From the NCBI GenBank assembly GCA_963755795.1, contig CAVWLI010000017.1, positions 25,262-89,261 on the forward strand: a stretch of DNA of 64,000 bases, in the 5' to 3' direction. The notes beneath the pieces were generated by a model. The model saw only the letters and a list, made by a program, of their open reading frames with translations, made no database searches and was not told the DNA's origin. The translations under genes and the position numbers were made by a program. Below are positions 1 through 64,000 of the stretch, in pieces. How positions within the stretch are numbered: the stretch's first letter is position 1; each line of letters begins with the position of its first letter. Origin of the DNA: an uncultured Acidobacteriota bacterium (GTDB taxonomy: Bacteria > Acidobacteriota > Terriglobia > Terriglobales > Acidobacteriaceae).

Positions 1-266
1 ACATCCGGTTCGTTCTTCTTCGGGTCTTCCTTCTTCGTATCTTGGACCGGGGTGTTTTGACCCTGAGGGTTCTGGGCAGCGGGCTGGTCTCCGGGTTTAT
101 GCTGCCCCGAAGAACTGGCCGTGGGGGGATTGGCCGCGGACGGTTGGGCGGATTGGGCTGGGTCTGATGTTTGAGTATCCGTGGCGCTTTGACCTGCGCA
201 AAAAACGGCAGCGCATAAGATCGACAAAGTCAGCAGGCCTACGCGCGCTAAATAGCTCAGTTTCAA
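1..266 (-). CDS. Partial CDS (first 88 codons, continues past the window start): secreted low-complexity Q/P/A/T-rich protein
   Basis: Hand translation of the minus strand from TTG at 266 gives LKLSYLARVGLLTLSILCAAVFCAGQSATDTQTSDPAQSAQPSAANPP..., open to position 1. The N-terminus looks like a signal peptide. It is absent from the ORF track because it is cut by the window edge. Start choice among several in-frame TTGs is uncertain. Confidence 0.45.
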   Translation of the reverse strand, partial: MKLSYLARVGLLTLSILCAAVFCAGQSATDTQTSDPAQSAQPSAANPPTASSSGQHKPGDQPAAQNPQGQNTPVQDTKKEDPKKNEPD

Positions 267-287
267 ATTCAAATTCAAATTCAAATT
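264..287. repeat. Hexanucleotide tandem repeat (CAAATT)x4
   Basis: Read directly: tttCAAATTCAAATTCAAATTCAAATTgat. It overlaps the putative start region of the minus-strand secreted protein. Confidence 0.95.
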
Positions 288-789
288 GATGATGGCTCCA
301 GTTCCATTTGATTGACATGTGGCCAAGGCGATCTTGCGGGTCTAGTGTTCGCAGCCCATTCTCCGCAAACAGACTCCGCTCCCCTGCCAGCATGCCAGCC
401 TCTGTAGTTGCTGAGATTCAACGAATCGTCCGCCAGACTCGATAATTCAGTTCTCACTTACTCCAGGATGATTTCCGCGCCCCGATTGCGTCACAAGCGA
501 AGGACCTTCTCTCACTCTACCAGTAAGATGCAGTTGGGAGCGAGCAGGTCGCTACCCCGGTGCTGTAACTGATACACGCTACCGGCCAAGCGTTCTCAAA
601 GGAACAGCAGCGCGGCCGCCTCGCAGAGTAACCCCTGAATCCCGCGGATTAGCGACGAAATTGCAAGCCCCGCCCTACCGCTGTGACTGCGATCACAGCA
701 TAGTCGACGTGCTCTCCCTAATATCTCCCTCAGTCGTAGAGCTTTGCAGAAACCCAGGTACAGCCTGGACCGCTCGACGGGGAGACGCT

Positions 790-3234
790 ATGAAATGGAT
801 CTTGGCGGCGCTAACCGCCGCCGTGCTTGCGGTTGGGCTATATGCCAGCGCCCCGCCCTCGTCTGTCAGCCCAATCATCGTCGACTATCCGTCGCAGGGA
901 TCCGTGTTTCCTCCCGACATTATCGCTCCAACGTTCCAGTGGCGCGATGCCGAACCGGCTGCCACGGTGTGGCGGGTTGACATAACATTCGCCGACCGCT
1001 CGCACAGTCTCCAGTTGTGGTCTCAGGGTGAGAAGATGAAGCTCGGCGAACTCGACACCAGCCTGTCCGGCTACGTTTCGCCCACGCTTACTCCCGAGCA
1101 GCAAGCCGCGCACACCTGGCAGCCGGATGCCAGGACTTGGTCCGAAATCAAGAAGCACTCCGTCAAGGGACCAGCCACCGTCACCCTCACCGGGCTTCGC
1201 AGTAAGGATGCGGTCGAGTCCGTATCGAGCGGCCAAGTCAATCTTCAAACCTCCAAAGACCCCGTCGGGGCTCCGATTTTCTACCGCGATGTTCCTCTCA
1301 TCCCATCGCCGCCGGAACTAGGCGAGCGCGGGGTCATCAAGCCGCTGCCCGATTCCGTCTTGCCCAAAATCAAGTGGCGCTTGCGCTACGTGTCCAGTCC
1401 TGAAAACAAAGTCGTGATGACGGGGCTGCCGACCTGCGCCAACTGCCATTCCATTGCGCGCGACGGCAAGACGCTGGGCATCGACGTGGACGGGCCGCAG
1501 AACGACAAAGGACTCTACGGGCTCATTCCCATCCATAAAGTCAGTTCCATCAGCAACGATTACGTCATCCACTGGAGTGCGTTCAGCGACAAACTGGCAC
1601 AGAAGCGCTACGGCTTCATGTCGCAAGTTTCACCAGATGGCAAGTACGTCGTCAACTCGATTGAAGTACCAGGCGATCGCGGAAGGCGAGTAGTCGACCG
1701 GCTTTACAACGGCTTTTATAAAGACTACGGCTTCGGTCAGGTCTTCTTTCCCACGCGCGGCGTGCTGGCCTGGTACAGCCGCGAGACCGGGAAGTTACAG
1801 GTCTTGCCCGGAGCCGATGACCCAAACTACGTGCAGACCAGCGCCTTCTGGAGTCCCGACGGCAAATATCTTGTCTACTCGCGCGGCGTCGCGAAAGATC
1901 CTTATGAGACAGGCCGTCCGCGCGCCCTCTACGCCAACGATCCCAACGAGACCCAGATGCAGTACGACCTCTACCGCATCCCGTTCAATGACGGCAAAGG
2001 CGGCAAGGCAGAGCGCGTTGTCGGCGCCTCCGAAAATGGGATGAGCAACAACTTCCCTAAAGTCTCTCCCGACGGCAAATGGCTCGTCTTCGTCCGCAAT
2101 AAGAACGGGCTCTTGATGCGTCCCGACAGCCGCCTGTACATCGTGCCCTTCGAAGGTGGAAAAGAACGTCCGCTGGGCTGCAATCTGAAACGTATGAACT
2201 CGTGGCACAGTTGGTCGCCCAACGGCCGCTGGCTGGTCTTCTCGTCGAAGACTCCGTCTCTCTACACTCAGATGTATCTCACTCACATCGATGAGAATGG
2301 AAATGACACGCCCGCGATTCTCATCGAACATGCAACCGAGTCGAACCGCGCCGTGAACATTCCCGAATTCATGAACATCGCTCCCGGCGGCCTGGAAAAA
2401 ATTGACGCCCCTGCCACCGAGTTCTACCGCCTGTTCGACGTCGCCGTGCAACTGACCGACAAGAAACAGTATGACGCGGCGGTTCCCGCCTGGAAGCAGG
2501 CGCTGGCGCTGGCTCCGGAAGATCCGCGCGGACACGACAACCTGGGGACGGCCTTGGTCGCGACCGGAAAGTTCGCCGAAGCCATCGCGGAATACCGGAA
2601 ATCGGTCGAACTCAATCCTGCGAGTTCGCAAACTCACAACAACCTGGGAAGCGCGCTGGCGGAAATGGGCAGGATCGACGAAGCGGTTCCTGAATTCGAA
2701 AAAGCGGTCGAACTAAACCCAGACAACGGAGCCGCCCACGTCAATCTCGGCGACGCCTTGGCCGCCAAGAGCGGCCGTCTGGATGAGGCGATTCAGCAGT
2801 TGTATAAAGGCATCGAGCTGCAACCCGAATCGTCCAGTGCACAGAACGGCCTTGGAGTCGCGTTGGCCCGCTCCGGCAGGCTCGATGATGCCGTGCTGCA
2901 CCTGGAGAAAGCCGTCACTCTCGCTCCCCAAGCCGTTGACTATCGCTACAACTTCGGACGCGTTCTGGCCGCAAAAGGCGCGCTTCCGGAGGCGGTCGTC
3001 CAGTTCGAAGAAGCGGCCAAGCTTTCCGGAATGCAAGAGCCCGCAATTCTCGAAATGCTGGCGGCCACTTATTCCGATACTGGACGTTACTCCCAGGCCG
3101 TGGCCACCGCGCGTCGCGCCCTGGACTTGGCGACCCAGCAGAAGAATGACCGATTAGTGGCGCGGCTGAAGGCCAGTCTGCCTCGCTACGAAGGGCTGGC
3201 GCAAAGCGGGCAGGTGCCCGGCGAAACTCCCTAG
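790..3234 (+). CDS. Secreted multidomain protein: N-terminal domain with one CxxCH, TolB/WD40-like beta-propeller, C-terminal TPR array
   Basis: ORF 661..3234. The in-frame ATG at 790 gives the signal peptide MKWILAALTAAVLAVGLYASA. There is a single TCANCHS motif, repeated SPDGK(Y/W)LV blades typical of TolB-like propellers, and 6-7 TPR-like repeats in the last ~270 aa. Confidence 0.8.
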   Translation: MKWILAALTAAVLAVGLYASAPPSSVSPIIVDYPSQGSVFPPDIIAPTFQWRDAEPAATVWRVDITFADRSHSLQLWSQGEKMKLGELDTSLSGYVSPTLTPEQQAAHTWQPDARTWSEIKKHSVKGPATVTLTGLRSKDAVESVSSGQVNLQTSKDPVGAPIFYRDVPLIPSPPELGERGVIKPLPDSVLPKIKWRLRYVSSPENKVVMTGLPTCANCHSIARDGKTLGIDVDGPQNDKGLYGLIPIHKVSSISNDYVIHWSAFSDKLAQKRYGFMSQVSPDGKYVVNSIEVPGDRGRRVVDRLYNGFYKDYGFGQVFFPTRGVLAWYSRETGKLQVLPGADDPNYVQTSAFWSPDGKYLVYSRGVAKDPYETGRPRALYANDPNETQMQYDLYRIPFNDGKGGKAERVVGASENGMSNNFPKVSPDGKWLVFVRNKNGLLMRPDSRLYIVPFEGGKERPLGCNLKRMNSWHSWSPNGRWLVFSSKTPSLYTQMYLTHIDENGNDTPAILIEHATESNRAVNIPEFMNIAPGGLEKIDAPATEFYRLFDVAVQLTDKKQYDAAVPAWKQALALAPEDPRGHDNLGTALVATGKFAEAIAEYRKSVELNPASSQTHNNLGSALAEMGRIDEAVPEFEKAVELNPDNGAAHVNLGDALAAKSGRLDEAIQQLYKGIELQPESSSAQNGLGVALARSGRLDDAVLHLEKAVTLAPQAVDYRYNFGRVLAAKGALPEAVVQFEEAAKLSGMQEPAILEMLAATYSDTGRYSQAVATARRALDLATQQKNDRLVARLKASLPRYEGLAQSGQVPGETP

Positions 3235-3251
3235 CAGGACCGCCGAGCCCA

Positions 3252-3818
3252 TTACATCGTCCGTCTGGGCTCAAACGGGCGGTCGACAACCAGTTCGGGA
3301 TGCAGGCGGCGGAAGGTCTCCGTCACGTGGCAGTTCCAGCAGACCGGTCGGTGTGTGGCGAAGACGTCCGGAAGTTGCTCGGGGCGAAATTCCCTCCACT
3401 CCGCAGTCCTCGAATCCGGCCCTAGCAGCGCGGGCGCGTGATCGAGATGATGCAAAGAGCCGATCGGCTTGTGGCAAAACGCGCAGCTCTTCCCTTCGTA
3501 CCACTGCGCCACGATATTCCACACCAGACAGTTTTCCGGACCGATCTCGATCTGCTGCAGGCATTCCTGGCCGCAGTTCCGGCGTTCCGGCCAGCGCGAG
3601 CATTCTTTCAGCCGAAGCGTCGGCTCCGAGAGGAACGCTCCCACGGCCGCTTCTCCGGCGGCCACGTCGACGGCCGCAGGCTGGTGGGTCTCCGGGCACG
3701 TGATCAGACGCCTTCCCCGATAATCAAAGTAGGCGCGGATGCCTGGAATGGCGCGAAAAACAAAGAGGCCGCCCGCCAGCACCACCACGACCAACGTAAC
3801 GAACATTGTGACCGTCAT
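3252..3818 (-). CDS. Single-pass membrane-anchored Cys-rich protein with two CxxCH motifs
   Basis: The N-terminal TM segment is MTVTMFVTLVVVVLAGGLFVF. There are 11 Cys including CAFCHK and CWNCHV. I recognise no family. Confidence 0.6.
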   Translation of the reverse strand: MTVTMFVTLVVVVLAGGLFVFRAIPGIRAYFDYRGRRLITCPETHQPAAVDVAAGEAAVGAFLSEPTLRLKECSRWPERRNCGQECLQQIEIGPENCLVWNIVAQWYEGKSCAFCHKPIGSLHHLDHAPALLGPDSRTAEWREFRPEQLPDVFATHRPVCWNCHVTETFRRLHPELVVDRPFEPRRTM

Positions 3819-3967
3819 CAGCTCACCTCCCGTAACCGCTCTCAGCTTTCAGCCGTCAGCCAAGGCCCGAGTCGGCAGACTCTGGGCACTTACAGCATGA
3901 GCGCGATGCACCAATCTCGCGGTGCCGCGCGTCACCGGAAAATGTGATTGAGGTCACAACGGGAGAC

Positions 3968-5212
3968 TTATCGGGTCAAATAGGCAGAGCGCAATTGCAT
4001 CTTCACAGCGACCGACAAGCGCCGGATCCCCTCGCGAATCTGCTCAGGCTGTGAATGCGAGAAGTTCAGCCGCATGTGGCGGCCGCCCTCATGGCCGTTA
4101 TCGGCGTAGAAGCACTCGCCCGGAACAAACGCCACGTTTTCCGCCAGCGCTGCGCGGAACAGCACCTGCGAGTCCGTCCCTTCGGGCATGGTCACCCAGA
4201 GAAACAACCCGCCCGTGGGATGAGTCCAGGTCACTTCATGCGGGAAATATTCGTGCAACGCCTGCAGCATGGCGTCGCGGCGCTCGCGATAGACTTGCCG
4301 AACCAACTTGACGTGCTGGTCGAGAAAGCCGTCGCGCGCAACTTCATATGCCACATACTGATTGAACGTCGATGTGTGCAGGTCGGCGGCTTGCTTCAGT
4401 TGCACCAGCTTGCTGATCACGTCTTCGGGCGCAACAATCCACGCCAGCCGGATTCCCGGCGCCAGCGTTTTCGAGAATGTGCTCAGGTAAATCACGTTCC
4501 CTAGAGTGAAGCCGTTGTCGCGCCGCAGGTTTTCGCGGTCGAGCACCACCAGCGGCGGAATATGCTCGCCTTCGTACCGCAACTTCCCGTATGGATCATC
4601 CTCTACAATGGGAATGCCGTACTTGTCCGCCAGCACGATCAGTTGGTGGCGACGTCCTTCGGACAGCGTGACCCCCGCTGGGTTCTGGAAGTTCGGCAGC
4701 ACGTACACGAACTTCACGCCGGAGCGGATGCAAGGTTCCAGTTGTTCGGTCAATAATCCATCGTCATCGACCGGAACCGAAACATACTGCGCTCCATAAA
4801 CATTGAAAGCCTGCAAAGCGCCCAGGTAGGTAGGGGCCTCGACCAAAACGCGGTCGCCGCGATTGATCAGCAGCTTGCCGATCAGGTCGAGCGCCTGTTG
4901 TGAGCCGGATGTGATCAGCACGTTCTCGGCGCTGGCGACAATGCCGTAGCGGGCAATGTTGCGCGCGATCATCTCGCGCAGCGGCTCGTAACCTTCCGTA
5001 GCCCCGTACTGCAAAGCCTGCGCTCCGTCTTCGGTGAGGACTTTGTGGCAGGCTTCTTCGAACCTCTTCACCGGAAAAACGTCGGGAGCCGGCAAGCCTC
5101 CGCCGAATGAAATCATTTCCGGCTTCTGCGTCACCTTCAGAAGTTCACGGATTGCCGAGCTTTTGATCCCCAGCGTTCGCTGCGCGTACCGCGACTTCCA
5201 AAGCGTCGACAT
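3968..5212 (-). CDS. PLP-dependent aminotransferase, fold type I (LysN / 2-aminoadipate-type or MocR-effector-like)
   Basis: ORF 3968..5233 with a likely ATG at 5212 (MSTLWKSRYAQR). Motifs are SSAIRELL, NFQNPAGV and STFSKTLAPGIRLAW (Schiff-base Lys context). Confidence 0.85.
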   Translation of the reverse strand: MSTLWKSRYAQRTLGIKSSAIRELLKVTQKPEMISFGGGLPAPDVFPVKRFEEACHKVLTEDGAQALQYGATEGYEPLREMIARNIARYGIVASAENVLITSGSQQALDLIGKLLINRGDRVLVEAPTYLGALQAFNVYGAQYVSVPVDDDGLLTEQLEPCIRSGVKFVYVLPNFQNPAGVTLSEGRRHQLIVLADKYGIPIVEDDPYGKLRYEGEHIPPLVVLDRENLRRDNGFTLGNVIYLSTFSKTLAPGIRLAWIVAPEDVISKLVQLKQAADLHTSTFNQYVAYEVARDGFLDQHVKLVRQVYRERRDAMLQALHEYFPHEVTWTHPTGGLFLWVTMPEGTDSQVLFRAALAENVAFVPGECFYADNGHEGGRHMRLNFSHSQPEQIREGIRRLSVAVKMQLRSAYLTR

Positions 5213-5272
5213 GCGCGGATTCCTCCTGTACAACGCTCTCCTGAATCGGATTCGCTCCCGCCCGCAAGTCTC

Positions 5273-7585
5273 TTAGTCTTCGCCCACCAGTTCGGGCTCA
5301 ACCGAAACGTGAACCTGCGGATGCGCGTACGTATCATTTTCCTGCGCATCCACCACCGCAATCGCCGCCACGTTCACCACGACTTCCACGGTCGCAGTAC
5401 GTTGCAGCACATGCACCGGCCGGCTCATCCCCATCAGGATCGGGCCGATGAGTTCTCCGCCGCCGATCTTCGACACCAGCTTGGTCGCAATGTTAGCCGA
5501 GGCCAGGTCAGGGAAAATAAGCACGTTGGCCCCGCCCTTCAGCGAGCTGAACGGATACTGCTCTTCAATGATCTCTGGAGAAAGCGCCTCGTCGGCCATA
5601 ATCTCTCCGTCGACCACCAGCGTCGGATCGGCAAATTTAATCAGTTCCACCGCCTTGCGCACTTTGGTGCAAATGGGGTGGTCCACGCCGCCGAAGCTCG
5701 AGAAGCACAGCATCGCCACTCGTGGGATCACGTCGAAGCGGCGCGCCATGTGCGCCGTGCACAGCGCAATCTCCACCAGGTCTTCGGCCGTCGGCTCGAT
5801 GTTCACGCTGGCGTCAGCGAGGAAAAACACTTCGCCTTTGCGCGTGATGACGGCATAGCATCCGGAGGCACGGTGCAGACCCTCGCGCATGCGAACAATC
5901 TGCAGCGCCGGACGAATGGTGTCGGCAAAATGCTGGGTCACGCCGGAAACCAGCGCGTCCGCGTCGCCCATGTGCACCATCATCGAGCCAAACACGTTGC
6001 GATTATTGATGAGCGTCTCGGCCTCTTGCAGCGTGACTCCGCGCCGCTGCCGCAGCCGGAACAACTCCTGCACATAAGCTTCGTGATGATCGGACGCCGC
6101 CGGATCCACAATCTTCATACCTTCAAGATCCACCCCGAACTCCTGGGCTCGAGTCTGAATCTTGGCGGGATCTCCAAGAAGAATCGGATACCCGATTTTT
6201 TCTTCGACCAGCACCCGGCAGGCGCGCAGAATTTTCTCGTTGTCGCCCTCCGGAAACACAACCTGCTTGGGATTGGCCTGCGCTTTGTGAATCATGGTGC
6301 GCGAGACTTCGTAGGCCTTACCCAACCGGCGTTCGAGTTGTGCGCGGTAAGTGTTGAGATCGACTGGCTCCTGCGCCACTCCACTGCGCATCGCCGCTTC
6401 AGCGACGGCCGACGCCTCCCACATCAGCACTCGCGGATCGAACGGCTTCGGAATCAGATACTCGCGGCCAAACTGCAGGTGGGGCACACCGTAGGCTCGG
6501 CAAACCGAATCGGGAATATCCTCTTTGGCAAGATCGGCCAGCGCGTGCGTGGCCGCCAGCTTCATCTCTTCGTTGATGGCCGTAGCGCGCACGTCAAGCG
6601 CCCCGCGAAAAATGAACGGGAAGCCCAGAACATTGTTGACCTGGTTCGGATAATCCGAACGCCCAGTCGCAATGATGACGTCGTGACGAGCGGCCTTGGC
6701 TTCTTCGTAAGTAATCTCAGGGTCGGGATTGGCCATGGCAAACACGATCGGGTCAACCGCCATGGAGCGCACCATCTCCTGATTGATTGCGCCTTTCACC
6801 GAAAGTCCCGCGAACACATCGGCACCGGCCAGAGCCTCGGCGAGCGTGCGCAGCGGCGTATCTTGCGCGAAGCGCTCTTTATATTTGTTCATGCCATCCT
6901 TGCGCCCCTTGTAGACAACGCCCTTAGTGTCGCAGAGGACGATGTTCTCGCGCAGCACCCCCAGCCGGACATAATGCTCGGCACAGGCAATGCCGGCCGC
7001 TCCAGCTCCATTGAAAACGACACGTACTTTGCTGATATCTTTGCCCACGACTTCGAGCGCGTTCAGCAGCGCCGCGCCCGAGATGATCGCCGTCCCGTGC
7101 TGGTCGTCGTGGAAAACGGGAATCTTCATCGTCTTGCGAAGCTCCTCTTCGATTTGGAAACAGTCGGGAGCTTTGATGTCTTCGAGATTGATGCCGCCGA
7201 ACGTAGGCTCGAGCAACTGGCAGAGCTTGATAATCTCTTCCGGATTTTTGCTGTTGACTTCAATGTCGAACACGTCCACATCGGCAAAGCGTTTGAACAG
7301 CACGGCCTTGCCTTCCATCACCGGCTTGCCGGCGAGGGCTCCGATGTCGCCCAACCCAAGCACCGCCGTTCCGTTGCTCACGACCCCGACTAGGTTGCCG
7401 CGGCCCGTGTATTTATAAGCGTCCTGCGGATTTTTCTGAATTTCCAGGCAAGGCTCGGCCACGCCCGGCGTGTACGCCAGACTGAGATCGCGCTGCGTCC
7501 GGCAGGGCTTGGTGGGAGTGACTTCAATCTTTCCCGGGCGAGACCCGTTGTGGTAATCAAGCGCCTGTTGCTTGCTGATCAACAT
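5273..7585 (-). CDS. maeB: NADP-dependent malic enzyme with C-terminal phosphotransacetylase-like domain
   Basis: 770 aa. Contains [25 protein letters not shown] and the [10 protein letters not shown] dinucleotide site, followed by a PTA-like C-terminal half. This is the classic MaeB architecture. GGGAGG lies upstream of the ATG. Confidence 0.95.
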
Positions 7586-7595
7586 AATTTCCTCC

Positions 7596-7631
7596 CTACG
7601 GATTCCGTAGAGACGCAGCTTGCTGCGTCTC
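7596..7631. repeat. Two adjacent palindromes (CTACGGAtTCCGTAG and GAGACGCAGCttGCTGCGTCTC), REP-like
   Basis: Read directly in the 72-bp spacer between the stop of the 7658..7909 ORF and the maeB start. Confidence 0.7.
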
Positions 7632-7657
7632 CTCGCCCGTGCACACCACGGGGCGAA

Positions 7658-7909
7658 CTACTCCTTCGGGCTTCGCCGCCACATGGGCACACACGGATTC
7701 CAGCCGTGAACGTCCTTTTGGAAGTCACGACCCGCCTGCGCCGCGCCCACGCTCGAAAGTTCCTCCACCGGGGACTTGAGTAATTCCGTGATGTACCGTT
7801 CGACCTGCTCGCGCAGCCGCGGATTTCTCAATGCGTCCAGCAGTTCAGCCTTCTCAATATGGGTGAATCCACCGCACAGCGGACACTTAACCACGTCGTC
7901 ATTCACCAT
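7658..7909 (-). CDS. Small hypothetical protein with CPLCGG knuckle
   Basis: 83-aa ORF with plausible globular composition. No family recognised. Confidence 0.4.
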   Translation of the reverse strand: MVNDDVVKCPLCGGFTHIEKAELLDALRNPRLREQVERYITELLKSPVEELSSVGAAQAGRDFQKDVHGWNPCVPMWRRSPKE

Positions 7910-8218
7910 TGCCGGCCTCTTTTGTCGGGGAGTAGTGCGAAGAACTGCTGTCCCCAGCGCGTTCTCTCCGCACCTCCATTAGAGAACGGGGCCTCCTCGT
8001 GGGCAGTGACAAGGGTCGCTCGGGATTGTGATCGTAGTCACACACTGCTTTGGCTGATTCCACCGTTGAGAACGCATTGATTCACGGCACGAGCAAATAC
8101 TTAGCCGAGCCGCTCGGCTCGAAACTCAAACTCGTGTCAAGCGGCGTCGCGCCAACGTAAATGACGGGCGTAACCAGACGCGATCTAAAGTTCTCTCCAA
8201 GAGGCCGATGTAGTTGGC

Positions 8219-9193
8219 GTGGCGACATCTCTACCTCGTCGGCGTCCCTGGCCCCTGCTCGCGCTTTCGCTATTTTGTAGCGGAATTTCCACGGGATTGG
8301 CGGCCGATTCCGCCGATTTCACTTTTCGTGCGAAAGTCACCGAAGTCCGAATTAATTTTTCTGCCACTGACCAAAACAATCACGCTGTAGCCACTTTGCA
8401 GGCCAGCGATTTCGCGGTCGTGGACAAAGATGTGTTCGTCCGCAATTTTCAAAGCTTTACCCGCTCCGACTCGCCTAAGTTGGAAATAGCCATTCTGGCC
8501 GATGCCAGCGAATCCGTCACCGCCCACTTCCGCCAGGAAATGGCCGACGTCGCAGAACTCGTTTCCCAAACCGCGGGTGAGCCGGACGCTGGTGTACCCG
8601 ACACTGGTGTGCCCGACGCTGGACTGCCGCACGCTGGACTGCCGGACGCGAACCTTTCCACCTTCACTTTCCGTGGTGTCGAACCCGTTCTGCTTTGCGC
8701 CGGAGACTGTCGCACCTCCCACGCCGCTGAGCAACTTCCGGCCGCGGGGGCCCGTGGGCTGACGCCGCTCTACGACTCCATCCTGTTCGCGGCGAACTTT
8801 CTTTCCACTCATGGCGACGCCAACGCCAGCAAAGTCCTGATCGTGTTCTCGGACGGCTCCGATACCATCAGCCACAACTCCCTCGACGATGCCGTCGAAA
8901 CCTCGCTCCGAAGTGATGTCCAGCTGGATTGCATCGACCAGAACAACCCCCGGGATTCCTCGCCTGGCACCGCGGTTCTGCGCACTCTTGCCAGCGCTAC
9001 CGGAGGCCGTTACTTTCCGCCGAACCAGGCCGGTCACGCCCTGCAAGTAATTCTTGAAGACTCTCGGGCAAGTTACACGGTTAGCTACCGGATGCCGAGC
9101 CAAGTCCCCGGATTCCATACCGTCCGGATTCTTCCCACCCACAACCTCAACCTGCAATTTCGCAGCCGAAGCGGATATTTCTATCCAAACTAA
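8219..9193 (+). CDS. Secreted von Willebrand factor A (VWA) domain protein
   Basis: GTG start and a signal-like N-terminus (PWPLLALSLFCSGISTGLAA). It has a DxSxS-like MIDAS (ILADASESV) and the block LIVFSDGSDTIS. It resembles the VWFA-related family common in Acidobacteria (from memory). Confidence 0.8.
   Translation: MATSLPRRRPWPLLALSLFCSGISTGLAADSADFTFRAKVTEVRINFSATDQNNHAVATLQASDFAVVDKDVFVRNFQSFTRSDSPKLEIAILADASESVTAHFRQEMADVAELVSQTAGEPDAGVPDTGVPDAGLPHAGLPDANLSTFTFRGVEPVLLCAGDCRTSHAAEQLPAAGARGLTPLYDSILFAANFLSTHGDANASKVLIVFSDGSDTISHNSLDDAVETSLRSDVQLDCIDQNNPRDSSPGTAVLRTLASATGGRYFPPNQAGHALQVILEDSRASYTVSYRMPSQVPGFHTVRILPTHNLNLQFRSRSGYFYPN
8582..8656 (+). repeat. Five tandem 15-bp units encoding PDAGV/PDTGV/PDAGL/PHAGL/PDANL inside the VWA gene
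   Basis: Codon arithmetic from 8219 places residues P122-L146 here. The units read ccggacgctggtgta / cccgacactggtgtg / cccgacgctggactg / ccgcacgctggactg / ccggacgcgaacctt. Confidence 0.95.
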
Positions 9194-9213
9194 ACTCGGT
9201 TACTGGGAGCTCT

Positions 9214-9681
9214 ATGAAACGCACGTTGTTCTCGAAACCTAGGCTGTTCTGCATTTTCGCGCTGGCTTTTCCCCCGCTTCTGACCGCTCAAACCACCCCC
9301 CAGCAAGGCACCATCGTCCGCATGCGCATGGCGGATTGCCTGGGCCCGCAGCACGCATTCATGGCAGTCATGGCCGGCGGAGAAAAAGCCGAAGCCGCCG
9401 AGTCGTGTCCCGAATATGTTCTGCTGGGCGACAAAGTGGTCTACGTCATCAGCGGCAAGAGTTCCGAGCAGCTCATGCCCTTGGCCGAACTCACTCGATT
9501 CCGGCTGCAGAAGAACGAAATGCTCATTCGCATCGATGACGCTGCCAAGGAATCGCATTTCCACGTCAAAGCCATGGTGTTGCGGCCGGAATGGGAGCAC
9601 CATCAAATGCTCGAAGAAGCCGAGACCAACGCCATGATCAGCCTGCATTTAGACCCCGCTGCGATGCGAAGTCAGCGATAG
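9214..9681 (+). CDS. Hypothetical secreted protein
   Basis: Signal peptide MKRTLFSKPRLFCIFALAFPPLLTAQ. It starts 21 bp after the VWA gene stop. Confidence 0.6.
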   Translation: MKRTLFSKPRLFCIFALAFPPLLTAQTTPQQGTIVRMRMADCLGPQHAFMAVMAGGEKAEAAESCPEYVLLGDKVVYVISGKSSEQLMPLAELTRFRLQKNEMLIRIDDAAKESHFHVKAMVLRPEWEHHQMLEEAETNAMISLHLDPAAMRSQR

Positions 9682-9834
9682 CATTGAAATCTGATCCCCC
9701 GCCTCAAACGCTTCTACTTCATAGCGACGGAGGAATGACAACCTTATTTGCTATAGGGTTCGGTAGCGCCGGCCTCTGTAACGGCGCACCTGTCGTCGTG
9801 AACTGCTAGTGGCGAACTGCGCAGAAGAGGCCTG

Positions 9835-10086
9835 CTACTTGCGCGGCTTCCCTACCCGGTGCGCCGTCGCGAACATTTTCGCGACCGTGTCCAAATCTTT
9901 TGGCTGGACTTTACCCGCCGGGATGCGCATGTGCGTGAGGTCTTCCAGCTTCAGCAGCAGATCGACCAGTGCCATGGAGTCAATGAGTCCCGACGACACC
10001 AGCGGACTGTTCTCATCCAGGGTCACGCCCGGCTTGCGGATGAGCCGGACAATGTGTTCAATCATCTGCTGCGCTTCCTCGGTCAA
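9835..10086 (-). CDS. Acyl/peptidyl carrier protein (DltC-like)
   Basis: 83 aa with the phosphopantetheine attachment context SSGLIDSMALVDLLLKLE. It lies directly downstream of the AMP ligase. Confidence 0.8.
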   Translation of the reverse strand: MTEEAQQMIEHIVRLIRKPGVTLDENSPLVSSGLIDSMALVDLLLKLEDLTHMRIPAGKVQPKDLDTVAKMFATAHRVGKPRK

Positions 10087-10114
10087 GCGGACATTCCTCT
10101 CCTAAGCCTCAACT

Positions 10115-11839
10115 TTAAGCCTCAACTCCAAACTCCGGATGCTCGCGCAAAAGTTTCTCTCGAGTAGCGGAACGCGCGGCCTTCCCCGCGGTGCTCTTCA
10201 CAATCCACTTTGGCAGCTTCAGAAAAATGCTGCGAATCGCGACTCCCATACCCGCAACCACGCGGCTTCGAATCTCGCTCTCGATCTCCAGCGCGCTGGC
10301 CAAAAGTTCTTCGCGTTCCACTTCCGCCACAACCACAATGTCTTCCGTCCCGAGTTCGGGGTTGTAAACGCCCATCGCGATCACGCGGCCGTCGTGAACC
10401 GCGGGATGGCCACCGACAATTTCCTCGATGTCCTGCGGATAAATATTTTCGCCGCCGATAATCAGCAGGTCTTTCTTTCGGCCAACCACATAGAGTTCCT
10501 CCGCCAGACAAAAGCCAAGATCGCCCGTGTGGTACCAGCCGTCGACGATCGCCGCAGTCGTGAGGTCAGGGCGATTGTAGTATCCGCTGAACAAGCAATC
10601 GCTGCGAACCAGAATTTCGCCAACATGAATTTCGCCGACATGGCTTCCACCCGGGAGCGCGCCCGCATCCGACACAATCCGAACTTCATGCCCAGGCAGC
10701 AACCGTCCCGACGAGGTCAACGCAACCGCGCCCACGCTTCCTTCCGCGACTGGCACGATCTGATGAGCGCCGCGAAATTGCGGACCATCGGCCCAGAGGC
10801 GCGACGGGCCCGAGGGCCGGCCATTCCCCGATTGACCCATCTCCGATTGAGTGACGGCGAATACGTTCTCGGCCATTGCGTACGACGAGTGCAGGGCCGC
10901 AGCCTTGAATCCAGCGTCCGCGAAGGCCGTCTGGAACTCAAGCATACTGTTGCCGCGGACCGGCTCGGAACAATTGATCAACGCGCGCATCGATGACAGA
11001 TCGTACTGCGCCCGCAGGTTCTCAGGCGTGCGCCGGGGCACGAACTGAAACGCAAAATTCGGCAGCCATGCCAGCGTGCACTTGTATTCGTCGATGATCT
11101 GCAGCATGGTTTCCGGATGCATCACCCAATCCAGCGGTGATTGCATCACCACGGGAATGTGCAACATCATCGGTAGCATGAAGCAGGCGATCAGCCCCAT
11201 GTCGTGGTAGAGCGGCAGCCAGCTGTAAATGTGATCGGCGGTCCGGTCAATCTTTAAGGCCTGCGCGAGGTGGCCGAGTTGCCGCAGCACCGCCGCATGG
11301 GTGAGGGCCACTCCCTTCTGCAGTCCGGTCGTGCCTGCCGAGTGTTGAATGAACGCGATGCTCGCGGCGTCAATCTGCGGAATTTGCAGCTCTGGCTCTC
11401 CACCCTCGTCCCCAGAGTCTGCGGCGCGCAACAGCTTCGCCTCAGCACCGAGAGTTACATGGCCCAGCATGTCGTCAGGAAATTGCTGGTCAATCACAAC
11501 CGCCTTGGCCCCGAGATTCGCAGTGACTCCAACTAATCCCGAACGGTATTTATCCGGCTCGATCTTGAAGTTGGGGTAGGCAAGAAACGTCGGCGCCGCA
11601 CCCAGCATCATCGCCCCAATAAACGTGGCCATCGCGGTGATGCCCTGCGGCATGATGATCACGACGCGATCGCCCGCGGTCACACCATGTTTCGAAAGCA
11701 CAGCCCCCTGTCCACGAGCCCGGCGGCGAAACTCAGCGAACGTCACCGACTCCCGCTCATCCTCGTCAATCCACGCAGTAACAAACGGACGGCCGGCGGG
11801 AGCCGCGTAAAGCGCTTCGATGAGATTGCGGAATTGCAC
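10115..11839 (-). CDS. AMP-dependent synthetase/ligase (acyl-AMP ligase, carrier-protein loading type)
   Basis: 574 aa. Adenylation core motif HSAGTTGLQKGVALTH, YHDMGL, GWYHTGDLG and GRKKDLLIIGGENIYP. Confidence 0.9.
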   Translation of the reverse strand: MQFRNLIEALYAAPAGRPFVTAWIDEDERESVTFAEFRRRARGQGAVLSKHGVTAGDRVVIIMPQGITAMATFIGAMMLGAAPTFLAYPNFKIEPDKYRSGLVGVTANLGAKAVVIDQQFPDDMLGHVTLGAEAKLLRAADSGDEGGEPELQIPQIDAASIAFIQHSAGTTGLQKGVALTHAAVLRQLGHLAQALKIDRTADHIYSWLPLYHDMGLIACFMLPMMLHIPVVMQSPLDWVMHPETMLQIIDEYKCTLAWLPNFAFQFVPRRTPENLRAQYDLSSMRALINCSEPVRGNSMLEFQTAFADAGFKAAALHSSYAMAENVFAVTQSEMGQSGNGRPSGPSRLWADGPQFRGAHQIVPVAEGSVGAVALTSSGRLLPGHEVRIVSDAGALPGGSHVGEIHVGEILVRSDCLFSGYYNRPDLTTAAIVDGWYHTGDLGFCLAEELYVVGRKKDLLIIGGENIYPQDIEEIVGGHPAVHDGRVIAMGVYNPELGTEDIVVVAEVEREELLASALEIESEIRSRVVAGMGVAIRSIFLKLPKWIVKSTAGKAARSATREKLLREHPEFGVEA

Positions 11840-11980
11840 TCAACATTATTGCATTCAATCGATTGCATTCGATTGCGTCGAGTGTTGTTGTAACTGGCGA
11901 ATCGGACCTTTATTCTTGTTCGCTGTCTCCGGGCGGGACCGCCGATTCCCCACCGGTCGACCGCAAGTTAAGGAGGAACG

Positions 11981-13432
11981 TTGTTCCAAGGCCTGGCCTA
12001 CTGTCTGCTGTTTCTGCTTTGTGTAGTGGCGCTTACCAGAACCCGCTCACAAAGCGTGCGGCAGAGCGTTCTTCTGATCGCTAGCTACGCCCTTTACCTC
12101 ACCTGGGGACCGTGGTTCGCGGCCGTGCTTCTCACCTCCACTGTCGTGAACTTCCTGGTCGGCCAGTGGCTGCGGCGCAAGCCTTCCGGCGCTGTTTTGT
12201 TTCTCGGAATTTTCTTGAGCCTGATCTTCCTGGGTACTTTCAAATACCTTCCTGAAGTTGCGCTCCGCATTCCTCTCTCGTCGCTCCAGAGGTTCTCCCA
12301 CCTGGCGCTGCCTCTGGGGCTCTCGTTCTGGACCTTTCAGGCCATGAGTTACCTGTTCGATCTTTATCGCGAAGAGGAAGTCGAACCATCGTTCGTAGAG
12401 TTTGCTCTGTACATGGTTTTCTTTCCGGTGACGATCTCCGGCCCAATCTGCCGCATGCCCGACATGCTGCCTCAATTTCGCTCCGAGCAACCCACCTCTT
12501 GGGACGACATCGCGCACGGACTCCGGCGCATCGCTACCGGCGTGCTCATGGTACAACTGGCCAAATTGCTGGGGCAAGGAATCCTCGGCGGCGACGGCAT
12601 CACTTCCGGCTTCGACCGCGTCGCGCACTGGACCGGCCCCGACGTCTGGTGTCTGGCTCTGGGATACGGATTGCAGCTCTTTCTCGATTTCGCCGGCTAC
12701 TCCCACATTGCCATCGGCGCTGCCAAAGCGATGGGGATTACCGTTCCCGAAAATTTCGCTCGTCCGTTTCAATCGACCAGCGCCTCGGTCTTCTGGACGC
12801 GTTGGCACATGTCGCTATCCTTCTGGATTCGCGACTACGTTTTCCTTCCGCTGGCAACCTTGCGCCGCGAAGTTTGGTGGCGCAATCTCGCGCTGGTGCT
12901 CGCCATGGTCTTATTCGGCTTGTGGCACCAAGCCAGCCTGCTCTTCTTATTATGGGGTTGCTATCACGGAGTGCTCCTGGTTCTTCATCGTCAGGTGCAA
13001 CAGGCGAAGCAAAGGTTCGATTGGGACGCTCCCGCCATTCTCTGGACGCCCATCTCCTGGCTCGTGACCATGGCTCTCATCAGCATGGGATGGATCATGT
13101 TCCGCGCAAATTCCACGACCACCGCCCGTCAGATGTTCTCGGCGGTCGCGTCGCCGTTCGGCTATGGCTCGCACTTTCTCAGTGGCAGCCTCTATGGGCT
13201 GGTGGCGGCTGTGGCCGTGGGTTATGCCATCGTGCTGTTCGTGATCGACGCCCTCGATCGCCATTCGACCGCCACGCAAACCTCGGAAGAAGGCGCGGGA
13301 TTGGTTGCTCTGGCAGCGCGTTGGCGCTGGTTTTGGATTCCTCCGCTCTACGCGCTGGCATTCATTGTTCTGCTCATTGTGACCCTCACGCACGGGGCCA
13401 GCACGGCGCAGTTCATGTACAACAAGTTCTAA
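11981..13432 (+). CDS. MBOAT family membrane-bound O-acyltransferase (DltB/AlgI-like)
   Basis: 483 aa and polytopic. It has the WRRWHMSL-type motif (FWTRWHMSLSFWIRDYVF) and a conserved His in LFGLWHQASLLF. Confidence 0.9.
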   Translation: MFQGLAYCLLFLLCVVALTRTRSQSVRQSVLLIASYALYLTWGPWFAAVLLTSTVVNFLVGQWLRRKPSGAVLFLGIFLSLIFLGTFKYLPEVALRIPLSSLQRFSHLALPLGLSFWTFQAMSYLFDLYREEEVEPSFVEFALYMVFFPVTISGPICRMPDMLPQFRSEQPTSWDDIAHGLRRIATGVLMVQLAKLLGQGILGGDGITSGFDRVAHWTGPDVWCLALGYGLQLFLDFAGYSHIAIGAAKAMGITVPENFARPFQSTSASVFWTRWHMSLSFWIRDYVFLPLATLRREVWWRNLALVLAMVLFGLWHQASLLFLLWGCYHGVLLVLHRQVQQAKQRFDWDAPAILWTPISWLVTMALISMGWIMFRANSTTTARQMFSAVASPFGYGSHFLSGSLYGLVAAVAVGYAIVLFVIDALDRHSTATQTSEEGAGLVALAARWRWFWIPPLYALAFIVLLIVTLTHGASTAQFMYNKF

Positions 13433-13580
13433 ACAACAATCCCAGCAGTAACCGATGACGGTGACCGCCGTCAATTGCGTCTTTGCGTTTACATCGTCTA
13501 CATTATCAAACATCGGTTCGCGCGCAGCCTTTCCCTGAGCGCTTTTCTTGGCAGCAAATAATCGCCATTATTGAGGAGTC

Positions 13581-13994
13581 TTGTTGAAGCCATCCCGCGT
13601 CCTGTTGGTTGATGACACCCCTGAAATTCTCGCGCTCTGCCTCGAAGTGCTCCGGCCCAACTTTGAGATCGTCGGCGCGGTCACCGACGGCCACTCAGCT
13701 CTCGCCATTCTCGCCACTGCGACTCCCGATGTTGTTGTCTTGGACATTGCCATGCCAGGGCTCAACGGCCTTGAAGTAGCCCAGCGGTTGCGCATTGCCG
13801 ACTGCCACGCAGGAATCGTTTTCTTCAGCGTAGACATGGATTACATGACGGCCGACGTGGAATTCATGACGGCCGCACTGAAGGTCGGCGGCAGCGGGTT
13901 TGTCGCAAAAAGGCGGCTCGCTTCAGATCTGCCGCACGCGATTCGAGAAGCCGTCGCCGGGCGGGTCTTCGTATCGGATTCGCAACTTCTTTAG
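13581..13994 (+). CDS. Stand-alone response regulator receiver (CheY-like)
   Basis: TTG start. Motifs LLVDD, the phospho-acceptor context VVLDIAMPGLNG, and a C-terminal KVGGSGFVAK. Confidence 0.8.
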   Translation: MLKPSRVLLVDDTPEILALCLEVLRPNFEIVGAVTDGHSALAILATATPDVVVLDIAMPGLNGLEVAQRLRIADCHAGIVFFSVDMDYMTADVEFMTAALKVGGSGFVAKRRLASDLPHAIREAVAGRVFVSDSQLL

Positions 13995-14006
13995 GAAAGA
14001 AAGCCG

Positions 14007-15737
14007 CTATTGCACCAGCGTGCCGTCCGGCGCAAACACCGGGAACCCATCCCACGGCCGCGACATGCTGAATTGCTGCAGCGCAGCCGTGCGGTTCAAC
14101 TCGAAGAGGAACAGCCCGTAGTTGTAATGCAGAATCCGATCTCCTGGATTTTTGCGTAGCGCCCACTCATACTGCGCCGCGGTTTCATCTGGACTTTCGC
14201 CGGCATCCTGCGCCTCGAGCGTTAACCGCAACACCTGGTCAGAATGGTTCAGTTGATTGGTGAAGGGCGGTTTCTGCAGGCGCTGCAACATTTCTCTGGT
14301 GATGCGTGCACGGTCATGCCCGGTGAACGCCAGCAGTTGCTCGCACTCACTCTCGGTAGGAGCGTCCTCGGAAGGAACGTCGGCCTCGATCAGCGAAATA
14401 TTCGACTCCGGCGCCAGCTTGCTCGCGATCTGCAGAAACATCGCACGCGCTAGCAGGTAGTTGCCCTGCGGCGTCAGGTGAACATGTTCGTAGACGAGCT
14501 CACTGCCGATGATTCCGTTCGGGCTGGCTTTGGCAAAAACATCTTCCGCGTCGACCAGTTCCGCTCCCGAGGACGCCGCCACCGAGCGATTGATGTCGTT
14601 GATTTTGCTGTCGGCGCGAAAGCGCAGCGTGTCGAGATCGCGGGCCCGGAGATAGTGCTCCCTGGCGCCCGCATAATCTCCCAGCATCCACAGGCCGCGC
14701 GCCATTCGGAACTCGAGTTCGGCGTACTGGTCGTCAATCTTCGTCGCGGCCTGGTAAGCCCTCATCGCTTCGTCGTAAGAACGCGCATTTTCCAGGTCCG
14801 CGCCCCGTTGCACCAGCGCCGTCCAGGAACGCAACTCATCCTTCCCTAAGTTCTCGCGATGCAGCGAAGAGAACGGCCCGCAGTCTTTCAGATTCGTGGC
14901 CACCGTACTCACAATCACCCGCGCTCCCGTGCCGCGCGCGACCGCGACGGTGTCCCGCAGGTTGGCCTCAAAATTCTGGTACGCATACTTCATAAGCGGC
15001 GAACTCTCGCGCACCTGCTTGTCGAGAAACATCTCCATCCCGCCCCACTCACGCTTCTGTGTTCCGACCTTGGTCAGCAGTTGGCCAATGCGGGTGGAGC
15101 GCACGAAGGTGCTGCTGCGGATGACCGGCAGGCTCATGCCCGACGACGTAAGCGCAGTCCCCGGGCCGTAGGGTCCGACGACTTCGTTATTGCCTGAATA
15201 GATGATGAACAGGTCTGGCCGCTGTTCCGCCAGTCCTTTCGCGATGGGCAGCAGCACGTGGGAGTTGATGGCCACGCTGCCGGTATTTACAACTTCGAAC
15301 TTTATCGCGGGGAAGCGCTCGCGCAACATCACTTCGAGATAGCGGCTGAAACCGTATGCCGGATCGGGGTCGCCCATAGCCGCCGACTCTCCGAGCACAA
15401 AAATTCGAAAGGTTCCCTGCGGTTTCTCCGCGGGAATCGCATAGGCCTGTGGCGTCTTAATCATGCCCGGCGGAAAAAATGGCGCCGGAAAAAACAGGTT
15501 GTAGCAGGCAGCGGCACGGCCCTGCTGCGTGCAGCGTACGGTGAGGTCAGTGGTATATCCCACGCCGAACAGGCGCAACCCTCCCTCAATCAGGCCCAGC
15601 AGCACGATCGGCACCAGGATGGCGCTGGCGATCTGCGGCCAGTAACTTTTCGCCCGCCCAGGGCGGTTGATCTTCGCGGTCGCTGAGTCTGCAGGTGAAG
15701 GCATCGTTGAATGTTTGTCTGAGAATGTTCTCTCCAC
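14007..15737 (-). CDS. Membrane-anchored SGNH/GDSL-like hydrolase-fold protein with TPR repeats (DltD/AlgX-like role possible)
   Basis: N-terminal TM segment (YWPQIASAILVPIVLLGLIEGG). SGNH-like blocks are FRIFVLGESAAMG, NTGSVAINS and IIYSGNNE. TPR-like segments occur around YDEAMRAYQAATKID and GDYAGAREHYLRARDLD. Confidence 0.7.
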   Translation of the reverse strand: MERTFSDKHSTMPSPADSATAKINRPGRAKSYWPQIASAILVPIVLLGLIEGGLRLFGVGYTTDLTVRCTQQGRAAACYNLFFPAPFFPPGMIKTPQAYAIPAEKPQGTFRIFVLGESAAMGDPDPAYGFSRYLEVMLRERFPAIKFEVVNTGSVAINSHVLLPIAKGLAEQRPDLFIIYSGNNEVVGPYGPGTALTSSGMSLPVIRSSTFVRSTRIGQLLTKVGTQKREWGGMEMFLDKQVRESSPLMKYAYQNFEANLRDTVAVARGTGARVIVSTVATNLKDCGPFSSLHRENLGKDELRSWTALVQRGADLENARSYDEAMRAYQAATKIDDQYAELEFRMARGLWMLGDYAGAREHYLRARDLDTLRFRADSKINDINRSVAASSGAELVDAEDVFAKASPNGIIGSELVYEHVHLTPQGNYLLARAMFLQIASKLAPESNISLIEADVPSEDAPTESECEQLLAFTGHDRARITREMLQRLQKPPFTNQLNHSDQVLRLTLEAQDAGESPDETAAQYEWALRKNPGDRILHYNYGLFLFELNRTAALQQFSMSRPWDGFPVFAPDGTLVQ

Positions 15738-16173
15738 GCTAACTTGACGCGTGTTTCCAATCGCGAGCTTTCACGATACAGGGCTGGACCGAATCCGATT
15801 CCGTAGGCCTAACCACGGCGTCGAATCCAACATCGCCCAGCCCTGCCGGTCCCCCGCATTCCGATATCCCGCTGGGAAGCGGAACTCGTCATGCGGCGGA
15901 AAAACGAAGTGCAGGCGCAGATACACGTCACAGCCTGTGGTGCATGCACAAGTCTTGCCAAAAACAACATGCGCATGCAACGACTGAGTTCTCTTTGCTT
16001 TCAGTCGCTTATCTCGCGTCAGTGAAAGCCCCTGCCAGCGCAGAAGAGCCGCATCGGTGAATTCCCCCGCCCTGAAGGAGTGTTTTGACCCTGTCCCCAC
16101 ACGCTGGCTCAATCGTTCGTCATTGAATCAGCCCATGAGCTCCAGCAGGGCAGGCTGCCTCCGGCTTTCAGCC

Positions 16174-18135
16174 TTACTTGATCCGCCCCTTGACTGGGTG
16201 CTGGCCAGACTCAGTGACCGATCCATTCGCATTATGCGCCGTGTTGTGGCACATCAACGTACAAGTGTTGGTGGCGTGGTTGTAGGCGATCGGACTGGCG
16301 CCGTTCTGCCCCACCACATTGCCGTCAAAGTTCACCAGCCGCTCGCCGGTGAAGGTCGGGGAATTGGCGCCCATACCGTGAGCGGTGTGGCATACGCTGC
16401 AGCTGAATCCGTATTGCGAAACGTGCAGGCTGTGCTGGACGAAGCTAGTGTTGGCGAGGATCTGGGTCAGGCTGTGACATTTTCCGCACAGTGCAAACGG
16501 TCCATCCACACTGGTATCAGGATTTGGATAAAGATTCGTAACTAGCTGTCCCGGCGCGGGAGCCTGGCTGAATTCGTAGCGCCGCTCCAGCAGGTGACTC
16601 CACTTCGACCCATGCGGACCGTTGGGGCCCGTGCCGCCGAATTCGCGATTGTCGTCGCTGTTATGGCAATCGGTGCAGAAGATCTGGCTGCCCACCAACC
16701 GCGGGGAAGCCAGGCCAGCCTCAGTCAACATATTCACCAGCAGGCTGGGCTGCGGCAGCGGAGACGTGCTCACGTGGGTTACCGGATGGCTCGAGGTCGC
16801 CGTCGACGCGAATTCCTGCATCACGTTCAGCGGGTCCGGCGCTGCAACTACGCGAATGGCTGGATAGCCGAAGATCGGCAGCCGCTGCTTGCCCATGCTG
16901 CTGCCGTGACAACGCAGACAGGTTTCATATTGATTCACCGCCGGAATCACCGGGGTTATGCCGTCAAGCGCGCTGATTCCGGTCGCGCCCTGCTGCGGAG
17001 GCCGAATCGCTGGCGGTGCCGAAAACGTCACTTCCGCATTGGACGCGTGCGCACTGTGGCAGTCCACGCAGGTGGCGTGGCGATTGTGGTTCAGCAGCGG
17101 AGCCTCGGCGGCGTCGTGGAAATTTACTCCCACCGGCAGCGGGTGGCTGATTTTCGTCTCTTCACTCATGATGTTAGGAGCCGCCGGCGATACATACGTT
17201 CCGCCCGCGTGACAGGTCATGCAGTTCTGCGTAACCGGATCATAGGAAGGAGCCGCCGGCGTGGCTGGACGCAACAACCGGGCGGGCGCAACTGAATTAT
17301 GCGACATGTGACACGAGGTGCAGGCATTCACTCCCACGGTCGGATAAGAGCCGACGTGGCCATCGGGTGAAACCTGATTGGTGGCCGTCTGATGTACGCT
17401 ATTGATGAAGCCGGCGAGTGGATTGATTTGTCCCTGCATCACTCGGTTGGGATCGTGACAGGCGAGGCACATCTGCCCGTTCGAACTGTCTCGTATCAGA
17501 AAATTCTGAGCGATTTTGTCGATCGCCTGAATGTGCGCCGAGTGACAGCTGGTACATTCGATATTTCCGTTGACCAGCTTCACCGCGCCCGTGGGATCGG
17601 CAGTCTTGCCCTGCGACGCCAGCGACGCCACCAGGTTCGCTGCGTCTTTAATCGGCAGCACCAGACTGAACGGATGCGAGCCGGTCAGCGTGGTGCCGAA
17701 CGAATCCGCCGCATTCATCGATCCGACCACCGGCAACGGCCCGTATGCCGCCGATTGTCCGACAGCCACCGTGCCGTCATGACAACTCAAACACAGGTTG
17801 CTCGTTCCTCCCAGCGTGGGTTGCGTGGCCTGAGTGTTTTCGGTCGAACTGGTATACGGCACATACGAACTCTGCGACAACTTCTGGTTCCATAGCGGAG
17901 TAATGCCCCCGATTCCGCTGTGCGGAGCGTGGCAGAACGTGCAACCCAGGCCGCCCTGCGAATACACCGCCGCGCCACTCGATACCGACAGGTTGTGCAT
18001 CCCCAGCACATCCGTGGTAGGCGGAGGCGTCGTTTGGGCAAAGCTCTGGGTGATCAAACTCTGCGTTATCAAAATCTGGGTCACCAGAAATTGGGCTACC
18101 AGGAAAGCGCAGGCAACTGACGGGCGAGTCTTCAC
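16174..18135 (-). CDS. Secreted multihaem c-type cytochrome (11 CxxCH + 1 CxxxCH)
   Basis: ORF 16174..18342. The start is placed at GTG 18135, which overlaps the TGA of the upstream NHL gene (GTGA). Signal peptide VKTRPSVACAFLVAQFLVTQILITQSLITQSFA-QT. Haem motifs are CTFCH, CLSCH, CTSCH, CLACH, CTSCH, CMTCH, CVDCH, CLRCH, CTDCH, CGKCH, CSVCH and CTLMCH. Confidence 0.9.
   Translation of the reverse strand: MKTRPSVACAFLVAQFLVTQILITQSLITQSFAQTTPPPTTDVLGMHNLSVSSGAAVYSQGGLGCTFCHAPHSGIGGITPLWNQKLSQSSYVPYTSSTENTQATQPTLGGTSNLCLSCHDGTVAVGQSAAYGPLPVVGSMNAADSFGTTLTGSHPFSLVLPIKDAANLVASLASQGKTADPTGAVKLVNGNIECTSCHSAHIQAIDKIAQNFLIRDSSNGQMCLACHDPNRVMQGQINPLAGFINSVHQTATNQVSPDGHVGSYPTVGVNACTSCHMSHNSVAPARLLRPATPAAPSYDPVTQNCMTCHAGGTYVSPAAPNIMSEETKISHPLPVGVNFHDAAEAPLLNHNRHATCVDCHSAHASNAEVTFSAPPAIRPPQQGATGISALDGITPVIPAVNQYETCLRCHGSSMGKQRLPIFGYPAIRVVAAPDPLNVMQEFASTATSSHPVTHVSTSPLPQPSLLVNMLTEAGLASPRLVGSQIFCTDCHNSDDNREFGGTGPNGPHGSKWSHLLERRYEFSQAPAPGQLVTNLYPNPDTSVDGPFALCGKCHSLTQILANTSFVQHSLHVSQYGFSCSVCHTAHGMGANSPTFTGERLVNFDGNVVGQNGASPIAYNHATNTCTLMCHNTAHNANGSVTESGQHPVKGRIK
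18046..18105 (-). repeat. Four tandem 15-bp units encoding FLVAQ-FLVTQ-ILITQ-SLITQ within the cytochrome signal peptide
   Basis: Plus-strand units are ctgggtgatcaaact / ctgcgttatcaaaat / ctgggtcaccagaaa / ttgggctaccaggaa. Coordinates were checked by codon arithmetic. Confidence 0.9.
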
Positions 18136-19259
18136 GGTTGTTTCCCCCCGTCCGTTGCAGCTGCGATTCCGTAGTAATGAAACACTTCCACGCGCCGGTT
18201 GAAGGAATCGACCACGTAGATGCGATCGTGCGCGTCGATCTGCAGTCCGGCCGGCAATTGAAACTGTCCCGCTCCAGTTCCCTTTCCGCCGAAGTAATAC
18301 AACAACCGCCCCTGTTCGTCGAAGACCTGCACGATGCTCCACTCGCCGTCGGCAACGTAGAGATGCCCTTCGGAATCAAATCCGATTCCTTTCGGCCGAA
18401 ACATCCATCCCACGCCATCGCCGATCCTTCCGACGGCGTAGCGGAACGTGCCCGCCCGGTCAAAAACCTGCACGCGGAAATTCATGGAGTCGACCACCGC
18501 CAGATCCGTTCCATGCAGCCGCAACTCGGTGGGATAGTTGAACTCGCCTTCGGCGGTGCCCGTCTTTCCAATGGTCTGCAGCACGCTGCCCTGCATGTCC
18601 ATGACGAAAATCTTGTTGCGCAGAGTATCCGTCACGTAAATGCGCTGGGCCGTCGAATCGACCGCAATTCCCGTGGGACGCTTGAAATATCCTTCGCCGC
18701 CCTTCAGGCTTCCAATCACACGGCGATACTTGCCGCTGGGGTCAAAGACAAAAACTTTTCCCGCCAGAGAATCGGTCACATAAATATTGTCCTGTGCATC
18801 CACGGCTACGCACTGCGGCGTGTACATGGGATCTTTCCCCACATCCCGCCGCGAGAGGAACTTGTACTTCTGCTGCACTAAATCGAAAATGTGCACGCCC
18901 CCCGCCGCCAGGTCGGTCACGAGGATGCGCCCGTGCGAATCGGTAACCACGCTGTAGGGGCCAACCAGGTAATGGAAGTCGGGCTGGCCCGCGATCACAT
19001 CCACCACTCGGGTCCAGAAGCTGCGCTTGGGATTGACTTCGCGTTCCAGGCTGAAGCTGCGTTCGAACGAGAGTTTCCGTCCGCCGTCCATCAGCAAATC
19101 GGGCGCCGTCGGCTGCACTTTTTCCTTGCGACTCTTCGCGGTGCGCGCTTGCGCTGGCAAAATCGCCAGCGTCATGGCCAGCAACATCGCCAGTCCGGCA
19201 ACGATCCGGCCCGTGCGCCACGCTGACCTGCGTCGTTGCCCTAGAAGAAGTCGAACCAT
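18132..19259 (-). CDS. NHL-repeat six-bladed beta-propeller protein, secreted
   Basis: Six blades: ILVTDLAAGGVHIFD, IYVTDSLAGKVFVFD, IYVTDTLRNKIFVMD, LAVVDSMNFRVQVFD, LYVADGEWSIVQVFD and IYVVDSFNRRVEVF. Signal/anchor segment IVAGLAMLLAMTLAILPAQA. The ATG at 19259 lies 19 nt inside the 3' end of the barrel gene. Confidence 0.9.
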   Translation of the reverse strand: MVRLLLGQRRRSAWRTGRIVAGLAMLLAMTLAILPAQARTAKSRKEKVQPTAPDLLMDGGRKLSFERSFSLEREVNPKRSFWTRVVDVIAGQPDFHYLVGPYSVVTDSHGRILVTDLAAGGVHIFDLVQQKYKFLSRRDVGKDPMYTPQCVAVDAQDNIYVTDSLAGKVFVFDPSGKYRRVIGSLKGGEGYFKRPTGIAVDSTAQRIYVTDTLRNKIFVMDMQGSVLQTIGKTGTAEGEFNYPTELRLHGTDLAVVDSMNFRVQVFDRAGTFRYAVGRIGDGVGWMFRPKGIGFDSEGHLYVADGEWSIVQVFDEQGRLLYYFGGKGTGAGQFQLPAGLQIDAHDRIYVVDSFNRRVEVFHYYGIAAATDGGKQP

Positions 19260-21091
19260 CGGGTTATTCCAGCAAAGTAAGAGGTAGTATTGGCCGGCGC
19301 TCCCGCCGCGCTGATGCCCTGCGTGAAGCGCGTGTAGCCGGCCTGTACGCCGATCCTGCGTAGATGGTACTGCAATTGGGCGTTGAAGATTTCCGTATTG
19401 TTGTGCGAGACAGTAGAACCCAAAGTGTTGCTGATGGCCCGGGTGAAGCTGCCCGCAATGACCAGTCGCCGGACCAGGTTCGCCGAGATTCCCCCACCGT
19501 AGCTCGATCCGCCAAAAGTGACAAAGTCGCTCACACCCGGCGTTGCAGAAACCGGCACCAATCCACCAGCACCCAGGAGTGATATCCCGGTCGACTGCGT
19601 GTAGTCGCCCGTGAGCGTGAACTTGCGCGATCCCAAGGCCGTCGAATAGGCCTGGCTGCTGCTGTTGGTGCCCTGGTAGTTGGTCAGCCCGCTGTGATTG
19701 CCGTTAAAGGCCGCCGTCCAGTTTAGTCCGGCGGGCAAACGGCGGCGCACGTTCGCGCTGTAGTTGTAGTACGAAGTCGTGTACGTCACCAGCAGAGACT
19801 GCACGTTCTGGGCATAGCTGAATACGCCCGAGGTTTGCCAGCCCGCGAAGCGGTGAAAGAAATTCACGTTGCCGATGAAACCCACCGAATTCGTGCCCTG
19901 GCCGTTGCTGCTGTCGATCACCGAACCAGAAAAGGTGAACATGTCGAAAATCCGTTTTCCGTAGTTCACCGTTCCACTCAGGTAAGTACCCGTGTAAGTC
20001 TTTCCGAAATATTCCTGGTCGTAATACGTCGCTTGTGACGACACCCCCAGATTGTTCGTGATCTGGTAGTTCGCGCCTCCCCCGAGGGTCGAGGAGTGCG
20101 CGCCCGATCCCAGGTTGATTCCCGGTACGATGGTTCCACTGGGGCTCAGGCTCTGCGCCAGGTACCCGTTCAGATTGCTGGTGTAATTCTCGGTGACGTT
20201 CAGCGAGAGTTTCTGCGTGGGGTGAAAGGTGGCGCCGGTGTTGACGATGTCATCGGTGTAGTGCGACGCATCGGAATTCTGCCCCGTGCTCGAGAAGTAG
20301 TTGCTGTCGGCGGATGACCGGTCGAAATTCGCAAAAAACTGGCCGCTCAGAGGCAAGGCGTGCTGCACTCCGAGTCCCACGTCATTTCCTGTCGAATCCT
20401 GCACTGACTCCGACTGTCCTGCCAGAAACTCAGGGAACTTAGAGTTCAAGCTGTTGCGGTCGTAGAAGCTATTCAGACGAAATCCCGCGATTTGGTAGCC
20501 CGAGCGCACGTTAAACAGCCGTGTGCTCGAAGTCGTTTCCTCGTTTGTGCCGTAAATCGTGCCGCTGCCTCCGCCCTGCGAATACCCCACCGTGAGAGTC
20601 GGCAGGTCCGGTACCAATGCGCTCCAATTGATCGCGAATCCCTCGCCCTTTCCCACGGTCGTGAAGTTGGGCTGTCCGGCCACTCCAAAAGTCCCGGTGC
20701 TATTGCGGTCGTAGCGATAGCTCACCGATCCCGGAAAATGGCTGCCCGAGAAGAAGTTCGCAGTCCCGTTGATTCCGGTCGCGCCGGTCAGCGATTGATA
20801 GGTCGAGTCGTCGCGCGATTGGTTGTAGTAGGGCTGAGCCGTGAACGACAAGAAATTAGGGTTGTAGTAGTAGCCCGAGATCTTGCCGTCGATTCCCCCG
20901 GTCAATCCGTGGTCCGAGGAAATGTCGTTGCCATAATCGCCGCTGTAGCCGAAGCTAAACAGGCCGCCGGCCGTCAGCCTGGTGTTTTCGCCGATGCGAA
21001 GTTCAGGAGTTTGCGATTGCGGCTGCTGCCCGCAGACGAGTTGCGCCATCATCAGCACCGCGAGTCCGAGGATGACATTCCTGCCCTGCAT
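19241..21091 (-). CDS. Predicted outer-membrane beta-barrel (porin-like), ~590 aa mature
   Basis: ORF 19241..21169 with a likely ATG at 21091 (MQGRNVILGLAVLMMAQLVCGQQ signal peptide). The sequence is very G/S/T/Y/N-rich with alternating hydrophobic pattern and almost no Cys. The C-terminus ...GITRWFDFF has a terminal Phe, a typical OMP beta-signal. Confidence 0.7.
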   Translation of the reverse strand: MQGRNVILGLAVLMMAQLVCGQQPQSQTPELRIGENTRLTAGGLFSFGYSGDYGNDISSDHGLTGGIDGKISGYYYNPNFLSFTAQPYYNQSRDDSTYQSLTGATGINGTANFFSGSHFPGSVSYRYDRNSTGTFGVAGQPNFTTVGKGEGFAINWSALVPDLPTLTVGYSQGGGSGTIYGTNEETTSSTRLFNVRSGYQIAGFRLNSFYDRNSLNSKFPEFLAGQSESVQDSTGNDVGLGVQHALPLSGQFFANFDRSSADSNYFSSTGQNSDASHYTDDIVNTGATFHPTQKLSLNVTENYTSNLNGYLAQSLSPSGTIVPGINLGSGAHSSTLGGGANYQITNNLGVSSQATYYDQEYFGKTYTGTYLSGTVNYGKRIFDMFTFSGSVIDSSNGQGTNSVGFIGNVNFFHRFAGWQTSGVFSYAQNVQSLLVTYTTSYYNYSANVRRRLPAGLNWTAAFNGNHSGLTNYQGTNSSSQAYSTALGSRKFTLTGDYTQSTGISLLGAGGLVPVSATPGVSDFVTFGGSSYGGGISANLVRRLVIAGSFTRAISNTLGSTVSHNNTEIFNAQLQYHLRRIGVQAGYTRFTQGISAAGAPANTTSYFAGITRWFDFF

Positions 21092-21347
21092 TTTCGCCGC
21101 TACCCTTCTGGCCAGAGGCTCAGAAAACCCGCTTGCACTTACTGGTTGAGGAGGCACAACAGTTGCCAAACTCGCGGCGAATGAGGACTTTCCAATCTGT
21201 TGAAAACAATATCGTTACGCCTTCATTAGGAGGGAGGGTTTGAGCTGAAATTCGCGCCGGTGCGGCATATCACCCGGCTTGCGAGTTGAAATCCACAACC
21301 GCCCGAACAGCGCCGCTGTCGTCCAAAACCAAAGACCTGTACAAAGC

Positions 21348-21388
21348 GAAGGACCTGTGCAATCGGCGGAAGATTGCACAGGTCCTTC
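21348..21388 (-). terminator. Strong hairpin (16-bp perfect stem, 9-nt loop) 28 nt after the PPIase stop
   Basis: GAAGGACCTGTGCAAT-cggcggaag-ATTGCACAGGTCCTTC read directly. On the minus strand it is followed by a partly T-rich tract (GCTTTGTACAGGTCTTTGGTTTTGG). Confidence 0.55.
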
Positions 21389-21415
21389 GTTTCTCTCAGC
21401 ATCACAAAACGCTGA

Positions 21416-22438
21416 TTAGACTTCCTCAATCCTAGCCTTTGCCCGTAATTGCTTCGCCAGGCCAGACCGCAGTTTGTCGTACTTGCTCTTCTGCAAATTC
21501 GTTTTCAGATCGTTCTTGACCTCGGCGAACGGGCGTTTGCGCGACGGAGTAAATGCAGTCGCCCGCACGATGGTGAATGCGGTTTCAATCTGGATCAGCC
21601 CGCTCACGCCGCCCGGCCCGGCTGCCCGCAAAGCTTTAACCACCTGCGGCGGCAACTTGTCGGCCGTCACAACTTTGTGGTCACCCATGTTCACCCGGAA
21701 ATCATCCTCGGAGATCTTCTCCGCCAGCAATCCAAATTGCTCGTAGGTCTTGGCGGCCTTCGCCTGCACCAACGCCGCTTCCGCCCGCTTTCTGGCATCT
21801 TTTTCCTGATCCGGCGTCGCCTTCAGCGGAGGAACGATGGAGATGCTCTGGAACCCGAAAGACTCCGGCTGCTGGAATTGCCCCGGATTCTTGGCGTAAT
21901 ACGCCTGAAGCTCGGCCAACGAAACCGCCGACTTATCTTCCACATCGGTTTTCAGAACCTGCTCAATCAGCAGCGAGCGCTTCATCTGTTGCCGCAGTTT
22001 TTGCTCGGAACCCTGCATCTCAGTCTGCAGGTATTGCTGGTATTGGTCCGGACTCTTAAACTGGCCGCGAAATTCGGTCGCGGCGTGATTCAGCTTTTCG
22101 GGCGAAACTGTCAGCTTCCGCCGCACCGCTTCCTGATACACCAGTTCCTCGAAAATAATCATCTCCAGCGCACCTTGCCGGATCTCCGCTTCCTGCGCTT
22201 TGGGAAAGCCGTTGTGCTGTTGCGCGTAGGGAAAGATGGTGTACATCTCGCGCAGCAGATCCCGATCGGTCAACACGGCACCGTTAACCCTGGCAACCGG
22301 CTTCTCACTCGCCTGCAAGGTTGAGGTCTGGGCAGACGCGGTGTTTGTGAGCACGGTCGGCGTATGCGAAGCCACTTGGGCTGATGCCGCCGAGAGTGCC
22401 AGTGCCAGAAATCCGCAGATGGAGAGTTGGTATTTCAT
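21416..22438 (-). CDS. Periplasmic SurA/PpiD/PrsA-like chaperone with PpiC (parvulin)-type PPIase region
   Basis: Signal peptide MKYQLSICGFLALALSAASAQ. It has a SurA-N-like helical domain (ARVNGAVLTDRDLLREM...) and the long coiled helical middle typical of this family. The parvulin call is from overall similarity, not a strict motif. Confidence 0.8.
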   Translation of the reverse strand: MKYQLSICGFLALALSAASAQVASHTPTVLTNTASAQTSTLQASEKPVARVNGAVLTDRDLLREMYTIFPYAQQHNGFPKAQEAEIRQGALEMIIFEELVYQEAVRRKLTVSPEKLNHAATEFRGQFKSPDQYQQYLQTEMQGSEQKLRQQMKRSLLIEQVLKTDVEDKSAVSLAELQAYYAKNPGQFQQPESFGFQSISIVPPLKATPDQEKDARKRAEAALVQAKAAKTYEQFGLLAEKISEDDFRVNMGDHKVVTADKLPPQVVKALRAAGPGGVSGLIQIETAFTIVRATAFTPSRKRPFAEVKNDLKTNLQKSKYDKLRSGLAKQLRAKARIEEV

Positions 22439-22545
22439 ATTGCCTCGCTCGGTTCCTCGCTTGCTAACTTCTACTCACCTCGTGACCGGCTCGAATAAAA
22501 AAGGGGAGAGTCGATCCTCTCCCCTTCTTGCACATCATCCAACGT

Positions 22546-23457
22546 CTACTGGAAGACCGTCGTGATGTTGTTGGTGTTGTTGGCTTCGTTCGACTCGCCA
22601 AAGTGGCACTGGCGGCAGAACTGCGTGGTCGAAGGAGCATTGGTATTGGCCACGTTGTTGATGTTCGGGTTGTAGGGGCCGTTCACGAAGAAATAGGTGG
22701 CGTAATAGCCGGTCGCATTTCCCGCGATCGGGCTGGCTGCGCTGGCCGTATAGACAGTCATCACGTGCTGGTTGTGGCAAGTGGTGCAGAGCACGTAGGG
22801 AGCATTTGTGGCGGTGAGACCATAGGGCTTAGACCATTTCCCAGGCGCCAGTGCTGGCCAGCCATAGTTGGCTACGAACTGAGCATACGGGGAGCCGGGG
22901 GTTACTGTCAGTGCGCCAGCAGTGTTCACCAAGCCGCTGCCAGTGCTGATGATCGCCAACTGGCCCACCGGGTGGTCGTTGGTGTAGTTGCCGCCCGTCG
23001 TGCCGTCGTTGCCGAGCAGGGTGGGGATCTTACCGGTTCCGTACGAGGTATTCGTCAGCAGGCCGATCCGCTGTTCGTACGATTGGTTGACCATCATGTT
23101 GCTGGCCGTGACGTTGCCGTCATGGCAGCTCAGGCAGAGCAGGATGCCGCCAACTTCTTGCGACCCAGTCGAGATGCTGGCAGGCAGAACTTCGGTATAT
23201 TTCCCGCCATCGCCGAATGCGATCGTCTTGCTGTACAGGGGGCTGGCGTCCTGTCCCCACAATGCATAGCTACCAGTATCAGCGGCGCCGGCGTGGCCGG
23301 AACCGAAAGAGCCGCTGTGCGGTGCGTGACATCCAGCGCAGCCGCGGCCGTTATTATTGTGGGCGCCCAGTACGTCAACCGGCGATGACCAGTTCTGCGC
23401 CATCGCGAAGCTCCCGACCGCCAGAACGAACAGTGCAACTAAAAGCGCTTTCTTCAT
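22546..23457 (-). CDS. Secreted tetrahaem c-type cytochrome with low haem density
   Basis: ORF 22546..23493 with a likely ATG at 23457 (MKKALLVALFVLAVGSFAMAQ). Haem motifs are CAGCHAPH, CLSCHDG, CTTCHNQH and CRQCHFG. The long spacers are G/S/T/N/A-rich. Confidence 0.85.
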   Translation of the reverse strand: MKKALLVALFVLAVGSFAMAQNWSSPVDVLGAHNNNGRGCAGCHAPHSGSFGSGHAGAADTGSYALWGQDASPLYSKTIAFGDGGKYTEVLPASISTGSQEVGGILLCLSCHDGNVTASNMMVNQSYEQRIGLLTNTSYGTGKIPTLLGNDGTTGGNYTNDHPVGQLAIISTGSGLVNTAGALTVTPGSPYAQFVANYGWPALAPGKWSKPYGLTATNAPYVLCTTCHNQHVMTVYTASAASPIAGNATGYYATYFFVNGPYNPNINNVANTNAPSTTQFCRQCHFGESNEANNTNNITTVFQ

Positions 23458-23897
23458 AAAATTCCACGACCTCCATGAAAAATGTTTTGCCACTTCTTAA
23501 TAAACTCTCAGAGGCTTAGGCCGTGGGCTGCGTCTTGTGCCTGGGCACTCGGCGTAGCCGCCTCTCAGCTTCTGTTAGTGCAACTGGCCGCCCGAAACCC
23601 CAGGCCGCCGGCGATTTCCTTGAATCTCTTGTAAATTATTGAATTAACTAATCTTAAGCTCGAGGCACCCGACAGCAGATCTCTGGAAAACTCCTCAACA
23701 CTGGGGGAAAACAACCACTTGGCGGCCCCGCTTGGTCAAATTACCCAGTTGTAAGAAACCGCAACAGAGCTGTTGCAAAACTCAGCAGCCGACCGCGCGC
23801 TATCCGTGCATCAAGAATCGGTGTGAGGAATTTTCTTGCGTTGCCGCCGGCAGAGACGGAGCAACCACGTCCTCGACGGATGGGATCTTCATCTCGG

Positions 23898-25160
23898 CTA
23901 CTTGCTGGGCGGGACTTTGGCTTCCGGCGCTGCGGGCGGCGACAGTGGGACAACCTCTTTGTTGCCCGCCGCTTTCTTGGCCCGCTGCTCTTCTTTGTCC
24001 TTGCGCGCCTGCTCAGCCTCGGCGTCGGTCACGTAGCGGAATTGTTGCACGCGTCCGGGATAGATTTCCGAGGTGAAGACGCGGTTGTTCTTATCGGTCG
24101 CAATATTCACGATCCCCTGAAACTGGCCCGGCAGCAGGCCGTGGCCACCGAATGAAATCAGCAGATGCGCGTCCTGGTTGTAGACCTGCACCCGGTCCTG
24201 CACGCCGTCGGCAACCCAGATGTGGTTATCACTGTCGATCGCGACCCCTTTGGGCCGCGAGAAGTATCCCGGGCCATCGCCCGCCTTGCCGAACGTGCTG
24301 ATGAATTTTCCGTCGGCGTCAAAGATTTCTACGCGGTTGTTCAGCGTATCGCAGACATAGAGGTTGCCTTCTGCATCGACCGCCAGTCCGGACGGCCTGG
24401 CGAAATCTCCAGGACTGGTGAGCTCATGGTGGTGTCCGGTGGTGCCGATCTTGCGCAGCAGTTTGAGTGAGTCGGCGTCATACACCAGCACCTGATCAAG
24501 CTCGATGTCGGACACATAAAGCAGCCGGTTCTCGCGATCGATGGCCAGCGAGCCGGGTTCGACCAGTCCCTCAGTGATCACATCCTCCGCAACATGGGCG
24601 GGGTTGAAGACCAGAACATGGCGCAAGCCAGGGTCGGACACGAACAGACGATCGTTGTCGTCCATGGCCAGCCCGATGATGCGGACGAAGTGGGCGTGCG
24701 CCTTGTTCTTGATCATGTCAAGATCGTGCGTCTCGGTGTTGAAAATAAAGATGGCGCCGACCTTCTGATCCGCGATGTATAGGTTGTTCTTGGAATCGAC
24801 TGCGAGGCCGTAGGGCTCGGCCAGTTGGTACAACACCTTTGCTTCGCTCTGTGGCTGCGTGCCCGCCAGGCGGTCCATCCATTTCGCTTTTTTGCTGTCG
24901 TTCCCCGCCTCGACCTGCGAGATCTTTTCCGCCGCAAAGAATCCCGTGTAGCGAATGCGCGCAATGGCCGGAGGATTCGGCCACACAATGTTCGAATAAT
25001 CAATGACGGGAACCTTCTTGGCCGTGTCCGTCTTCTTTTTGCCGGCAAATGCGGAGATGGGCGCCAGCAGAGCCAGGCCGACCATAAGACACACGACAAG
25101 TCGCGGGCGACGGTCGGCTGAGCCCGCGCTGATGGCAGACATGCTTTTCATTTTCCTCAT
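23898..25160 (-). CDS. NHL-repeat beta-propeller protein, secreted, with K/P/A/E-rich C-terminal tail
   Basis: ORF 23898..25229. The ATG at 25160 is preceded by GGAGAA. Signal peptide LVVCLMVGLALLAPISAFA. Blades are LYIADQKVGAIFIFN, LFVSDPGLRHVLVFN, LYVSDIELDQVLVYD, LYVCDTLNNRVEIFD, IWVADGVQDRVQVYN and VFTSEIYPGRVQQF. Tail sequence: EAEQARKDKEEQRAKKAAGNKEVVPLSPPAAPEAKVPPSK. Confidence 0.85.
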   Translation of the reverse strand: MRKMKSMSAISAGSADRRPRLVVCLMVGLALLAPISAFAGKKKTDTAKKVPVIDYSNIVWPNPPAIARIRYTGFFAAEKISQVEAGNDSKKAKWMDRLAGTQPQSEAKVLYQLAEPYGLAVDSKNNLYIADQKVGAIFIFNTETHDLDMIKNKAHAHFVRIIGLAMDDNDRLFVSDPGLRHVLVFNPAHVAEDVITEGLVEPGSLAIDRENRLLYVSDIELDQVLVYDADSLKLLRKIGTTGHHHELTSPGDFARPSGLAVDAEGNLYVCDTLNNRVEIFDADGKFISTFGKAGDGPGYFSRPKGVAIDSDNHIWVADGVQDRVQVYNQDAHLLISFGGHGLLPGQFQGIVNIATDKNNRVFTSEIYPGRVQQFRYVTDAEAEQARKDKEEQRAKKAAGNKEVVPLSPPAAPEAKVPPSK

Positions 25161-25229
25161 CTTCGTTCTCCTGGTTCTCCTGCGACGTCTCTCATGCGAA
25201 CTTTCTCCCCGCAAACTTCCTGGTTGCAA

Positions 25230-26672
25230 CTATCGCTTCGTCAGATCCTTGTGACAGCTGGCGCAGAATTGCGCGTTGTTCACCTGGTCCTTCGCCAGCA
25301 GGTCGGGCTGCGCCGAGGAATGCGGCTGATGGCAGGATAGGCAGTCGATCTTCGCGATTATCTTGGTGACGTTCGAGGGATCAACTACATCGGAGATGGG
25401 GTGGCCTGCGATCGGATGCCCGCGCCCGAACTTTATGGGCAGCACCACGACTTTATTCTTGGTGAAGTAATCCTCTGGCAGCCGCACGGTTCCGTTGAAA
25501 ATCGTGAGCAGGTGCTCGGCTTCGAGCTTTTTCGGCTCCGCGTCAGGGCCGTGACATTCCAGACACAGTCCGTTCGTACTCTTGCTGCGCAGCAAGTGAT
25601 CGTTGTCGCCGCCGTGGGGCTCGTGGCAGGTGGCGCATCCCTGCTTGAACGCGGGCTGATGCAGAAAGTGTTTCTTGCCCTGCTCGGCCTGGTCGCTGTG
25701 GCAGGTCAGGCAGATGTCAACTGCATTAGTCCTGGGCAGGCCGGGCTGGCGGCTGGCATGCGGATTATGGCAGTCAGTGCACTCTCCGGCCGCGCCGGGA
25801 TGCGGCACTCTCGCCTTTTCAATGTTCTCTGCCACGTCGCTATGGCAGGTGACGCAGATCGACTTCACGTCGGCTTGCACGAGGACTACTTTGCCGTCCT
25901 TGGCCGGCGCGTGGCACGTGTCACAAGATTTCTCGGCGAACGGAGGATGCAGGAACTGCCGCATTAGCTTGGGGACGGCCGACTGATGCGGATCGTGGCA
26001 ACTGGTGCAATCCGCGGTGGCGAAAGGCTGGTTGTGATGCGCCTTCTGCAGGCTCGCGTCTTTGACGTCGTGGCAATCAACGCACAGCGCCGGAGCGGCC
26101 TTGGTCAAATGAAAATCAAACTCGGGTTTACCCACTTCTCCGGTCTTGTGGGTGATGTGGCAGGTGTCACAGCCCATATCGAGCGCAGCATGGCGGCTGC
26201 CTTTTTCCGGAACGTTCAACCCCTGGGTGTGGCACTCGAGACAAAGATTCTGGCTTTTGTCGCCCGACTCAGGCTTCAGCAACTGATTCTTGTTGTCGCT
26301 GGTATGCGGGTCGTGACACTTAATGCAGTCGCGCACGGCCGGAGGATGCACCGTCCCTTTTAGAGTGGAAGCGTCTTTGTCGGCGTGGCAGGTTAGACAA
26401 AGCGCCTGCGGAGTCGAGGTGATCAGCTTGATCCGCGTGACGTCTTTATTGACCCGAACTTCATGACAGCTGAGGCAGCCGGTGGCAATCGCCGAATGCA
26501 CCGCCTTGCCCTTCGTCTTATCCTCGTGGCACTCGAGACACTTCGCCGAATCCACATTCTTGTCGAGCGGAACCGGATGTTCCTTGGCCCATGCTGGCAT
26601 TGCTGCAATCACGAAGAAGAATGCCAGCCAAGAGAAACGGGGGAGGGCTGCGATGCTTGCGTTCCGGCTCAT
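25230..26672 (-). CDS. Periplasmic/secreted 16-haem c-type cytochrome (c3/c7-like modular)
   Basis: ORF 25230..26741 with a likely ATG at 26672 (MSRNASIAALPRFSWLAFFFVIAAMPAWA). I counted 16 canonical CxxCH motifs in ~450 mature residues, many as CxxCHDPH/CxxCHxxH. Confidence 0.9.
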   Translation of the reverse strand: MSRNASIAALPRFSWLAFFFVIAAMPAWAKEHPVPLDKNVDSAKCLECHEDKTKGKAVHSAIATGCLSCHEVRVNKDVTRIKLITSTPQALCLTCHADKDASTLKGTVHPPAVRDCIKCHDPHTSDNKNQLLKPESGDKSQNLCLECHTQGLNVPEKGSRHAALDMGCDTCHITHKTGEVGKPEFDFHLTKAAPALCVDCHDVKDASLQKAHHNQPFATADCTSCHDPHQSAVPKLMRQFLHPPFAEKSCDTCHAPAKDGKVVLVQADVKSICVTCHSDVAENIEKARVPHPGAAGECTDCHNPHASRQPGLPRTNAVDICLTCHSDQAEQGKKHFLHQPAFKQGCATCHEPHGGDNDHLLRSKSTNGLCLECHGPDAEPKKLEAEHLLTIFNGTVRLPEDYFTKNKVVVLPIKFGRGHPIAGHPISDVVDPSNVTKIIAKIDCLSCHQPHSSAQPDLLAKDQVNNAQFCASCHKDLTKR

Positions 26673-26941
26673 AGAAGTACGATTTTGAAATACTGGGACC
26701 ATTGCCAACCGTTGCACTTGCACGATCCTCGCCTTCCGCACTCGAAAGCACCGCAGATTTTTACCGGGCTGTAAATTATTGCAACAATTCGTCTTCCAAT
26801 CTATTGCGTGACCGGAGAAGATTCTGCTGAGCCGGACTGAACGTTTCCAAAATGGGCCTTCTGCCTCACTCAGTCGGTGAAATCACGCACGCTTCTGTTG
26901 CGCGGTGAAGCCAAGTGGTTCCGCCTTATTTTGCAGCCATT

Positions 26942-26957
26942 TGTGATTGAAATCACA
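26942..26957. promoter_or_regulatory. Perfect CRP/FNR-family palindrome TGTGA-TTGAAA-TCACA
   Basis: Read directly and checked by codon arithmetic from 26877. It lies in the divergent intergenic region, 178 nt upstream of the ccsB ATG (27135) and 270 nt upstream of the 16-haem cytochrome ATG (26672). It also fits the FNR form TTGAT-N4-ATCAA with one mismatch per half-site. Confidence 0.45.
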
Positions 26958-27134
26958 CGCTTTCCCCTGTGGGTGAAATCGCAGCAAACCCTTGCAAGAA
27001 TGAGTGTTATGGCTCACGCGAGCCGCTCGACCGACCCCCTCTTTCAGACTCACTCCGTTGATAACACACGACTTCAAGGCAAATCCCAACGTTGGCGCGG
27101 AACGTGCATTGCTCCAAGTGAGAAGAGGAACGTC

Positions 27135-28607
27135 ATGCCACTGTCACTGCTCGCGGCGCCCCGAAAAATCTGGCAGACCCTCAGTTCCATCAAAACCGGA
27201 GTCGTTCTCATTATTCTGGTCGTCATCTTTTCGGCGGCGGGCACAGTTATTTTGCAACGTCCCATGACCGACGCCGACGATATGGAGCGCGCTTATTCGC
27301 CGTCGATGCTGCGCTTTCTCGACGCCACCGGCCTCACCGACGTTTTTCACACCCGCTGGTTCGTAGCTCTGTTAATTCTGGTGTGCTTCAGCATCATCGC
27401 CGCCTCGGTGCAGCGCTTCCCCAACGCCTGGCGATATTTCGCGCGTCCTTATAAGAGTCCCGACGAAAACTTCCGCAAAGCTCTGCCCATGCAGGCCCAG
27501 TTTGCGCTCGCCCGTAACGACGAAGAACTCGGACTGAGCGCCGCCGAACGCGCCTTCAAGCACCTTGGACTAAAAACAGAGCGCATCGTACGCACCAACA
27601 GTTTCTCGCTGTTCTCGGAGCGCAGCCGCATCTCCGAGATGGCGGTCTACATCGTTCATGCCAGCCTGCTTCTGATCTTTACCGGCTTCATCGTGGACTC
27701 GCTCTATGGCTGGCGCGGATTCCTGATGCTGACTCCAGGAACCGCCAGCAACCAGATCGAAATGAAAAACGGCTCGCTGCGGACGATTCCCTTCTCCATC
27801 CGCTGCGACGGAACCGGCGAGGAAACCTATGCCGACGGCACGCCCAAGAAATATTGGTCGAAGCTCGCGGTGGTGGACGGCGGACAAGAAATTTCCCGCA
27901 AAGAAATCGTGGTCAACGATCCGCTGGTCTATCACGGGCTCCGTTTCTATCAGGCCAGTTACGGCCGCACCGGCAAGCTCGATCAACTGATCCTTGACGC
28001 GACTCCAGCCAACAACGTCGCCAGCACTCCGCAGCAAATTTCTCTCGCCATGAACCAGACCGTGCCGCTCGACCCCGACACCACCGTGCAACTGGTGGAG
28101 TTCATCCCCGATTTCGTGGTGGAGGACGGCCGGGTCTTCACCCGCAGCAAAGACATTGTGAATCCCGCGGTTCACATCATCGTGACTTCAAAGAAAGCGA
28201 ATAGCAGCGTGAATGTATGGCTGCCTCCCATGCCGGGCATCGACGAGAACGCATCCTCCCCCTACACCTTCGACCCGAAAGACTTGAAGACCGGTGTCTA
28301 CACGGGACTGCAGGTTTCGCACGAACCCGGCCAGTGGGCGGTGTGGGCCGGAGTCGTGCTCATGGCCATCGGCCTGACCTTTGTTTTCTATGTGGTTCAC
28401 ATGCGCTTCTGGGTTGTCCCGGTACGCGACGCGCAGGGCGGCACGGTGCTGTGGGTTGGCGGCACGGCCAACCGCAATCGCGACGCCTTCGAAATGAAGT
28501 TCAAAACTGTGGTCGAGCAGATTCAGAAAGAACTCAAGCCCGCAATGGCCTCGGCTGCGCCGCCGGATGTAGCAACGATCTCTAGAACAACCATCGCCGG
28601 ACGCTGA
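27135..28607 (+). CDS. ccsB: Cytochrome c biogenesis protein ResB/CcsB (System II)
   Basis: ORF 26877..28607. The ATG at 27135 is preceded by AGAGGAA. N-terminus KIWQTLSSIKTGVVLIILVVIFSAAGTVILQRP, a large periplasmic loop and a C-terminal TM segment. It is followed 22 bp later by ccsA. Confidence 0.88.
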   Translation: MPLSLLAAPRKIWQTLSSIKTGVVLIILVVIFSAAGTVILQRPMTDADDMERAYSPSMLRFLDATGLTDVFHTRWFVALLILVCFSIIAASVQRFPNAWRYFARPYKSPDENFRKALPMQAQFALARNDEELGLSAAERAFKHLGLKTERIVRTNSFSLFSERSRISEMAVYIVHASLLLIFTGFIVDSLYGWRGFLMLTPGTASNQIEMKNGSLRTIPFSIRCDGTGEETYADGTPKKYWSKLAVVDGGQEISRKEIVVNDPLVYHGLRFYQASYGRTGKLDQLILDATPANNVASTPQQISLAMNQTVPLDPDTTVQLVEFIPDFVVEDGRVFTRSKDIVNPAVHIIVTSKKANSSVNVWLPPMPGIDENASSPYTFDPKDLKTGVYTGLQVSHEPGQWAVWAGVVLMAIGLTFVFYVVHMRFWVVPVRDAQGGTVLWVGGTANRNRDAFEMKFKTVVEQIQKELKPAMASAAPPDVATISRTTIAGR

Positions 28608-28628
28608 GTCCGGCAACGGAGGAAATGT

Positions 28629-30026
28629 ATGGCACGCGCAAACGTTGAACAGCATCCCGCGACCGGAACCACCATGATCGTGATGGTGGGGTTGGGAATG
28701 GCTTTCCTGCTGTTCATGGCTTTTCTGAATGTGGCGAAGAGCGGAAATATTCTGAGTGAAGCCAACTTCTTATTTGCCGCCCTGGTTTTCTACTCGGGCG
28801 CGGGAGCGTTATATCTGGGCTTTGGCGTAACCGGGACTGAATCCTACATCAAGTACGCTTCCCTCATGACCTGGGCAGGCCTGCTGGCCAACACCGCGGC
28901 CGTTGCCCATCGCTGGTACGAAGCCGGACATCCTCCGTTCGCCAGCATCTATGAAATGCTGCTGAGTTTTGTGTGGACTTTAGCTGCGCTCACCCTGATC
29001 GCGGAAAAACGCTATGGCGTGAAAGTCATTGGCACGGTCACCATGCCGGTTGCGATTGTCGGCGTCATCCTGATGCAGCTTCTGCCTAGCGAAGTTCGCC
29101 CGCTGGTTCCGGCACTTCAATCCACTTGGCTGCACGTCCACGTGACCCTGGCCATGCTGGCCTATGCAGCGTGTGCGCTGAGCTTTGCGCTGGCCATGAT
29201 GTTCCTGATCCAGGACAAGGTGAAGACGGAACTGTTTCTGGCCGCCACCAGCATATTCACGGTCGGAATTTATGGCGCGGTCCTCACCCGTTTCGAAAAA
29301 TGGGGCGGCCTCAACGTAATCGCATGGAACGCTCAAAATAAAGCAGAAGTGTTCGTCTCGCGCGGCGTCAGGCTCTTCGTCACGATTCCCGACCTCGGCT
29401 GGCTGATGCTTCTGGTCTTCGCCGCTGTGCTGGCTCCGCTGGTACTCTTCGCCCTTTCGCGAATCAAGAAGAATGCAGCCCTGCTGGCGGTGGCCGATCG
29501 CGCAGTCTTCGTCAGCATTCTGCTGCAAATCCTGGCCCTGGCATTTTTCCTGGTGCGCGTGCGCGGCGGACAATATCCCTCCCTCGATGCCGACGGCTTG
29601 TACGCCACGAGTCTGGCGGCAAGCCCGTTCATTCTCTCCGCGCTGGTGGGCGGTATCTTCGCCAATCTTCTCTATCTCCTATTGCTCTGGCGGCGCGCCG
29701 ATCTCGAACGCCTTCTCCCCGACGCCGACACGCTCGACCGCATCACTTACAAAACAATTTGCATTGCCTTCCCCCTACTCACCCTGATGATCGCCGCCGG
29801 CGCCTACTGGGCTAACCGGGCCTGGGGCTCCTATTGGAATTGGGATCCTAAAGAGACGTGGGCGGCGATTACTTGGCTGGTCTATGCCGGCTATCTGCAC
29901 ATGCGCATCACTCGCGGCTGGCGCGGACGCCGTGCCGCCTACTTCGCCATCCTGGGATTCGCGGTGGTGATGTTCACCTTCTTCGGCGTCACTTATTTAT
30001 TGCCTGGATTGCATGCGTATGCCTGA
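28629..30026 (+). CDS. ccsA: Cytochrome c-type biogenesis protein CcsA (haem handling, WWD motif)
   Basis: Polytopic protein. It carries the W-rich motif WGSYWNWDPKETWAAITWLVYAGYLH and conserved His residues. Confidence 0.9.
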   Translation: MARANVEQHPATGTTMIVMVGLGMAFLLFMAFLNVAKSGNILSEANFLFAALVFYSGAGALYLGFGVTGTESYIKYASLMTWAGLLANTAAVAHRWYEAGHPPFASIYEMLLSFVWTLAALTLIAEKRYGVKVIGTVTMPVAIVGVILMQLLPSEVRPLVPALQSTWLHVHVTLAMLAYAACALSFALAMMFLIQDKVKTELFLAATSIFTVGIYGAVLTRFEKWGGLNVIAWNAQNKAEVFVSRGVRLFVTIPDLGWLMLLVFAAVLAPLVLFALSRIKKNAALLAVADRAVFVSILLQILALAFFLVRVRGGQYPSLDADGLYATSLAASPFILSALVGGIFANLLYLLLLWRRADLERLLPDADTLDRITYKTICIAFPLLTLMIAAGAYWANRAWGSYWNWDPKETWAAITWLVYAGYLHMRITRGWRGRRAAYFAILGFAVVMFTFFGVTYLLPGLHAYA

Positions 30027-31284
30027 GACTATGACGCCACCACTGGATCGGCATATTCCGGCTGAAGAGGTCCCCGCCGCTTCGCGCTTCCGTACCGGCT
30101 TTTTCAGTACGGCGTATTCGAGTGCAGCTGCGCTGGCCAACCCGATTTCAACCGGAGCCGATGATCGTGCGAAGGCCCCTGCGGCAGAGGATCCCGAGTC
30201 GCCCTGGCTAAGCATCACATGGGAGATCAAGGCGCTGGTTCCGATCGCCTGCGTGCTCCTCGGCGGAATGTTGCTGTTTCTTCTCGCCACGCTCTCCTGG
30301 CGCGATCCCGAACGTCATCTCGTGCTCCTGGTCGCAGGTTCAGGAGCAGTCGCGATTTGCGGCGCACTGCTGGTCGTGCTCACCTACACCGTGCAGCGCC
30401 CAATGGTCGAACTGCAGCAGAAAATCGCGCAACTCGGCGGTGGCGATCTGAACGTAGCCGTCAGTTTTTCTCACCGCAATGACGAGATCGGTGACCTCGG
30501 CCGCAACTTCAACCAGATGGTGGTGCAACTGCGCGAAAGCCGCGCCGAAATTGAACGCCTGCACCGCACCCAAATGTCGCGCGCCGAGCATCTGGCCACT
30601 CTCGGAGAAATGGCCACCGGACTGGCCCACGAAATCCGCAACCCCTTGGCGGGGATTGCCGGCGTCATTGAAATCATTGGCCGCGACTTGCCGTCAACCA
30701 GCCCGGCGCGCGCCGTGGTCAAAGACGTTCGCCAGGAAATTGCCCGCATCAATCACATCGTCACCGACCTGCTGCAAACTGCGCGGCCGCATCCGCCCAC
30801 CGTCCGCAAGAGCGATTTGAATACCACCGTCGAACATGCCGTCATGCTCGGCCGCCAGCAGGCAATGGCAAAGTCTGTTGAGATCGAACTACACAAAAAC
30901 TCCACCCTGCCCGAAGTGGAGCATGACGGCGATCAGATTCACCAAGTGCTGCTCAACCTGCTACTCAATGCACTGCAGGCTCTCGATTCTTCAGCGAGCG
31001 GCCATACTGGAAAGATTACGGTCACTGTCAGGCACCAGGGAAACGCCGCAGTCGTCGAAGTTTCCGACAATGGTCGCGGCATCGCCCCCGATCATCTACC
31101 CAACATCTTCCGCCCCTTCTACACCACCAAAGGCGACGGCACCGGCCTGGGATTGTCGTTGGCCCGCCGCATCGTCGAAGACCATCACGGCCGCATCGAC
31201 GTCTCCAGCACCCTCGGCAAAGGCACTACCTTCGCTGTCGTGCTCCCGTTGCAGAGAGCTGCGGTGCCAACCTCCGGCTCTTAG
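30013..31284 (+). CDS. Sensor histidine kinase (2 TM, HAMP, HisKA, HATPase_c)
   Basis: It overlaps the ccsA 3' end by 14 nt. HAMP region (GGDLNVAVSFSHRNDEIGDLGRNFNQMV), H-box LAHEIRNPL, N-box LLNLLLNALQA, G-boxes DNGRGI and GTGLGLS. The start could be one of several nearby ATGs. Confidence 0.85.
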   Translation: MRMPETMTPPLDRHIPAEEVPAASRFRTGFFSTAYSSAAALANPISTGADDRAKAPAAEDPESPWLSITWEIKALVPIACVLLGGMLLFLLATLSWRDPERHLVLLVAGSGAVAICGALLVVLTYTVQRPMVELQQKIAQLGGGDLNVAVSFSHRNDEIGDLGRNFNQMVVQLRESRAEIERLHRTQMSRAEHLATLGEMATGLAHEIRNPLAGIAGVIEIIGRDLPSTSPARAVVKDVRQEIARINHIVTDLLQTARPHPPTVRKSDLNTTVEHAVMLGRQQAMAKSVEIELHKNSTLPEVEHDGDQIHQVLLNLLLNALQALDSSASGHTGKITVTVRHQGNAAVVEVSDNGRGIAPDHLPNIFRPFYTTKGDGTGLGLSLARRIVEDHHGRIDVSSTLGKGTTFAVVLPLQRAAVPTSGS

Positions 31285-31407
31285 GAATCTGGCACCGAAC
31301 GTAAGCCTGCCTGTTCACACACTCCTCTTGCAACATTTCGATTGGAATGTAGCGGGCCTCTGTTCCGAGCACGATCTCGGTGCTGTCCAAACGAGAACCA
31401 GTGAGGC

Positions 31408-31444
31408 GACGGGATGTTCTCTCCTCGGAGTGAAACATCCCGTC
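31408..31444. terminator. Hairpin (11-bp perfect stem GACGGGATGTT/AACATCCCGTC, inner CTCC..GGAG pairing) between convergent genes
   Basis: Read directly and positioned from ORF 31414. It lies between the kinase stop (31284) and the stop of the minus-strand gene at 31495. There is no clear T-tract. Confidence 0.45.
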
Positions 31445-31494
31445 CCACGATCTGCTCGTCGCTTCACTTAAAGCAACAAACCGCAAGTCATTTC

Positions 31495-32334
31495 TTACTG
31501 AAGGAAAGTAAACCAGCGCCAGCCACTAGCAGCCGAATTACGATAAGGAGGACTAGCCAGTGTGGTGACGCGCCATTTGCCGGGCTGCGCGCCAATAAAG
31601 CCGAAAGTGTAATCGGACATTAATGGATCCGTTATCGTGACGGCTGGGTAACTCACGCAATCAATCTCTCCGGCCTGGCAGTAAGCTATCTCCAGATAGT
31701 AGCCCGACGCCGCAGGTACCATCTTCCACGACAGGGTGATGGTCCGCGGATAGTGGTCGAAAACTATGTTGTTAGCGGGAGTGGTCAGAATGGGCGTCTC
31801 CATTTGAGGAATGGTGTTGAACGAGAAGGTCCACCACGCACTGGGGGCCGAGTAGTTCGTTCCATCGAACGCAGTCACCCGCCAACGGCCTTTTTGGTCG
31901 CCAACAAAATTGAATGTGTAGAAGGAATTGGTGTTGCCCGATACGGTGACTTCTGGGTAGGCAGTCCAGGTCGTGCCAAACAAGTATGCGGACTCCACCA
32001 GATACGAAACCGCAGTGCTCACGGGGTTCCATATCAGGGTTGTAGTACGAGGGTAGTGGTAAAGCGCCGTCCCGTTTGCTGGCGACACCAGAACGGGCGT
32101 TCCCCATGGCGTGGTTTCGGGTTGCACGGCCGGGACGATCTGTTCCGGTGGTGTGGTTTCGACGGTTCTTTGCCAGCCAAATTGCCCAGCGCTGGCCGAT
32201 TCGTGAGCCGGTAACGCTTCCGGCGCTGCCGTTTGACCCAAAGCAGATGGGACCAGAGTGCAGAGCGCGCCGCCTAGGACCGCGAGTATTCCCAGGTGAA
32301 GAACGCCTGTTCCTAGCTTTGTCATGTCTTTCAT
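31495..32334 (-). CDS. Secreted protein with two tandem ~95-aa Fn3/Ig-like repeats
   Basis: Signal peptide LGILAVLGGALCTLVPSALGQ. Repeat 1 is PANGTALYHYPRTTTLIWNPVSTAVSYLVESAY...GRWRVTAFD...WWTFSF. Repeat 2 is PANNIVFDHYPRTITLSWKMVPAASGYYLEIAY...GKWRVTTL...WRWFTF. Confidence 0.7.
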   Translation of the reverse strand: MKDMTKLGTGVLHLGILAVLGGALCTLVPSALGQTAAPEALPAHESASAGQFGWQRTVETTPPEQIVPAVQPETTPWGTPVLVSPANGTALYHYPRTTTLIWNPVSTAVSYLVESAYLFGTTWTAYPEVTVSGNTNSFYTFNFVGDQKGRWRVTAFDGTNYSAPSAWWTFSFNTIPQMETPILTTPANNIVFDHYPRTITLSWKMVPAASGYYLEIAYCQAGEIDCVSYPAVTITDPLMSDYTFGFIGAQPGKWRVTTLASPPYRNSAASGWRWFTFLQ

Positions 32335-32906
32335 GTTTCCTCCATTGAACTGATTGCTTAACCAAGAAGCCGAGGTCGTTTATGAGGCTCCGGGCAATGG
32401 GGGGAAGGGCGGACGTGCCCAAAACGCAGCCGGAATTATGTTCTATGGTCGTCCCGCTGTCAATTAGCAATTTAGTTGCAGCCGTTCGGTGAAGGCTTTC
32501 ACTATGAATGCGACCCCTGCTGCGAGTTGATTGGTCCTAAATCGCACTCCCTTGACTTCTGGAACCGGCGAATCCCTTTGTCCCCCGGCTTAGGTGGTGG
32601 CTCAGTTTGACCGCCCGGTGCGCAAGCTTGCGTATCGTCCCGGTTGGCAATGGCGCCATGCGTCAATTGTGGATATATGGAAGGTTTGTGGAAATACTGT
32701 CGTCCTGCGTCAACTACTATATGCTGCTAGTTGTCGAATTCACCGAAGTTGATGATTCCAATGGACTGGATGCGCATGGGGCAGGGGGTGGGGTAATCAA
32801 AAGGTAAACTCTCTCCAATGGTGCGCAGCTGGCATTGAACGATGTACGAACTCAGGATCCCATTCCCCGCATCTTACGATTCGCTGCACTCAAAGTACTC
32901 CTCGAA

Positions 32907-33170
32907 TCAGCCTTTACTGGGCAACATCTTCGCAATGATCGAGGCCACTGTGCTGGGCTCATGCTGTCCGAGCGTGCCCTCAAGGGTGTACGAGCGCTCG
33001 AAGGCGTTCGGACCGGTGATCTGCATCTCCCAGCGATCGTTGCCTTGCGAGCCAAGGATGACTACTCGCCAGTCTCCGAGCCGGTCCGCGAGGACGTGCT
33101 CAATCATTGCGATTAGATCGCGCCGGGACTGCGCGTCGGCGGTGTTGTGCATTTCTACCGTCACAGACAT
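32907..33170 (-). CDS. Small hypothetical protein
   Basis: 87-aa ORF with balanced composition (MSVTVEMHNTADAQSRRDLIAMIEHVLADRLGDWRV...). No family recognised. It overlaps alternative plus-strand ORFs of poorer composition. Confidence 0.35.
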   Translation of the reverse strand: MSVTVEMHNTADAQSRRDLIAMIEHVLADRLGDWRVVILGSQGNDRWEMQITGPNAFERSYTLEGTLGQHEPSTVASIIAKMLPSKG

Positions 33171-33299
33171 TGGAAAATTCTACGACATTCCTCATTCCGT
33201 GGGTTGCTCGCGCGGGCCCGCTCGCGCGCGCCGGTGGTCCGACAGGCCATCCACAAAGGTAATTAGCAACAGGAAGGATCGGCTTTAATAATTAAGGCG

Positions 33300-34154
33300 A
33301 TGGCGAAAGTCATCCCTGGAGACCGGATGTCATCCCACGAAGTCCGCACAGCCTGCAAAGCTCTGGCTGCAGCCCTGCTGCTGTTCCTGAATGCTGGAGT
33401 CGTCTTTTCGAGCGACAAGCTCATAGCACTTACCTTTGACGATGGGCCGCGACCTTATGTTTTGTTTGGCAGTAAGGGCGGCGATCACCCTGGGGATCAC
33501 CGTGGTCTGAGCTTGCTGAACGTGCTCGACGAAAATGGCGTGAAGGCGACTTTTTTTGTGGTGGGATGGCGGCTCTCGCCGAAGACCTGGGGAGATCGGC
33601 GTTACGAAGAGAATGTGGGAATCACGTGCATCGACGCGGCCGAGCAATTAGTACAACGCGGCCACGAACTGGAAGACCACACCTATAGCCACATTGAACT
33701 GCGCAGTGCCGAGCGAAAACAAGGAGAGCAATGGGTAATCGCGGACGTGAATCGAGGGGCGGAAGCGATCCGGGCGGTCACCGGCACTCGGCCGAACTAT
33801 GTGCGACCTCCCGACTGGATGATTTCCGACGACGCGCGCCTCGACCTGGAGCGGCAGGGCTATCACCTGCTGACCATCTCGCAAGAAAACCCCATGGCGC
33901 TGCGTGATGTGAATTCGCTCGATTATCTGTGCGCCAGAAAAGCCAGTGACTGCCCCAAGCCTTCTTTAGTGGATGCGGTGCTGAAACAGGTGGAACAGCG
34001 GGAACGGCGTGGAGTGTACACGCACATTCTCGCCTTCCATGAGCTGTCGACGACAACGGCGATCATGCCGGAATTGATTGCAACTCTCAAAGCGCGCGGC
34101 TACCGCTTCGTGACGCTGAGTGAATACATGCGACTGGTGGGAGCCCAGCCCTAA
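33300..34154 (+). CDS. Polysaccharide deacetylase (NodB homology domain, CE4)
   Basis: Signal-like N-terminus. Motifs LTFDDGP, GVKATFFVVG and HELEDHTYSH (metal-binding His). Confidence 0.85.
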   Translation: MAKVIPGDRMSSHEVRTACKALAAALLLFLNAGVVFSSDKLIALTFDDGPRPYVLFGSKGGDHPGDHRGLSLLNVLDENGVKATFFVVGWRLSPKTWGDRRYEENVGITCIDAAEQLVQRGHELEDHTYSHIELRSAERKQGEQWVIADVNRGAEAIRAVTGTRPNYVRPPDWMISDDARLDLERQGYHLLTISQENPMALRDVNSLDYLCARKASDCPKPSLVDAVLKQVEQRERRGVYTHILAFHELSTTTAIMPELIATLKARGYRFVTLSEYMRLVGAQP

Positions 34155-34440
34155 CCCACTCGCCTGGACGAATTATTGCTGAGTAGTTCGACGGCCTGAT
34201 CTTCAGCCAGGCAAAGCATCGTCGTCATGAAGGCCGACCAAGAAGCGACCGTCCAAAGGCGAACCGTCCAAAAGCGAACAACGATTTGCACAAATGGACA
34301 AGCAGACGGTCTGCGCCTGGCCGCAGAGCCTTCGACTATTTCAATGCCGGGAAGTACTTGAGAGGTTCGCAGCCGGTCCAGGGTTTCGGCTGGTGAATTG
34401 CCTGTTGCCAGTTCGAAGAACGTCTAGACGGAGCCTTGCC

Positions 34441-34875
34441 ATGGCACATTTTGAACGGATTCGCGATGTGGTTTCCGGGCCGTTTAGTCCCGAGGTGATT
34501 CGACAGCGCACGACAGCGGGATGGCAAATGGTATCGATCGAATGGCGGCGCGAGTTGCCTGAGTCGGAAACTCCCACGCAGGGCGCATTCAGTGAGGACA
34601 TCCCGTATGGACTGCGCATTTCGGACGATGGCCTGCGGCTGGAGGTCGATCCCATCGAGAACAGGACGCTGATGCTGATGATGGAACTGCTGGTGCAGGA
34701 CTTCCCCTACTCCAGCGTTGTCAGTGATCTCAATGAGAAGGGCCTTCGAATGCGGGACGGCAGGCCGTGGAATCGAGTGGCCGTTTTCAATATGACGCCA
34801 CGCCTCATCGAAGTTGGGCCGCGCCTGTTCTCAACCGAAGATTGGAAGAAGGTGCGCCAGAGATTTCATAAGTAG
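34441..34875 (+). CDS. Stand-alone 'Recombinase'-domain protein (serine-recombinase middle domain without the catalytic resolvase domain); possible remnant
   Basis: ORF 34294..34875 with a likely ATG at 34441. The segment IPYGLRISDDGLRLEVDPIENRTLMLMMELLVQDFPYSSVVSDLNEKGLRMRDGRPWNRVAVFNM matches the pattern of the large-serine-recombinase Recombinase domain. There is no N-terminal catalytic Ser domain and no zinc ribbon. Confidence 0.55.
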   Translation: MAHFERIRDVVSGPFSPEVIRQRTTAGWQMVSIEWRRELPESETPTQGAFSEDIPYGLRISDDGLRLEVDPIENRTLMLMMELLVQDFPYSSVVSDLNEKGLRMRDGRPWNRVAVFNMTPRLIEVGPRLFSTEDWKKVRQRFHK

Positions 34876-35176
34876 CGCACCTGCGTGGTGGAGTCGGTGG
34901 GAGCCGGAGTGTTGCCGGTGTGAGATTTACGCTGCGTTCCTGGGAGTCTTCTCGGGACTCGCGGTTCGACTCGAATCGAGTTTGAACTTCCTGCGCGCCG
35001 ATTCCCAATTTGGCTCAGGTAACTGTTCCCTGAGTGGCCGTTCGTAATTTGAAAATGCGCGGCGCCGGATTCAGAATCAATTTGCCCACCACTTCGTAGT
35101 TCGGCCACCGTGGCTTCCTTTCGGGAAGTCGCAGCTGAACGAATCCACTCTGGCCTGATTGGATCTGTGCACAGTC

Positions 35177-35602
35177 ATGTCTCGCGCCAAAGCAACCATT
35201 CTCTGTATTGACGATCACTGGAACGGACTCATTGGCCGGAAGATGCTGCTCGAAAAAAACGGCTATAAGGTTCTGGAAGCTAGCGGTGGAGACGAAGGGC
35301 TGAAGCTGTTTAGCTCGCGCAACGTGGATGCCGTGGTCCTGGACTATCAGATGCCAGGAATGAGCGGGGATGTGATAGCCGAGAAGATGAAGAGCATCAA
35401 CTCGCATGTTCCGATCATGATGTTATCTGCCTACGGACCGCTGCCGAAAAAGAAGTTGCGCTCAGTGGACTCGTTTCTGACGAAGTCGCAACCACCGAAC
35501 ATTCTTTTGTCCAAGCTGCAAGGGTTGCTGGGCAATCAGCACAAACCATTTTTCTCCCGTTGGCTCGATCAATGGAAGAACCGGAATAAGGGGAGCTCGT
35601 GA
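35177..35602 (+). CDS. Stand-alone response regulator receiver domain
   Basis: ORF 35159..35602 with a likely start MSRAKATILCIDD. Phospho-acceptor context AVVLDYQMPGMSG, and MMLSAYG. Confidence 0.85.
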   Translation: MSRAKATILCIDDHWNGLIGRKMLLEKNGYKVLEASGGDEGLKLFSSRNVDAVVLDYQMPGMSGDVIAEKMKSINSHVPIMMLSAYGPLPKKKLRSVDSFLTKSQPPNILLSKLQGLLGNQHKPFFSRWLDQWKNRNKGSS

Positions 35603-35805
35603 AATTCTTGAAGTTGCTTCTTCGGCAAGGTTGCGCGCACCGCTTCTCCTGGCCGCGCATCGGCGACAATGGGTGTCATTACCAGATCTGCCTGGCTTGC
35701 GGAACAGCTTACGAATACGACTGGGCGATAATGCGCCGCACGTCCCGGTTGCTCGTGCAGCCGTCCAACCCGAATTTGCGCAGCGCACGAATTGCACAGG
35801 TGTAG
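35599..35805 (+). CDS. Small Cys/His-rich (zinc-ribbon-like) protein
   Basis: The GTG start overlaps the REC gene stop (GTGA). Sequence CAHRFSWP...GCHYQICLACGTAYEYDW. The call is supported only by coupling and the Cys pattern. Confidence 0.4.
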   Translation: MKFLKLLLRQGCAHRFSWPRIGDNGCHYQICLACGTAYEYDWAIMRRTSRLLVQPSNPNLRSARIAQV

Positions 35806-35869
35806 TCTTTCGCGCGAATCCTGGGTGAATTGTGGCTTGCTGCGCCAAGCGAAACATTGGAAATATGTC

Positions 35870-36283
35870 ATGACTCATTTTCTTCAGCGCCGGCCGCTTA
35901 GACGAGCCCCGCGCGCGAGTCTTCGTGGGACCATCTCGGCTGTGGTTCGGTTGGAGAACGGACGACAGGTGCGCGCCAAGCTGCGGCAACTCTCCATCTC
36001 GGGGGGATTGTTGGACCTTGCGACTTGCCTGGAAGAGCGCGCCTGGGTGGAGCTGACCATTTATCTAAGTTCCGGTGCAGTGCGGACCACCGCCGAGATG
36101 ATGTTTCCCATGCGAGGCGAGGGCGAGGGAGGCTTTCTGCAGCCGTTTCGGTTTACCGACGTGGGCACGGAAGAACTCCACGCACTCGATCGGGAAGTAA
36201 CCGGGCTGCTGCAGCAATCCCTGAGGGCAAAAAGCGGCGAGCCCGGCTTGCGGGCTCCGCGCTACTACCTGGAAACGTGGTGA
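35870..36283 (+). CDS. PilZ-like c-di-GMP-binding domain protein
   Basis: ORF 35792..36283 with the ATG at 35870. It has RRAPR (RxxxR) followed ~28 aa later by QLSISGGLL ((D/N)xSxxG-like). Confidence 0.55.
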   Translation: MTHFLQRRPLRRAPRASLRGTISAVVRLENGRQVRAKLRQLSISGGLLDLATCLEERAWVELTIYLSSGAVRTTAEMMFPMRGEGEGGFLQPFRFTDVGTEELHALDREVTGLLQQSLRAKSGEPGLRAPRYYLETW

Positions 36284-36451
36284 GTTGGCAGCAGCCGATT
36301 GATTGGCGCCGTCGCACAACCTGAAGCTCGACCTGCGGTCAGGAGAACTGAGAATATGGTGATTCCCAGGAGGGAATCTTGTAAACGACGGAGTCGTATT
36401 TTGGATTCGTGCGGTTGCCTATGGGTCATAAGAGTCAGGAGGCGAGATTGA

Positions 36452-37204
36452 ATGACAGCGGTTCGGACGACGGTGGGCGCGATTCTCCTCTTACTTCTAC
36501 CATGTGCGCAAGCTCAGACCATCACCTGGGCGGGACACGACTGGAAGGTCACCAGCGGCGGAATGGCGGGCGTCGCGCACGGCGATCCCGCGAACGTGAT
36601 CATCGATGCCGACCAACATCTTCATCTCCAGATTATCCGGCACGATGGAAAATGGACGGCCTCCGAGGTATTCACGACGGACCGGATGGGCTTCGGAACT
36701 TATCAGTGGGTGGTCGAGGGCGGCGTCTACGACATGGACCCGACGACGGTGCTCGGCCTGTTCACCTACGGTCCCACACACCACATTGGCATAGACGCGG
36801 AGAATGAAATCGACATCGAATTTTCTCAGTGGAACAACACGTGTAAGGGTTGCAACGCTGACTTCACAGTCTATCCTTCGACCGGAAACCGCAAGCCAAA
36901 CGGCGTTTCAGCCTGGGAGGACAACTTCCGCGTGAGCGGCGACAACATCACCACGGCGCGCATGGAATGGAGTTCGGATCACATCGTGTTCACACTCATG
37001 CAAGGCGTCCACCCCATTGGAATCGTGGCTGACGTCATCAAGACTGAAACCTACTCGTCCAATTCGGCCAACATCCCGCAAGTCGCTTCGCCGGTGGGCA
37101 TCAATCTGTGGTGTTTCAGGCAGACGCCTGCGAAACATCAGTCGGTGGTGATTCGCGACTTCCAGTTCCTTCGGGCGGCTGGCGGCTCATCAGGCAAGCA
37201 GTGA
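36452..37204 (+). CDS. Secreted glycoside hydrolase family 16-like (concanavalin-like glucanase)
   Basis: AGGAGG RBS. Signal peptide TVGAILLLLLPCAQAQ. Catalytic-type motif ENEIDIEF (ExDxE). Confidence 0.75.
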   Translation: MTAVRTTVGAILLLLLPCAQAQTITWAGHDWKVTSGGMAGVAHGDPANVIIDADQHLHLQIIRHDGKWTASEVFTTDRMGFGTYQWVVEGGVYDMDPTTVLGLFTYGPTHHIGIDAENEIDIEFSQWNNTCKGCNADFTVYPSTGNRKPNGVSAWEDNFRVSGDNITTARMEWSSDHIVFTLMQGVHPIGIVADVIKTETYSSNSANIPQVASPVGINLWCFRQTPAKHQSVVIRDFQFLRAAGGSSGKQ

Positions 37205-38176
37205 TATTTGACCGCCGGGCGCGGGATCGCCATCTTTCATGGGGTCGGCGAATCTTCTTAGCTCGGGGTATTTCTCGATCAGCGTGGGCGGGGCGTGGAC
37301 GCGCTTGCCCGTAACCATGGCTTTCAACTCCAGCGCGTTGACTCCAGCCTTGCTTTCGAAGTGGTTGTTGGTGATGACGTAGGTGGTCTGGGCGCGCTCG
37401 GCAACGCTTTCGATACGGGCTTTCCAGCCCGCGAGTTCCCTTTCGTTGTAGAGATAGTTGTAGCGGTCGTTGCGATTATCGGAATCGGGCCCTTTATCGA
37501 CAAACCAGTCGCTGTAGTTGCGGCCGTGCAGGCGCACGTAGGCGAGGGGCGCGGTGACGTGTTCGGTGGGGGCGAGCGAGTTGCCAAGGACGGGTTGATC
37601 GATGTTGCAGAAGGCGACATTCTTCTGCGCGAAAGCCGCGAGGGTTTCGGGGTTGTTCCAACTGGAGTCGCGCACTTCGACGGCGCGCGGGTATTCGATG
37701 AACTGACGTAGTAGGCGGTCGAGATATTCGCGGTTGAGCGAAGTGTTTTTGAACGAGACGGGAAACTGGATGAGCAGCGCGCCGAGTCGGCCTTCGGTGG
37801 CGAGAACATCCAGGCCCTCGCGGGTGCGGGCTTCGTCTTCGTCAGTGGGGCGAATGGTGGCGGCGGAAGTGGGCTCCATGACCGCGAGCGGGGAGTGGGT
37901 GAAGGCGCGATAGAGCTTGGCGGTGAAGAGGAATCCGGGATTGACGGCTTCGACTCTGCGGCACCAGAGCTTGGCCAGTTCCGGCTTCAGCGGTCCGTAA
38001 AAAGACGTGTTGATTTCGGTGGTATCGAAGAAGCGCGCAAGATATTCCAGGGGATGCAGCTTGCGGCGGCGCATGCCGGGGGGATAGAAGATGCCGTCCC
38101 AGTCTTTGTACGACCAGCCGGCGGTGCCGATGCGGACCTGGCGCGGGTGAGTGTGTGTTTGTGCCGTGGATTCCAT
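37190..38176 (-). CDS. DUF72 (UPF0759) family protein
   Basis: ORF 37190..38266 with a likely ATG at 38176 (MESTAQTHTHPRQVRIGTAGWSYKDWDGIFYP, the family hallmark). Its 3' end overlaps the GH16 gene by 15 nt in convergent orientation. Confidence 0.85.
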   Translation of the reverse strand: MESTAQTHTHPRQVRIGTAGWSYKDWDGIFYPPGMRRRKLHPLEYLARFFDTTEINTSFYGPLKPELAKLWCRRVEAVNPGFLFTAKLYRAFTHSPLAVMEPTSAATIRPTDEDEARTREGLDVLATEGRLGALLIQFPVSFKNTSLNREYLDRLLRQFIEYPRAVEVRDSSWNNPETLAAFAQKNVAFCNIDQPVLGNSLAPTEHVTAPLAYVRLHGRNYSDWFVDKGPDSDNRNDRYNYLYNERELAGWKARIESVAERAQTTYVITNNHFESKAGVNALELKAMVTGKRVHAPPTLIEKYPELRRFADPMKDGDPAPGGQISLLA

Positions 38177-38220
38177 GGATGGAACCGCAGACGAGGGCAG
38201 GGCAAGAGTAGCACAGAGCA

Positions 38221-38255
38221 GTTCTCGGTTCTCAGTTCTCAGTTCTCGGTTTCCA
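38221..38255. repeat. Heptanucleotide tandem repeat GTTCTC(G/A) x4 plus a degenerate fifth unit
   Basis: gttctcg gttctca gttctca gttctcg gtttcca read directly. It lies between the preferred DUF72 start (38176) and the stop of the upstream gene (38270). Confidence 0.95.
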
Positions 38256-38269
38256 GTCCGGTTCATCGG

Positions 38270-39622
38270 TTACGGCGTCGTTCCCGGTGCGGGAGTGCTT
38301 TGCGCCGATAAGGCTTGATTCAGCTGGCTGGCCAGCTGCGCGGTTTGTTCGTTGGAGAGTTCGATGCGGCCTTCGAGTACGACGATCAGGCCGCCCACGC
38401 CCTGGTCCTGGAACTTGGCGGTTTGGAGGGTGGCGGAGTTCTGGATCGCGGGCGGAAGGGCGATCTTAAAATCGGATGCGGTGTGCGCTGCCGACTGAAC
38501 CGATTGGGCGACCTGATCGCGTAAATCGTCTCCCAGCGAACCGGAGCGCAGGGCTTCGCCGAACATGCCGCTGGCATCGATGCGGGTGAAGGCGGCCGAT
38601 ACTCTCAGCGTGTTCGGTGGGTCCAGTGTGGTGGTGAGCTTGAACTCGGCTTTGCCGTCGCCTTCCGCGAGTTCGGTCGCGGTTCGCGGCCCGCCGGTGC
38701 AGATCCAACGTTCGTAGTGCAACCACATCGTGAGAACGCTCGCGGGAGCCGATGGTGTTAGGCTCGCCTGGCGAACGGCGACGTGCTCCCCGCAGGGGGC
38801 AGACGTTTCGAGTTTAGCTCGCATGAGGTCGGTGATGTTCTGCTGCATTTGAGAGAGATCGGCGACCAGTTCGAGTTGAAACGTGCGCTGGCCGCCCTGG
38901 GCCGCGATCTGCGAAAGCGCGCCCGAAACGGCGACTGGAACGGTTTGACGGCCAATGCTGGCCATGCTCTTCACCCGAGGAAGAGTGAAGGCCACATCCT
39001 GGGCGTTGGCCAAGGTGATGCTCATTTCCCGGCCGAGCGCGAGTTGCTGGTTAAAGAAATCGGCGAGCGCCTTGTCGACAGACTCGGCGTGCGCGGCGAG
39101 ATCGGGGGCGGGAGCCTTGAGGTCGAAACTTTGATCCAACTTCTTTTCTTCCTGCTCAAGGTCGGAGTCGGATTTGGCCAGCCGCTTAGCAACCTCTTTC
39201 AGTCCGGATTTCTGGGCCTCAGAGAATCCTTCCTGGAATTTCCTGGTGCGGTTGCGGGTGTCTTCGAGGGTGGGGTTGAGCGAGTTGCGAGGGGCGGAAT
39301 CCGCGGCAGCGTTTTGATTGCGAAGTTGCTGGAGCAGCGATTGCACTTGAGATTGCGCCGCCTGAGTATTTTTCACCAGCGCCTGAAACTCGGCAACTTG
39401 CTGGCTGGTGGCCTGCACGGCGAGAACCTGGTGAAAGTCTTTTAAAGTGTCCCCTTCGTCGACTCCGGTCGGGCGATTGGAACCGGAAACACTGCCGTTA
39501 ATTCCGCCACCAACGCTGGTACCTCCCCCGTGGCGCTGGGCGGCGGCCGCGGCCGGATAGGCCAGAGCGCATCCGAGAATTACGATGTTGATGGCCGAGA
39601 AGGAAATCCCACTTCGAAGCAT
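38270..39622 (-). CDS. Hypothetical secreted protein (Q/A-rich helical N-half, globular C-half)
   Basis: ORF 38270..39691 with a likely ATG at 39622 (MLRSGISFSAINIVILGCALAYPAAAAAQ). No family recognised. Confidence 0.65.
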   Translation of the reverse strand: MLRSGISFSAINIVILGCALAYPAAAAAQRHGGGTSVGGGINGSVSGSNRPTGVDEGDTLKDFHQVLAVQATSQQVAEFQALVKNTQAAQSQVQSLLQQLRNQNAAADSAPRNSLNPTLEDTRNRTRKFQEGFSEAQKSGLKEVAKRLAKSDSDLEQEEKKLDQSFDLKAPAPDLAAHAESVDKALADFFNQQLALGREMSITLANAQDVAFTLPRVKSMASIGRQTVPVAVSGALSQIAAQGGQRTFQLELVADLSQMQQNITDLMRAKLETSAPCGEHVAVRQASLTPSAPASVLTMWLHYERWICTGGPRTATELAEGDGKAEFKLTTTLDPPNTLRVSAAFTRIDASGMFGEALRSGSLGDDLRDQVAQSVQSAAHTASDFKIALPPAIQNSATLQTAKFQDQGVGGLIVVLEGRIELSNEQTAQLASQLNQALSAQSTPAPGTTP

Positions 39623-39978
39623 GACGAGAAAATCTCCAGACAGATAAGCTGTAGGGATTCTAGCGAATCGGCCAGTATGGAAGGAACCCAAGGGCGCGCG
39701 TCAATCGGGCCAAAACTGGCGACCTGACCGAACTGGCGACGTAATCTAGCTTGGGGCAGACGGGGGAAAAAAGCCAGTTATTTTACAGTTCTTTGCAAAC
39801 ACGGAGCGGAGTTTTGTCGGTTGTAGTGGCGCGGAGAAGGACTTCACCTGGCGGACCCGCTGCTTTATCCGACGGCGAACAGCAGGTTCCTCCACTGCGC
39901 CGTCGCTTTCGCTCCGGCTCCGGTCGGAATGACAGAGCTATTTTTTTGATGTCGAGAAGATCGCAGACGGACTGGGGC

Positions 39979-40905
39979 TCACTCCAGTGAGAGGACGACC
40001 CAATAGACGCCGGTGGGGTAGGTTTCGGTGCGGCTGTAGCAGGCGCCGACAGAGAAGCTGTGGAGGTTGCGGCTGGTGATGGCGTGGTTGCTTCCGGTGG
40101 GGAGGGTTTCGGGATGGAGGCTGGTGTAGGTGAGAACCGTGGCATGTTCCGCGAGTTTATGAACGGGGGAGGTTCCGAGCTTGTCAGCTTCGGCCATGGA
40201 GCAGGCGGATTGGTCGGCCACGAGTAAATCGCGGCGCGGCAGATCCGCTTGTCCGTTCTGGCGGCGCGTCTGGCTTACGGCTTGCGCGATACGGTCTTTC
40301 ACCTCGGCGGGGGAATAGTTGGGGAGGGCGTGGCCGAAGTCCTGCACAATGTAGAGCCGGTCTCCGCTGCGAACCACGCCCAGGCCGACCACGTTATAGG
40401 CGGGGTTGAGCAGGTTGGCGCGATGTGGCGGGGAGAGCATGAGATGTTCGTGGCCGTGGGCGGCGTCGTAGTCGAGCGCGACGTTTTCTCCCTCCTGATC
40501 GAGTTGGAGTTTCGTTGTGGCTGCCAGGCGTACAGGCAGCGAGGGCTCGCCGTCAAATTGATGGGAGAGTTGATGCGCCTGAAGCATGGCTCGGGCGTGC
40601 TTGCGAGCGGCTTGCGCGAGTCCGGCGTCGAGCGCGAGGGGCGGCGCTCCGGCTTGACGGCGCGACTGGTTGGCTAAGGCGAGAAGCTGGTCTTCGCTCT
40701 GAAACTCGAAATCTTTGCTACGAAGCTCGTAATCGGTAAACGGGATGTCAGCGGCTTTCGCGGCGGCGGGCTGCAGAGTGGCTTTCTGGGATGGTTGGGC
40801 GGCAGTCCCGGGGGCGGCTTGGGCCATCAGGCGGTTTGCTGGCTCTATGGTCGTGGCGCCTGGTAGCAGCAGGAACGCCAACAATAGTCGGGTAGCTCTA
40901 TGCAT
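39979..40905 (-). CDS. Secreted CAP/SCP/PR-1-like domain protein (YkwD-like)
   Basis: Signal peptide MHRATRLLLAFLLLPGA. The CAP-type core is LALANQSRRQAGAPPLALDAGLAQAARKHARAM...SHQ...GENVA...HLMLSPPHRANLLNPAYNVVGLGV. Confidence 0.8.
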   Translation of the reverse strand: MHRATRLLLAFLLLPGATTIEPANRLMAQAAPGTAAQPSQKATLQPAAAKAADIPFTDYELRSKDFEFQSEDQLLALANQSRRQAGAPPLALDAGLAQAARKHARAMLQAHQLSHQFDGEPSLPVRLAATTKLQLDQEGENVALDYDAAHGHEHLMLSPPHRANLLNPAYNVVGLGVVRSGDRLYIVQDFGHALPNYSPAEVKDRIAQAVSQTRRQNGQADLPRRDLLVADQSACSMAEADKLGTSPVHKLAEHATVLTYTSLHPETLPTGSNHAITSRNLHSFSVGACYSRTETYPTGVYWVVLSLE

Positions 40906-41052
40906 CCAGTTTGGGCACCCAAGTTCGCCCCACGCAACGAGATCCTGGGAGGGATCTGTTCACTCGAGCCGCCTCCGACTCAAGTTCGTCTCGGCGCAAA
41001 CTTTGTTGCTGGTGCTAGGCTAGGGGTTGGAAGAAAGGTCGAGTAGTTACTT

Positions 41053-42480
41053 GTGACTATTGAACTAGGGATCAGTGGGGTCATTGGCCTGTTGTTTGGC
41101 AGCTTGCTTGCTTGGCTGGCGCTGCGTTCGCGCACGGCTGCGCTGCAGGAGCGCTTGTCCTTGACGGAGAAGGAATTAGCGGCCGAGAAGGCTGATCTGG
41201 CGCGGCTTTTGGAGGATCAGCGGGGCTTGGTGGAGAGCCGGGCGCGGTTCGAATCGGCTCTGGAATCGGAACGAAAGACCAGCAACGAAAAGATCGAATT
41301 TTTGACAAAAAGCAGTGAGCGCGCCGCCGCGGACTTGCAAAATGCCTTCAAGGCACTGGCTGGCGATGCGCTTCAGAGCAACAGTGCGTTGTTTCTGGAC
41401 ATCGCAGAGCAGAAATTGAAACGCTTTCAGAGCGAGGCTCAGGGCGATCTCGATGCCCGGCAGAAGGCGGTCGCCGATCTGGTGACGCCGGTGCGCGAGT
41501 CACTGAGCAAAGTAGACGCGCAGATTCAGCGGATGGAAATTGCGCGCGGCGAGGCTTACGGCGATCTGAAGGCGCAGGTGCAGTCGCTCATCAGCACGCA
41601 AAAAGAGTTGCAATCGGAGACTGGGAACTTGGTGCGCGCGTTGCGCACGCCAAATGTGCGCGGGCGCTGGGGAGAAATTCAGTTGCGGCGGGTGGTTGAG
41701 ATTGCAGGGATGCTTCCCTATTGCGATTTTGCCGAGCAGGAAACCGTAATCGGCGAAAGCGGGCGACTGCGGCCGGATCTGGTGGTGAAGTTGCCTGGCG
41801 GCAAGAATGTTGTGGTCGATGCCAAGACGCCGCTGCAGGCGTTTCTGGATGCCTTCGAAACTACCGACGAAGAGGCGCGTCGCGTCTGCCTGGCCAATCA
41901 TGCGCGGCAAGTACGCGACCACATGAAGACGCTGAGCGGCAAGAATTATTGGGAGCAATTCGAGGCCACGCCCGAATTTGTGGTGATGTTTCTGCCCGGA
42001 GAAACATTTTTCAGCGCGGCGCTGGAGCAGGATCCTACGCTCATTGAGCAGGGCGTGCTGCAGCGGGTGATTCCGGCTTCGCCCACAACTTTGATCGCGC
42101 TGCTGAAGGCCGTTGCCTACGGATGGAACCAGGAAAAGCTGGCGCGTAACGCGCAGCAGATCAGCGCCCTGGGAAAAGAACTGCACGAGCGGCTGCGAAA
42201 ACTTGCGGGACACATTACGGGAGTAGGAACGAATCTGGATCGCGCGGTCGAAGCGTATAACCAAGCAGTGGGGTCGCTGGAAAACCGCGTGCTGGTTTCG
42301 GCGCGCAAGTTCACCGAATTGGGAGCGTCGGTGGCGGAAGACATTCCGGAACTGGAGCCGATTGAGACGACGGCGCGGGCGCTGTCGTTTGAGTGGGACG
42401 ATGAGCCGATCCTCGATGTTCCCAAGCCTGATGTTCCCAAGCTGGAAGTTCCTAAGAAGGACGAGCGGAAGGCGGGTTAG
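41053..42480 (+). CDS. rmuC: DNA recombination protein RmuC
   Basis: GTG start. An N-terminal TM segment and coiled coil are followed by the RmuC nuclease-like core WGEIQLRRVVEIAGMLPYCDF...VVDAKTPLQAF...FVVMFLPGE. Confidence 0.9.
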   Translation: MTIELGISGVIGLLFGSLLAWLALRSRTAALQERLSLTEKELAAEKADLARLLEDQRGLVESRARFESALESERKTSNEKIEFLTKSSERAAADLQNAFKALAGDALQSNSALFLDIAEQKLKRFQSEAQGDLDARQKAVADLVTPVRESLSKVDAQIQRMEIARGEAYGDLKAQVQSLISTQKELQSETGNLVRALRTPNVRGRWGEIQLRRVVEIAGMLPYCDFAEQETVIGESGRLRPDLVVKLPGGKNVVVDAKTPLQAFLDAFETTDEEARRVCLANHARQVRDHMKTLSGKNYWEQFEATPEFVVMFLPGETFFSAALEQDPTLIEQGVLQRVIPASPTTLIALLKAVAYGWNQEKLARNAQQISALGKELHERLRKLAGHITGVGTNLDRAVEAYNQAVGSLENRVLVSARKFTELGASVAEDIPELEPIETTARALSFEWDDEPILDVPKPDVPKLEVPKKDERKAG

Positions 42481-42536
42481 GGTCGAGCGGGGCTAGATCC
42501 GAAGACCGCTGAAGTCCGGGTCGATCCAGATCAAAC

Positions 42537-42571
42537 GCCCCATTTCTCGCAAAGGACGCGAGAAATGGGGC
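42537..42571. terminator. Perfect 14-bp hairpin (GCCCCATTTCTCGC-aaaggac-GCGAGAAATGGGGC) between convergent rmuC and lactonase genes
   Basis: Read directly and positioned from ORFs 42565 and 42604. There are no long T-tracts, so it may be a REP-type element acting as a bidirectional terminator. Confidence 0.55.
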
Positions 42572-42603
42572 ACCCGAATCGCTGGCGAATTTTTCAAGTC
42601 GCC

Positions 42604-43734
42604 TTAGAATGCGGCGATTCCGTTGAAGCCGGCCGAGGCAGACAACCCGTCCACATCGCCCAGGCTGGTAAGCGTGCCATCCTCATCGACGCCAAGGATG
42701 CTGACTGTTCCCGTGCCGGAATTCAGCGTGAACAGGAACTTGCCATCGGCGCTGAGGGCGAGGTCGATATTTGTGCTCCCCGTTGGGTTGGTTCCTGCGA
42801 TTGTCCCGGGCAGGGCGGTCAGAGTTCCGTTTGATCCGATGGCGAAGCCGGAAATCGTGGCGCTACCGGCATTCGACGTGTAAACGAAGCGGCCGTCGGG
42901 TGTGATGACATGCCAGCAGGTTGCCGCGCCCAGGGTTGGCAGGCTCGTGCTGATGGCTGAAAGACTGCCGTTGGCTTCGACCCAATAAGACGAGACCGCG
43001 GAAGCGTCGGTCGCTCCGGCGGGGCCGGTTTCAATGGCGATTGCCGATCCGTTGGGAGCAAACAGCACGGCGAACAGCCCCGGGCCAGCGCTTGAGTTGA
43101 CTACGATTGGGGCCAAGGTACCGTTGATCTGCACGTGGAAGGCGTCGATTTTGTTGGTTAGCTTTTCGGTCGCCAGAAGGAACTGGCCGTCAGGACTAAA
43201 GGCCAACGACGAGGCTCCCGAATTGCCGGTGCTCAGATAAGCTGTGGAATCGTCAATGTGCTTGAGCGTTCCGTCCTTGTGCAGGTAAAAGCCCTGCAGA
43301 TTGCTCGATCCGCCGGCGTTGACTACGTATACAAGGTTTCCGTGCTGGGCTACTGCGACCGGTTCACTGCCACCACACGGGACTTTTCCCACGAGGGCAA
43401 GATATGCGCCCTGAACTCGAAACACCGAGATGTCGCCGCTGCCGGCGTTCACCGCAAAAAGCAATGAGTGATCTTGGCTGAGGGTGAGCGATCCCTGCGA
43501 AGCCAAGGGATCGGTGACGCCGCCGCTGCCACGACCTTCCGTGCGAAAAGTCCTGCGCTCCTGTAACGATCCATCCGTACCTCGTGTGTAAGTGATGATT
43601 TCGTTGTGGTCGGCTGCATTGGTCATGACGAAGACTGCGCCGGCGGCGCTGCCGGTTTGGGCGTGGCTACGGGCTGGCAACAGTGCGCTCATTGCCAACA
43701 CTGCGGGAAGTAGGAGGTGCGACGTCTTGAACAT
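42604..43734 (-). CDS. Secreted seven-bladed beta-propeller lactonase-family protein
   Basis: ORF 42604..43791 with the ATG at 43734 (MFKTSHLLLPAVLAMSALLPARSHA). It shows the repeating pattern of the 3-carboxymuconate-cycloisomerase/6-PGL-like lactonase fold (VFVMTNAADHNEIITY..., LVYVVNAGGSSNLQGF..., FSPDGQFLLATE..., FVYTSNAGSATISGF..., FLFTLNSGTGTVSIL). Confidence 0.7.
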   Translation of the reverse strand: MFKTSHLLLPAVLAMSALLPARSHAQTGSAAGAVFVMTNAADHNEIITYTRGTDGSLQERRTFRTEGRGSGGVTDPLASQGSLTLSQDHSLLFAVNAGSGDISVFRVQGAYLALVGKVPCGGSEPVAVAQHGNLVYVVNAGGSSNLQGFYLHKDGTLKHIDDSTAYLSTGNSGASSLAFSPDGQFLLATEKLTNKIDAFHVQINGTLAPIVVNSSAGPGLFAVLFAPNGSAIAIETGPAGATDASAVSSYWVEANGSLSAISTSLPTLGAATCWHVITPDGRFVYTSNAGSATISGFAIGSNGTLTALPGTIAGTNPTGSTNIDLALSADGKFLFTLNSGTGTVSILGVDEDGTLTSLGDVDGLSASAGFNGIAAF

Positions 43735-43937
43735 GGGAAAGCTCCTTAGATTTGACGAGGATCGACTTGACGATTTGGCGCAACTACTCATCGCGGGCGA
43801 CGGTATGAGCGGTGACCGTCGTTGCGCCGGGAGGTCAGTCGCGCGTTGATCAGAGCTTTCGGTCAGGAAAAAGTTTCATGGTGCGGAAGAATAATGGCGC
43901 GGAAAATATTGGAGTACGACAAGCGGAGAATGGCGAG

Positions 43938-44648
43938 CTACTTGGTCAGAGAATTCGCTTTCATGAACTTCCAGGCATCGGCATTGATCTCGTCCGACTT
44001 GGCATAATAATTGTGATCATGGTTCACGAATTCCACATAGTGAACCGGAAATCCCGACTTAACCAGAAGGTCGCGGGTCTTGAGCACGCTCTGAACGGAA
44101 AAGAACTGATCGTGATCTCCGATGTAGATTGCGATGGGCGTCTTGCGCTGAGCCCGGGCTACGATGCCGGTATATTCGTCGGCAATGCGGTTGGCATGGA
44201 CCGCGACCGCTGCAAAGTACTGCGATTCGAACATGGCGGCGTCGAAGGCGAGATAACCCCCCATGGAGTTCCCAAACAGATAGACGCGCTGGGGGTCGAT
44301 GCCGACCAACTGCTTGGCGTTCTCGACCACGCAGCGGAAAACGCCGGGCGCCACATCTTCGAACTTGGGGTCAAGCGGCAGTTGCGGAGCGAGGAGGACG
44401 ATCTGCTGCTTTTCCGCAAGCCGCTCCCAGGCATCCACCATGTTCGCCGCCTTGTCGCCCGCACCGTGGAGCAGCAGCACTGCCGGCAGCTTGAGGCTCT
44501 TGTCGGGAGTCGAGTAGAGGTAAACCTGGTCCACATTGCCGCAACGGACTTTGCTGGAATTCACGGCCGCAGCATTGGCAGCTGGAAGGACCATAACAAC
44601 GAAAAACGCCAGTATGCTTGCGTGAGTCGTAGTTGTGGCCTTAATCAT
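43938..44648 (-). CDS. Secreted alpha/beta hydrolase (esterase/PHB-depolymerase-like)
   Basis: ORF 43938..44726. The ATG at 44648 is preceded by AAGGAAG. Motifs LLLHGAGD, nucleophile elbow GNSMGG, and C-terminal HDH. Confidence 0.8.
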   Translation of the reverse strand: MIKATTTTHASILAFFVVMVLPAANAAAVNSSKVRCGNVDQVYLYSTPDKSLKLPAVLLLHGAGDKAANMVDAWERLAEKQQIVLLAPQLPLDPKFEDVAPGVFRCVVENAKQLVGIDPQRVYLFGNSMGGYLAFDAAMFESQYFAAVAVHANRIADEYTGIVARAQRKTPIAIYIGDHDQFFSVQSVLKTRDLLVKSGFPVHYVEFVNHDHNYYAKSDEINADAWKFMKANSLTK

Positions 44649-44968
44649 TGGGACTTCCTTAGTCCTTTCAACATCCCGTAGCGGCCTCTTCGTCATCATA
44701 TTCCCACGCGGGGGTGAATCCTTCAAACGAGCGAGGTGCGCTTAAGCCTAAGAATCGCAAGGGGAAACTAATACGGAATCTCACAGAAACATCCATAAAT
44801 ACATAGTTGGCGTTCGAAAATGCATCTATAATTTCGGAAGTGGTTTTAGATAATGGACTTAGCCTTCCGGGAATGGGAACTGACGTGGCAGCGAAGTTGC
44901 TCATAAAGGATCGGTGGGACACGTCTGCCACGGCGCCAAGGCCAAGTGGAGAGACGCTGCCGAAGCCC

Positions 44969-47788
44969 ATGAATCGGGAAAGCCAAGCTCGTTTTGTTGC
45001 AGTCCTGTTGTTCTTACTGACAGTGGCTGCGGTGGTGTTTGCTGGCTTCAATTTCCAGACCGAGCAGAACTCAAGCGCGCCGGACGATGGCGTCTGGTGG
45101 GTGGAGCACAACGGCCACCTGGTGGCCGACCGCGTTGATCCGAGCGGACCGGGCGCCAAGGCCGGCATTAAGGCAGGCGACGAGCTAGCTGCCGTCAATG
45201 GCCAGGAAATAAAAGGCACACCGGGGCTGGTGCGCCAGCTTTACCGCACGGGTATCTGGGCGAAGGCGACCTATTCGCTCATCCGTGATTCGGTCGCGCT
45301 CGATTCCAACGTCATTCTGGTTCCCGCCGACCGTTCCCTGAACAATTGGCTGCGGCTGATTGCCCTGATTTATCTGGGAATCGGCGTATATGTGCTGTTG
45401 CGGCGTTGGACCGCGCCTGGTTCCACGCATTTCTACATTTTCTGCCTGGTCTCGTTCATCGCGTATTCGTTCAAGTACACCGGCAAGTTCAACGACTTTG
45501 ACTGGACCATTTACTGGAGCAACATCGTGGCCTGGGTGTTGCAGCCGGCGCTGTTCCTGCACTTCGTTCTGACGTTCCCGGAGAAGCGGCAATTCGTGCG
45601 CCAGCGTCCGTGGCTGCTGGCGCTGGTCTACGTTCCCGGTGCCCTGCTTCTGGCGCGGCATATTTTTGCCCTGCGGCTGGCGCAGGCCAGTGGATACCTG
45701 CGCTGGGACATGGACCGCCAGGAGATGGCTTACGGCGCGATCTTGTTCGTTGCGGCCGCAGCCGTTTTGTGGAACAGCTACCGGCTCGCGAGCACGACCA
45801 TCCTGCGGCAGCAGCTGAAGTGGGTCACCCGCGGAACCGTTCTGGCCGTGGTTCCTTACACGTTGTTCTACGTCATTCCCTATTTGATGGGTTCGTTGCC
45901 TGGCACGTGGATGAAGCTGTCGGTGCTGTCGCTGTGCCTGCTGCCGCTGACCTTTGGCTATGCCATCTTCCGCTACCGCTTGATGGACGTGGACCTGATT
46001 TTCAAGCGTGGGGTGGTTTACACGCTGGCGGCGGCGACAGTCGTGGGTTTGTATTTCGCGCTGGTCGCCGGAGTCGCCACGCTTGTGCAAAGACAGCAGC
46101 CTGGAACCGGACCGATTGGTTTGATTCTGGCCATGGTGGTGACCGCGCTGTTGTTTGATCCGGTGCGGAAGTGGATTCAGGAACGAGTGGACCATGCCTT
46201 CTACCGCACGGTGTATGACTACCGGCGAACGCTGCTGGAGTTTGGCCGGGAACTCGGTTCGGAAACGGACTTGAACGCGCTGCTCTCGTCGGTGCTCGAC
46301 CGGCTGTCGCGGACGCTGGCTGTCGACCACATTGCGATTTTCCTGCGCGATGAGGAGACCGAACATTTTGTAGTCGCCAAATCCATGGGCATGAATCCCA
46401 TGGGAAGGCTCGACCTGACTTTCCTGAGCGCTCCGCGACCGGAGCCGGCGGGGCACATGTTCTTTGAGAACACGCATCAGGTGCCGCGCGAGACCGAAGG
46501 ATCGCAGGATGCGATTGCCCGGCTGGATTTGAACTATTACATTCCGTGCCGCGCGCAGCAGAAAACCGTGGCCGTGCTTGGACTGGGGAAAACCACGAAG
46601 GGAGATTATCTTTCCAGCGAAGACATTGAGTTGCTGGAGACTCTGGGCGGGTATCTCGGCATCGCAATCCAGAATGGCCGCCTCTACGCGTCACTACAGC
46701 AGAAAGTGGCGGAGTACGAGCGGCTGAAAGACTTCAACGAAAATATTGTGGAATCCATCAATGTGGGCGTGATGGCGCTCGATATGGAAGACCGCATCGA
46801 GAGCTGGAACGCGCAGATGGAAGTGATGTACGCGATGCCGCGATGGCAGACTCTAACGCAGCCGCTGCGCGGCGTTTTTCCGGCGGAATTCGTGGAAGAG
46901 TTTTACCGCGTGCGGCAGAATCCGGGAATCAACAACCTCTATAAGTTCCGGCTGCAGACCCCAGCGGGCGAGACGCGCACGGTCAACGTGGCGATTGCGC
47001 CGCTGGTCACGCGCAAGTTCCAGGTGATCGGCCGGCTGGTCATCATGGACGACATTACCGAGCGGGTGGAACTTGAAGGCCAGCTTTCGCAGGCGGACAA
47101 ACTGTCGTCGATCGGTCTGCTGGCCGCGGGCGTGGCGCATGAGGTGAACACGCCGCTGGCCGTGATTTCGTCGTACACGCAGATGCTCGCCAAGCAACTG
47201 CAGGGCGATCCGCAGAAGTCGGGATTGCTCGATAAGATCACGCGACAAACTTTCCGCGCGTCGGAAATCGTCAACAACCTGCTGAATTTTTCGCGCACCA
47301 GCGGCACTGAATTCGCCGACGTGGACGTCAACAAAGTCATCACCGACACGCTCGCGTTGCTGGAGCATCAGTTCAAGATCGCTAAAGTCCAGGTGCACTC
47401 CGATTTGACCGCGGGCATTTCTCCCATTCAGGGAAATCCGGGAAGGCTGCAGCAGGTGTTTCTGAATCTGTTTCTCAACGCCAAAGATGCCATGCCGGGC
47501 GGCGGCCGAATCAATGTGGCGACCAGCAACGGCGAGATGGTGAGCGTGCGGGTTTCCGACACCGGGTCGGGCATTGCTCCGGAACACATTCAGCGCATTT
47601 ACGATCCGTTTTTCACGACGAAGACTGCGCCGAAAGAGGGCCAGAATCGCGGGACGGGGCTGGGATTGTCGGTGACCTACGGCATTATTCAGGAACATGC
47701 GGGGAAGATTCGGGTGGAAAGCAATCCGGGAGCCGGGACGACGTTTGCCCTGGATTTTCCGCTGAGCAGGAAGGCAGTGCATGTCTGA
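44969..47788 (+). CDS. Sensor histidine kinase: periplasmic PDZ, polytopic membrane module, GAF, PAS, HisKA, HATPase_c
   Basis: ORF 44807..47788 with a likely ATG at 44969 (MNRESQARFVAVLLFLLTVAAVVFA). PDZ-type GPGAKAGIKAGDELAAVNGQEI, about 6-7 TM segments, H-box VAHEVNTPL, G-boxes DTGSGI and GTGLGLS. Confidence 0.85.
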   Translation: MNRESQARFVAVLLFLLTVAAVVFAGFNFQTEQNSSAPDDGVWWVEHNGHLVADRVDPSGPGAKAGIKAGDELAAVNGQEIKGTPGLVRQLYRTGIWAKATYSLIRDSVALDSNVILVPADRSLNNWLRLIALIYLGIGVYVLLRRWTAPGSTHFYIFCLVSFIAYSFKYTGKFNDFDWTIYWSNIVAWVLQPALFLHFVLTFPEKRQFVRQRPWLLALVYVPGALLLARHIFALRLAQASGYLRWDMDRQEMAYGAILFVAAAAVLWNSYRLASTTILRQQLKWVTRGTVLAVVPYTLFYVIPYLMGSLPGTWMKLSVLSLCLLPLTFGYAIFRYRLMDVDLIFKRGVVYTLAAATVVGLYFALVAGVATLVQRQQPGTGPIGLILAMVVTALLFDPVRKWIQERVDHAFYRTVYDYRRTLLEFGRELGSETDLNALLSSVLDRLSRTLAVDHIAIFLRDEETEHFVVAKSMGMNPMGRLDLTFLSAPRPEPAGHMFFENTHQVPRETEGSQDAIARLDLNYYIPCRAQQKTVAVLGLGKTTKGDYLSSEDIELLETLGGYLGIAIQNGRLYASLQQKVAEYERLKDFNENIVESINVGVMALDMEDRIESWNAQMEVMYAMPRWQTLTQPLRGVFPAEFVEEFYRVRQNPGINNLYKFRLQTPAGETRTVNVAIAPLVTRKFQVIGRLVIMDDITERVELEGQLSQADKLSSIGLLAAGVAHEVNTPLAVISSYTQMLAKQLQGDPQKSGLLDKITRQTFRASEIVNNLLNFSRTSGTEFADVDVNKVITDTLALLEHQFKIAKVQVHSDLTAGISPIQGNPGRLQQVFLNLFLNAKDAMPGGGRINVATSNGEMVSVRVSDTGSGIAPEHIQRIYDPFFTTKTAPKEGQNRGTGLGLSVTYGIIQEHAGKIRVESNPGAGTTFALDFPLSRKAVHV

Positions 47789-49253
47789 AGCAGCAGTCAT
47801 TGCGCGCGGCACGGTGAACGCCGGAACAGCGAATAGCACGGCGAACGGAACGACGAACGGCAGTGCTTCGTCGTCGGGTTCGGTGCTGATCATTGACGAC
47901 GAGGCGGAGATTCGCGAATCGCTGCAGACGCTGCTGGAGATGGAAGCGTTCGAGGTGGAGACGGCGGTGAGCGGCGAGGATGGCCTGGCGCAGATGGCGG
48001 ACCATCCGTTTGACTTGGTGCTGCTCGATCTCGCCCTGCCGGGGCGCAACGGGATGGAGATTCTTGCCGAAATTCGTTCTCACGACGCTCGCCTGCCCGT
48101 GATCATGATTACCGCCTACGGCACGGTGGAAAATGCGGTGCGGGCCATGCAGTCGGGCGCGGCGAATTTCGTTCAGAAGCCGTGGGATAACGAAAAACTT
48201 CTCGCCGATGTGCGGGCCGCGGTCGGCTGGCGGCGGGCGGAGGAAGAAAATATCCAGCTCAAGCGCGCTCTGAAGCAGCGCTACAACTTCGAAAACATCG
48301 TGGGCAAGAGCGAGCCCATGCTGAAGATTTTTGACCTGGTGGCGCAGGTGGCCAACAGCCGGTCGACCGTGCTGTTGCAGGGCGAGAGCGGTACGGGCAA
48401 GGAAGTCATAGCCAAGGCCATTCACCTCAACTCTCCGCGCCACGACAAACCGTTCGTTCCGGTGAACACCGGCTCGATGCCTACCGACTTGCTCGAGTCG
48501 ACGCTCTTCGGCCACGTCAAAGGGGCGTTCACCAGCGCGATCGCGTCGAAAAAAGGTTTATTCGAAGTAGCGGACAAGGGCACCCTGTTCCTCGACGAAA
48601 TCGCCACTATGGGACTGGAAACGCAGGCTAAGATTTTGCGCGTGCTGCAGGACCGGCGTTTCATGCATTTGGGCGGGATTCAGGAAATTCAGGTGGATGT
48701 GCGCATCATCGCCGCCACCAACATCGACTTGCGGCATATGGTGCGCGAAGGCCGCTTCCGCGAAGATCTTTTTTACCGGCTCAACGTAATTACGGTCGAG
48801 CTTCCGCCGCTGCGTCAGCGCAAGGAAGACATCCCGCTGCTGGTAGAATTCTTTCTGAAAAAATATGCGGAAGAAAACGCGCGACCCACGCCCCGCATTA
48901 CTCCTGAAGCACTACGCCCGCTGATGGCCTACTCCTGGCCAGGCAACGTGCGCGAACTGGAGAACGTGATCGAACGCGCCGTCGTGCTGTCGTCCGGACT
49001 GGAAATTAGCATGGACTTGCTGCCGGATTCCATGATGGGACGCGGCTCCTCACTCACCCTGCACGATCCGCCGTCGGACGCGTCGTTATTCGAGATTGTC
49101 GAAGATGTCGAGCGCCGCGTGATCACCGACATGCTCGAACGCTGCAACTGGAACCAGACTGAAGCCGCGGAACGGTTTCATGTGCCGCTGTCGACGCTGA
49201 ACCAGAAAATCCGGCGGCTGAATATTGAGATTAAGAAGAAGGGGCGCGGGTAG
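47781..49253 (+). CDS. Sigma-54-dependent response regulator (NtrC family: REC, AAA+, Fis-HTH)
   Basis: The ATG overlaps the kinase stop (ATGTCTGA). REC DLVLLDLALPGRNG, Walker A GESGTGKE, GAFTSA (sigma-54 contact GAFTGA variant), and C-terminal HTH NQTEAAERFHVPLSTLNQKIRR. Confidence 0.92.
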   Translation: MSEAAVIARGTVNAGTANSTANGTTNGSASSSGSVLIIDDEAEIRESLQTLLEMEAFEVETAVSGEDGLAQMADHPFDLVLLDLALPGRNGMEILAEIRSHDARLPVIMITAYGTVENAVRAMQSGAANFVQKPWDNEKLLADVRAAVGWRRAEEENIQLKRALKQRYNFENIVGKSEPMLKIFDLVAQVANSRSTVLLQGESGTGKEVIAKAIHLNSPRHDKPFVPVNTGSMPTDLLESTLFGHVKGAFTSAIASKKGLFEVADKGTLFLDEIATMGLETQAKILRVLQDRRFMHLGGIQEIQVDVRIIAATNIDLRHMVREGRFREDLFYRLNVITVELPPLRQRKEDIPLLVEFFLKKYAEENARPTPRITPEALRPLMAYSWPGNVRELENVIERAVVLSSGLEISMDLLPDSMMGRGSSLTLHDPPSDASLFEIVEDVERRVITDMLERCNWNQTEAAERFHVPLSTLNQKIRRLNIEIKKKGRG

Positions 49254-49334
49254 AGGTTCTCGCCCCGGGCGGTTTTCGCGACTCGTTCGACGAACCTAAT
49301 CGCGATTTTCATCAGGCGGTGTAACTTCCACTTT

Positions 49335-50075
49335 ATGACGACGCTTGATGTCCTGATTGCGATTCCCGTTATACCCCTCGCCCCTATGGTGGTAACGTGG
49401 TGGCTTCCTTGGGAATGGTGGATTCCGTGGAGCAAACTGCCGAAGCTCGTTTTAGGACCCTACGTTCTGTATGCGGGGTTTGCAGCTTGGCACTTCCACG
49501 GTAGCGTCTGGTTTGTGCTGATGCTAGTTGTCGCGGGGTGCATTCTAACGATCATGGGCGCGGTTGAGGGGGCCCCCGCAACTCTCGCATCCACTGGCGA
49601 CAAACAATTTCTCGAGACATTGGAGGGCTGGTTGCGCAGCCAATCGGAAATCATGATCCTCGTTCGCTATTCGCGTGCCGCGGGTAACAAGTCTTTCGAG
49701 TTTTTTACCTCGTTCGAAGCGCTGAGAGGGAGGCTGGCTCAGCTGAAGGCTGAGACGAGCGTAACGGCGTTCCGAACGCCTCAGCTCCCGTTACGTGGCC
49801 GCGTTGATGATGAATTCATAGGCAGATGTCTGAGCCGTATACCGGCAGGTTCGGAATTTCTCGTTCTGGAGTTGGACCCGCGGATGGCAACGCAGCAGTG
49901 CTTGCTTCGCCATGAAGCGGGAGAGTCACCTGATGAACTAAAGCAGGTGCTGGAAGGACTGCGAGGACGGCTAGTTGCCGTTGGCGAATACCCGCCATGG
50001 CTGAAGGAAAGTCCTGATGTAATTTCAGCGTATGTTCCAAACCAGGACAGCACCGTCAAAGCAGGGGTCTACTGA
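49335..50075 (+). CDS. Hypothetical protein: W-rich N-terminal membrane segments plus soluble C-terminal domain
   Basis: 246-aa ORF. About 3 TM segments (VVTWWLPWEWWIPW..., VWFVLMLVVAGCILTIMGAV). No family recognised. Confidence 0.5.
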   Translation: MTTLDVLIAIPVIPLAPMVVTWWLPWEWWIPWSKLPKLVLGPYVLYAGFAAWHFHGSVWFVLMLVVAGCILTIMGAVEGAPATLASTGDKQFLETLEGWLRSQSEIMILVRYSRAAGNKSFEFFTSFEALRGRLAQLKAETSVTAFRTPQLPLRGRVDDEFIGRCLSRIPAGSEFLVLELDPRMATQQCLLRHEAGESPDELKQVLEGLRGRLVAVGEYPPWLKESPDVISAYVPNQDSTVKAGVY

Positions 50076-50207
50076 GGCAATTTTTGGGTAGGCGTAGGCG
50101 TTTATGCTCATCGACAACACCGTACGCAGTCGTCCGTTGGACGACTGAACGGCTGATTGCTGACGGCTTCTCTGTTATAGTTCGGTCAAGCCGGTGCGTC
50201 GCCCACG

Positions 50208-51011
50208 ATGGCTGGCCTTCCGAATCGCATGGAACTCACCTCGCCCACGGAGTTTGCCAAAGAGAAGGTCCAGTCGGTTCAGGATTACACTGTGCTGGCC
50301 GCGCAGTCGATCGGCAACCTGTTTCGCAAGCCTTTTTACTTTGCCGACATGGTGCAGCAGGCTGACCTGATCGGCGTGGGGTCGCTGCCCATCGTGGTGC
50401 TGACCGGTTTTTTCACTGGCGGCGTGCTCGCGCTGCAAACCGCCAATACGCTGCAGCGCTTTGGGTCGATCACTCTGATCGGCGAGCTGGTGTCCACTTC
50501 CATGATCCGCGAACTGGGTCCGGTGCTCACCGGGCTGATGGTCGCGGGACGCAATTCTTCCGGCATGGCCAGCGAACTCGGTTCGATGGTGGTGACCGAG
50601 CAGATTGACGCCATGCGCGCGCTCGGCACCGATCCGATGAAAAAGCTGGTGACGCCGCGAGTGACCGCGACCGTGTTCATGCTGTTCTTTCTCAGCATTA
50701 TTTCCGACCTGGTGGGACTGGCCGGCGGCCTCTTTGTGGCCAAGCTGTTCCTGAATCTCAATGCCCGGCAGTACTGGGCCAATGCCTGGCAGACGCTGGT
50801 GTTTCAGGACGTTTTTATGGGATTGCTGAAACCGGTGTTGTTCGGCTTTATTATCGCGACCATCGGGTGCTATTACGGCATGACTGCGCGGGGCGGAACG
50901 CAAGGCGTGGGCCGCGCGACGACGCAGGCGGTGGTGGCTGCGTCCGTGTTTATCCTGGTTACCGACTTTTTTGTCACCAAGCTGCTGATCTCTGTGCTGT
51001 CTTACAGATAA
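50208..51011 (+). CDS. mlaE: MlaE-family ABC transporter permease
   Basis: The segment GVGSLPIVVLTGFFTGGVLALQT...RELGPVLTGLMVAGRNSSGMASELGSMVVTEQIDAMRALGTDP is the MlaE/Ttg2B signature. Confidence 0.9.
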   Translation: MAGLPNRMELTSPTEFAKEKVQSVQDYTVLAAQSIGNLFRKPFYFADMVQQADLIGVGSLPIVVLTGFFTGGVLALQTANTLQRFGSITLIGELVSTSMIRELGPVLTGLMVAGRNSSGMASELGSMVVTEQIDAMRALGTDPMKKLVTPRVTATVFMLFFLSIISDLVGLAGGLFVAKLFLNLNARQYWANAWQTLVFQDVFMGLLKPVLFGFIIATIGCYYGMTARGGTQGVGRATTQAVVAASVFILVTDFFVTKLLISVLSYR

Positions 51012-51028
51012 ACAATACAGGTAATCGC

Positions 51029-51880
51029 ATGTCTGCGCCGCCCGCTCTGCCGATCGACCACGCTGCCGCAGTGACCGAGCCGCGGTCGGGTTCCGCGATC
51101 ATATTTGAAGATGTGCATCTCGCCTTTGAGGACAATCAAGTTCTGCGCGGGGTTTCGTTCCAGCTGCCATTCGGAGAAACCAAGGCGCTCTTCGGCGTGG
51201 CGGGATCAGGCAAGAGCACGATTCTAAAGCTCGCGCTGGGACTGTTGCCGCCGGACTCTGGGCGCATTACCGTGTTGGGCAACGAAGTCACAGAGATGCG
51301 CGAGCGAGACTTGTTCCCGTTGCGCGGGCATCTGGGCATGGTATTTCAGGAGAGCGCGTTGTTCGATTCGCTGACCGTGCGGGAAAACGTCGCTTACCGC
51401 CTGATGGAAGAGCACGGCGTCTACGACGACTCGATTGACGCGCGCGTCCGCGAGTCTTTGCGCTTTGTGGAATTGGAGCACACGGTCGACATGTTTCCCT
51501 CAGAACTTTCAGGAGGCATGCGGCGGCGCGTGGCCATTGCCCGCGCCATCATCGCGCAGCCGGAGCTGCTGCTGTATGATTCGCCGACCGGCGGGCTCGA
51601 TCCGGTCACATCCAATACCATTGTTGAATTGATCATGAAGCAGCGCGATGTTTATCGCACCAGTTCCCTGCTGGTGACGCACCGCCTGCAGGACGCTTTC
51701 ACGCTGGCCACGCATGAGTTCGACCCGCAAACCAATCAGGTGCGCGTACTGCCGCGCGGCCAGTATTGCGATGTGCCCATGAGCTTTCTGGTTTTACGCG
51801 ACGGCAAGGTCATCTTCGACGGCGACGTCCGGCAGCTGGCGCACAGCAAGGACGAGTACATCCGGGAATATATCTCGTAA
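51029..51880 (+). CDS. mlaF: MlaF-like ABC transporter ATP-binding protein
   Basis: ORF 50867..51880 with the ATG at 51029. Walker A GVAGSGKST, signature LSGGMRRRVAIARA, Walker B LLLYDSPTGGLD. Confidence 0.9.
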   Translation: MSAPPALPIDHAAAVTEPRSGSAIIFEDVHLAFEDNQVLRGVSFQLPFGETKALFGVAGSGKSTILKLALGLLPPDSGRITVLGNEVTEMRERDLFPLRGHLGMVFQESALFDSLTVRENVAYRLMEEHGVYDDSIDARVRESLRFVELEHTVDMFPSELSGGMRRRVAIARAIIAQPELLLYDSPTGGLDPVTSNTIVELIMKQRDVYRTSSLLVTHRLQDAFTLATHEFDPQTNQVRVLPRGQYCDVPMSFLVLRDGKVIFDGDVRQLAHSKDEYIREYIS

Positions 51881-51882
51881 GC

Positions 51883-51999
51883 ATTGAGTCTTGGGACATT
51901 GAGCAATTGGGAAATTCAGTAATTGGGGAATTTAAGATCAAAGACAACAGGAGCTTCGGTTTTCAATTGCTCGATTTCTAAATTTCCCAATTCCTCAAT
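51883..51999. repeat. AT-rich cluster of a ~16-nt unit (ATTGAG-NAATTGGGAA): three direct copies then one to two inverted copies
   Basis: attgagtcttgggac / attgagcaattgggaa / attcagtaattggggaa at 51883-51930. Inverted copies are caattgctcgat (51964-51975) and ttcccaattcctcaat (51984-51999, one mismatch to unit 2). The cluster fills the space between the convergent mlaF and sugar-binding-protein genes. Confidence 0.9.
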
Positions 52000-52010
52000 T
52001 TGTATCACCG

Positions 52011-53012
52011 TCACTTGGGCGCCGAAGCCAGTTTTTTCCCTGCCTCAATGAACGATTGCACGTTGCTTTTGTCGATCATGGCGGAGCCGGTGTCGACGAA
52101 GCTTGGGACGGGGGAAAAGCTGTCTTTTGACCAGTCTGTGTCGAGCGAAGACGGCTTGTGGTGATAGAGATTGTCGAGCGACTGCATGCCGACAAAGGCC
52201 ATGGTGTAGGGCTTCTGCGCGATGGTGGCCGCGATCACGCCTTTTTGGATCCAATCGAGCGTCTCCTGGTCGGTGTCCATCGCGATCACAACTTTTCCGG
52301 TGACGTGATAGCTGTTGAGCACGCCGGCGACTTCCTTGCCGGATTGCGCCTCCAGACAAACGAAGCCGTCGACCTTGTCGCGCTCTTTGCCGACGATCTC
52401 GGTTGCGGTGTCGAAGGCGATGCGCGGGTCGCCCTGGATATCGACTACGCGGGTAATTTTGATCTCCGGCGTTTTAGCGAGAGCGTCTCTGTATCCGCGC
52501 AGGCGGTCCTGCAGGTTCGACTGGTCGGGCATAGTGAAGGCTACGACGTTGCCCTTGCCCTTGAGTTCCTGCGCCAGGCGCAGGCCACCGGTGAAGCCGG
52601 CCTGATAGTTATTGGTGCCGATGAAAAACAGGCGCTTGCTCGAGGGAGCGTCGGAGTCGATGGTAATGACTGGAATGCCGGCGGCTATGGCCTTATCGAT
52701 GCTGTCTTTAAGCAGGTCGGGGTCGGTTACGGCGAGCAGAATGCCGGTCGCTTTTTTTTGTACGGCCTGGTCCAGCGCATCGCGCTCGGCTTTGGCATCA
52801 TAATTCGTGGGTCCGGTGAAATCGGAGCGAACTTTCATCTGCGAGGCCGCATTGGAGAAGCCTGCGCCCGCGGCCTTCCAGTAGGGCAACTGCAGATTTG
52901 CTGAGACCAAAACAAAATATTCGTCGGAGTCGTGGGCCGAACCGCAACTCAGAATCAATCCCAACAGGACTGCGAGAGCGCCGGAGCGAAGAATCTTGCG
53001 CGCGGGGAGCAT
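52011..53012 (-). CDS. Periplasmic sugar-binding lipoprotein (RbsB/LacI-type PBP fold)
   Basis: Lipobox LGLILSCGS. Type-I periplasmic binding fold pattern (FVLVSANLQLPYW..., GILLAVTDP..., IPVITIDSD..., FIGTNNYQAG...). No ABC permease or ATPase partner lies adjacent. Confidence 0.85.
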   Translation of the reverse strand: MLPARKILRSGALAVLLGLILSCGSAHDSDEYFVLVSANLQLPYWKAAGAGFSNAASQMKVRSDFTGPTNYDAKAERDALDQAVQKKATGILLAVTDPDLLKDSIDKAIAAGIPVITIDSDAPSSKRLFFIGTNNYQAGFTGGLRLAQELKGKGNVVAFTMPDQSNLQDRLRGYRDALAKTPEIKITRVVDIQGDPRIAFDTATEIVGKERDKVDGFVCLEAQSGKEVAGVLNSYHVTGKVVIAMDTDQETLDWIQKGVIAATIAQKPYTMAFVGMQSLDNLYHHKPSSLDTDWSKDSFSPVPSFVDTGSAMIDKSNVQSFIEAGKKLASAPK

Positions 53013-53035
53013 CGCATCCTCCTTTCAAACCATCC

Positions 53036-54787
53036 TCATCGCGGAGCATCCTCATTCCGGGCGACGCGAAACTGCGAATGAGAAGCTTCAGCGAGTGGAT
53101 TGTAAATGAGCCGTCTATTACTGCGGAATAGCATCCGTCGCATGCGGACTAAACTCCGACCGGGAACGGCTTGGTGTGGGTGGTGGTGCGCAGGGATGCG
53201 CCTCCGAAGCGGCCTTGCAGCAGACGACATCAATCCGGTGTACCAGTAGCCGACGACGAAGAGCAGCAGGAATGGGACAGTGATGTAGTTTTCATTGTCG
53301 ATGGCGTAGTAGACCGTGGCGGCGAAATAGGTTCCGATTAGAAGTTCGAGCCACGGGACCCATCCCAGTCGCTTGCGGTACTTGGTGGCGCCAACTCTAT
53401 CCTGCTTCGAGACTACGCTGTATTTTGGCGTTCGTGCGAACGCGCTCTCCTTGCCGATCAGCGCTTCGATGACGGCCTTGGTGTTGGTGATGGTCAGGCC
53501 GATTCCCAGCGCCATCAGGAACGGGAGATACAACAGGGCGCGCGGCCAACTGCGGGGAAAGAGTTCGCGCTGCGAAACCAAGTAGAAACTGGAAATCGAG
53601 AACGTCGACGCCATGAACAGCGGCAGGTCAATGTAGAGCATCTGAAACCAGCCTTGATAAAAACGAATGATCATGGCGGGAAGCAGCAGCACCGAAAGCA
53701 TGATCATCAGCGGATAGCTGATGTTGGCCGTCAGGTGATACCAGGCTTCGATCTTGGTATGCAGCGGAGCATCGCTGCGCAGCACTCGCGGCAGAATCTT
53801 TTTTCCGGTCTGAATCAGGCCCTTGGCCCAGCGCGCCTGCTGCGTCTTGAAGGCCGTCATCTCAACCGGGAGTTCGGCGGGGCATTCCACATCCTGCAGA
53901 TAGATAAATTTCCAGCCTTTGAGTTGCGCGCGATAAGAGAGGTCGGTGTCTTCGGTTAGTGTGTCGTGCTGCCAGCCTCCGGCTTCGTCGATGGCCGTGC
54001 GGCGCCACATGCCGGCGGTGCCGTTGAAGTTGAAGAAGAGTCCGGTGCGGGCGCGGCCGGAGTGCTCGAGCACGAAGTGCCCATCGAGCAGGATGGCCTC
54101 GACTTCGGTGAGGAAGGAATAATTGCGGTTGATGTGGGTCCAGCGGGTCTGCACCATCCCGATTTTTGGGTCGCTGAAGTGATGGATGACGCGCATCAGA
54201 AAATCTTCCGGCGGAGTAAAGTCGGCGTCGAAGATCGCGACAAACTCACCCTTCGCCGTCTTCAGGCCTTCGGCGAGCGCGCCCGCTTTATAGCCCTCGC
54301 GATTGGTGCGGTGAAGGTAGCTGATGGGATTGCCCAGGACGGCGTAGCGCTCGACGAGCCCTCGCGCCACGTCGACGGTCTCGTCCGTGGAATCGTCGAG
54401 TACCTGGATGTCCAGTTTATCTTTGGGATATTTCAGCTTGCAGATCGACTCCAGCAGACGCTCGACAACGTATTGCTCATTGAAAATCGGCAGTTGCACC
54501 GTGACCCGCGGCAACTCTTGGAAGTACGTCGCGGGCGCGGTCGTGCCGTTCTTGCGGTGCTTGTAATACAAGTACACCAGGATGTAGCGATGCACTCCGT
54601 ACCCGGCCAGCAGAATGAGGACAATGAAATACGGGATGAGCAGCGCAACGTCGAATGCATTGGCACGGTAGAGCCCGCGAAAAGTCGTGTCCAAAAAATG
54701 CTGGCGGATGTAGGGCACGACGCCGCCCTTGGGCGCAGTCGATGTCCATGCAGCCAGTGCCGCGGTCAGGATGAGATCAGATATCAA
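53036..54787 (-). CDS. Processive family-2 glycosyltransferase (cellulose-synthase-like, D,D,D,QxxRW)
   Basis: ORF 53036..55003. Motifs VQLPIFNE, VLDDSTD, IFDADF, TEDTDLS and QQARWAKG, with multiple C-terminal TM segments. The start is uncertain. I place it at the in-frame TTG at 54787 because the full ORF would overlap the divergent GT39-like gene; GTG candidates at 54901 and 54718 are alternatives. Confidence 0.8.
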   Translation of the reverse strand: MISDLILTAALAAWTSTAPKGGVVPYIRQHFLDTTFRGLYRANAFDVALLIPYFIVLILLAGYGVHRYILVYLYYKHRKNGTTAPATYFQELPRVTVQLPIFNEQYVVERLLESICKLKYPKDKLDIQVLDDSTDETVDVARGLVERYAVLGNPISYLHRTNREGYKAGALAEGLKTAKGEFVAIFDADFTPPEDFLMRVIHHFSDPKIGMVQTRWTHINRNYSFLTEVEAILLDGHFVLEHSGRARTGLFFNFNGTAGMWRRTAIDEAGGWQHDTLTEDTDLSYRAQLKGWKFIYLQDVECPAELPVEMTAFKTQQARWAKGLIQTGKKILPRVLRSDAPLHTKIEAWYHLTANISYPLMIMLSVLLLPAMIIRFYQGWFQMLYIDLPLFMASTFSISSFYLVSQRELFPRSWPRALLYLPFLMALGIGLTITNTKAVIEALIGKESAFARTPKYSVVSKQDRVGATKYRKRLGWVPWLELLIGTYFAATVYYAIDNENYITVPFLLLFVVGYWYTGLMSSAARPLRRRIPAHHHPHQAVPGRSLVRMRRMLFRSNRRLIYNPLAEASHSQFRVARNEDAPR

Positions 54788-54903
54788 CTGTGCGTCCAGG
54801 GCAACCTTGTATTTTACCGGATCGGGTAGGTCATTCTCGCGTTCGAGTACGAAGGTGGACAATTTGCCCGTCGGGCGGCCCTCAGCTACAAATAGAGCCA
54901 CGT

Positions 54904-56238
54904 ATGGAATCTGGCTCACGGGCGGGCTCCCACCGCGCACAAAGTTCCGGTCCGCTCGCGCCTGCGAGCATCCGGACTTCACCGGCGTGGGCCTCGCCGG
55001 CATGGATCGCCGCGATCGCGCTGCTGGTGCGCGTCGGATGGATCGTGATGGGACACACCTACCGGTTCAAGAACACGGACGACAACTTTGGCTTCGGGTG
55101 GGAAATGGGGCGTATCGCGGCGTCTCTGGCTTCGGGGCACGGCTTCAGCAATCCGTTTGGTCCCTCGACGGGGCCGACGGCGTGGGAGCCTCCGCTGTAC
55201 CCCTATCTGACGGCGGGGGTGTTTCTTGTTTTTGGGGTTTATTCCAAGGCGTCGGCGTTTGTGCTACTGGCTTTGAATAGCATTTTTTCGGCGCTGACCT
55301 GCATTCCGATTTTTCTGATTGCACGGCGGATCTTTTCGGAGAAAGTCGCGGTGGGTTCGGCGTGGGCCTGGGCATTGCTGCCGAACATTATCTTTTGGTG
55401 CACGCGCGCGATTTGGGAAACGAGTCTGGCGGCGCTGCTGCTGACTACGATTTTCTGGCTGGCGCTGACGCTGGAAGATCGCGAGGGCTGGTTACCCTGG
55501 TTTCAGTTCGGGCTGCTGTGGGGCGTCACGACCTTGAGCAGCACTTCCCTGTTGTCGTTTCTGCCGGCTGCGGGATTGTGGGCGTGGTACCAACGGGCGC
55601 GGCGCGGTAAGCCTTCGTTCGCCGGAGTGGTGCTGGCATCGGTGGTTTTCTTGGCCTGCATCGCGCCGTGGCTGGTGCGAAACTATCAGACGTTCGGCAA
55701 ATTTATTTTCATGCGCGACAACTTCGGCGCAGAACTGCGGCTGGGAAACGGCAACGGCGCCGACGGCACATTGATGCTGTATTTGGACGCGACCCACGAT
55801 CCCTACGCGATGCGGCAATTTCAGGCGATGGGAGAATTGCCTTATATCGCGATGCGCAAGCGGCAGGCGCTCGACTATATCCGCGCGGACTATGGACGAT
55901 TCGCGATACTGTGCGTACGGCGATTCGTCTATTTCTGGGCAGGTCCGCCGAAAGATACGCAGCCGGAGTGGATCGGCACGGCGAAAAATTCGCTGTTCCT
56001 GGCGTGGTCGGTGCTCACGTTCTGGGGATTGGGCAGGGCTCTACGCCTGCGAAAACCGGGCGCCTGCCTGCTGTTCTGGCTGTTTCTACTGTATCCGGCG
56101 GTGTACTACTTTGTGTATTGCATTCCGCGCTATCGGCATCCCATTGAGCCGGAGATGGCGATTCTGGCGATGTTCGTGGTCACCGAGGCAGGAAAAAAGG
56201 TCGTGCCTGGAAGCTCTCTGAAGCAAAACTTTTCTTAG
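54904..56238 (+). CDS. Polytopic membrane glycosyltransferase, GT39/ArnT/PMT-like (GT-C fold)
   Basis: ORF 54790..56238 with the first ATG at 54904. It has 10 or more TM segments and the typical early loop HTYRFKNTDDNFGFGWEMGRIAASLASGHGFSNPF. The family call is from overall pattern only. Confidence 0.65.
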   Translation: MESGSRAGSHRAQSSGPLAPASIRTSPAWASPAWIAAIALLVRVGWIVMGHTYRFKNTDDNFGFGWEMGRIAASLASGHGFSNPFGPSTGPTAWEPPLYPYLTAGVFLVFGVYSKASAFVLLALNSIFSALTCIPIFLIARRIFSEKVAVGSAWAWALLPNIIFWCTRAIWETSLAALLLTTIFWLALTLEDREGWLPWFQFGLLWGVTTLSSTSLLSFLPAAGLWAWYQRARRGKPSFAGVVLASVVFLACIAPWLVRNYQTFGKFIFMRDNFGAELRLGNGNGADGTLMLYLDATHDPYAMRQFQAMGELPYIAMRKRQALDYIRADYGRFAILCVRRFVYFWAGPPKDTQPEWIGTAKNSLFLAWSVLTFWGLGRALRLRKPGACLLFWLFLLYPAVYYFVYCIPRYRHPIEPEMAILAMFVVTEAGKKVVPGSSLKQNFS

Positions 56239-56297
56239 GGCCAACATCTCACCAATTCCATTTGTTGACGTCTAACCCTTCAAAAACGGAGGGAATC

Positions 56298-57176
56298 ATG
56301 AACCGCCATCGCCATTCTGCCAACTGGTTTGGAACTATCCTGGGAACCGTTTGCGCCTTGCTCGCGCTTGCGCTCGGAGCGCAGGCCTCAGATCACGGCG
56401 GCGCGTTGACCGAGGAGTTCCATCAGACCTACGCCATTACAGCTGATGGCCGCGTTGAACTCGACAACATCAACGGCGACGTGCACATCTCCAGTTGGGA
56501 CCGGAACGAAGTGAAAGTGGACGCGGTGAAGTACGCTGACACGAAAGAGCGGCTGGATGAGGCAAAGATCGAGATTAACGCAACCGCGGATACGATCTCG
56601 ATTCGAACTAAGTATCCCGACCACGACCACACCTGGAATTGGGGCTCGCACAATAATCCTGCCGGCGTTGAGTACACGTTGACCGTTCCGCGCACGGTCC
56701 GGCTGGATGAAATCAAGCTGATCAACGGAGCGCTCGACGTGACAGGGGTGAGCGGAGAGGTGAACGCCTCCCTCATTAACGGGCGGCTCGATGCGCACAA
56801 TCTGGCTGGACGCGCGCGGTTGTCGACGATCAATGGGAAGCTCGATGCGCGGTTCGACGAGTTGGCCGGAAAATCGGTGGAGCTGAATTCGGTGAACGGA
56901 TCGGTCGAGTTGACGATCCCTTCTGACTCGAAGGCAGAGCTTGAGGCCAGCACGGTTTCGGGTGGAATCAGCAACGATTTCGGGCTGCACGTGAATCATC
57001 GCCAGTTTGTCGGCCACGATCTGCGCGGAGAGCTGGGCACTGGCGGCACGCGCATCAAGGTGAACAATGTGAATGGCAGGATCGAGATTCATCACGCCGA
57101 GGACGGGCGCACGTTGAGCCCGGTCAAGGACTTGAACCACGGCGACAAGGACGATGACGACGATAGTTCGATCTAG
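56298..57176 (+). CDS. Secreted DUF4097-like beta-strand-repeat protein, acidic C-terminus
   Basis: ORF 56262..57176. The ATG at 56298 follows GGAGGG. Repeated INGxLD/VNGSVE strands (NINGDVHIS, LINGALDV, LINGRLDA, TINGKLDA, SVNGSVEL, NVNGRIEI). Tail sequence HGDKDDDDDSSI. Confidence 0.7.
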   Translation: MNRHRHSANWFGTILGTVCALLALALGAQASDHGGALTEEFHQTYAITADGRVELDNINGDVHISSWDRNEVKVDAVKYADTKERLDEAKIEINATADTISIRTKYPDHDHTWNWGSHNNPAGVEYTLTVPRTVRLDEIKLINGALDVTGVSGEVNASLINGRLDAHNLAGRARLSTINGKLDARFDELAGKSVELNSVNGSVELTIPSDSKAELEASTVSGGISNDFGLHVNHRQFVGHDLRGELGTGGTRIKVNNVNGRIEIHHAEDGRTLSPVKDLNHGDKDDDDDSSI

Positions 57177-57258
57177 GCGTGAGGTAAAGCCCGCCGCGCG
57201 GGCGTCCCGATCGCACAGGCCGCGAGACGCCACCACGACGACCCGGACGGCTACGCTA

Positions 57259-58008
57259 CTAATAAATCGTATAGCCTGGGAGGGGGGTACGCAGATCGGG
57301 CTTTGAGGCCATCAGCAGCAGCGCGCCTTCGCGTTTGAACGCCCGCAGATCGTCAAGGCTGTTGAACGACTTGGTTTTGTAATCGTCGGGAGTGGGCGTG
57401 TCGTCTGGGATCCGGACGGCCTGCACGTCTTCGAAAGCGTGCTTCTTGAAGAGTTCAGCATATTCGGCAGCGGACCGTACGTGCACCGGGACCTTCAGCT
57501 TGTCGACCCACTGCAGTGAATACGGGTTGTCTTTGTAGAGGTTGATCAGGATGAACAACCGGCCCCGTGGGGCCATCACGCGGAACAACTCCATGAGCGC
57601 GCGGTCCTGGTCGGGGTAGTAATAGAACGACTCCACCGACAGGACTTTGTCGAAAAAGTTTTCTTCCCAGGGAATCTGCTGCGCCGATCCCCAGACGTAA
57701 AGAATATTTTCAAAATCTTTTGAGGCTTCGCGGGCCTGGCGGACCATTTCGTCAGCCACGTCGAGGCCGACGACCTGGCCGAATCCTTCCGGGCCCTCGC
57801 CGACCAGGCGGGCTAGCAGGCGCGTGGCCCATCCCGAGCCGCAGCCAAGATCGAGCACGCGCTCGCCGGGACGCAGGTTCATGAGGCGAATCGTCTTCTC
57901 GGTGATGTCGAGATGATGGCGCTCCATCTTCTCGCCTTCGCCAGCCGCGGCCCAGCGGTTGAATTCGTGTTGCAGCTTTTCGTCGGGAGTTTGCGGTTTG
58001 TCCGGCAT
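57259..58008 (-). CDS. Class I SAM-dependent methyltransferase
   Basis: Motif I is VLDLGCGSGWAT. The length and post-I and II blocks are typical. Confidence 0.85.
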   Translation of the reverse strand: MPDKPQTPDEKLQHEFNRWAAAGEGEKMERHHLDITEKTIRLMNLRPGERVLDLGCGSGWATRLLARLVGEGPEGFGQVVGLDVADEMVRQAREASKDFENILYVWGSAQQIPWEENFFDKVLSVESFYYYPDQDRALMELFRVMAPRGRLFILINLYKDNPYSLQWVDKLKVPVHVRSAAEYAELFKKHAFEDVQAVRIPDDTPTPDDYKTKSFNSLDDLRAFKREGALLLMASKPDLRTPLPGYTIY

Positions 58009-58013
58009 GGGTT

Positions 58014-58088
58014 TCCTTCGTGAACCTTCGTGTCCTGTGTGGTTGATTTAGATTCTATAACCCCGAGGGTACGAAGGAGCACGAAGGA
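58014..58088. repeat. 19-nt inverted repeat built from CCTTCGTG units (TCCTTCGTGAACCTTCGTG ... TACGAAGGAGCACGAAGGA)
   Basis: The arms are at 58014-58032 and 58070-58088, with 17 of 19 positions complementary. It lies in the divergent spacer between the methyltransferase and the zinc-ribbon micro-ORF. Confidence 0.9.
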
Positions 58089-58117
58089 CGACGACTTGTG
58101 CTACAGTTTTCTTCCTC

Positions 58118-58288
58118 ATGGCGACACGCCCTAAGAATCCACAACCGGAACCCGACCACGGACCTCTCTATTGCCCGAATTGCGCGGAAGAAGTAAACGA
58201 TCCGCTCACCTGCGGAGATTGTTCTTCGGTCATCTGCCGCCGTTGCGGCACCGCGCTGGAATCGCCCGACGAACTCGGGATCGGATAA
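58118..58288 (+). CDS. 56-aa zinc-ribbon micro-protein (CPNC...CGDC...CRRC), not on the ORF track
   Basis: Hand translation gives MATRPKNPQPEPDHGPLYCPNCAEEVNDPLTCGDCSSVICRRCGTALESPDELGIG*. Its TAA shares one base with the permease ATG (TAATG). Confidence 0.45.
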   Translation: MATRPKNPQPEPDHGPLYCPNCAEEVNDPLTCGDCSSVICRRCGTALESPDELGIG

Positions 58289-59733
58289 TGGAACCCATCC
58301 CGCCCGTGCCTGGCGACGCTCCGTCTTCTGAGTCTAAGCCCACGCTGGTTCGCGGGCTCGGATTGCTCGATTCCGTGCTGCTGCTGGTCAGCGGCGTCAT
58401 CGGATCGTCGATTTTCTTGACCGCGAAAGATATTGCCGGGCCCTTACCGCAGCCCGCGCTGTTTTTGCTGGTATGGGTGCTAGGAGCGCTGATTTCGCTT
58501 TGCGCTTGCTTTGCGTTTGCCGAGTTGGGCTCCATGTTTCCCGACTCGGGCGGGCAGTACATCTATCTGCGCGAGGCCTACGGCGATCTGATCGCGTTTC
58601 TCTACGGCTGGATGCTGTTCAGCGTGGCCAATGGCGGGACCATCGCAGCCCTTTCGGTGGCGTCGGCGGCCTATGTGGGCCAGGTGTTTCCGGTCGTATC
58701 TCAAGATCACGTGGTCGTTGCTTTCGCGGGCATTGTCGTAACCCGCGCCCATTTGTTGGGCCTGTTGCTGATCGCGATTCTCACCTACGTGAATGTCGTG
58801 GGCCTGCGTTGGGGCGCCCTGCTGCAAAATGTTTCCACCTGGACCAAATTTACGGCCATGGCGGCGTTTGTCGTTTTGGGATTCGCTATCGGCAAAGGAC
58901 ATTGGTCGAACTTTCACGCGCACGGCGTTGGCCTGACCATGGGACTCGGGCCGGTTCAGTTGATCTCCGCCCTAGGAGTTGGCATGATCGCGGTGTTCTG
59001 GGCTTACGACGGATGGGTGTACATCACCTGGGTGGCGGGGGAAGTGAAGGAGCCGCGACGCAACGTGCCGCTGGCTATGGTTCTGGGCGTGGTCGTGGTG
59101 GGCGTGATTTACATCGCGATGAATTTGACCTACATGTACGCGCTACCCTTGAAGGAAATCGCCGCACACGAAACCATTGCGCACGCGGCGGCAGCGGCCT
59201 TGTTTTCGCCGCGGGCCGCGGTGTGGTTGTCGCTCATGATCGCGATTTCGTGCTTCAGCGCGGCGGCCACATGCACGCTTTCGGGTGCGCGGGTTTATCT
59301 CGCCATGGCGCAGGATGGCGTCTTCTTCAAGCGCATGGCGGTGATCCATCCCAAGTGGCGGACGCCGGCGTTCAGCCTGATCGGTCAGGGAGTATGGGCC
59401 GCGGCGCTAACACTCAGCGGGCGCTACGACCAGCTCTACACCTATGTGATCTACGGCATGGTGCTGTCGTACACGCTGACAGTGATTGGCATGTTTTTAT
59501 TGCGCTGGAAGCGGCCGGAGATTCCACGCCCTTACCGGTGCACGGGATATCCGTGGCTGCCCGCGATTTACGTGCTGATCGGAACAGCGTGGACTTTGAA
59601 CACGATCATCACCCGGCCTACCCAGGCGTTTTGGGGAACGGCGATCGTGCTGATCGGCGTACCGTGGTATTTGTATTGGAAACGCAGCAACCGGAAGGCT
59701 GCAATGGAAACCGCGCGTGAAGGGTGCTTATGA
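58288..59733 (+). CDS. APC-superfamily amino acid permease
   Basis: ORF 58171..59733 with the ATG at 58288 (MEPIPPVPGD...LVRGLGLLDSVLLLVSGVIGSSIFL). 12-TM pattern with AELGSMFPDSGGQYIY. Confidence 0.9.
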   Translation: MEPIPPVPGDAPSSESKPTLVRGLGLLDSVLLLVSGVIGSSIFLTAKDIAGPLPQPALFLLVWVLGALISLCACFAFAELGSMFPDSGGQYIYLREAYGDLIAFLYGWMLFSVANGGTIAALSVASAAYVGQVFPVVSQDHVVVAFAGIVVTRAHLLGLLLIAILTYVNVVGLRWGALLQNVSTWTKFTAMAAFVVLGFAIGKGHWSNFHAHGVGLTMGLGPVQLISALGVGMIAVFWAYDGWVYITWVAGEVKEPRRNVPLAMVLGVVVVGVIYIAMNLTYMYALPLKEIAAHETIAHAAAAALFSPRAAVWLSLMIAISCFSAAATCTLSGARVYLAMAQDGVFFKRMAVIHPKWRTPAFSLIGQGVWAAALTLSGRYDQLYTYVIYGMVLSYTLTVIGMFLLRWKRPEIPRPYRCTGYPWLPAIYVLIGTAWTLNTIITRPTQAFWGTAIVLIGVPWYLYWKRSNRKAAMETAREGCL

Positions 59734-60061
59734 CGCTTTGATCAGCATGGGTGTGATCACTTATTTCATTCCATATCTCTATTTGCTCGCAGCCATGATG
59801 AAACTGCAGCGCGAGCCGGCGGGGCCCGACGCAATTTGCGTGCCTGGGGGAACTGTCATTGCTAAGTTGATTGCGACCGTGGGATTTCCGACCACGGAGC
59901 TGACGATTGTGCTATCGCTAATTCCGCAGCCGGATGAGCCGAACAAGCCGCTGGCGCTGTTTAAGATTATGGGTGGGACGGGGGCCCTGGTGCTGGTTGG
60001 GGCTTGGATTTACTGGGCGGGAAAACGGCGAACTGCGCGCGGGCTAAGAGAAATCACGTAG
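59717..60061 (+). pseudogene. C-terminal fragment (last ~3 TM segments) of a second APC-type permease
   Basis: The 114-aa ORF overlaps the end of the intact permease by 17 nt. The sequence GVITYFIPYLYLLAAMMKLQREP...PGGTVIAKLIATVGFPTTELTIVLSLIP...GALVLVGAWIYWAGKRR looks like a permease C-terminus with no N-terminal 9 TM segments. Confidence 0.5.
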
Positions 60062-60134
60062 CCACGAACGCATTCGTCCGGGTTTCGTGGGTTTCCGACG
60101 CGCGGGCGGACGAATGCGTCCGCCGCCACGCGAG

Positions 60135-61331
60135 TTAAGTTGGGGTCGCAGTTTTTCTCGGGGGCTTGAAAAACGGCAGGTTCGTCACCTTCACGTTCGT
60201 CTTGAGGCGCATGGCCTCGATTGTGATTTCCATTTGCAGCGACGTGCCTCGCTTCGCGTACTCGGTTTCGACGCTGGCCAGCGCGACCAATTTTTTCAGG
60301 ATGGGCGACCAACTCGTGGTGGTGGCCTTGCCGATCTGCTTCTCGCCGGAGTAGACAGGGACGGCGACGCGCGAGGCCTGCGCTGGTGCGGCCGGGGTGA
60401 GGCCGTAACGGTCGTAGAGTTGCTCGATGTCGGTCCAATCGACTTCCAGGCCGACCAGTTGACGGGGCACGCCGTCTTTCGCGTCTTGCTCGAGGGCGCT
60501 TTTACCGATGAAGTTTTCTTTTTCGAGATGGACCATTTTCGCGAAGCCGAGTTCGTAGGGCGAAAACTTCTGCGACGGAATCAGCGCCTTTTTCGAACTG
60601 GTGTAATCGACTTCAATCAGCAGTAGTCCGGCTTCGACGCGGGCGACGTCGAGGGCGAGCATGCCGGCGGCGTGCAGATCGAACTGCTTGCCGGCCTCGG
60701 CGAGAGCATCCCAGACCTTCACGGCCTCATTCCAGGGCATCCAGATTTCATAGCCCAAATCGCCGGTGTAGCCGGTGCGGGAAATGTCGACGGGAACGCC
60801 TGCGATTTTGCCGCGGGTGACACGGAAGTATTTCAGGTTCGCGATGTCAGTTTCGGCAACGGATTTCAGCAGCTTGGCCGAGGTCGGACCTTGCAGGGCA
60901 AGCGCCGCAACTTTTTCGGAAATGTCTTCGACCTGCACGTCCATGTTCAGTCCGTTCTGGCGAAACCAGCGCAGGCTGGGGTCGGCGGCGGTCCAGCGAT
61001 AGACGTTTTCTTCGAGACGCGAGACGGTGCCATCGTCGATGACCTTGCCTTCTTCGTCGCACCAGCAGCAATAAATTACCTGGCCGACTTTAACTTTATT
61101 AACGTCGCGGGTGATAACGCGGTTCACGAGGCGGGTCGCGTCTTTGCCGGTGATCAGATATTTGTAGAGCGGCGAAATATCGATGAGCGCGGCCGCATTG
61201 CGAATGGCGTTGTACTCATGCTCGTGATGAACTTCGTAGACGCTGACGGTGTAATAACCGGACCACTCGCGATAGTTCAGGCTGTGGCAGAGCGGGAAGG
61301 TTCTCTCGTGAAATGCGGTTCCGATGGGCAA
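60135..61331 (-). CDS. Aminomethyltransferase-family protein (GcvT/DmdA-like, folate-binding)
   Basis: Contains AALIDISPLYKYLITGKDATRLVN, GYTGDLGYEIW and a C-terminal barrel region. Confidence 0.85.
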   Translation of the reverse strand: MPIGTAFHERTFPLCHSLNYREWSGYYTVSVYEVHHEHEYNAIRNAAALIDISPLYKYLITGKDATRLVNRVITRDVNKVKVGQVIYCCWCDEEGKVIDDGTVSRLEENVYRWTAADPSLRWFRQNGLNMDVQVEDISEKVAALALQGPTSAKLLKSVAETDIANLKYFRVTRGKIAGVPVDISRTGYTGDLGYEIWMPWNEAVKVWDALAEAGKQFDLHAAGMLALDVARVEAGLLLIEVDYTSSKKALIPSQKFSPYELGFAKMVHLEKENFIGKSALEQDAKDGVPRQLVGLEVDWTDIEQLYDRYGLTPAAPAQASRVAVPVYSGEKQIGKATTTSWSPILKKLVALASVETEYAKRGTSLQMEITIEAMRLKTNVKVTNLPFFKPPRKTATPT

Positions 61332-61438
61332 ATGCTGACCTCGAATTAAGTGACCACGCCGAAACGGATTATATATGCAGATGTGATCGGACGCAGCAAC
61401 AACGAATGCCTTGTGCGTGAGCGCAGCGCGCTACAAGG

Positions 61439-61876
61439 TCATTGCAGCACGACCATTTGATCCTTGATCGCCTCTAAAGTATCTTCGAATCCCTTGAAGA
61501 GATTGGTGCCGCTTTGCGTTTCGATACCGGGCTCGGATGAGAGGGCAGTCAGAGTTGAGCCATTTACCGAAACGTGACCATTCTTCGGCCCGAAGCACTT
61601 GGCAAACCCAAGAACGCTGGCGACCGCAACATCGCCTTTATCTTCCTCGCAAATCATCCGGAGCTCAATCACGACATCATTTTTCCCGTTGTCGCTCAGG
61701 TTGGGCACGAGTTCGTATTTCTTCGAACTCTGGAGAGCCTCCTTGAACGCCGATAGAATCATTGAGCCCGATTTCAAGCTGCAGTTCGTTACTAAGAATA
61801 CGGGTTTCGGCTGGTCGCCGGCGTGCGCGGCAAGCGAGGCAACCACCATAAACAAAGTGACGAGCAACGTTTTCAT
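61439..61876 (-). CDS. Hypothetical secreted protein
   Basis: Signal peptide MKTLLVTLFMVVASLAAHA. 145 aa. No family recognised. Confidence 0.6.
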   Translation of the reverse strand: MKTLLVTLFMVVASLAAHAGDQPKPVFLVTNCSLKSGSMILSAFKEALQSSKKYELVPNLSDNGKNDVVIELRMICEEDKGDVAVASVLGFAKCFGPKNGHVSVNGSTLTALSSEPGIETQSGTNLFKGFEDTLEAIKDQMVVLQ

Positions 61877-62090
61877 TGCGACGGCCTCCTATTCGTTTCT
61901 GCTTCTCAAAGTGGAGCGCGACAATCATACCCGCAATCGGCTAGAATGAGCATCCATATGCGCCGCCTTCTCCAATGGACGGTCCTTCCCAGCGGGCTCT
62001 GATCGTCTCTTCCACCTGCTTCCTTGCGCGAGTATTATTGCGTTTCCCTACAAGCGAACGTTACAGCTGAAAGCTAGGAGCTAAAAGCGA

Positions 62091-63689
62091 ATGGCTGGTT
62101 CCAATTCTTACGACGTAATCGTGATCGGCGGCGGGCACAATGGCCTGGTCAATGCCGCCTATCTGCAGCGCGCGGGCACGAAAGTTCTAGTGCTCGAGCG
62201 GCGACACGTGTTGGGCGGCGCCGCCTGCACGGAAGAGATTGTGCCGGGATTCAAGTTTTCGGTGTGCTCTTATGTCGTGTCACTGCTGCGGCCGGAAATT
62301 ATTCGCGACCTCGATCTTCCCCGCCACGGCCTGGAGATTCTTCCTCTCGATGGCACGTTTACTCCCATGCCCAGCGGCGATTATCTGTGGCGTGTGAACG
62401 ACCACGGCAAGACTCACCGCGAAATCGCCCGCCACTCGCGGGTGGACGCTGAAGCTTACGACGAGTTCGGCAAGGCGATGCAGGCGATGTGCCGGTTCGT
62501 GAAGCCGATCCTGAGTATGGTGCCGCCGGATCCGACCACGCTCGATCCGCGCGAACTGATGAAGTTGCTGTTTATCGGACGGCGATTTCAAGGCATGTCG
62601 AGCTACGACAAATACAATCAAGTCCAGCTGATGACAATGTCGGCTATCGATTTTCTCGATCAATGGTTCGAAACCGACGTGTTGAAGGCGACGATGTCGG
62701 CGTCGGGAATTATTGGAACGTTTCTGGGCGTGCGCTCGCCGGGAACAGCGTACGTGCTGCTGCACCACTACATGGGGGAGATTGACGGCGCGTTTCGCGC
62801 GTGGGGATTTGCCCGCGGCGGCACAGGCGCGATTTCGAATGCGATTGCCGATGCGGCGCGCGAGGCTGGGGTTGAGATCCGCACGAAATCTGGCATTTCG
62901 CAGATCATTGTGAAGAACGGTAAAGCGAAGGGCGTGGTGCTCGCGAACGGTGACGAAATTTACGCGGACGTGGTTTCTTCGAGTGTCGATCCGCGGCTGA
63001 CGTTTACGAAGTTCATTAAAGCGCAGCATCTGCCGGGCGATTTTCTGGAAGACGTGAACCGCTTCAAGTTCCGCGGTTCTTCGGGCAAGGTGAACATGGC
63101 GCTGGACGGGCTGCCGAATTTCAAATGCATGCCCGGACCGGGCGCGCACTTGCGCGGAGCGATCTCGATTTCGCCGTCGGTCGAATATATGGAGCGGGCG
63201 TACGACGACGCGAAGTATGGCAACTTCTCGCGGCATCCCTATATCGACATGGTGATTCCTTCGTTGACCGATCCGTCGGTGGCGCCGCCGGGAAAGCATG
63301 TGCTGTCGTGCTTCGTGCAGTATGCGCCTTACAAGCTGCGTCCCGGCCTTACTTGGGATGATCAGAAGGAAGCGTTTGGCGACACCGTGGTGAACACGAT
63401 TGCCGAGTACGCGCCGAACATCAAAGACATCATTCTTCACAAGCAGGTGATCACGCCGCTTGATCTGGAGCGCGAGTGGGGACTGAGCGAGGGCAACATT
63501 TTTCAGGGTGAGCTTTCCCTGGAACAACTTTTCTTTTTGCGTCCCGTGCCGGGCTGGGCGCAGTACCGCACCCCGATCAAGAATTTGTATATGTGCGGAT
63601 CGGCAACGCATCCGGGCGGCGGGATCATGGGCGCGAACGGACGGCTCGCGGCGCTGGAGATTTTGAAAGACATCAAGGGGGCGGCGTAG
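62091..63689 (+). CDS. FAD/NAD(P)-dependent oxidoreductase, phytoene-desaturase (CrtI)-related
   Basis: Dinucleotide fold YDVIVIGGGHNGLVNAAYLQRAGTKVLVLERRHVLGGAA and a C-terminal MCGSATHPGGGIMG. Confidence 0.85.
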   Translation: MAGSNSYDVIVIGGGHNGLVNAAYLQRAGTKVLVLERRHVLGGAACTEEIVPGFKFSVCSYVVSLLRPEIIRDLDLPRHGLEILPLDGTFTPMPSGDYLWRVNDHGKTHREIARHSRVDAEAYDEFGKAMQAMCRFVKPILSMVPPDPTTLDPRELMKLLFIGRRFQGMSSYDKYNQVQLMTMSAIDFLDQWFETDVLKATMSASGIIGTFLGVRSPGTAYVLLHHYMGEIDGAFRAWGFARGGTGAISNAIADAAREAGVEIRTKSGISQIIVKNGKAKGVVLANGDEIYADVVSSSVDPRLTFTKFIKAQHLPGDFLEDVNRFKFRGSSGKVNMALDGLPNFKCMPGPGAHLRGAISISPSVEYMERAYDDAKYGNFSRHPYIDMVIPSLTDPSVAPPGKHVLSCFVQYAPYKLRPGLTWDDQKEAFGDTVVNTIAEYAPNIKDIILHKQVITPLDLEREWGLSEGNIFQGELSLEQLFFLRPVPGWAQYRTPIKNLYMCGSATHPGGGIMGANGRLAALEILKDIKGAA

Positions 63690-63691
63690 AC

Positions 63692-64000
63692 ATGGCGAGT
63701 CCAACACAAGCTCGTCAAACGCAGCGCGACATCGTCATTATTGGCGGCGGCCACAACGGGCTGATCACCGCATTTTATCTGGCTAAGGCCGGGTACAAGC
63801 CGCTGGTGCTTGAGCGCAACGCGCAGGTTGGCGGAGCTGCGGTGACGGATGAATTTCATCCTGGGTTTCGTTGTTCGACACTGGCCCACGCGGCAGGGCC
63901 GATTCTGCCGAGCGTTTTGCGCGACATGCAACTCGAGAAGCATGGCCTCCGGCTGATCACGCCGGAAGTCTGTGTGACGGCGCTTTCGCCCGACGGGCGC
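63692..64000 (+). CDS. Partial CDS: second CrtI-related FAD oxidoreductase (paralogue), continues past the window end
   Basis: Hand translation from ATG 63692 gives MASPTQARQTQRDIVIIGGGHNGLITAFYLAKAGYKPLVLERNAQVGGAAVTDEF... It starts 2 nt after the stop of the first copy. Confidence 0.8.
   Translation, partial: MASPTQARQTQRDIVIIGGGHNGLITAFYLAKAGYKPLVLERNAQVGGAAVTDEFHPGFRCSTLAHAAGPILPSVLRDMQLEKHGLRLITPEVCVTALSPDGR

Follow-up and report, generated by a model that had tools for sequence, protein, structure and literature searches.

OmcE filament structures are available from G. sulfurreducens (7TFS) and, as bundles, from D. soudanensis (9YUQ). The minimal omcE cluster of Desulfuromonadia comprises two multiheme cytochromes, two beta-propellers, the OmcE subunit, a large beta-barrel and an adjoining resB/ccsB; OmcE-like tetrahaem proteins occur widely, polymerisation is not expected of every one, and nanowire-competent homologues were selected by having a barrel and a propeller encoded close by (Petersen et al., bioRxiv 10.1101/2025.10.22.684050). 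The same layout of cytochromes, propellers, barrel and resB/ccsB was found in the canonical omcE loci L081, L085 and L086. The omcS-companion cluster, osc, was reportedly described by Shen et al. 2025 (Cell Chem Biol 32:239). As outlined in PMC13194489, the osc cluster of G. sulfurreducens encodes a prolyl-isomerase chaperone (OscH) with the nanowire cytochrome gene, the channel-like secretion proteins OscE, OscF and OscG, the morphology factor OscD and paralogous cytochromes. In Terriglobales/UBA7540, the EET1 system has been reported in outline to consist of an MtrB-like porin (AF3 model with TM 0.48 to MtrB), an NHL/DUF5128 propeller and a large OmcE-like cytochrome, predicted to be extracellular (AF3 model with TM 0.70 to 7TFS), and transcripts of this core were found in peat (Fiorito et al., bioRxiv 10.64898/2026.05.27.727921, May 2026).

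The window, that is, the whole stretch of DNA analysed, comprises 64,000 nt (contig CAVWLI010000017.1, GCA_963755795.1, positions 25,262-89,261) from an uncultured Acidobacteriota bacterium (Acidobacteriaceae). Seven co-directional genes on the minus strand (16174-26672) encode, in order of transcription, a 16-haem cytochrome (cyt16), an NHL propeller (NHL1), a 4-haem cytochrome (cyt4), a SurA-like prolyl isomerase, an all-beta protein of outer-membrane type, a second NHL propeller (NHL2) and a 12-haem cytochrome (cyt12). Domain calls of these and of the divergent genes were backed by Pfam and NCBIfam profiles, and the start and stop codons of the barrel, NHL2 and cyt12 genes overlap in succession. 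The first-pass annotation had listed seven minus-strand genes with these products, all with signal peptides; every open reading frame was found at its position, and a simple heuristic detected a basic n-region and, after it, a hydrophobic stretch in 7/7 N-termini, a shape kept in orthologues of the five families inspected. The recount gave the same 31 CxxCH and one CxxxCH motifs over the seven genes, with only three CxxCH in the remaining six-frame segments of at least 100 aa (49,324 residues in the window, operon genes included); the density of haem motifs in the operon is far above the window background. Also in accordance with that annotation, CxxCK was absent from the seven products, and no molybdopterin, FeS, NrfD, NapC or CymA-type protein (subunits or quinol dehydrogenases) was present among the scanned open reading frames of the window.

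The cyt12 gene (ORF 16174-18342, minus strand, with a conserved GTG start at 18135 that overlaps the NHL2 stop codon) encodes a secreted protein of 653 aa, with an OmcE-like tetrahaem module (residues 46-228) and an 8-haem C-terminal extension; all 12 motifs (11 CxxCH and one CxxxCH) are conserved in 63 orthologues. For the reciprocal test, an HMM of the OmcE family was built from 119 OmcE homologues, against which cyt12 scored 87.2 bits (E 8e-28, HMM positions 26-210 of 211). In the PDB, the cyt12 family profile covered residues 9-231 of the 232 in 7TFS_A at E 8e-20 and also matched 9YUQ (E 3.5e-16), and hhalign values were 99.9% for its N-terminus against the OmcE family and 97.9% for its C-terminus against cyt16. 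These profile comparisons identify the N-terminal module of cyt12 as a homologue of filament-forming OmcE, with the four haem motifs and four extra ligand His kept in the module.

The cyt4 gene (ORF 22546-23493, likely start 23457, minus strand) encodes a secreted protein of 303 aa with four CxxCH and, beyond the haem motifs, exactly four invariant His (H33, H47, H162 and H231); the resulting set of eight conserved His for the four haems is also reported for OmcE homologues (Petersen et al., bioRxiv 10.1101/2025.10.22.684050). It scored 46.5 bits against the OmcE-family HMM, its family profile matched 9YUQ (E 2e-11) and 7TFS (E 3.8e-4), and in hhalign it reached 99.4% with the OmcE family and 99.3% with the N-terminus of cyt12. 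Neither the cyt4 nor the cyt12 profile matched OmcS in the PDB. On this comparison, cyt4 is identified as a diverged OmcE paralogue with the full set of four haem motifs and four additional ligand His. It is about 80 residues longer than OmcE, with good alignment limited to the first ~165 residues, and Foldseek found no match with its mediocre, haem-free AF2 model (pLDDT 65). More than 4900 homologues were detected, the best 120 at 79-89% identity.

The 440-bp intergenic region before cyt4 (23458-23897, minus strand) contains a GGAGG ribosome-binding site and a few conserved blocks; the alignment of 26 loci displayed these blocks and a conserved start region, GGAGGT-N-TTTTATGAAGAAA. A sigma-54 consensus was not found there, and cyt4 is presumed to have its own promoter in this region. 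An intrinsic-terminator-like hairpin (22497-22524, minus strand), GGGGAGAG-loop-CTCTCCCC followed by T6, is located 21 nt past the cyt4 stop codon, and an equivalent hairpin (dG <= -8 kcal/mol) lies directly before a T-run in 60/77 related loci, including distant ones (cyt4 identity 45-50%). A terminator after cyt4 together with a strong GGAGG site fits the expectation for a major structural subunit. Polymerisation is not readable from sequence, and cyt4 is proposed as the candidate major polymerising subunit.

The cyt16 product (ORF 25230-26741, likely start 26672, minus strand, 16 CxxCH) matched Paired_CXXCH_1 of Pfam in eight stretches (E 3e-68) and TIGR03508 (DmsE-family) with 195.0 bits, the cut-off being 192.2. 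Conservation in 60 orthologues extends to all 16 haem motifs and 33 His, and with 64-92% identity this is the operon's most conserved cytochrome. Judged from these matches, it is a secreted MtrA/DmsE-like rod of paired CxxCH units, a probable periplasmic or barrel-inserted wire. The all-beta protein (ORF 19241-21169, conserved start 21091, minus strand) has 616 aa and the C-terminus RWFDFF, without any sequence relative in Pfam, NCBIfam or PDB; it has 1386 homologues, of which the named ones are all from Terriglobia. AF2 modelled it poorly (pLDDT 44) but as an all-beta fold of 24 long strands, and all the Foldseek matches listed for this model were outer-membrane barrels, the top one being MtrB (6R2Q_B, E 8e-8, TM only 0.29). 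The modelling agrees with the barrel fold proposed earlier for the product of 19241-21091, and the protein is probably a large outer-membrane barrel of about 24-28 strands. No homology with the barrels of Desulfuromonadia omcE clusters was detected by hmmsearch (nothing) or hhalign (0.2%).

NHL1 (ORF 23898-25229, likely start 25160, minus strand) is a secreted six-bladed NHL beta-propeller (Pfam NHL and DUF5128) with a poly-Lys stretch C-terminal to its signal peptide; E values of 1e-47 to 1e-58 against NHL proteins from canonical omcE clusters are about the generic NHL level (ScyF, 129-162 bits). NHL2 (18132-19259, minus strand) is a secreted propeller (Pfam DUF5128 E 2.5e-25, NHL E 7e-23), its start and the barrel stop codon overlap by 19 nt, and its orthologues share the start MV[RQ]xLL. 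Inspection of orthologue N-termini revealed no lipobox in either propeller. The secreted SurA_N and PpiC rotamase protein (21416-22438, minus strand; Pfam Rotamase_2 E 1e-17, SurA_N_3 E 5e-13) is always encoded 3' of cyt4. In L087-L089 this pair occurs on its own, beside hydrogenase maturation genes; it is a separable module, as are OmcS and OscH by the description of the latter.

On the plus strand, ResB (26877-28607, System II cytochrome c maturation) matched PF05140 (E 4e-82) from residue 106 onwards, and translation probably begins at a codon inside the predicted frame; most related loci also have the gene in divergent orientation to the operon. CcsA/ResC (28629-30026), the System II haem-handling subunit, matched TIGR03144 (250 bits, cut-off 188) and PF01578 and is syntenic in related loci. 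The HAMP-HisKA-HATPase sensor kinase (30013-31284; Pfam and NCBIfam) overlaps the ccsA end by 14 nt at its start, has no neighbouring response regulator and adjoins CcsA in most related loci. The ccsB-ccsA pair and histidine kinase noted earlier as divergent were thereby recovered. ResB-CcsA is plausibly the operon's own maturation system and, given that EET1-bearing MAGs are reported to carry ccmABCEFGH (Fiorito et al., bioRxiv 10.64898/2026.05.27.727921), would be a second one.

Genomes of about 50 Terriglobia species retain the gene order, even where identity falls to 45% for cyt4 and 31% for the barrel, and the synteny in relatives makes the seven genes a conserved unit of Terriglobia; the hosts are peat and soil Acidobacteriota. 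Some genomes bearing related loci carry the name Ca. Acidoferrum. The barrel, cyt4 and cyt12 are the fastest-diverging products and cyt16 the most conserved cytochrome, a pattern that matches the faster evolution of outer-surface cytochromes (PMC12977616).

The operon shares with omcE clusters the tetrahaem OmcE-family modules (four CxxCH and four extra ligand His), two further paired-CxxCH multihaem cytochromes, two NHL propellers, one large beta-barrel and adjacency to resB/ccsB. It differs in gene order, in a barrel of 616 aa instead of 750-785 aa and of an unrelated sequence family, in propellers lacking the lipobox of the beta-propeller lipoproteins found there, in the SurA-like isomerase (absent from L081, L083, L085 and L086), in the fusion of one OmcE module to an 8-haem extension, in the greater length of the free tetrahaem protein, and in an MBOAT and TPR/SGNH pair in place of the adjacent glycosyltransferase island. 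Acidobacteriota are not among the five phyla listed by Petersen et al. (bioRxiv 10.1101/2025.10.22.684050). With the osc cluster, by its description, the likeness lies in the isomerase and general composition, but the cytochromes here are OmcE-type rather than OmcS-type hexahaems. The OmcE homology, the omcE-cluster gene content and the isomerase paralleling OscH, as outlined, support the first-pass annotation's idea of an electron conduit in the outer membrane or a cytochrome-filament system, with ties to the Geobacter nanowire neighbourhood. The operon is here regarded, with about even confidence, as a Terriglobia extracellular electron-transfer system built on OmcE-family cytochromes and corresponding, in Acidobacteriota, to the omcE and omcS-companion nanowire clusters of Desulfuromonadia, with cyt4 polymerising.

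By description, the barrel-NHL2-cyt12 core and EET1 are very probably the same system: the host is Terriglobales, and near-identical matches are reported from SPRUCE and Stordalen MAGs, also the sources of L001, L004, L029 and L053. The system is therefore not unknown in Acidobacteriota, and the earlier statement that none of such composition had been described there does not hold. EET1 as outlined is a three-gene core modelled as an Mtr-like conduit, its representative having 13 loosely defined haem motifs versus 12 in cyt12; absent from that outline are the tetrahaem OmcE paralogue and its terminator, the isomerase, ResB-CcsA, the first propeller, the 16-haem cytochrome and the kinase, as is any link to nanowire-assembly clusters. 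New here are the assignment, by profile comparison, of both cyt4 and the cyt12 N-terminal 4-haem module to OmcE homologues, the gene order kept across Terriglobia, and the strong terminator hairpin after cyt4.

A possible but clearly less favoured explanation is a non-filamentous porin-cytochrome conduit of Mtr/Pcc type, essentially the EET1 reading of Fiorito et al., whose multimer models, as outlined, resembled Mtr-like conduits. Here cyt16 would sit inside the barrel, NHL2 would hold cyt12 as a monomer at the cell surface, and cyt4 would be an abundant soluble shuttle (PpcA/STC-like) feeding the complex from the periplasm. As in MtrCAB/Pcc/Ext of Shewanella and Geobacter, an MtrA/DmsE-type periplasmic rod, passing the family cut-off, and a large outer-membrane barrel, with MtrB as top fold match here and in the outlined EET1 modelling, are encoded with surface cytochromes; not all OmcE-like proteins are expected to polymerise, and an abundant periplasmic shuttle would fit high expression and fast evolution equally well, both being also seen in such shuttles (PMC12977616). 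However, both terminal cytochromes belong to the one family with two filament structures, no MtrC/OmcA-type surface cytochrome (TIGR03507 35 bits, cut-off 209) or MtrB/PioB-family sequence signature was found, the rod, with 16 haems, is encoded apart from the barrel, and the composition is that of nanowire clusters, the two propellers and dedicated prolyl isomerase being foreign to Mtr/Pcc/Ext loci.

Electron uptake through the same hardware, with Fe(II), reduced humics or a partner cell as the donor and MtoAB/PioAB as precedents, is unlikely, although multihaem wires are reversible in principle, no sequence feature sets the direction, Ca. Acidoferrum is among the names of related genomes and hydrogenase maturation genes lie beside the pair in L087-L089. 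Characterised OmcE systems are all from metal or electrode reducers, and EET1 is reported to be expressed down to deep anoxic peat with organic-matter degradation and anaerobic respiration pathways, which its authors, in outline, read as electron disposal (Fiorito et al.). A purely periplasmic network for electron storage or transfer, the beta-rich protein being an unrelated co-located nutrient porin, would suit a barrel family without annotated relatives, but is very improbable: the barrel gene is embedded in the operon in overlap with NHL2, and NHL2 with cyt12, in an order conserved over ~50 species, the structurally solved OmcE relatives are extracellular, and the large EET1 cytochrome is likewise predicted to be so in the outline of Fiorito et al.

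In the preferred OmcE-type system, haem would be attached in the periplasm, aided by the adjacent ResB-CcsA, and the isomerase would fold the coil-rich, proline-rich cyt4, as proposed for OscH on OmcS. The cyt16 rod would receive electrons from an inner-membrane quinol oxidase, none being encoded nearby among the scanned window ORFs, and relay them to or through the barrel; the barrel would export and/or anchor the OmcE-type proteins, the propellers serving it as assembly scaffolds, with cyt12 as a minor barrel-associated component. To our knowledge, no cytochrome filament has been seen from any member of the Acidobacteriota; the system is predicted probably to polymerise the 4-haem protein, which, made in excess, would assemble head-to-tail into an OmcE-like haem wire. 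The most likely role of the operon is the export of respiratory electrons from the cell, and the terminal acceptors would be insoluble, e.g., Fe(III) minerals or redox-active peat organic matter.

Seven consecutive genes were found on the minus strand within positions 16174–26741 by listing and translating the open reading frames. In order of transcription, they encode a 16-haem cytochrome with 16 CxxCH motifs (cyt16, 25230–26672), a first NHL propeller (NHL1, 23898–25160), a 303-aa cytochrome with four CxxCH motifs (cyt4, 22546–23457), an isomerase (PPIase) with SurA_N and PpiC domains (21416–22438), a 616-aa protein assigned to no Pfam or NCBIfam family and ending in RWFDFF (the putative barrel, 19241–21091), a second propeller with DUF5128 as top Pfam match (NHL2, 18132–19259) and a 653-aa cytochrome with a GTG start, 11 CxxCH motifs and one CxxxCH motif (cyt12, 16174–18135). 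The first-pass annotation had counted 31 CxxCH motifs, one CxxxCH and no CxxCK in these products, and translation gave the same tally; its domain assignments, as well as those of the divergent ResB, CcsA (TIGR03144 above cut-off) and HAMP-HisKA-HATPase kinase genes, were backed by Pfam and NCBIfam. Signal-peptide-like N-termini, in which a basic stretch precedes a hydrophobic one according to a heuristic, were recognised in all seven products, as had been proposed, and the orthologues were alike in the five families inspected. Quinol dehydrogenases, molybdoenzymes and FeS subunits, already reported as missing, were absent from the window ORFs scanned with Pfam. The start of NHL2 overlaps the barrel gene by 19 nt including its stop codon, and the NHL2 stop codon is overlapped by the GTG start of cyt12; because of these overlaps, the gene arrangement suggests that barrel, NHL2 and cyt12 form a stoichiometric unit. 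The interpretation of the region as a horizontally acquired island was rejected, the GC content being uniform and the flanking TPR/SGNH and MBOAT genes syntenic in many relatives.

In the remaining long six-frame segments, outside the operon, the window has only three CxxCH motifs. One is in a TPR protein (661–3234) and two (CAFCH, CWNCH) are in a 188-aa ORF (3252–3818, minus strand) with an N-terminal transmembrane helix and without Pfam match, which may be a membrane-anchored dihaem protein.

By profile comparison, the N-terminal module of cyt12 is a homologue of OmcE, a stronger result than that obtained for cyt4. An OmcE-family HMM, built from 119 homologues of Desulfuromonas soudanensis OmcE, matched residues 46–228 with 87 bits (E 8e-28), covering near-complete mature OmcE. 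The cyt12 family profile retrieved from the PDB the OmcE filament of G. sulfurreducens (7TFS, E 8e-20, residues 9–231 of 232) and 9YUQ (E 3.5e-16), in which OmcE filaments of D. soudanensis were resolved as bundles by cryo-EM (Petersen et al., bioRxiv 10.1101/2025.10.22.684050), and hhalign of the N-terminus against the OmcE family gave 99.9%. The module has haem motifs at 65, 115, 194 and 223 and further histidines at H47, H72, H154 and H201. Judged from these alignments, cyt12 consists of a tetrahaem head of OmcE type and a tail of about 425 residues with eight more haems; the closer OmcE homologue is thus a 653-aa dodecahaem fusion and not a small stand-alone subunit. The tail resembles the paired-CxxCH rods: hhalign gave 97.9% with cyt16 and, for the 8-haem cytochrome of canonical omcE clusters, 94.5% across 85 columns. 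Additional OmcE modules in the C-terminus are not claimed, as only short, haem-motif-driven hhalign matches (82–89%) were obtained. The cytochrome cyt16 is, on profile evidence, probably a MtrA/DmsE-like rod, with 195.0 bits to TIGR03508 (cut-off 192.2) spread over four repeated stretches of the 16-haem protein.

Cytochrome cyt4 is likewise an OmcE relative at the level of sequence profiles. Its single-sequence search of the PDB had 9YUQ as sole match (E 7e-6), the family profile matched 9YUQ (E 2e-11) and 7TFS (E 3.8e-4), the OmcE-family HMM scored 46.5 bits, and hhalign gave 99.4% against the OmcE family and 99.3% against cyt12, with which it has the motif DVLG[AM]H ahead of the first haem in common. 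The cyt4 alignment comprised 39 sequences of 33–85% identity. In alignments of 39–78 sequences, the four CxxCH motifs (C40, C108, C224 and C281) and exactly four extra histidines (H33, H47, H162 and H231) are either invariant or conserved to at least 94%. With 303 aa versus about 200–245 aa for OmcE-type precursors, cyt4 is larger than a small stand-alone subunit; it carries insertions, and its third and fourth haems are spaced further apart. The haem-free AF2 model (pLDDT 65) had no Foldseek match in the PDB, a result that is uninformative rather than negative. A full-library search yielded 378 cluster representatives homologous to cyt4.

Upstream of cyt4 there is an intergenic region of 440 bp with a GGAGG site, and 21 nt past its stop codon a hairpin (GGGGAGAG...CTCTCCCC) is followed by T6. 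Promoter and terminator scan totals were at chance; only this hairpin stands out, because it is conserved across related loci, a counterpart ahead of a T-run being present in 60 of 77, the most distant ones included. We infer from the hairpin, the intergenic region and the GGAGG site that cyt4 would be produced at higher levels than the downstream gene products, as a major structural subunit should be. Across 26 loci, the region 23458–23897 (minus strand) also contains short conserved blocks, e.g. AACTGxGxxATTTxACC and a CAGCCC...GGCC element, together with a conserved GGAGGT ribosome-binding site upstream of cyt4. An Rfam search of the window from 14 to 33 kb, this region included, gave zero matches, and a scan for the sigma-54 consensus returned matches at chance level, none upstream of cyt4. 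Additional cyt4 paralogues, 25–78% identical to the window protein, occur in tandem in two loci (L029, L043) and after cyt12 in four others (L056, L062, L063 and L064), which suggests subunit diversification.

The 616-aa protein is probably an outer-membrane barrel, given the fold matches of its model, its signal peptide, its composition (rich in G/S/T/N/Y/F and Cys-free) and its terminal aromatic residue. The family comprises 1386 homologues in a set of 5.8 billion proteins; no relatives were found in Pfam, NCBIfam or PDB sequences, even with a diverse profile, and none of 24 family members had a Pfam match. The AF2 model, based on a shallow alignment of 29 sequences 70–88% identical, is poor (pLDDT 44) and all-beta, with 24 long strands behind the signal helix. 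Every Foldseek match listed for this model was an outer-membrane barrel, the first being MtrB (6R2Q_B, E 8e-8, TM 0.29), a comparison that supports the predicted class of outer-membrane barrel and nothing narrower. A dyad-amphipathicity count on the barrel alignment was dropped, as it did not distinguish control proteins from the barrel.

To place the operon among related genomes, one genome per GTDB species was scanned and 377 cyt4 relatives were recovered. The best 80 of these 377 loci belong nearly all to MAGs of Terriglobia (Ca. Sulfotelmatobacter, Acidoferrum/Acidoferrales, Korobacteraceae), from SPRUCE, Stordalen, Microflora Danica and other sources. The order cyt16-NHL1-cyt4-PPIase-barrel-NHL2-cyt12 was conserved in about 50 of the best 80 loci (tblastn with the window proteins), even where identity falls to 45–51% for cyt4 and 31–41% for the barrel; the gene set pointed out in the first-pass annotation is a real seven-gene operon. 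HK-CcsA-ResB are divergent from it in most of the best 80. The isomerase gene always follows cyt4 directly, and a 7.2-Mb Terriglobia MAG harbours a lone cyt4-isomerase pair apart from the rest of the cluster. In this MAG and two related contigs (L087, L088 and L089; 10001–12016), the pair lies beside the hydrogenase maturation genes hypF/C/D/E, and no barrel, NHL or large cytochrome gene was found within 10 kb. A locus binned as Verrucomicrobiia (L016) has a Terriglobia-type cyt4 (74% identity) and Terriglobia-type synteny, and a 6.9-kb locus binned as Eisenbacteria (L067) has a cyt4 homologue (47% identity) and otherwise only the TPR/SGNH gene; either mis-binning or horizontal transfer would account for these labels.

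The minimal omcE cluster is defined by two multihaem cytochromes, two beta-propellers, the OmcE subunit and a large beta-barrel, in a region opening with resB and ccsB (Petersen et al., bioRxiv 10.1101/2025.10.22.684050). Four canonical loci (L081, L083, L085 and L086), fetched via homologues of D. soudanensis OmcE, showed the layout ResB-CcsA, 19–21-haem cytochrome, NHL, 8-haem cytochrome, NHL, OmcE, barrel of 750–785 aa and glycosyltransferases. Compared with this definition and with L081, L085 and L086, the window holds the full minimal gene set; the resB/ccsB adjacency is also common to both, ResB-CcsA being divergent from cyt16 in the window and in most related loci, and adjacent to the cluster in L081 as well. 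The window propellers and cyt16 matched their canonical counterparts with E values of 1e-47 to 1e-60, scores comparable to generic NHL and paired-CxxCH similarity that do not prove orthology. On the other hand, the window barrel has no detectable homology to the canonical ones (nothing by hmmsearch with a 63-sequence HMM; hhalign 0.2%), the aromatic C-terminal residue being their sole common feature. NHL1, NHL2 and their orthologues have, on inspection, Sec-type signals without lipobox Cys, whereas the canonical propellers are lipoproteins; an isomerase is encoded inside the window cluster and in none of the four canonical loci; and in the window an OmcE head is fused to an 8-haem tail, while the free tetrahaem subunit is enlarged.

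A parallel to the neighbourhood of the Geobacter nanowire gene had also been drawn. In a summary of the osc (omcS-companion) cluster, the isomerase OscH is assigned to folding, OscE/F/G to secretion and OscD to morphology (PMC13194489), so the parallel stands as regards the isomerase; the window would contain functional analogues of the isomerase and channel/propeller proteins, likened by description. No OmcS-type hexahaem subunit was found: haem counts are 4, 12 and 16, in contrast to the hexahaem protein there, and neither the cyt4 nor the cyt12 profile matched OmcS among PDB sequences at E up to 1–10.

The statement that no such system was described in Acidobacteriota does not hold, since a preprint without experiments already reports the core (Fiorito et al., bioRxiv 10.64898/2026.05.27.727921, May 2026). 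In the passages considered here, this cluster (EET1) of Terriglobales and UBA7540 combines in its core a MtrB-like porin (AF3 model of the representative, TM 0.48 to MtrB) with a scaffold of NHL/DUF5128 type and an OmcE-like cytochrome that is large and predicted to be extracellular (AF3 model, TM 0.70 to 7TFS); it is present in 49 MAGs of that study, was also found in SPRUCE and Stordalen MAGs, and is transcribed throughout peat profiles. Barrel, NHL2 and cyt12 match this core by description, and the loci recovered here likewise belong to MAGs of Terriglobia, some of them from SPRUCE and Stordalen. The tetrahaem paralogue, isomerase, ResB-CcsA, 16-haem cytochrome, first propeller and kinase are not mentioned in those passages. 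As the methods of the preprint record ccmABCEFGH in EET1-bearing MAGs, the adjacent ResB-CcsA would by analogy be a second, possibly dedicated, maturation system.

Regarding the neighbouring genes, a TPR and SGNH/GDSL-like protein (14007–15737, minus strand) and a MBOAT O-acyltransferase (11981–13432, plus strand) follow the operon in about 33 and 16 of the best 80 loci, respectively. The corresponding position in canonical omcE clusters is occupied by glycosylation genes, and the two products are possible modifiers of exported proteins or the envelope. The kinase gene (30013–31284, plus strand), co-transcribed with ResB-CcsA, has no response regulator adjacent; a PDZ-GAF-PAS kinase and a sigma-54-dependent response regulator are encoded 15 kb away (44807–49253, plus strand). 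Directly past the kinase gene, 31495–32334 (minus strand) encodes a secreted 279-aa protein without Pfam match, whose sequence includes two repeats, each about 100 aa long (...YHYPRTTTLIWNPV... and ...FDHYPRTITLSWKMV...).

The operon belongs to a known kind, the nanowire-type cytochrome clusters, and the first functional reading as a candidate conduit or filament system is considered right in view of the OmcE homology and the nanowire-type cluster composition. That it encodes an OmcE-type extracellular electron-transfer system with cyt4 polymerising has about an even chance of being correct. The homology, the synteny, the gene overlaps and the terminator are established by the present analysis. 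For localisation, polymerisation, electron path and acceptor, we infer a scheme in which cyt4 would polymerise, cyt12 would be a minor component associated with the barrel, cyt16 would act as a wire in the periplasm or across the barrel, folding and assembly would be served by the isomerase and propellers, and ResB-CcsA would supply haem attachment. The main rival, in which a Mtr-like conduit forms no filament and cyt4 shuttles electrons in the periplasm, is possible and clearly less probable. EET1 was modelled as a Mtr-like conduit, the word "nanowire" being absent from the main text, and the supplement mentions the filaments formed by OmcE and puts forward transport over long distances (Fiorito et al.); a surface decahaem cytochrome of the MtrC/OmcA family was not detected in the operon (TIGR03507, 35.5 bits, cut-off 209). 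Among the operon's cytochromes cyt16 is the most conserved (64–92%), and barrel, cyt4 and cyt12 are the most divergent; Geobacter has the same rate pattern between periplasmic and outer-surface cytochromes, and periplasmic shuttles evolve fast too (PMC12977616). The same components working with reversed electron direction are unlikely, and a purely periplasmic role is very improbable.

Within the OmcE-type filament reading, a rather doubtful extension is that cyt12 could be the base of the nanowire. In this picture, the separately over-expressed cyt4 would polymerise head-to-tail on the OmcE-like head of cyt12, which would serve as template, and the 8-haem MtrA-like tail of cyt12, held by NHL2, would reach into the barrel or pass through it. 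A single fusion protein would in this way both anchor the filament at the outer membrane and wire it to the periplasm. Canonical omcE operons offer no candidate for the initiating or terminal unit of the filament, and its anchoring and feeding were raised as a question by Petersen et al. (bioRxiv 10.1101/2025.10.22.684050).

The value of the finding is tempered, since such systems are known as a kind and a recent preprint already covers the core in Acidobacteriota. With its seven genes, the operon is nevertheless compact and well conserved and offers a set with which nanowire assembly could be reconstituted in a heterologous host, and the fusion of OmcE head and 8-haem tail, linked by overlaps to the barrel gene, is a specific candidate for filament anchoring and feeding. 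If cyt12 is indeed the base, the cluster would supply the missing initiating or terminal unit and reveal how the filament is connected to the cell. Peat and acidic soils have members of the Terriglobia, e.g. Ca. Sulfotelmatobacter, among their dominant bacteria. If a conserved and expressed OmcE-type system exists in this class, cytochrome-based extracellular respiration, with humic or particulate organic matter or iron as acceptors, would be a mainstream soil process and not a speciality of Geobacter, with a bearing on the output of CO2 over methane from peat.

Follow-up and report, generated by a model that had tools for sequence, protein, structure and literature searches.

A core of three genes encoding a porin, an NHL-repeat protein and a cytochrome c (Porin-NHL-CytC, 'EET1') was described in 49 peat MAGs, where it is expressed in situ and the NHL protein is proposed as a scaffold (bioRxiv, May 2026). 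Propellers beside a porin and multihaem cytochromes also recur in the omcE nanowire clusters of Geobacter and Desulfuromonas, in the uet cluster of Tenderia, and in Desulfovibrio ferrophilus. The omcE paper (mBio 2026, PMC13712944) names five phyla, Acidobacteriota not being among them. The uet (undecahaem electron transfer) system of Ca. Tenderia electrophaga and Gallionella, whose proposed physiology is electron uptake, runs in the order tetrahaem UetA, PPIase UetB, 28-strand barrel UetC, NHL propellers UetH/I, 11-haem UetJ, and CcsA/CcsB. In Desulfovibrio ferrophilus IS5, NHL propellers are expressed together with outer-membrane cytochromes, and a role in stabilising the complex has been proposed for them. 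In G. sulfurreducens, second-hand accounts of the osc (omcS companion) operon propose that OscH acts in folding and OscE/F/G in secretion of the cytochrome wire; both systems are likened to our locus by their text alone. Finally, the MtrCAB/Pcc systems (Shewanella, Geobacter) combine a large barrel, a haem wire inside it and a cytochrome outside, an arrangement that also serves as our working model.

The window (the whole stretch of 64,000 nucleotides that was analysed) carries a seven-gene cluster on its minus strand: genes for a 16-haem cytochrome, a propeller (NHL2), a tetrahaem cytochrome and a SurA-like isomerase, followed by a trio that reads, 5' to 3', barrel, NHL1 and 12-haem cytochrome. 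The host is a peat or soil acidobacterium. The features are as follows:

26877..30026 (+), divergent: ResB and CcsA, system II cytochrome c maturation (Pfam ResB 4e-82, Cytochrom_C_asm 2e-47)
21416..26741 (-): upstream half of the seven-gene cluster, four genes
26741..25230 (-): 16-haem DmsE-like cytochrome
25229..23898 (-): NHL2 propeller
23493..22546 (-): OmcE-like tetrahaem cytochrome
22438..21416 (-): SurA-like PPIase (isomerase)
21347..21389 (-): hairpin and U-rich tail, from a folding energy calculation
19241..21091 (-): outer-membrane beta-barrel gene, an ORF of 616 aa
19268..19270 (-): SD-like GGA before the NHL1 ATG, a conserved barrel Gly codon
19241..19259 (-): overlap 1, barrel/NHL1, 19 nt
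18132..19259 (-): NHL1 gene, 375 aa, Pfam DUF5128 and NHL matches
18142..18149 (-): SD-like GGGGGGAA before the cytochrome start, within the last NHL1 codons
18132..18135 (-): overlap 2, NHL1/cytochrome, 4 nt, GTGA
16174..18135 (-): 12-haem cytochrome gene, 653 aa, 11 CXXCH and 1 CX3CH
17452..18018 (-): OmcE-homology module of the 12-haem cytochrome, about residues 40-228

The trio has already been reported, as the Porin-NHL-CytC electron-export core of the May 2026 preprint. There too, in Terriglobales, a porin with an SPI signal is MtrB-like by fold only, the NHL protein carries DUF5128 with 6XG7 as its best fold match, and the cytochrome is an OmcE-like multihaem protein predicted to be extracellular; MAGs from SPRUCE and Stordalen, in which matches are reported, count among the nearest relatives found for the window. 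The EET1 representative, likened to our cytochrome by description alone, has 13 haem motifs against 12 here. Gene overlaps and translational coupling do not figure in the preprint, nor do ResB/CcsA, the SurA-like PPIase or a free OmcE-like tetrahaem gene. The omcE cluster of the Desulfuromonadia (Geobacter, Desulfuromonas soudanensis; PDB 9YUQ) has the same parts list, both in the literature and in locus L082, and its propellers share 28-34% identity with those here (E 1e-39 to 1e-51). It differs in gene order (here the barrel, then NHL, then a 12-haem OmcE fusion), in the SurA-like PPIase found here, and in the gene overlaps, of which L082 has none; moreover, the Desulfuromonadia propellers carry a lipobox Cys, whereas the acidobacterial ones lack it and are not lipoproteins. 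With uet, likened without sequence comparison, the locus shares the order of gene kinds, but it lacks UetDEFG (three trihaem c7 proteins and a cupredoxin), and the electron uptake proposed for uet sets that system apart. Mtr/Pcc clusters differ in having no propeller, and the outer cytochrome here is OmcE-like rather than MtrC/OmcA-like. Taken with the data below, we consider it likely that the trio is the outer-membrane core ('Porin-NHL-CytC' EET1) of a Terriglobales extracellular electron-transfer system of the OmcE/Uet type, with its translation linked.

The initial annotation had thought it unusual that a propeller should fill the slot where porin-cytochrome systems normally encode the periplasmic cytochrome. 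This part of its interpretation falls: propellers accompanied by a porin and multihaem cytochromes recur in omcE, uet, D. ferrophilus and acidobacterial EET1, and the same cluster encodes, upstream, a 16-haem DmsE/MtrA-like cytochrome that reaches the DmsE family cut-off (194.6 versus 192.2 bits). What stands is the pair of overlaps, and these prove to be conserved and selected. Their positions were also correct in the sequence. The barrel ORF (21091..19241, minus strand) ends ...CGATGGTTCGACTTCTTCTAG, with its TAG stop at 19243-19241 (-), and the NHL1 ATG at 19259-19257 (-) lies inside the Arg-Trp codons (CGA TGG) of the barrel's beta-signal, giving the 19-nt overlap at 19241-19259. Likewise, the NHL1 stop TGA at 18134-18132 (-) shares bases with the cytochrome GTG at 18135-18133 (-), forming the GTGA junction at 18132-18135.

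For comparison we used 80 homologous loci from related Terriglobales / Ca. Sulfotelmatobacter, plus the window. A lack of co-occurrence, which the initial annotation had named as refuting, is not seen: virtually all relatives have the three genes together, and 80 of the 81 loci have them in the order barrel, NHL, cytochrome. The upstream half of the cluster is syntenic in 66 of the 72 loci with room on both sides; in genome L008 the trio stands alone as a unit, with no tetrahaem gene within 8 kb. The hairpin, which immediately follows the SurA-like gene and precedes the barrel start by about 255 nt, has a perfect 18-bp stem and then a U-rich tail (-45.5 kcal/mol, z -8.0); a likely terminator or attenuator, it would make the trio a separate unit. 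No RNA run covers this stretch of DNA.

The overlapped ATG of NHL1 is found in 77 of the 80 loci. In these 77 the Arg codon that creates it is AGA (65 loci) or CGA (12), against a background of 13.7% A-ending codons among all Arg codons of these genes. The three exceptions are lineages whose NHL gene starts downstream; in L041/L043 and L078 overlap 1 is replaced by a spacer of 75-100 nt and the trio is kept. On the barrel tree, the first base of this codon changed 8 times, its third base only twice, both in overlap-less lineages. For a barrel Gly codon about 8-9 nt upstream of the ATG, 74 of 80 loci use GGA or GGG and none uses GGC (0/80, versus a 46.6% GGC background), a choice that places an SD-like GGA/GGGA/GGAG before the NHL1 start. 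Overlap 2 is present in all 73 loci, as GTGA (40), ATGA (32) or TTGA (1); the tree has 12 changes of the cytochrome start codon and no loss of the 4-nt overlap. An SD-like word precedes this junction in 73/73 loci (GGGAGG in 34); in the window it is GGGGGGAA, some 8 nt ahead of the cytochrome GTG. Both overlaps are therefore real, conserved beyond chance, and under selection, and this codon-level proof of their maintenance is new here.

It is very improbable that NHL1 starts downstream, for example at MLLAMTLAIL, which the initial annotation had named as a start leaving no coupling and which would make overlap 1 an annotation artefact. The window does have an in-frame ATG 24 codons downstream, but the MLLAMTLAIL Met is missing in most relatives, and just 26 of 73 loci have an alternative in-frame ATG, at positions that vary. 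By comparison, reading from the overlapped ATG meets no stop even though the spacer comes in 15 different lengths, residues 2-20 are net positive in 72/73 loci, like the n-region of a signal peptide, and the codon bias that creates this ATG is extreme. The MLLAMTLAIL start was rejected: only the overlapped ATG is positionally conserved, with a normal signal peptide in all loci.

How far the overlaps speak for coupling is a separate matter. They indicate coupled or co-ordinated translation at most, and three lineages work without overlap 1; the stoichiometric co-production that the initial annotation had drawn from them would be a further step. No unusually stable mRNA structure was found at either junction (mean z ~0), so coupling by unmasking is not indicated, and because each downstream start has its own SD, independent initiation is possible too. 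The commonest gene overlap in bacteria is of just this 4-nt ATGA/GTGA kind. All this, with the spacer that replaces overlap 1 in L041/L043 and L078, would suit ordinary operon compaction, in which each gene initiates on its own Shine-Dalgarno and the overlaps are uninformative on stoichiometry or a complex; their conservation is compatible with it as well, as start-codon selection is expected anyway. We hold this explanation to be possible though rather unlikely, given that overlap 1 sits in the barrel's beta-signal and was kept through at least eight synonymous changes of one codon, that overlap 2 survived every start-codon change, and that the trio moves and persists as one unit.

The predicted proteins fit an outer-membrane core, but the barrel's generic fold matches, its missing family hits and its lack of sequence homology to the Desulfuromonadia omcE barrels weigh against the reading favoured here, as does the absence of a lipobox Cys from the propellers. 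The barrel starts with a Sec/SPI-type signal peptide and ends in an aromatic beta-signal (...RWFDFF), and its family counts 612 representatives at 50% identity. It has no Pfam or NCBIfam match, MtrB_PioB included. Its AF2 model (pLDDT 68) has about 27 strands over residues 70-611, exceeding the 20 that the initial annotation thought enough for an inserted protein, and this makes the modelled barrel large enough to hold one. Foldseek returned generic large barrels only (SlpA, TMq 0.47; MtrB 6r2q_B, rank 2; LptD), all with TM <0.5; although second-best, MtrB aligns with a TM of 0.35. The NHL1 model (pLDDT 83, pTM 0.78) has six 4-strand blades, the propeller being closed by a strand from the conserved N-terminal segment PDLLxDGGRKLxFERSFSLEREVKPKRSFW, and the SPI-type signal peptide lacks a lipobox Cys. 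The propeller families SGL, Arylesterase and Lactonase match weakly in Pfam, and PAL (3fvz) and Vgb lyase turn up low among the fold hits, which could hint at an enzyme (a lactonase, lyase or amidating-lyase-like protein) acting on a substrate or on the cytochromes rather than a scaffold. This seems improbable to us: by sequence as by fold, NHL1 best matches NHL interaction domains that are non-catalytic (the top folds being those of Thin, 6d69/6xg7, and TRIM2/3/71, TMt ~0.85), no catalytic family model reaches its cut-off, and each of the two propeller genes adjoins a cytochrome gene.

The third protein has an SPI-type signal peptide and 12 haem sites, from its 11 CXXCH motifs and one CX3CH. 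By sequence, its first ~225 residues are a complete OmcE homologue, which is also new here. This module holds four haem motifs, and its eight haem-ligand His are invariant in our 12-haem alignment A3 (H47, H69, H72, H119, H154, H198, H201, H227). With hhalign, A3 matches the OmcE family alignment A4 (prob 99.7%, E 1e-25), and its profile covers chain residues 1-217 of 218 of PDB 9YUQ (E 3.3e-12). The cluster's free tetrahaem cytochrome is itself an OmcE homologue, 36% identical to the module (E 3e-18); OmcE homology links both proteins to the omcE cluster.

These relationships raise the less favoured prospect, which we would call doubtful but worth weighing, that the trio is no static Mtr-like conduit but serves mainly to secrete and assemble a cytochrome filament of the OmcE type, like the system proposed for OscEFG and OmcS: the barrel would export the tetrahaem, the propeller chaperone it, and the 12-haem protein form the filament's base or cap. 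The parts list is that of a minimal omcE cluster, a free tetrahaem and a SurA-like PPIase lie just upstream, the 12-haem protein begins with a full OmcE module with all haem ligands present, and porin-based mounting of OmcS/OmcE wires with companion proteins is proposed in the literature. Against this, no acidobacterial filament has been seen so far, the L008 trio lacks a nearby tetrahaem gene, and the barrel (616 aa) has no detectable sequence homology with those of Desulfuromonadia omcE clusters (756-785 aa; hhalign prob 0.2%); the Osc roles, moreover, are known second-hand.

In the electron-transfer core that we favour, the trio would probably be its own expression unit behind the strong hairpin. 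Ribosomes ending the barrel gene would encounter an SD-like GGA/GGAG and then, 16 nt ahead of the stop, an ATG, and those ending the NHL gene would meet GGGAGG and an RTG sharing its last two bases with the TGA; a fixed stoichiometry may follow. All three products would be Sec-exported via their SPase-I-type signal peptides. We infer a physical complex in which the barrel, of some 26-28 strands, would form the pore and the six-bladed propeller a non-catalytic scaffold or adaptor docking on it. The 12-haem cytochrome, in which an 8-haem extension follows the full OmcE-like tetrahaem module, would be outer or pore-spanning; in the topology and direction of flow proposed here it would take electrons from the upstream 16-haem periplasmic wire and pass them outside, possibly to the cluster's OmcE-like tetrahaem subunit.

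The seven genes of the cluster lie on the minus strand and encode a 16-haem cytochrome, a second NHL propeller (NHL2), a free tetrahaem cytochrome of 315 aa and a SurA-like PPIase, followed as the downstream half by a trio of barrel, NHL1 propeller and 12-haem cytochrome. Genes for ResB and CcsA adjoin the cluster and are divergently transcribed. The features on which the analysis turns are:

21091..19241, minus strand: ORF of the barrel protein, 616 aa with signal peptide
19259..18132, minus strand: ORF of NHL1, 375 aa
18135..16174, minus strand: ORF of the 12-haem cytochrome, 653 aa
23898-25229, minus strand: NHL2 propeller
25230-26741, minus strand: 16-haem cytochrome, 503 aa

The barrel gene ends in CGA TGG TTC GAC TTC TTC TAG, where cgATGg supplies the ATG of NHL1 (a 19-nt overlap at 19241-19259), and the NHL1 gene ends in CCG TGA, where ccGTGA supplies the GTG of the cytochrome (a 4-nt overlap at 18132-18135). 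Re-reading the open reading frames of the window thus bore out every coordinate of the initial annotation.

Homologues were collected by a scan with one genome per species, which gave 80 barrel loci at 41-87% identity, all from Terriglobales or Ca. Sulfotelmatobacter-type MAGs, with SPRUCE and Stordalen bins among them. The order barrel, NHL, cytochrome is found in 80 of 81 loci (the window included), the sole exception running into a contig edge, so the co-occurrence of the three genes in other genomes, on which the initial reading had been made to depend, is general in this set. The full set of seven genes is present in 66 of the 72 loci that have room on both sides.

Conservation extends to the two overlaps. 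That between NHL1 and the cytochrome occurs in all 73 scorable loci, as GTGA in 40, ATGA in 32 and TTGA in 1, and an SD-like word precedes it in every one of them (GGGAGG in 34). The start codon of the cytochrome changed 12 times on the tree, and the 4-nt overlap was never lost. Overlaps of four nucleotides are the commonest gene overlap in bacteria.

In 77 of 80 loci the junction of barrel and NHL1 retains the overlapped ATG, 16 nt ahead of the barrel stop. This ATG depends wholly on an A at the third position of the Arg codon that precedes an invariant Trp. The codon is AGA in 65 and CGA in 12 of these 80 loci; as background in these same genes, A-ending codons make up 13.7% of all Arg codons, and CGC alone 43%. 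On a tree of barrel sequences trimmed of their last 11 codons, this Arg codon shows 8 changes at its first base and only two at its third, both in lineages no longer using the overlap; neighbouring synonymous sites show 13-21 changes. Three lineages keep the genes without this overlap (L041 and L043, with CGG, and L078, with AGG), and there the NHL start lies 75-100 nt past the barrel stop. In these three loci a new NHL signal peptide is found at the shifted start, and the Arg codon is relaxed. A similar bias is seen 9 nt upstream, where 74 of 80 loci use GGA or GGG for a conserved Gly of the barrel and none uses GGC, against a background of 46.6% GGC at Gly codons; this choice yields an SD-like GGA, GGGA or GGAG at the right spacing before the NHL ATG.

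The protein that begins at the overlapped ATG has a plausible export signal in every intact locus: MVR(L/F)LL, a positive stretch, a hydrophobic core and an A-x-A site. Net charge of residues 2-20 is positive in 72 of 73 loci, and the first conserved mature motif (PDLLxDGG) follows the start at 15 distinct distances, ranging from 44 to 70 residues and all of them in frame. A start at a downstream Met, which would have left the barrel and NHL1 genes uncoupled, had been envisaged in the initial annotation; this Met is not conserved in relatives, only 26 of 73 loci have any other in-frame ATG, at scattered positions, and it is the overlapped ATG that is positionally kept. Frame breaks within the NHL or barrel genes were noted in four long-read MAGs (L046, L075, L077 and L079), none of which has lost the overlapped ATG or the coding for the signal peptide; assembly indels are the most likely cause, rather than decay into pseudogenes.

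Both junctions therefore combine a same-strand stop/start overlap with an SD sequence inside the upstream gene, kept among relatives, which is the pattern by which linked translation was judged. No masking hairpin is indicated at either junction, the mean z of mRNA structure being about 0 for both over 73 loci. With no unusually stable structure to open, the mechanism would likely be re-initiation or facilitated initiation at the internal SDs rather than hairpin unmasking, and such linkage would keep the products of the barrel, NHL1 and cytochrome genes made together.

At the level of transcription the trio is probably an expression unit of its own. An 18-bp perfect hairpin with a U-rich tail (21347-21389, minus strand; -45.5 kcal/mol, z -8) stands directly 3' of the SurA-like PPIase gene and, as a likely terminator or attenuator, would separate the upstream from the downstream half of the cluster; from there about 255 nt remain to the barrel start, and it is this hairpin and gap that argue for a separate unit. 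Consistent with this is locus L008 (positions 1-9854, in a complete-chromosome MAG), where the trio stands alone and the four upstream genes of the cluster are absent within 8 kb. The L008 trio lies directly 3' of a Hox-type NAD-linked [NiFe]-hydrogenase operon, with genes for a Nuo51-like protein, a 2Fe-2S/4Fe-4S protein, the 20-kDa small subunit and the NiFe large subunit. Rfam gave no matches in window positions 15700-27100, and a promoter and terminator consensus scan found sites no commoner than in shuffled sequence. The sequencing runs containing the stretch are soil DNA metagenomes only, with no RNA run among them.

The barrel protein has no Pfam or NCBIfam match at E 0.01. Its AlphaFold2 model, made with 40 relatives, has a pLDDT of 68 and about 27 strands over residues 70-611; by the mark of 20 or more strands given in the initial annotation, such a barrel would be large enough to accommodate an inserted protein. 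Foldseek returned generic large barrels only: Deinococcus SlpA (TMq 0.47), MtrB (6r2q_B, rank 2, TMq 0.35), LptD and TonB-dependent receptors. The C-terminus, RWFDFF, is invariant and is a typical aromatic beta-signal, inside which the overlap with NHL1 falls. The family comprises 612 representatives at 50% identity; the best 150 of these, together with ten clusters that were looked up, are all unnamed or from Terriglobales. The most conserved part of the protein is residues about 35-135 (window 20690-20990, minus strand), rich in invariant G, Y, P and F and carrying the motifs GYYYNPNF and PYYNQSR; this region also has the lowest model confidence. To judge from the model, it may be a plug or partner-binding segment rather than a membrane strand.

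NHL1 matches DUF5128 (PF17170, 2.5e-25) and NHL in Pfam. Its model (pLDDT 83, pTM 0.78) has six four-stranded blades, and a strand contributed by the conserved mature N-terminus closes the propeller. The best folds are the Thin NHL structures 6d69 and 6xg7 (ranks 1 and 2) and TRIM2/3/71, at TMt about 0.85, so that the closest structural matches are non-catalytic NHL interaction domains. NHL1, NHL2 and their relatives carry A-x-A type signal peptides without a lipobox Cys. The N-terminal motif of NHL2, (V/L)WPxPPxxxR(I/L), is common to the propeller lipoproteins of Desulfuromonadia omcE clusters; that of NHL1, PDLLxDGGRKLxFERSFSLEREVKPKRSFW, differs, and from these motifs the two propellers are probably not interchangeable.

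The 12-haem cytochrome (11 CXXCH and one CX3CH) is a composite protein. Its first ~225 residues, here called the N-module, form a complete homologue of OmcE, the tetrahaem subunit from which Geobacter and Desulfuromonas build cytochrome nanowires: aligned profile to profile with 30 OmcE-family proteins, the module reaches an hhalign probability of 99.7% (E 1e-25), the 12-haem profile matches D. soudanensis OmcE (PDB 9YUQ) over residues 1-217 of 218 (E 3.3e-12), and all eight haem-ligand His of the module are invariant in the family alignment. The C-terminal ~425 residues hold eight further haem sites, and the protein has no match to the MtrC/OmcA family (TIGR03507). An origin by fusion of the OmcE paralogue MHC221 with the neighbouring 8-haem MHC331 of Desulfuromonadia was considered and is unsupported; the N-module aligns with MHC221 from end to end (E 8e-17), and the remainder matches MHC331 weakly (prob 88%), driven by haem motifs. 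In the signal peptide (window 18046-18105, minus strand) an insertion, flvaqflvtqilitq, is absent from the family consensus. The free tetrahaem also belongs here (9YUQ, E 7e-6; OmcE family, prob 99.2%) and is 36% identical to the N-module. The 16-haem cytochrome, with 16 CXXCH in 503 aa or about 31 aa per haem, scores 194.6 bits against a cut-off of 192.2 for the DmsE/MtrA-family decahaem TIGR03508, and by its sequence is a predicted elongated MtrA-like wire.

A porin-NHL-cytochrome system of this kind has already been described, in a 2026 preprint and in the omcE and uet literature. Fiorito et al. (bioRxiv 2026) reported the three-gene core EET1 in 49 peat MAGs of Terriglobales/UBA7540, expressed in situ, and present also in SPRUCE and Stordalen MAGs. 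Its porin is MtrB-like, its NHL protein, proposed as a scaffold, has DUF5128 and 6XG7 as best match, and its multihaem cytochrome is OmcE-like. The same adjacent order of porin, NHL-repeat and cytochrome c genes occurs in the window and its relatives, NHL1 has all traits of the EET1 propeller (DUF5128, SPI signal peptide, match to Thin 6XG7), and the third gene is likewise OmcE-like. The likeness is drawn by description, and the descriptions agree point for point with the results obtained independently here. The overlaps, the PPIase, the free tetrahaem and ResB are unmentioned in that preprint.

According to the D. soudanensis OmcE paper (mBio 2026, PMC13712944), omcE clusters of the smallest size invariably carry genes for OmcE, a large beta-barrel, two multihaem cytochromes and two beta-propeller lipoproteins, next to resB/ccsB; five phyla were listed, Acidobacteriota not included. 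For comparison we used two Desulfuromonadia-type loci, L081 and L082. L082 has this minimal layout, with propellers that share 28-34% identity with NHL1 and NHL2 and a 19-haem protein related to the 16-haem cytochrome; a tetrahaem subunit of the omcE type, with 4 CXXCH and 4 further ligand His, is present in the window. The barrel profile showed no detectable homology to the omcE-cluster barrels of L081 and L082 (hhalign prob 0.2%), in a comparison of a profile with single sequences that may miss distant kinship. The propellers of these two loci are Cys-lipobox lipoproteins, unlike the acidobacterial ones. In Tenderia the uet cluster runs tetrahaem, PPIase, 28-strand barrel, then NHL, NHL, undecahaem and CcsAB, an order matched by the window as one of gene kinds and not of sequences; the three trihaem c7 proteins and the cupredoxin (UetDEFG) have no counterparts in window 16174-26741, including between barrel and NHL. 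As to MtrCAB/MtoAB, the barrel has no match to the MtrB/PioB family, and its likeness to MtrB is one of fold at the low score already quoted. For D. ferrophilus, too, a role of NHL propellers in stabilising outer-membrane cytochrome complexes has been proposed. Of the initial interpretation, co-ordinated expression of a probable complex stands; the view that a propeller in the place of the periplasmic cytochrome is unusual does not, as propellers recur in omcE, uet, EET1 and D. ferrophilus.

In the likeliest model the barrel would be the pore, NHL1 a scaffold docked on it, and the 12-haem cytochrome an outer or pore-spanning protein fed by the 16-haem periplasmic wire, while the free tetrahaem may extend the electron path outward. 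A bolder and, in our estimate, improbable proposal is that an OmcE-type filament is nucleated or anchored by the 12-haem cytochrome, which would serve as its membrane-proximal base. The N-module, a complete OmcE look-alike with all eight His and 36% identity to the free tetrahaem, would offer a subunit-like face for tetrahaem stacking; the 8-haem extension would sit through or on the ~28-strand barrel, held there by the NHL propeller, and linked translation of barrel, propeller and base would give one base per pore. If true, this would answer how cytochrome nanowires are initiated and anchored, an open question raised by the D. soudanensis OmcE paper in its 2025 preprint form, and it offers a concrete idea for the anchoring of an OmcE-type wire.

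Evidence at the codon level shows that the overlapped arrangement of the three core genes, which would link their translation, has been maintained in about 80 species. The analysis also settles where the propeller gene truly starts and establishes that a complete OmcE module opens the core cytochrome, results that are useful for cloning or expressing the system. Terriglobales of this kind are among the dominant bacteria in peat and acid soils, and the porin-NHL-cytochrome core is the leading candidate for passing their respiratory electrons to extracellular material, an electron export that bears on peat carbon turnover and methane.

Follow-up and report, generated by a model that had tools for sequence, protein, structure and literature searches.

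A divergent OmcE-family tetrahaem cytochrome from a conserved acidobacterial export cluster, a candidate extracellular filament subunit

The tetrahaem cytochrome gene at positions 22546..23457 (minus strand) of the window, that is, of the whole 64,000-nt stretch of acidobacterial DNA analysed here, encodes what is, judged by the sequence comparisons below, a divergent and enlarged member of the OmcE family and not an OmcS-like protein. OmcE has four haems and is polymerised by Geobacter into conductive nanowires, and we regard it as reasonably probable that the window protein is a secreted subunit of the OmcE/UetA type, placed outside the cell and probably polymerising. As an OmcE relative encoded in an export cluster that is conserved in hundreds of Acidobacteria, it is a good candidate for electron transfer outside the cell. 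Part of this cluster was already published in 2026 as EET1, without the tetrahaem gene.

The open reading frame starts with an ATG 12 nt past a GGAGG Shine-Dalgarno sequence (23470-23474), ends with a TAG stop codon and encodes a 303-aa precursor, the same length as in an independent gene prediction made for the source contig. A Sec/SPI signal (aa 1-20) without a lipobox can be read at the N-terminus, MKKALLVALFVLAVGSFAMA|Q, which leaves 283 mature residues. The four haem motifs, all on the minus strand, are CAGCH (23326..23340; aa 40-44, C40-H44), which is followed by a conserved A-P-H47 and corresponds to CVFCHTPH of OmcE; CLSCH (23122..23136; aa 108-112), which lies inside an invariant LCLSCHDG common to OmcE; CTTCH (22774..22788; aa 224-228), which is followed by N-Q-H231 and corresponds to CSSCHDVH of OmcE; and CRQCH (22603..22617; aa 281-285), which is part of a family-specific QFCRQCHxGxSNE. 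Among 35 diverse relatives the motif cysteines (C40/C43, C108/C111, C224/C227 and C281/C284) are kept, together with eight histidines (H33, H44, H47, H112, H162, H228, H231 and H285). The four CxxCH motifs and the four distal histidines of the family stand in the OmcE order, H...CxxCHxxH...CxxCH...(D)HP...CxxCHxxH...CxxCH, in which the H...CxxCHxxH context is a coordination pattern common to OmcS and OmcE (PMC9473688). Eight histidines per four haems also suit a monomeric bis-His tetrahaem protein, so the histidine count is no sign of polymerisation.

The best single-sequence match of the tetrahaem in the PDB was 9yuq_N, from the OmcE nanowire of D. soudanensis (9YUQ, DSOUD_2954; E 7e-6), and the family profile matched 9yuq (E 1.2e-11) and G. 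sulfurreducens OmcE (7TFS; 7tfs_A, E 8e-5) and no other entry significantly. The first-pass annotation had proposed an extracellular or filament subunit, a suggestion that gains from the fact that the only significant PDB matches are two OmcE nanowire subunits and that the neighbourhood is omcE/uet-like. Its OmcS-like label and the likeness that it drew to archaeal tetrahaem filaments had to be abandoned: OmcS, PcECN and AvECN gave no match at E ≤ 10 (phmmer) or E ≤ 1 (family profile), and the actual homologue is OmcE. According to the literature, these three proteins stack their haems in the same pattern as OmcE and likewise have His ligation between subunits, but no sequence similarity between them and the tetrahaem was detected.

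When the tetrahaem and OmcE families were aligned with hhalign, the match extended over the N-terminal half (probability 99.3%, E 3.9e-20), while the C-terminal half was colinear with haems 3 and 4 of the OmcE domain of cyt12, a multihaem cytochrome encoded further downstream (93.7%, E 1.8e-7). The window tetrahaem and OmcE, both secreted, have in common the motifs CxxCH(T/A)PH, (P/A)LW, LCLSCHDG, NDHP(I/V)G and CxxCHxxH. Single-sequence alignments differ over which tetrahaem motif is equivalent to OmcE haem 3 or 4, and some pairwise alignments suggested a mapping that lacks OmcE haem 3 and has a new C-terminal haem; this mapping was rejected, since the profiles back the colinear one. The divergence from OmcE is considerable, with about 25-29% identity, 283 mature residues vs about 200, and longer linkers from the DHP histidine to haem 3 and from haem 3 to haem 4; the non-canonical C-terminal half holds about 85 extra residues, and the 303-aa family exceeds the canonical OmcE precursor size (about 200-240 aa). 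The OmcE ending ...FLRxxNxxSxLCxxCHxK, present in 22/22 omcE-like ORFs extracted from other loci, is absent from the tetrahaem family, which ends QFCRQCHFGxSNE plus 13 aa; the tail after haem motif 4 measures 18 aa, whereas canonical OmcE has no such tail. AlphaFold2 on the tetrahaem (35-sequence alignment, no haems) gave a pLDDT of 45.9 and a pTM of 0.35. OmcE-type folds are ~80% coil according to the literature, and Foldseek finds them only via close homologues.

The cluster is ordered 16-haem cytochrome, NHL propeller, tetrahaem, peptidyl-prolyl isomerase (PPIase), barrel, NHL propeller and cyt12, beside ResB/CcsA. Upstream of the tetrahaem gene are a 16-haem DmsE/paired-CXXCH cytochrome (25230..26741, minus strand), presumed periplasmic, and NHL beta-propeller A (23898..25229, minus strand), which shares 29% identity (E 1e-38) with the propeller found ahead of omcE in a Geothermobacteraceae locus. 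The genes for system II cytochrome c maturation, ResB and CcsA (26877..30026, plus strand; ResB 26877-28607, CcsA 28629-30026), are divergent from the cluster. On the other side follow a SurA-like PPIase (21416..22438, minus strand; Pfam SurA_N_3 and Rotamase_2) in the UetB position, homologues of which are encoded immediately behind omcE-like genes of other phyla; a 616-aa outer-membrane beta-barrel protein (19241..21091, minus strand) in the UetC position, with a signal peptide and an invariant C-terminus WFDFF; NHL beta-propeller B (NHL_B; 18132..19259, minus strand) in the UetH/I position, whose gene overlaps that of the barrel by 19 nt; and the undecahaem-type cytochrome cyt12 (16174..18135, minus strand) in the UetJ position. 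The start codon of cyt12 was set so as to include a signal peptide, the public gene call starting later, and the 12 CxxCH motifs with which this neighbour had been credited were counted as 11 CxxCH and one CxxxxCH. Both propellers and both multihaem cytochromes are homologous to their counterparts in omcE/uet-type loci.

The minimal omcE cluster described by Petersen et al. comprises OmcE, a large barrel and a pair each of multihaem cytochromes and propellers, beside resB/ccsB, and the window contains this neighbourhood, with the barrel corresponding by position only. The same authors give five phyla for OmcE homologues, Acidobacteriota not among them. As in omcE clusters, the tetrahaem gene follows an NHL propeller and precedes a large barrel, near resB/ccsB and with a terminator behind it; unlike them, the window has a PPIase and a UetJ-like cytochrome, its propellers lack a lipobox, and its barrel has no detectable relation to that of the one Desulfuromonadia-type locus compared (the Geothermobacteraceae omcE locus L001), BLASTP between the two revealing no convincing similarity. 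An HMM built from 59 acidobacterial barrels gave 0 matches among 360 ORFs of omcE-type loci, and likewise in the reverse search, and a Pfam search with the 616-aa protein yielded no match. Local profile-profile alignments with uet-type barrels reached probabilities of 70-77%, which we rate as weak because periodic patterns are common to beta-barrels. A model of the barrel, made from database homologues (pLDDT 59), has about 28 predicted strands, and its Foldseek matches were all large outer-membrane barrels, MtrB ranking second, at TM-scores of 0.2-0.3; the model thus supports the assignment as a large outer-membrane barrel and nothing more specific. On these searches the barrel is a positional analogue of the omcE-cluster barrel, without demonstrable homology.

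A second likeness is to the uet cluster, uetABCDEFGHIJ-ccsAB, of 'Ca. Tenderia electrophaga' and Gallionella, which starts with a tetrahaem protein, a PPIase and a 28-strand barrel and ends with NHL, undecahaem and ccsAB genes. By published gene order, the window tetrahaem takes the UetA position and is followed by the PPIase, the ~28-strand barrel, the NHL protein and the undecahaem-type cytochrome, with system II genes nearby. The tetrahaem and the PPIase matched the UetA- and UetB-position proteins of a uet-type metagenome locus (L112; E 2e-5 and E 9e-12, respectively), and cyt12 matched 11-haem proteins of related loci at E 1e-52 to 4e-72. Between the barrel and NHL_B of the window there are no ORFs for the trihaem c7 proteins UetD/E/G or the cupredoxin UetF; instead, the upstream part of the cluster holds a second propeller and the 16-haem DmsE-like cytochrome. 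The Uet system was proposed to let an aerobic autotroph take up electrons, whereas the lineage of the window consists of peat and soil organotrophs, and the direction of electron flow in the window cluster is one that we infer.

The third related system is EET1, the porin-NHL-cytochrome three-gene core of Acidobacteriota (Fiorito et al., bioRxiv 10.64898/2026.05.27.727921). By architecture and lineage it resembles the window, where barrel, NHL_B and cyt12 are adjacent, the lineage being Terriglobales, UBA7540, and the habitats the same. The 13-haem protein of EET1 matches OmcE (7tfs) by fold, and homologues of the three genes (barrel, NHL and 13-haem) are transcribed in peat (bioRxiv 10.64898/2026.05.27.727921). 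Neither the text nor the supplement of the preprint describes the 16-haem protein, the upstream propeller, the PPIase or the tetrahaem, whose low haem density would place it low in the EET1 screen.

Transcription signals set the tetrahaem gene apart. It has an upstream intergenic region of its own, of 440 bp (23458-23897), as the first-pass annotation had pointed out, and in most relatives this region measures 390-630 bp. A three-tier leader hairpin (23505..23568, minus strand), some 30 nt ahead of the Shine-Dalgarno sequence, was found after anchoring the alignment on a conserved GGCCTAAGCC block, RNAalifold on the raw MAFFT leader alignment giving 4 pairs only. The hairpin comprises 17 pairs and is 94.8% paired, vs 30-41% in slid controls; 7 pairs show compensatory changes, and 0/500 shuffles reach the observed values. 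An upstream TGTTGC-N5-GCAACA palindrome is present as well. Rfam gave no match in 15000-31000, leader hairpin included. In the gap between the tetrahaem gene and that for the PPIase, 22 nt past the stop codon, there is an intrinsic terminator (22496..22524, minus strand; GGGGAGAG-GATCGA-CTCTCCCC-TTTTTT), which is kept in 67/77 acidobacterial loci and has an analogue 3′ of the omcE-like gene in 16/25 other loci. Independent and probably high expression, suggested earlier from the upstream region, fits this conserved structured leader and terminator.

These signals bear on the rival that we take most seriously, even if we consider it rather unlikely, namely that the tetrahaem is a non-polymerising surface cytochrome, one or a few copies of which dock on cyt12 at the barrel mouth and act as terminal reductase or oxidase, like MtrC/OmcA on MtrAB. 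The conserved terminator and the structured leader point to an excess of tetrahaem over the products of its partner genes, which argues against docking, as does the occurrence, on one complete MAG chromosome, of a tetrahaem-PPIase pair without barrel or cyt12 genes within 10 kb either side; moreover, the only experimentally characterised relatives are homopolymers. On the other hand, the authors of the Uet study raised the possibility of a simple interaction between UetA and UetJ, the N-terminal module that tetrahaem and cyt12 have in common could be a heterodimer interface, and the remodelled C-terminal half of the tetrahaem might have lost the polymer interface. Conservation also speaks on this side. 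Across 80 acidobacterial loci, in nearly all of which the cluster order is kept, the tetrahaem is the most conserved cluster gene (70-94% identity), which would fit a fixed partner interface. Geobacter-type OmcE proteins diverge fast, and such identity values therefore count against the OmcE-like reading.

The shared module was first noticed by eye and is borne out by comparison of the tetrahaem with cyt12, both by BLASTP (E 1e-8, across three haem motifs) and by profile-profile alignment (99.3%, E 6e-21); it is also conserved in relatives, its absence from which had been named as evidence against the filament proposal. The protein cyt12 opens with a complete OmcE domain of ~200 aa, in which none of the four distal histidines is missing, and continues with a 7-8-haem extension. 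This domain matches the OmcE family at E 1.9e-54, vs 3.9e-20 for the tetrahaem. Being the more canonical of the two, it lends some weight to a different division of labour, in which the 11/12-haem cytochrome would be the main electron carrier of a filament or rod and the tetrahaem a minor subunit (initiator, tip or stopper), and for the homologous 13-haem protein a part in long-distance transfer was suggested by Fiorito et al. (bioRxiv 10.64898/2026.05.27.727921). The window copy of the tetrahaem has a ninth histidine, H55, and nine histidines were proposed as a stopper feature by Petersen et al.; H55 is not conserved in the tetrahaem family and was discarded as a stopper signature. Since, in addition, the leader and the terminator belong to the tetrahaem and not to cyt12, and the canonical clusters of other phyla carry a normal OmcE in this place alongside the 11-haem protein, we regard a minor-subunit role as improbable.

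The composition of the tetrahaem, like that of the solved OmcE proteins, differs from that of the presumed periplasmic 16-haem neighbour. The low haem density and the G/S/T/N/A-rich, charge-poor sequence already remarked on in the first-pass annotation are confirmed by counting: the four CxxCH motifs of the mature protein amount to one haem per 70.8 residues, vs 28.2 in the 16-haem protein; G/S/T/N/A make up 52%, vs 29% (48-53% in the solved extracellular OmcE proteins); and D/E/K/R make up 7.1%, vs 23.7% (10-14% in solved OmcE proteins). The same annotation had named a clear match to a periplasmic tetrahaem family as counter-evidence, and no NapC/NirT, c554 or c3 match above threshold was found: NapC/NirT and c554 did not match in profile searches, a cleavable signal peptide being present, and the scores for c3_2 (18.7 bits vs a cut-off of 25), c7 (18.1 vs 24.8) and NCBIfam CctA (20.6 vs 180; E 3.8e-4) all remained below the curated cut-offs. 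A periplasmic electron shuttle feeding a porin-cytochrome conduit, like STC/CctA, PpcA or cytochrome c3, is thus very improbable, since the Sec signal peptide without lipobox, the weak c7 and c3 matches and the CctA match, which covers the signal peptide and first motif only, are set against scores far under cut-off, a haem density 2.5 times lower and charged residues three times fewer than in the 16-haem neighbour, homologues with solved structures that are extracellular, and a 16-haem DmsE-like periplasmic cytochrome already present in the cluster.

If the tetrahaem is, as we prefer, a secreted OmcE/UetA-type subunit, the cluster could work as follows. ResB/CcsA would attach the haems, electrons would cross the periplasm via the 16-haem cytochrome, and the ~28-strand barrel, aided by the two NHL propellers, would pass cytochrome through the outer membrane, with the SurA-like isomerase as a putative chaperone of the tetrahaem or of the barrel. 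The tetrahaem would have a transcription unit to itself, with the structured leader in front and the strong terminator behind, and be produced in excess; outside the cell it would form a linear bis-His haem chain, most likely a head-to-tail polymer as in OmcE, in which one histidine would ligate the haem of the next subunit. Through its N-terminal OmcE domain, cyt12 would be the natural candidate to join this chain to the barrel: having a complete OmcE domain with four distal histidines, it could sit at the barrel and join the polymer by His-to-haem ligation. We further propose, as a speculative extension, that the cluster may encode both wire and socket, with cyt12 as anchor/nucleator or tip and the isomerase as the dedicated chaperone of the subunit. 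Such an arrangement, if true, would indicate how nanowires start, are anchored and connect to the periplasm, for a very widespread Uet-like cluster type found in several phyla, a question described as open by Petersen et al., according to whom Desulfuromonadia omcE operons hold no such candidate.

In peat and acidic soils, Terriglobia rank among the most abundant bacteria and among the most active in transcription. Should the tetrahaem build nanowires of the OmcE type, cytochrome wires would count among the mainstream traits of soil bacteria instead of being a speciality of Geobacter-like metal reducers, and there would be a concrete molecular route for respiring particulate organic matter or iron in peat, a respiration that is thought to divert carbon flow from methane. 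The comparison also ties together three literatures, on OmcE nanowires, Uet and EET1, in which related parts go by different names. Because the tetrahaem is small, highly conserved and probably expressed at a high level, its gene would serve well as a marker, and the protein is a tractable target for heterologous expression and cryo-EM. A genome scan with a 25-sequence alignment as query confirmed relatives at at least 570 stretches among one-genome-per-species assemblies, and the hosts of the cluster are uncultured peat and soil Acidobacteria, numbering in the hundreds.

The target gene, at 22546-23457 on the minus strand, is an open reading frame of 303 codons with a TAG stop and a GGAGG motif 12 nt 5′ of its ATG, preceded by an intergenic stretch of 440 bp; an identical 303-aa product is found in the public gene call (source contig ENA ERZ25039548 contig_41103). 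The protein carries a Sec-type signal peptide without lipobox, cleaved between MKKALLVALFVLAVGSFAMA and Q, and four CxxCH motifs at residues 40-44, 108-112, 224-228 and 281-285. In its mature form it counts 70.8 residues per haem; G/S/T/N/A make up 52% of it and charged residues 7.1%, an OmcE-like composition (48-53% and 10-14%, at 49-52 residues per haem, in the two solved OmcE proteins). The corresponding values for the 16-haem neighbour are 28.2, 29% and 23.7%. All factual elements of the first-pass annotation (the ORF, its four CxxCH motifs, haem density, composition, the 440 bp and a module shared with a neighbouring cytochrome) were borne out, with one correction in haem count: that neighbour, cyt12, described there as a 12-haem protein, has 11 CxxCH and one CxxxxCH.

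Curated libraries returned for the target only a sub-threshold or generic Pfam match, Paired_CXXCH_1, at 26 bits; the c3 and c7 models did not exceed threshold, the CctA model scored 20.6 bits against a cut-off of 180, and NapC/NirT and c554 gave no match whatsoever. A single-sequence search of all PDB sequences found one significant match, 9yuq_N (E 7e-6), from the OmcE nanowire of Desulfuromonas soudanensis WTL (Petersen et al., bioRxiv 10.1101/2025.10.22.684050). With a profile of 35 diverse relatives, 9yuq (E 1.2e-11) and Geobacter sulfurreducens OmcE (7tfs, E 8e-5) were the only significant PDB matches. OmcS and the archaeal tetrahaem filaments were not among them, so that the OmcS-like context proposed from the sequence gave way to OmcE. 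In profile-profile comparison, the N-terminal 143 columns of the target family matched the OmcE family alignment with a probability of 99.3% (E 3.9e-20), and residues 170-303 were colinear with an OmcE domain through its haem 3 (CxxCHxxH), its FL/FFV motif and its haem 4 (93.7%, E 1.8e-7). In some pairwise alignments motif 3 of the target falls opposite motif 4 of OmcE; on the profile results we favour the colinear mapping of the sequences.

The target shows an OmcE-type haem/His pattern. Across the 35 relatives, down to 33% identity, the conserved set consists of the four CxxCH motifs and exactly four extra histidines (H33, H47, H162 and H231), while the ninth histidine of the window copy, H55, varies. 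The OmcE family keeps this conserved Cys/His set in identical order, with the common motifs CxxCH(T/A)PH, (P/A)LW, LCLSCHDG, NDHP(I/V)G and CxxCHxxH. Because of the profile matches and these shared residues, the target is assigned, by its sequence, to the OmcE family as a divergent domain. Unlike canonical OmcE, to which it is 25-29% identical, it is about 85 residues longer, with the extra length in the stretches from the DHP histidine to haem 3 and from haem 3 to haem 4, and its family ends in QFCRQCHxGxSNE plus a tail, whereas 22 of 22 omcE-like ORFs from other loci end in FLRxxNxxSxLCxxCHxK. An AF2 model without haems had a pLDDT of 45.9.

In transcription order on the minus strand, the cluster comprises a 16-haem DmsE-like cytochrome (25230-26741), NHL propeller A (23898-25229), the target, a SurA-like peptidyl-prolyl isomerase (PPIase, 21416-22438), a 616-aa protein without Pfam match (19241-21091), NHL propeller B (18132-19259) and cyt12, the 11+1-haem cytochrome (16174-18135); ResB and CcsA (26877-30026, plus strand) are divergent from it. 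The 616-aa protein has a signal peptide and an invariant C-terminal WFDFF. Its AF2 model, of low confidence (pLDDT 59), is all-beta with about 28 long strands, and all 58 Foldseek matches at E ≤ 0.001 were large outer-membrane barrels, MtrB ranking second; the TM-scores of 0.2-0.3 allow no assignment finer than large barrel, which is what the modelled protein looks like. The signal peptides of both propellers end without a lipobox cysteine. Since a lipobox is present in the propellers of a Geothermobacteraceae omcE locus (L001) and of a uet-type metagenome locus (L112), propeller anchoring may be different in Acidobacteriota.

This gene set matches both the minimal omcE cluster of Desulfuromonadia, with two multihaem cytochromes, two propeller lipoproteins, OmcE, a large barrel and adjoining resB/ccsB (Petersen et al.), and, more closely, uetABCDEFGHIJ-ccsAB of 'Ca. 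Tenderia electrophaga', with an extracellular tetrahaem (UetA), a PPIase (UetB), a 28-strand barrel (UetC), NHL proteins (UetH/I) and an extracellular undecahaem (UetJ). Uet differs in having trihaem and cupredoxin genes; the window lacks both, and what it has in their place, upstream, is the 16-haem cytochrome with a second propeller. In L001, the propeller 5′ of omcE matched propeller A (E 1e-38, N-terminal non-repeat region included), the second propeller matched propeller B (E 3e-47) and the large cytochrome matched the 16-haem protein (E 2e-35); no similarity was found between the two barrels. Among 80 omcE-type metagenome loci, a frequent order was omcE-like gene, PPIase, barrel (about 590-690 aa, terminal F), NHL and 11-haem cytochrome. 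In at least eight of the 80, a homologue of the window PPIase lay immediately 3′ of the omcE-like gene; the 11-haem proteins were homologous to cyt12 over its full length (30-34% identity, E 1e-52 to 4e-72), and the barrels aligned weakly with the acidobacterial barrel profile (probability 70-77%). One of the 80, L112, is a recognisable uet cluster, in which tetrahaem, PPIase and barrel are followed by a series of small ORFs with three CxxCH each (four listed, two of them overlapping), by a 331-aa ORF that has no haem motif, and then by two NHL genes.

The N-terminal module common to the target and cyt12 proved real, and in cyt12 it amounts to a complete OmcE domain: the first ~200 mature residues of the cyt12 family aligned with the OmcE family (hhalign probability 100%, E 1.9e-54, 200 columns) through all four haem motifs, all four distal histidines and the FLxxxNxxSxLCxxCH ending. 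In cyt12, then, an OmcE domain more canonical than the target is joined to an extension with 7-8 haems. In several metagenome loci (L133, L134, L159 and L103) the OmcE query matched not a separate tetrahaem but the N-terminal part of an 11-haem protein (about 560-650 aa); such UetJ-like fusions are therefore widespread beyond Acidobacteriota. For a cyt12 homologue, the "13-heme" protein of the acidobacterial cluster "EET1", a fold match to 7tfs (TM 0.70) has been found independently, together with transcription of the EET1 porin-NHL-cytochrome core through deep peat (Fiorito et al., bioRxiv 10.64898/2026.05.27.727921). EET1 differs in being a three-gene core; the text and supplement consulted do not describe the tetrahaem, PPIase, upstream propeller or 16-haem protein.

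The target gene has transcription signals of its own. A textbook-type intrinsic terminator, GGGGAGAG-GATCGA-CTCTCCCC-TTTTTT, lies at 22496-22524 (minus strand), 22 nt past the stop. With a hairpin of ≤ -10 kcal/mol and five or more T behind it as criterion, 67 of 77 acidobacterial loci have a terminator at the equivalent place, with compensatory stem variants; of 25 loci from other lineages, 16 have a comparable one after their omcE-like gene (-26 kcal/mol in L001). The 5′ leader contains a conserved hairpin of about 64 nt with three stacked helices (23505-23568, minus strand), in which 94.8% of cells over 17 pairs are paired, whereas slid controls reach 30-41%. Covariation is clear: compensatory changes occur at seven of the 17 pairs, and the observed values were reached in 0 of 500 shuffles. 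Some lineages have lost the inner hairpin and kept the outer helices. The hairpin had no match in Rfam; it could be an mRNA stabiliser or a regulatory element. About 300 nt 5′ of the tetrahaem start, a conserved palindrome, TGTTGC-N5-GCAACA (~23759-23790, minus strand), forms an aligned block among the upstream regions; two further conserved blocks, CAACTGnGGGATTTCACCA and TGGnTCTTTTCCCCCA, come after it, and all three are candidate operator/promoter elements. The window copy of the palindrome also registers as a weak terminator-like hairpin after propeller A. We infer that leader, terminator and palindrome would mark the tetrahaem as a separate transcription unit with attenuated read-through into PPIase and barrel, an arrangement to be expected for a subunit required in large excess. 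The independent, possibly high expression proposed earlier is in keeping with the conserved leader hairpin and the terminator.

More than 4,900 relatives of the target were found in the protein database (378 representative clusters at 50% clustering), none of the best 120 falling below 79% identity. With each GTDB species represented by one genome, a scan confirmed relatives at no fewer than 570 among the 599 matched stretches listed. The best 80 of these loci come nearly all from uncultured Acidobacteriota (Ca. Sulfotelmatobacter, Ca. Acidoferrum, Terriglobales, Acidoferrales) of peat, bog, palsa and soil, and synteny among them is strong: the seven-gene order and divergent ResB/CcsA are kept in nearly all that are long enough to show them. 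Across acidobacterial loci the tetrahaem has the highest identity of the cluster (70-94%) and the barrel the lowest (45-86%). Two of the 80, labelled Verrucomicrobiia and Ca. Eisenbacteria (L038 and L077), have a complete acidobacterial-type cluster, and their labels could reflect mis-binning or horizontal transfer. The five phyla for which OmcE homologues have been listed do not include Acidobacteriota (Petersen et al., bioRxiv 10.1101/2025.10.22.684050).

We consider it rather probable that the target is an OmcE/UetA-type extracellular subunit that polymerises. It would be exported through or alongside the barrel, form a linear haem chain and polymerise as OmcE does; cyt12 would join the polymer to the barrel via its own OmcE domain, and the PPIase would act as chaperone of the system. 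Polymerisation is the weakest step, because eight histidines for four haems fit a monomer equally well and the C-terminal half is remodelled. A surface partner of cyt12 that does not polymerise, against which the transcription signals expected of a subunit in excess speak, we regard as possible but doubtful. That the target is a minor subunit of a filament based on cyt12, which carries the more canonical OmcE domain, is improbable; those signals lie on the tetrahaem gene and not on that of cyt12. A periplasmic shuttle, for all its Sec-type signal peptide, is the least probable reading: a best match to a periplasmic tetrahaem family (NapC/NirT or c554), named in the first-pass annotation as evidence against an extracellular role, was looked for in the curated libraries and none emerged.

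As to the direction of electron flow, OmcE serves electron export and Uet is proposed to import electrons; for peat organotrophs one would more naturally guess at export, with organic matter or iron as acceptor. Systems of this kind are known from solved OmcE nanowire structures, from a bioinformatic description of the Uet cluster and from the three adjacent genes that were published under the name EET1 in 2026. Three points are new: the acidobacterial cluster holds a bona fide, enlarged and remodelled OmcE/UetA homologue, probably overlooked owing to its low haem density; EET1, Uet and OmcE are joined into one system type; and the tetrahaem gene has conserved signals in its leader and terminator. 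The host lineage is ecologically weighty, and the directly testable question arises of whether dominant peat Acidobacteria make cytochrome nanowires, with the OmcE-domain undecahaem as anchor.

In a complete MAG chromosome (OY970205.1, L053:10001-12016), and also in L024, an omcE-like gene is paired with a SurA-like PPIase gene. The next gene after the L053 pair is HypF-like, and no barrel, propeller or multihaem gene lies within 10 kb on either side. With none of these genes nearby, the pair suggests that the PPIase is linked in function to the tetrahaem and not to the barrel, or else that the subunit gene is present here in a second copy. Next after cyt12 in the window lies a TPR and GDSL/SGNH-hydrolase protein (14007-15737, minus strand), which most acidobacterial loci retain in synteny with the cluster, and beyond it lies an MBOAT acyltransferase (11981-13432, plus strand). 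In the published uet module a TPR protein (NrfG) adjoins ccsAB, and that of the window may be part of the system, in maturation or surface modification. On the other side, a HAMP/HisKA/HATPase sensor histidine kinase (30013-31284, plus strand) has a 14-nt overlap with the end of CcsA and could be a regulator of the cytochrome cluster.
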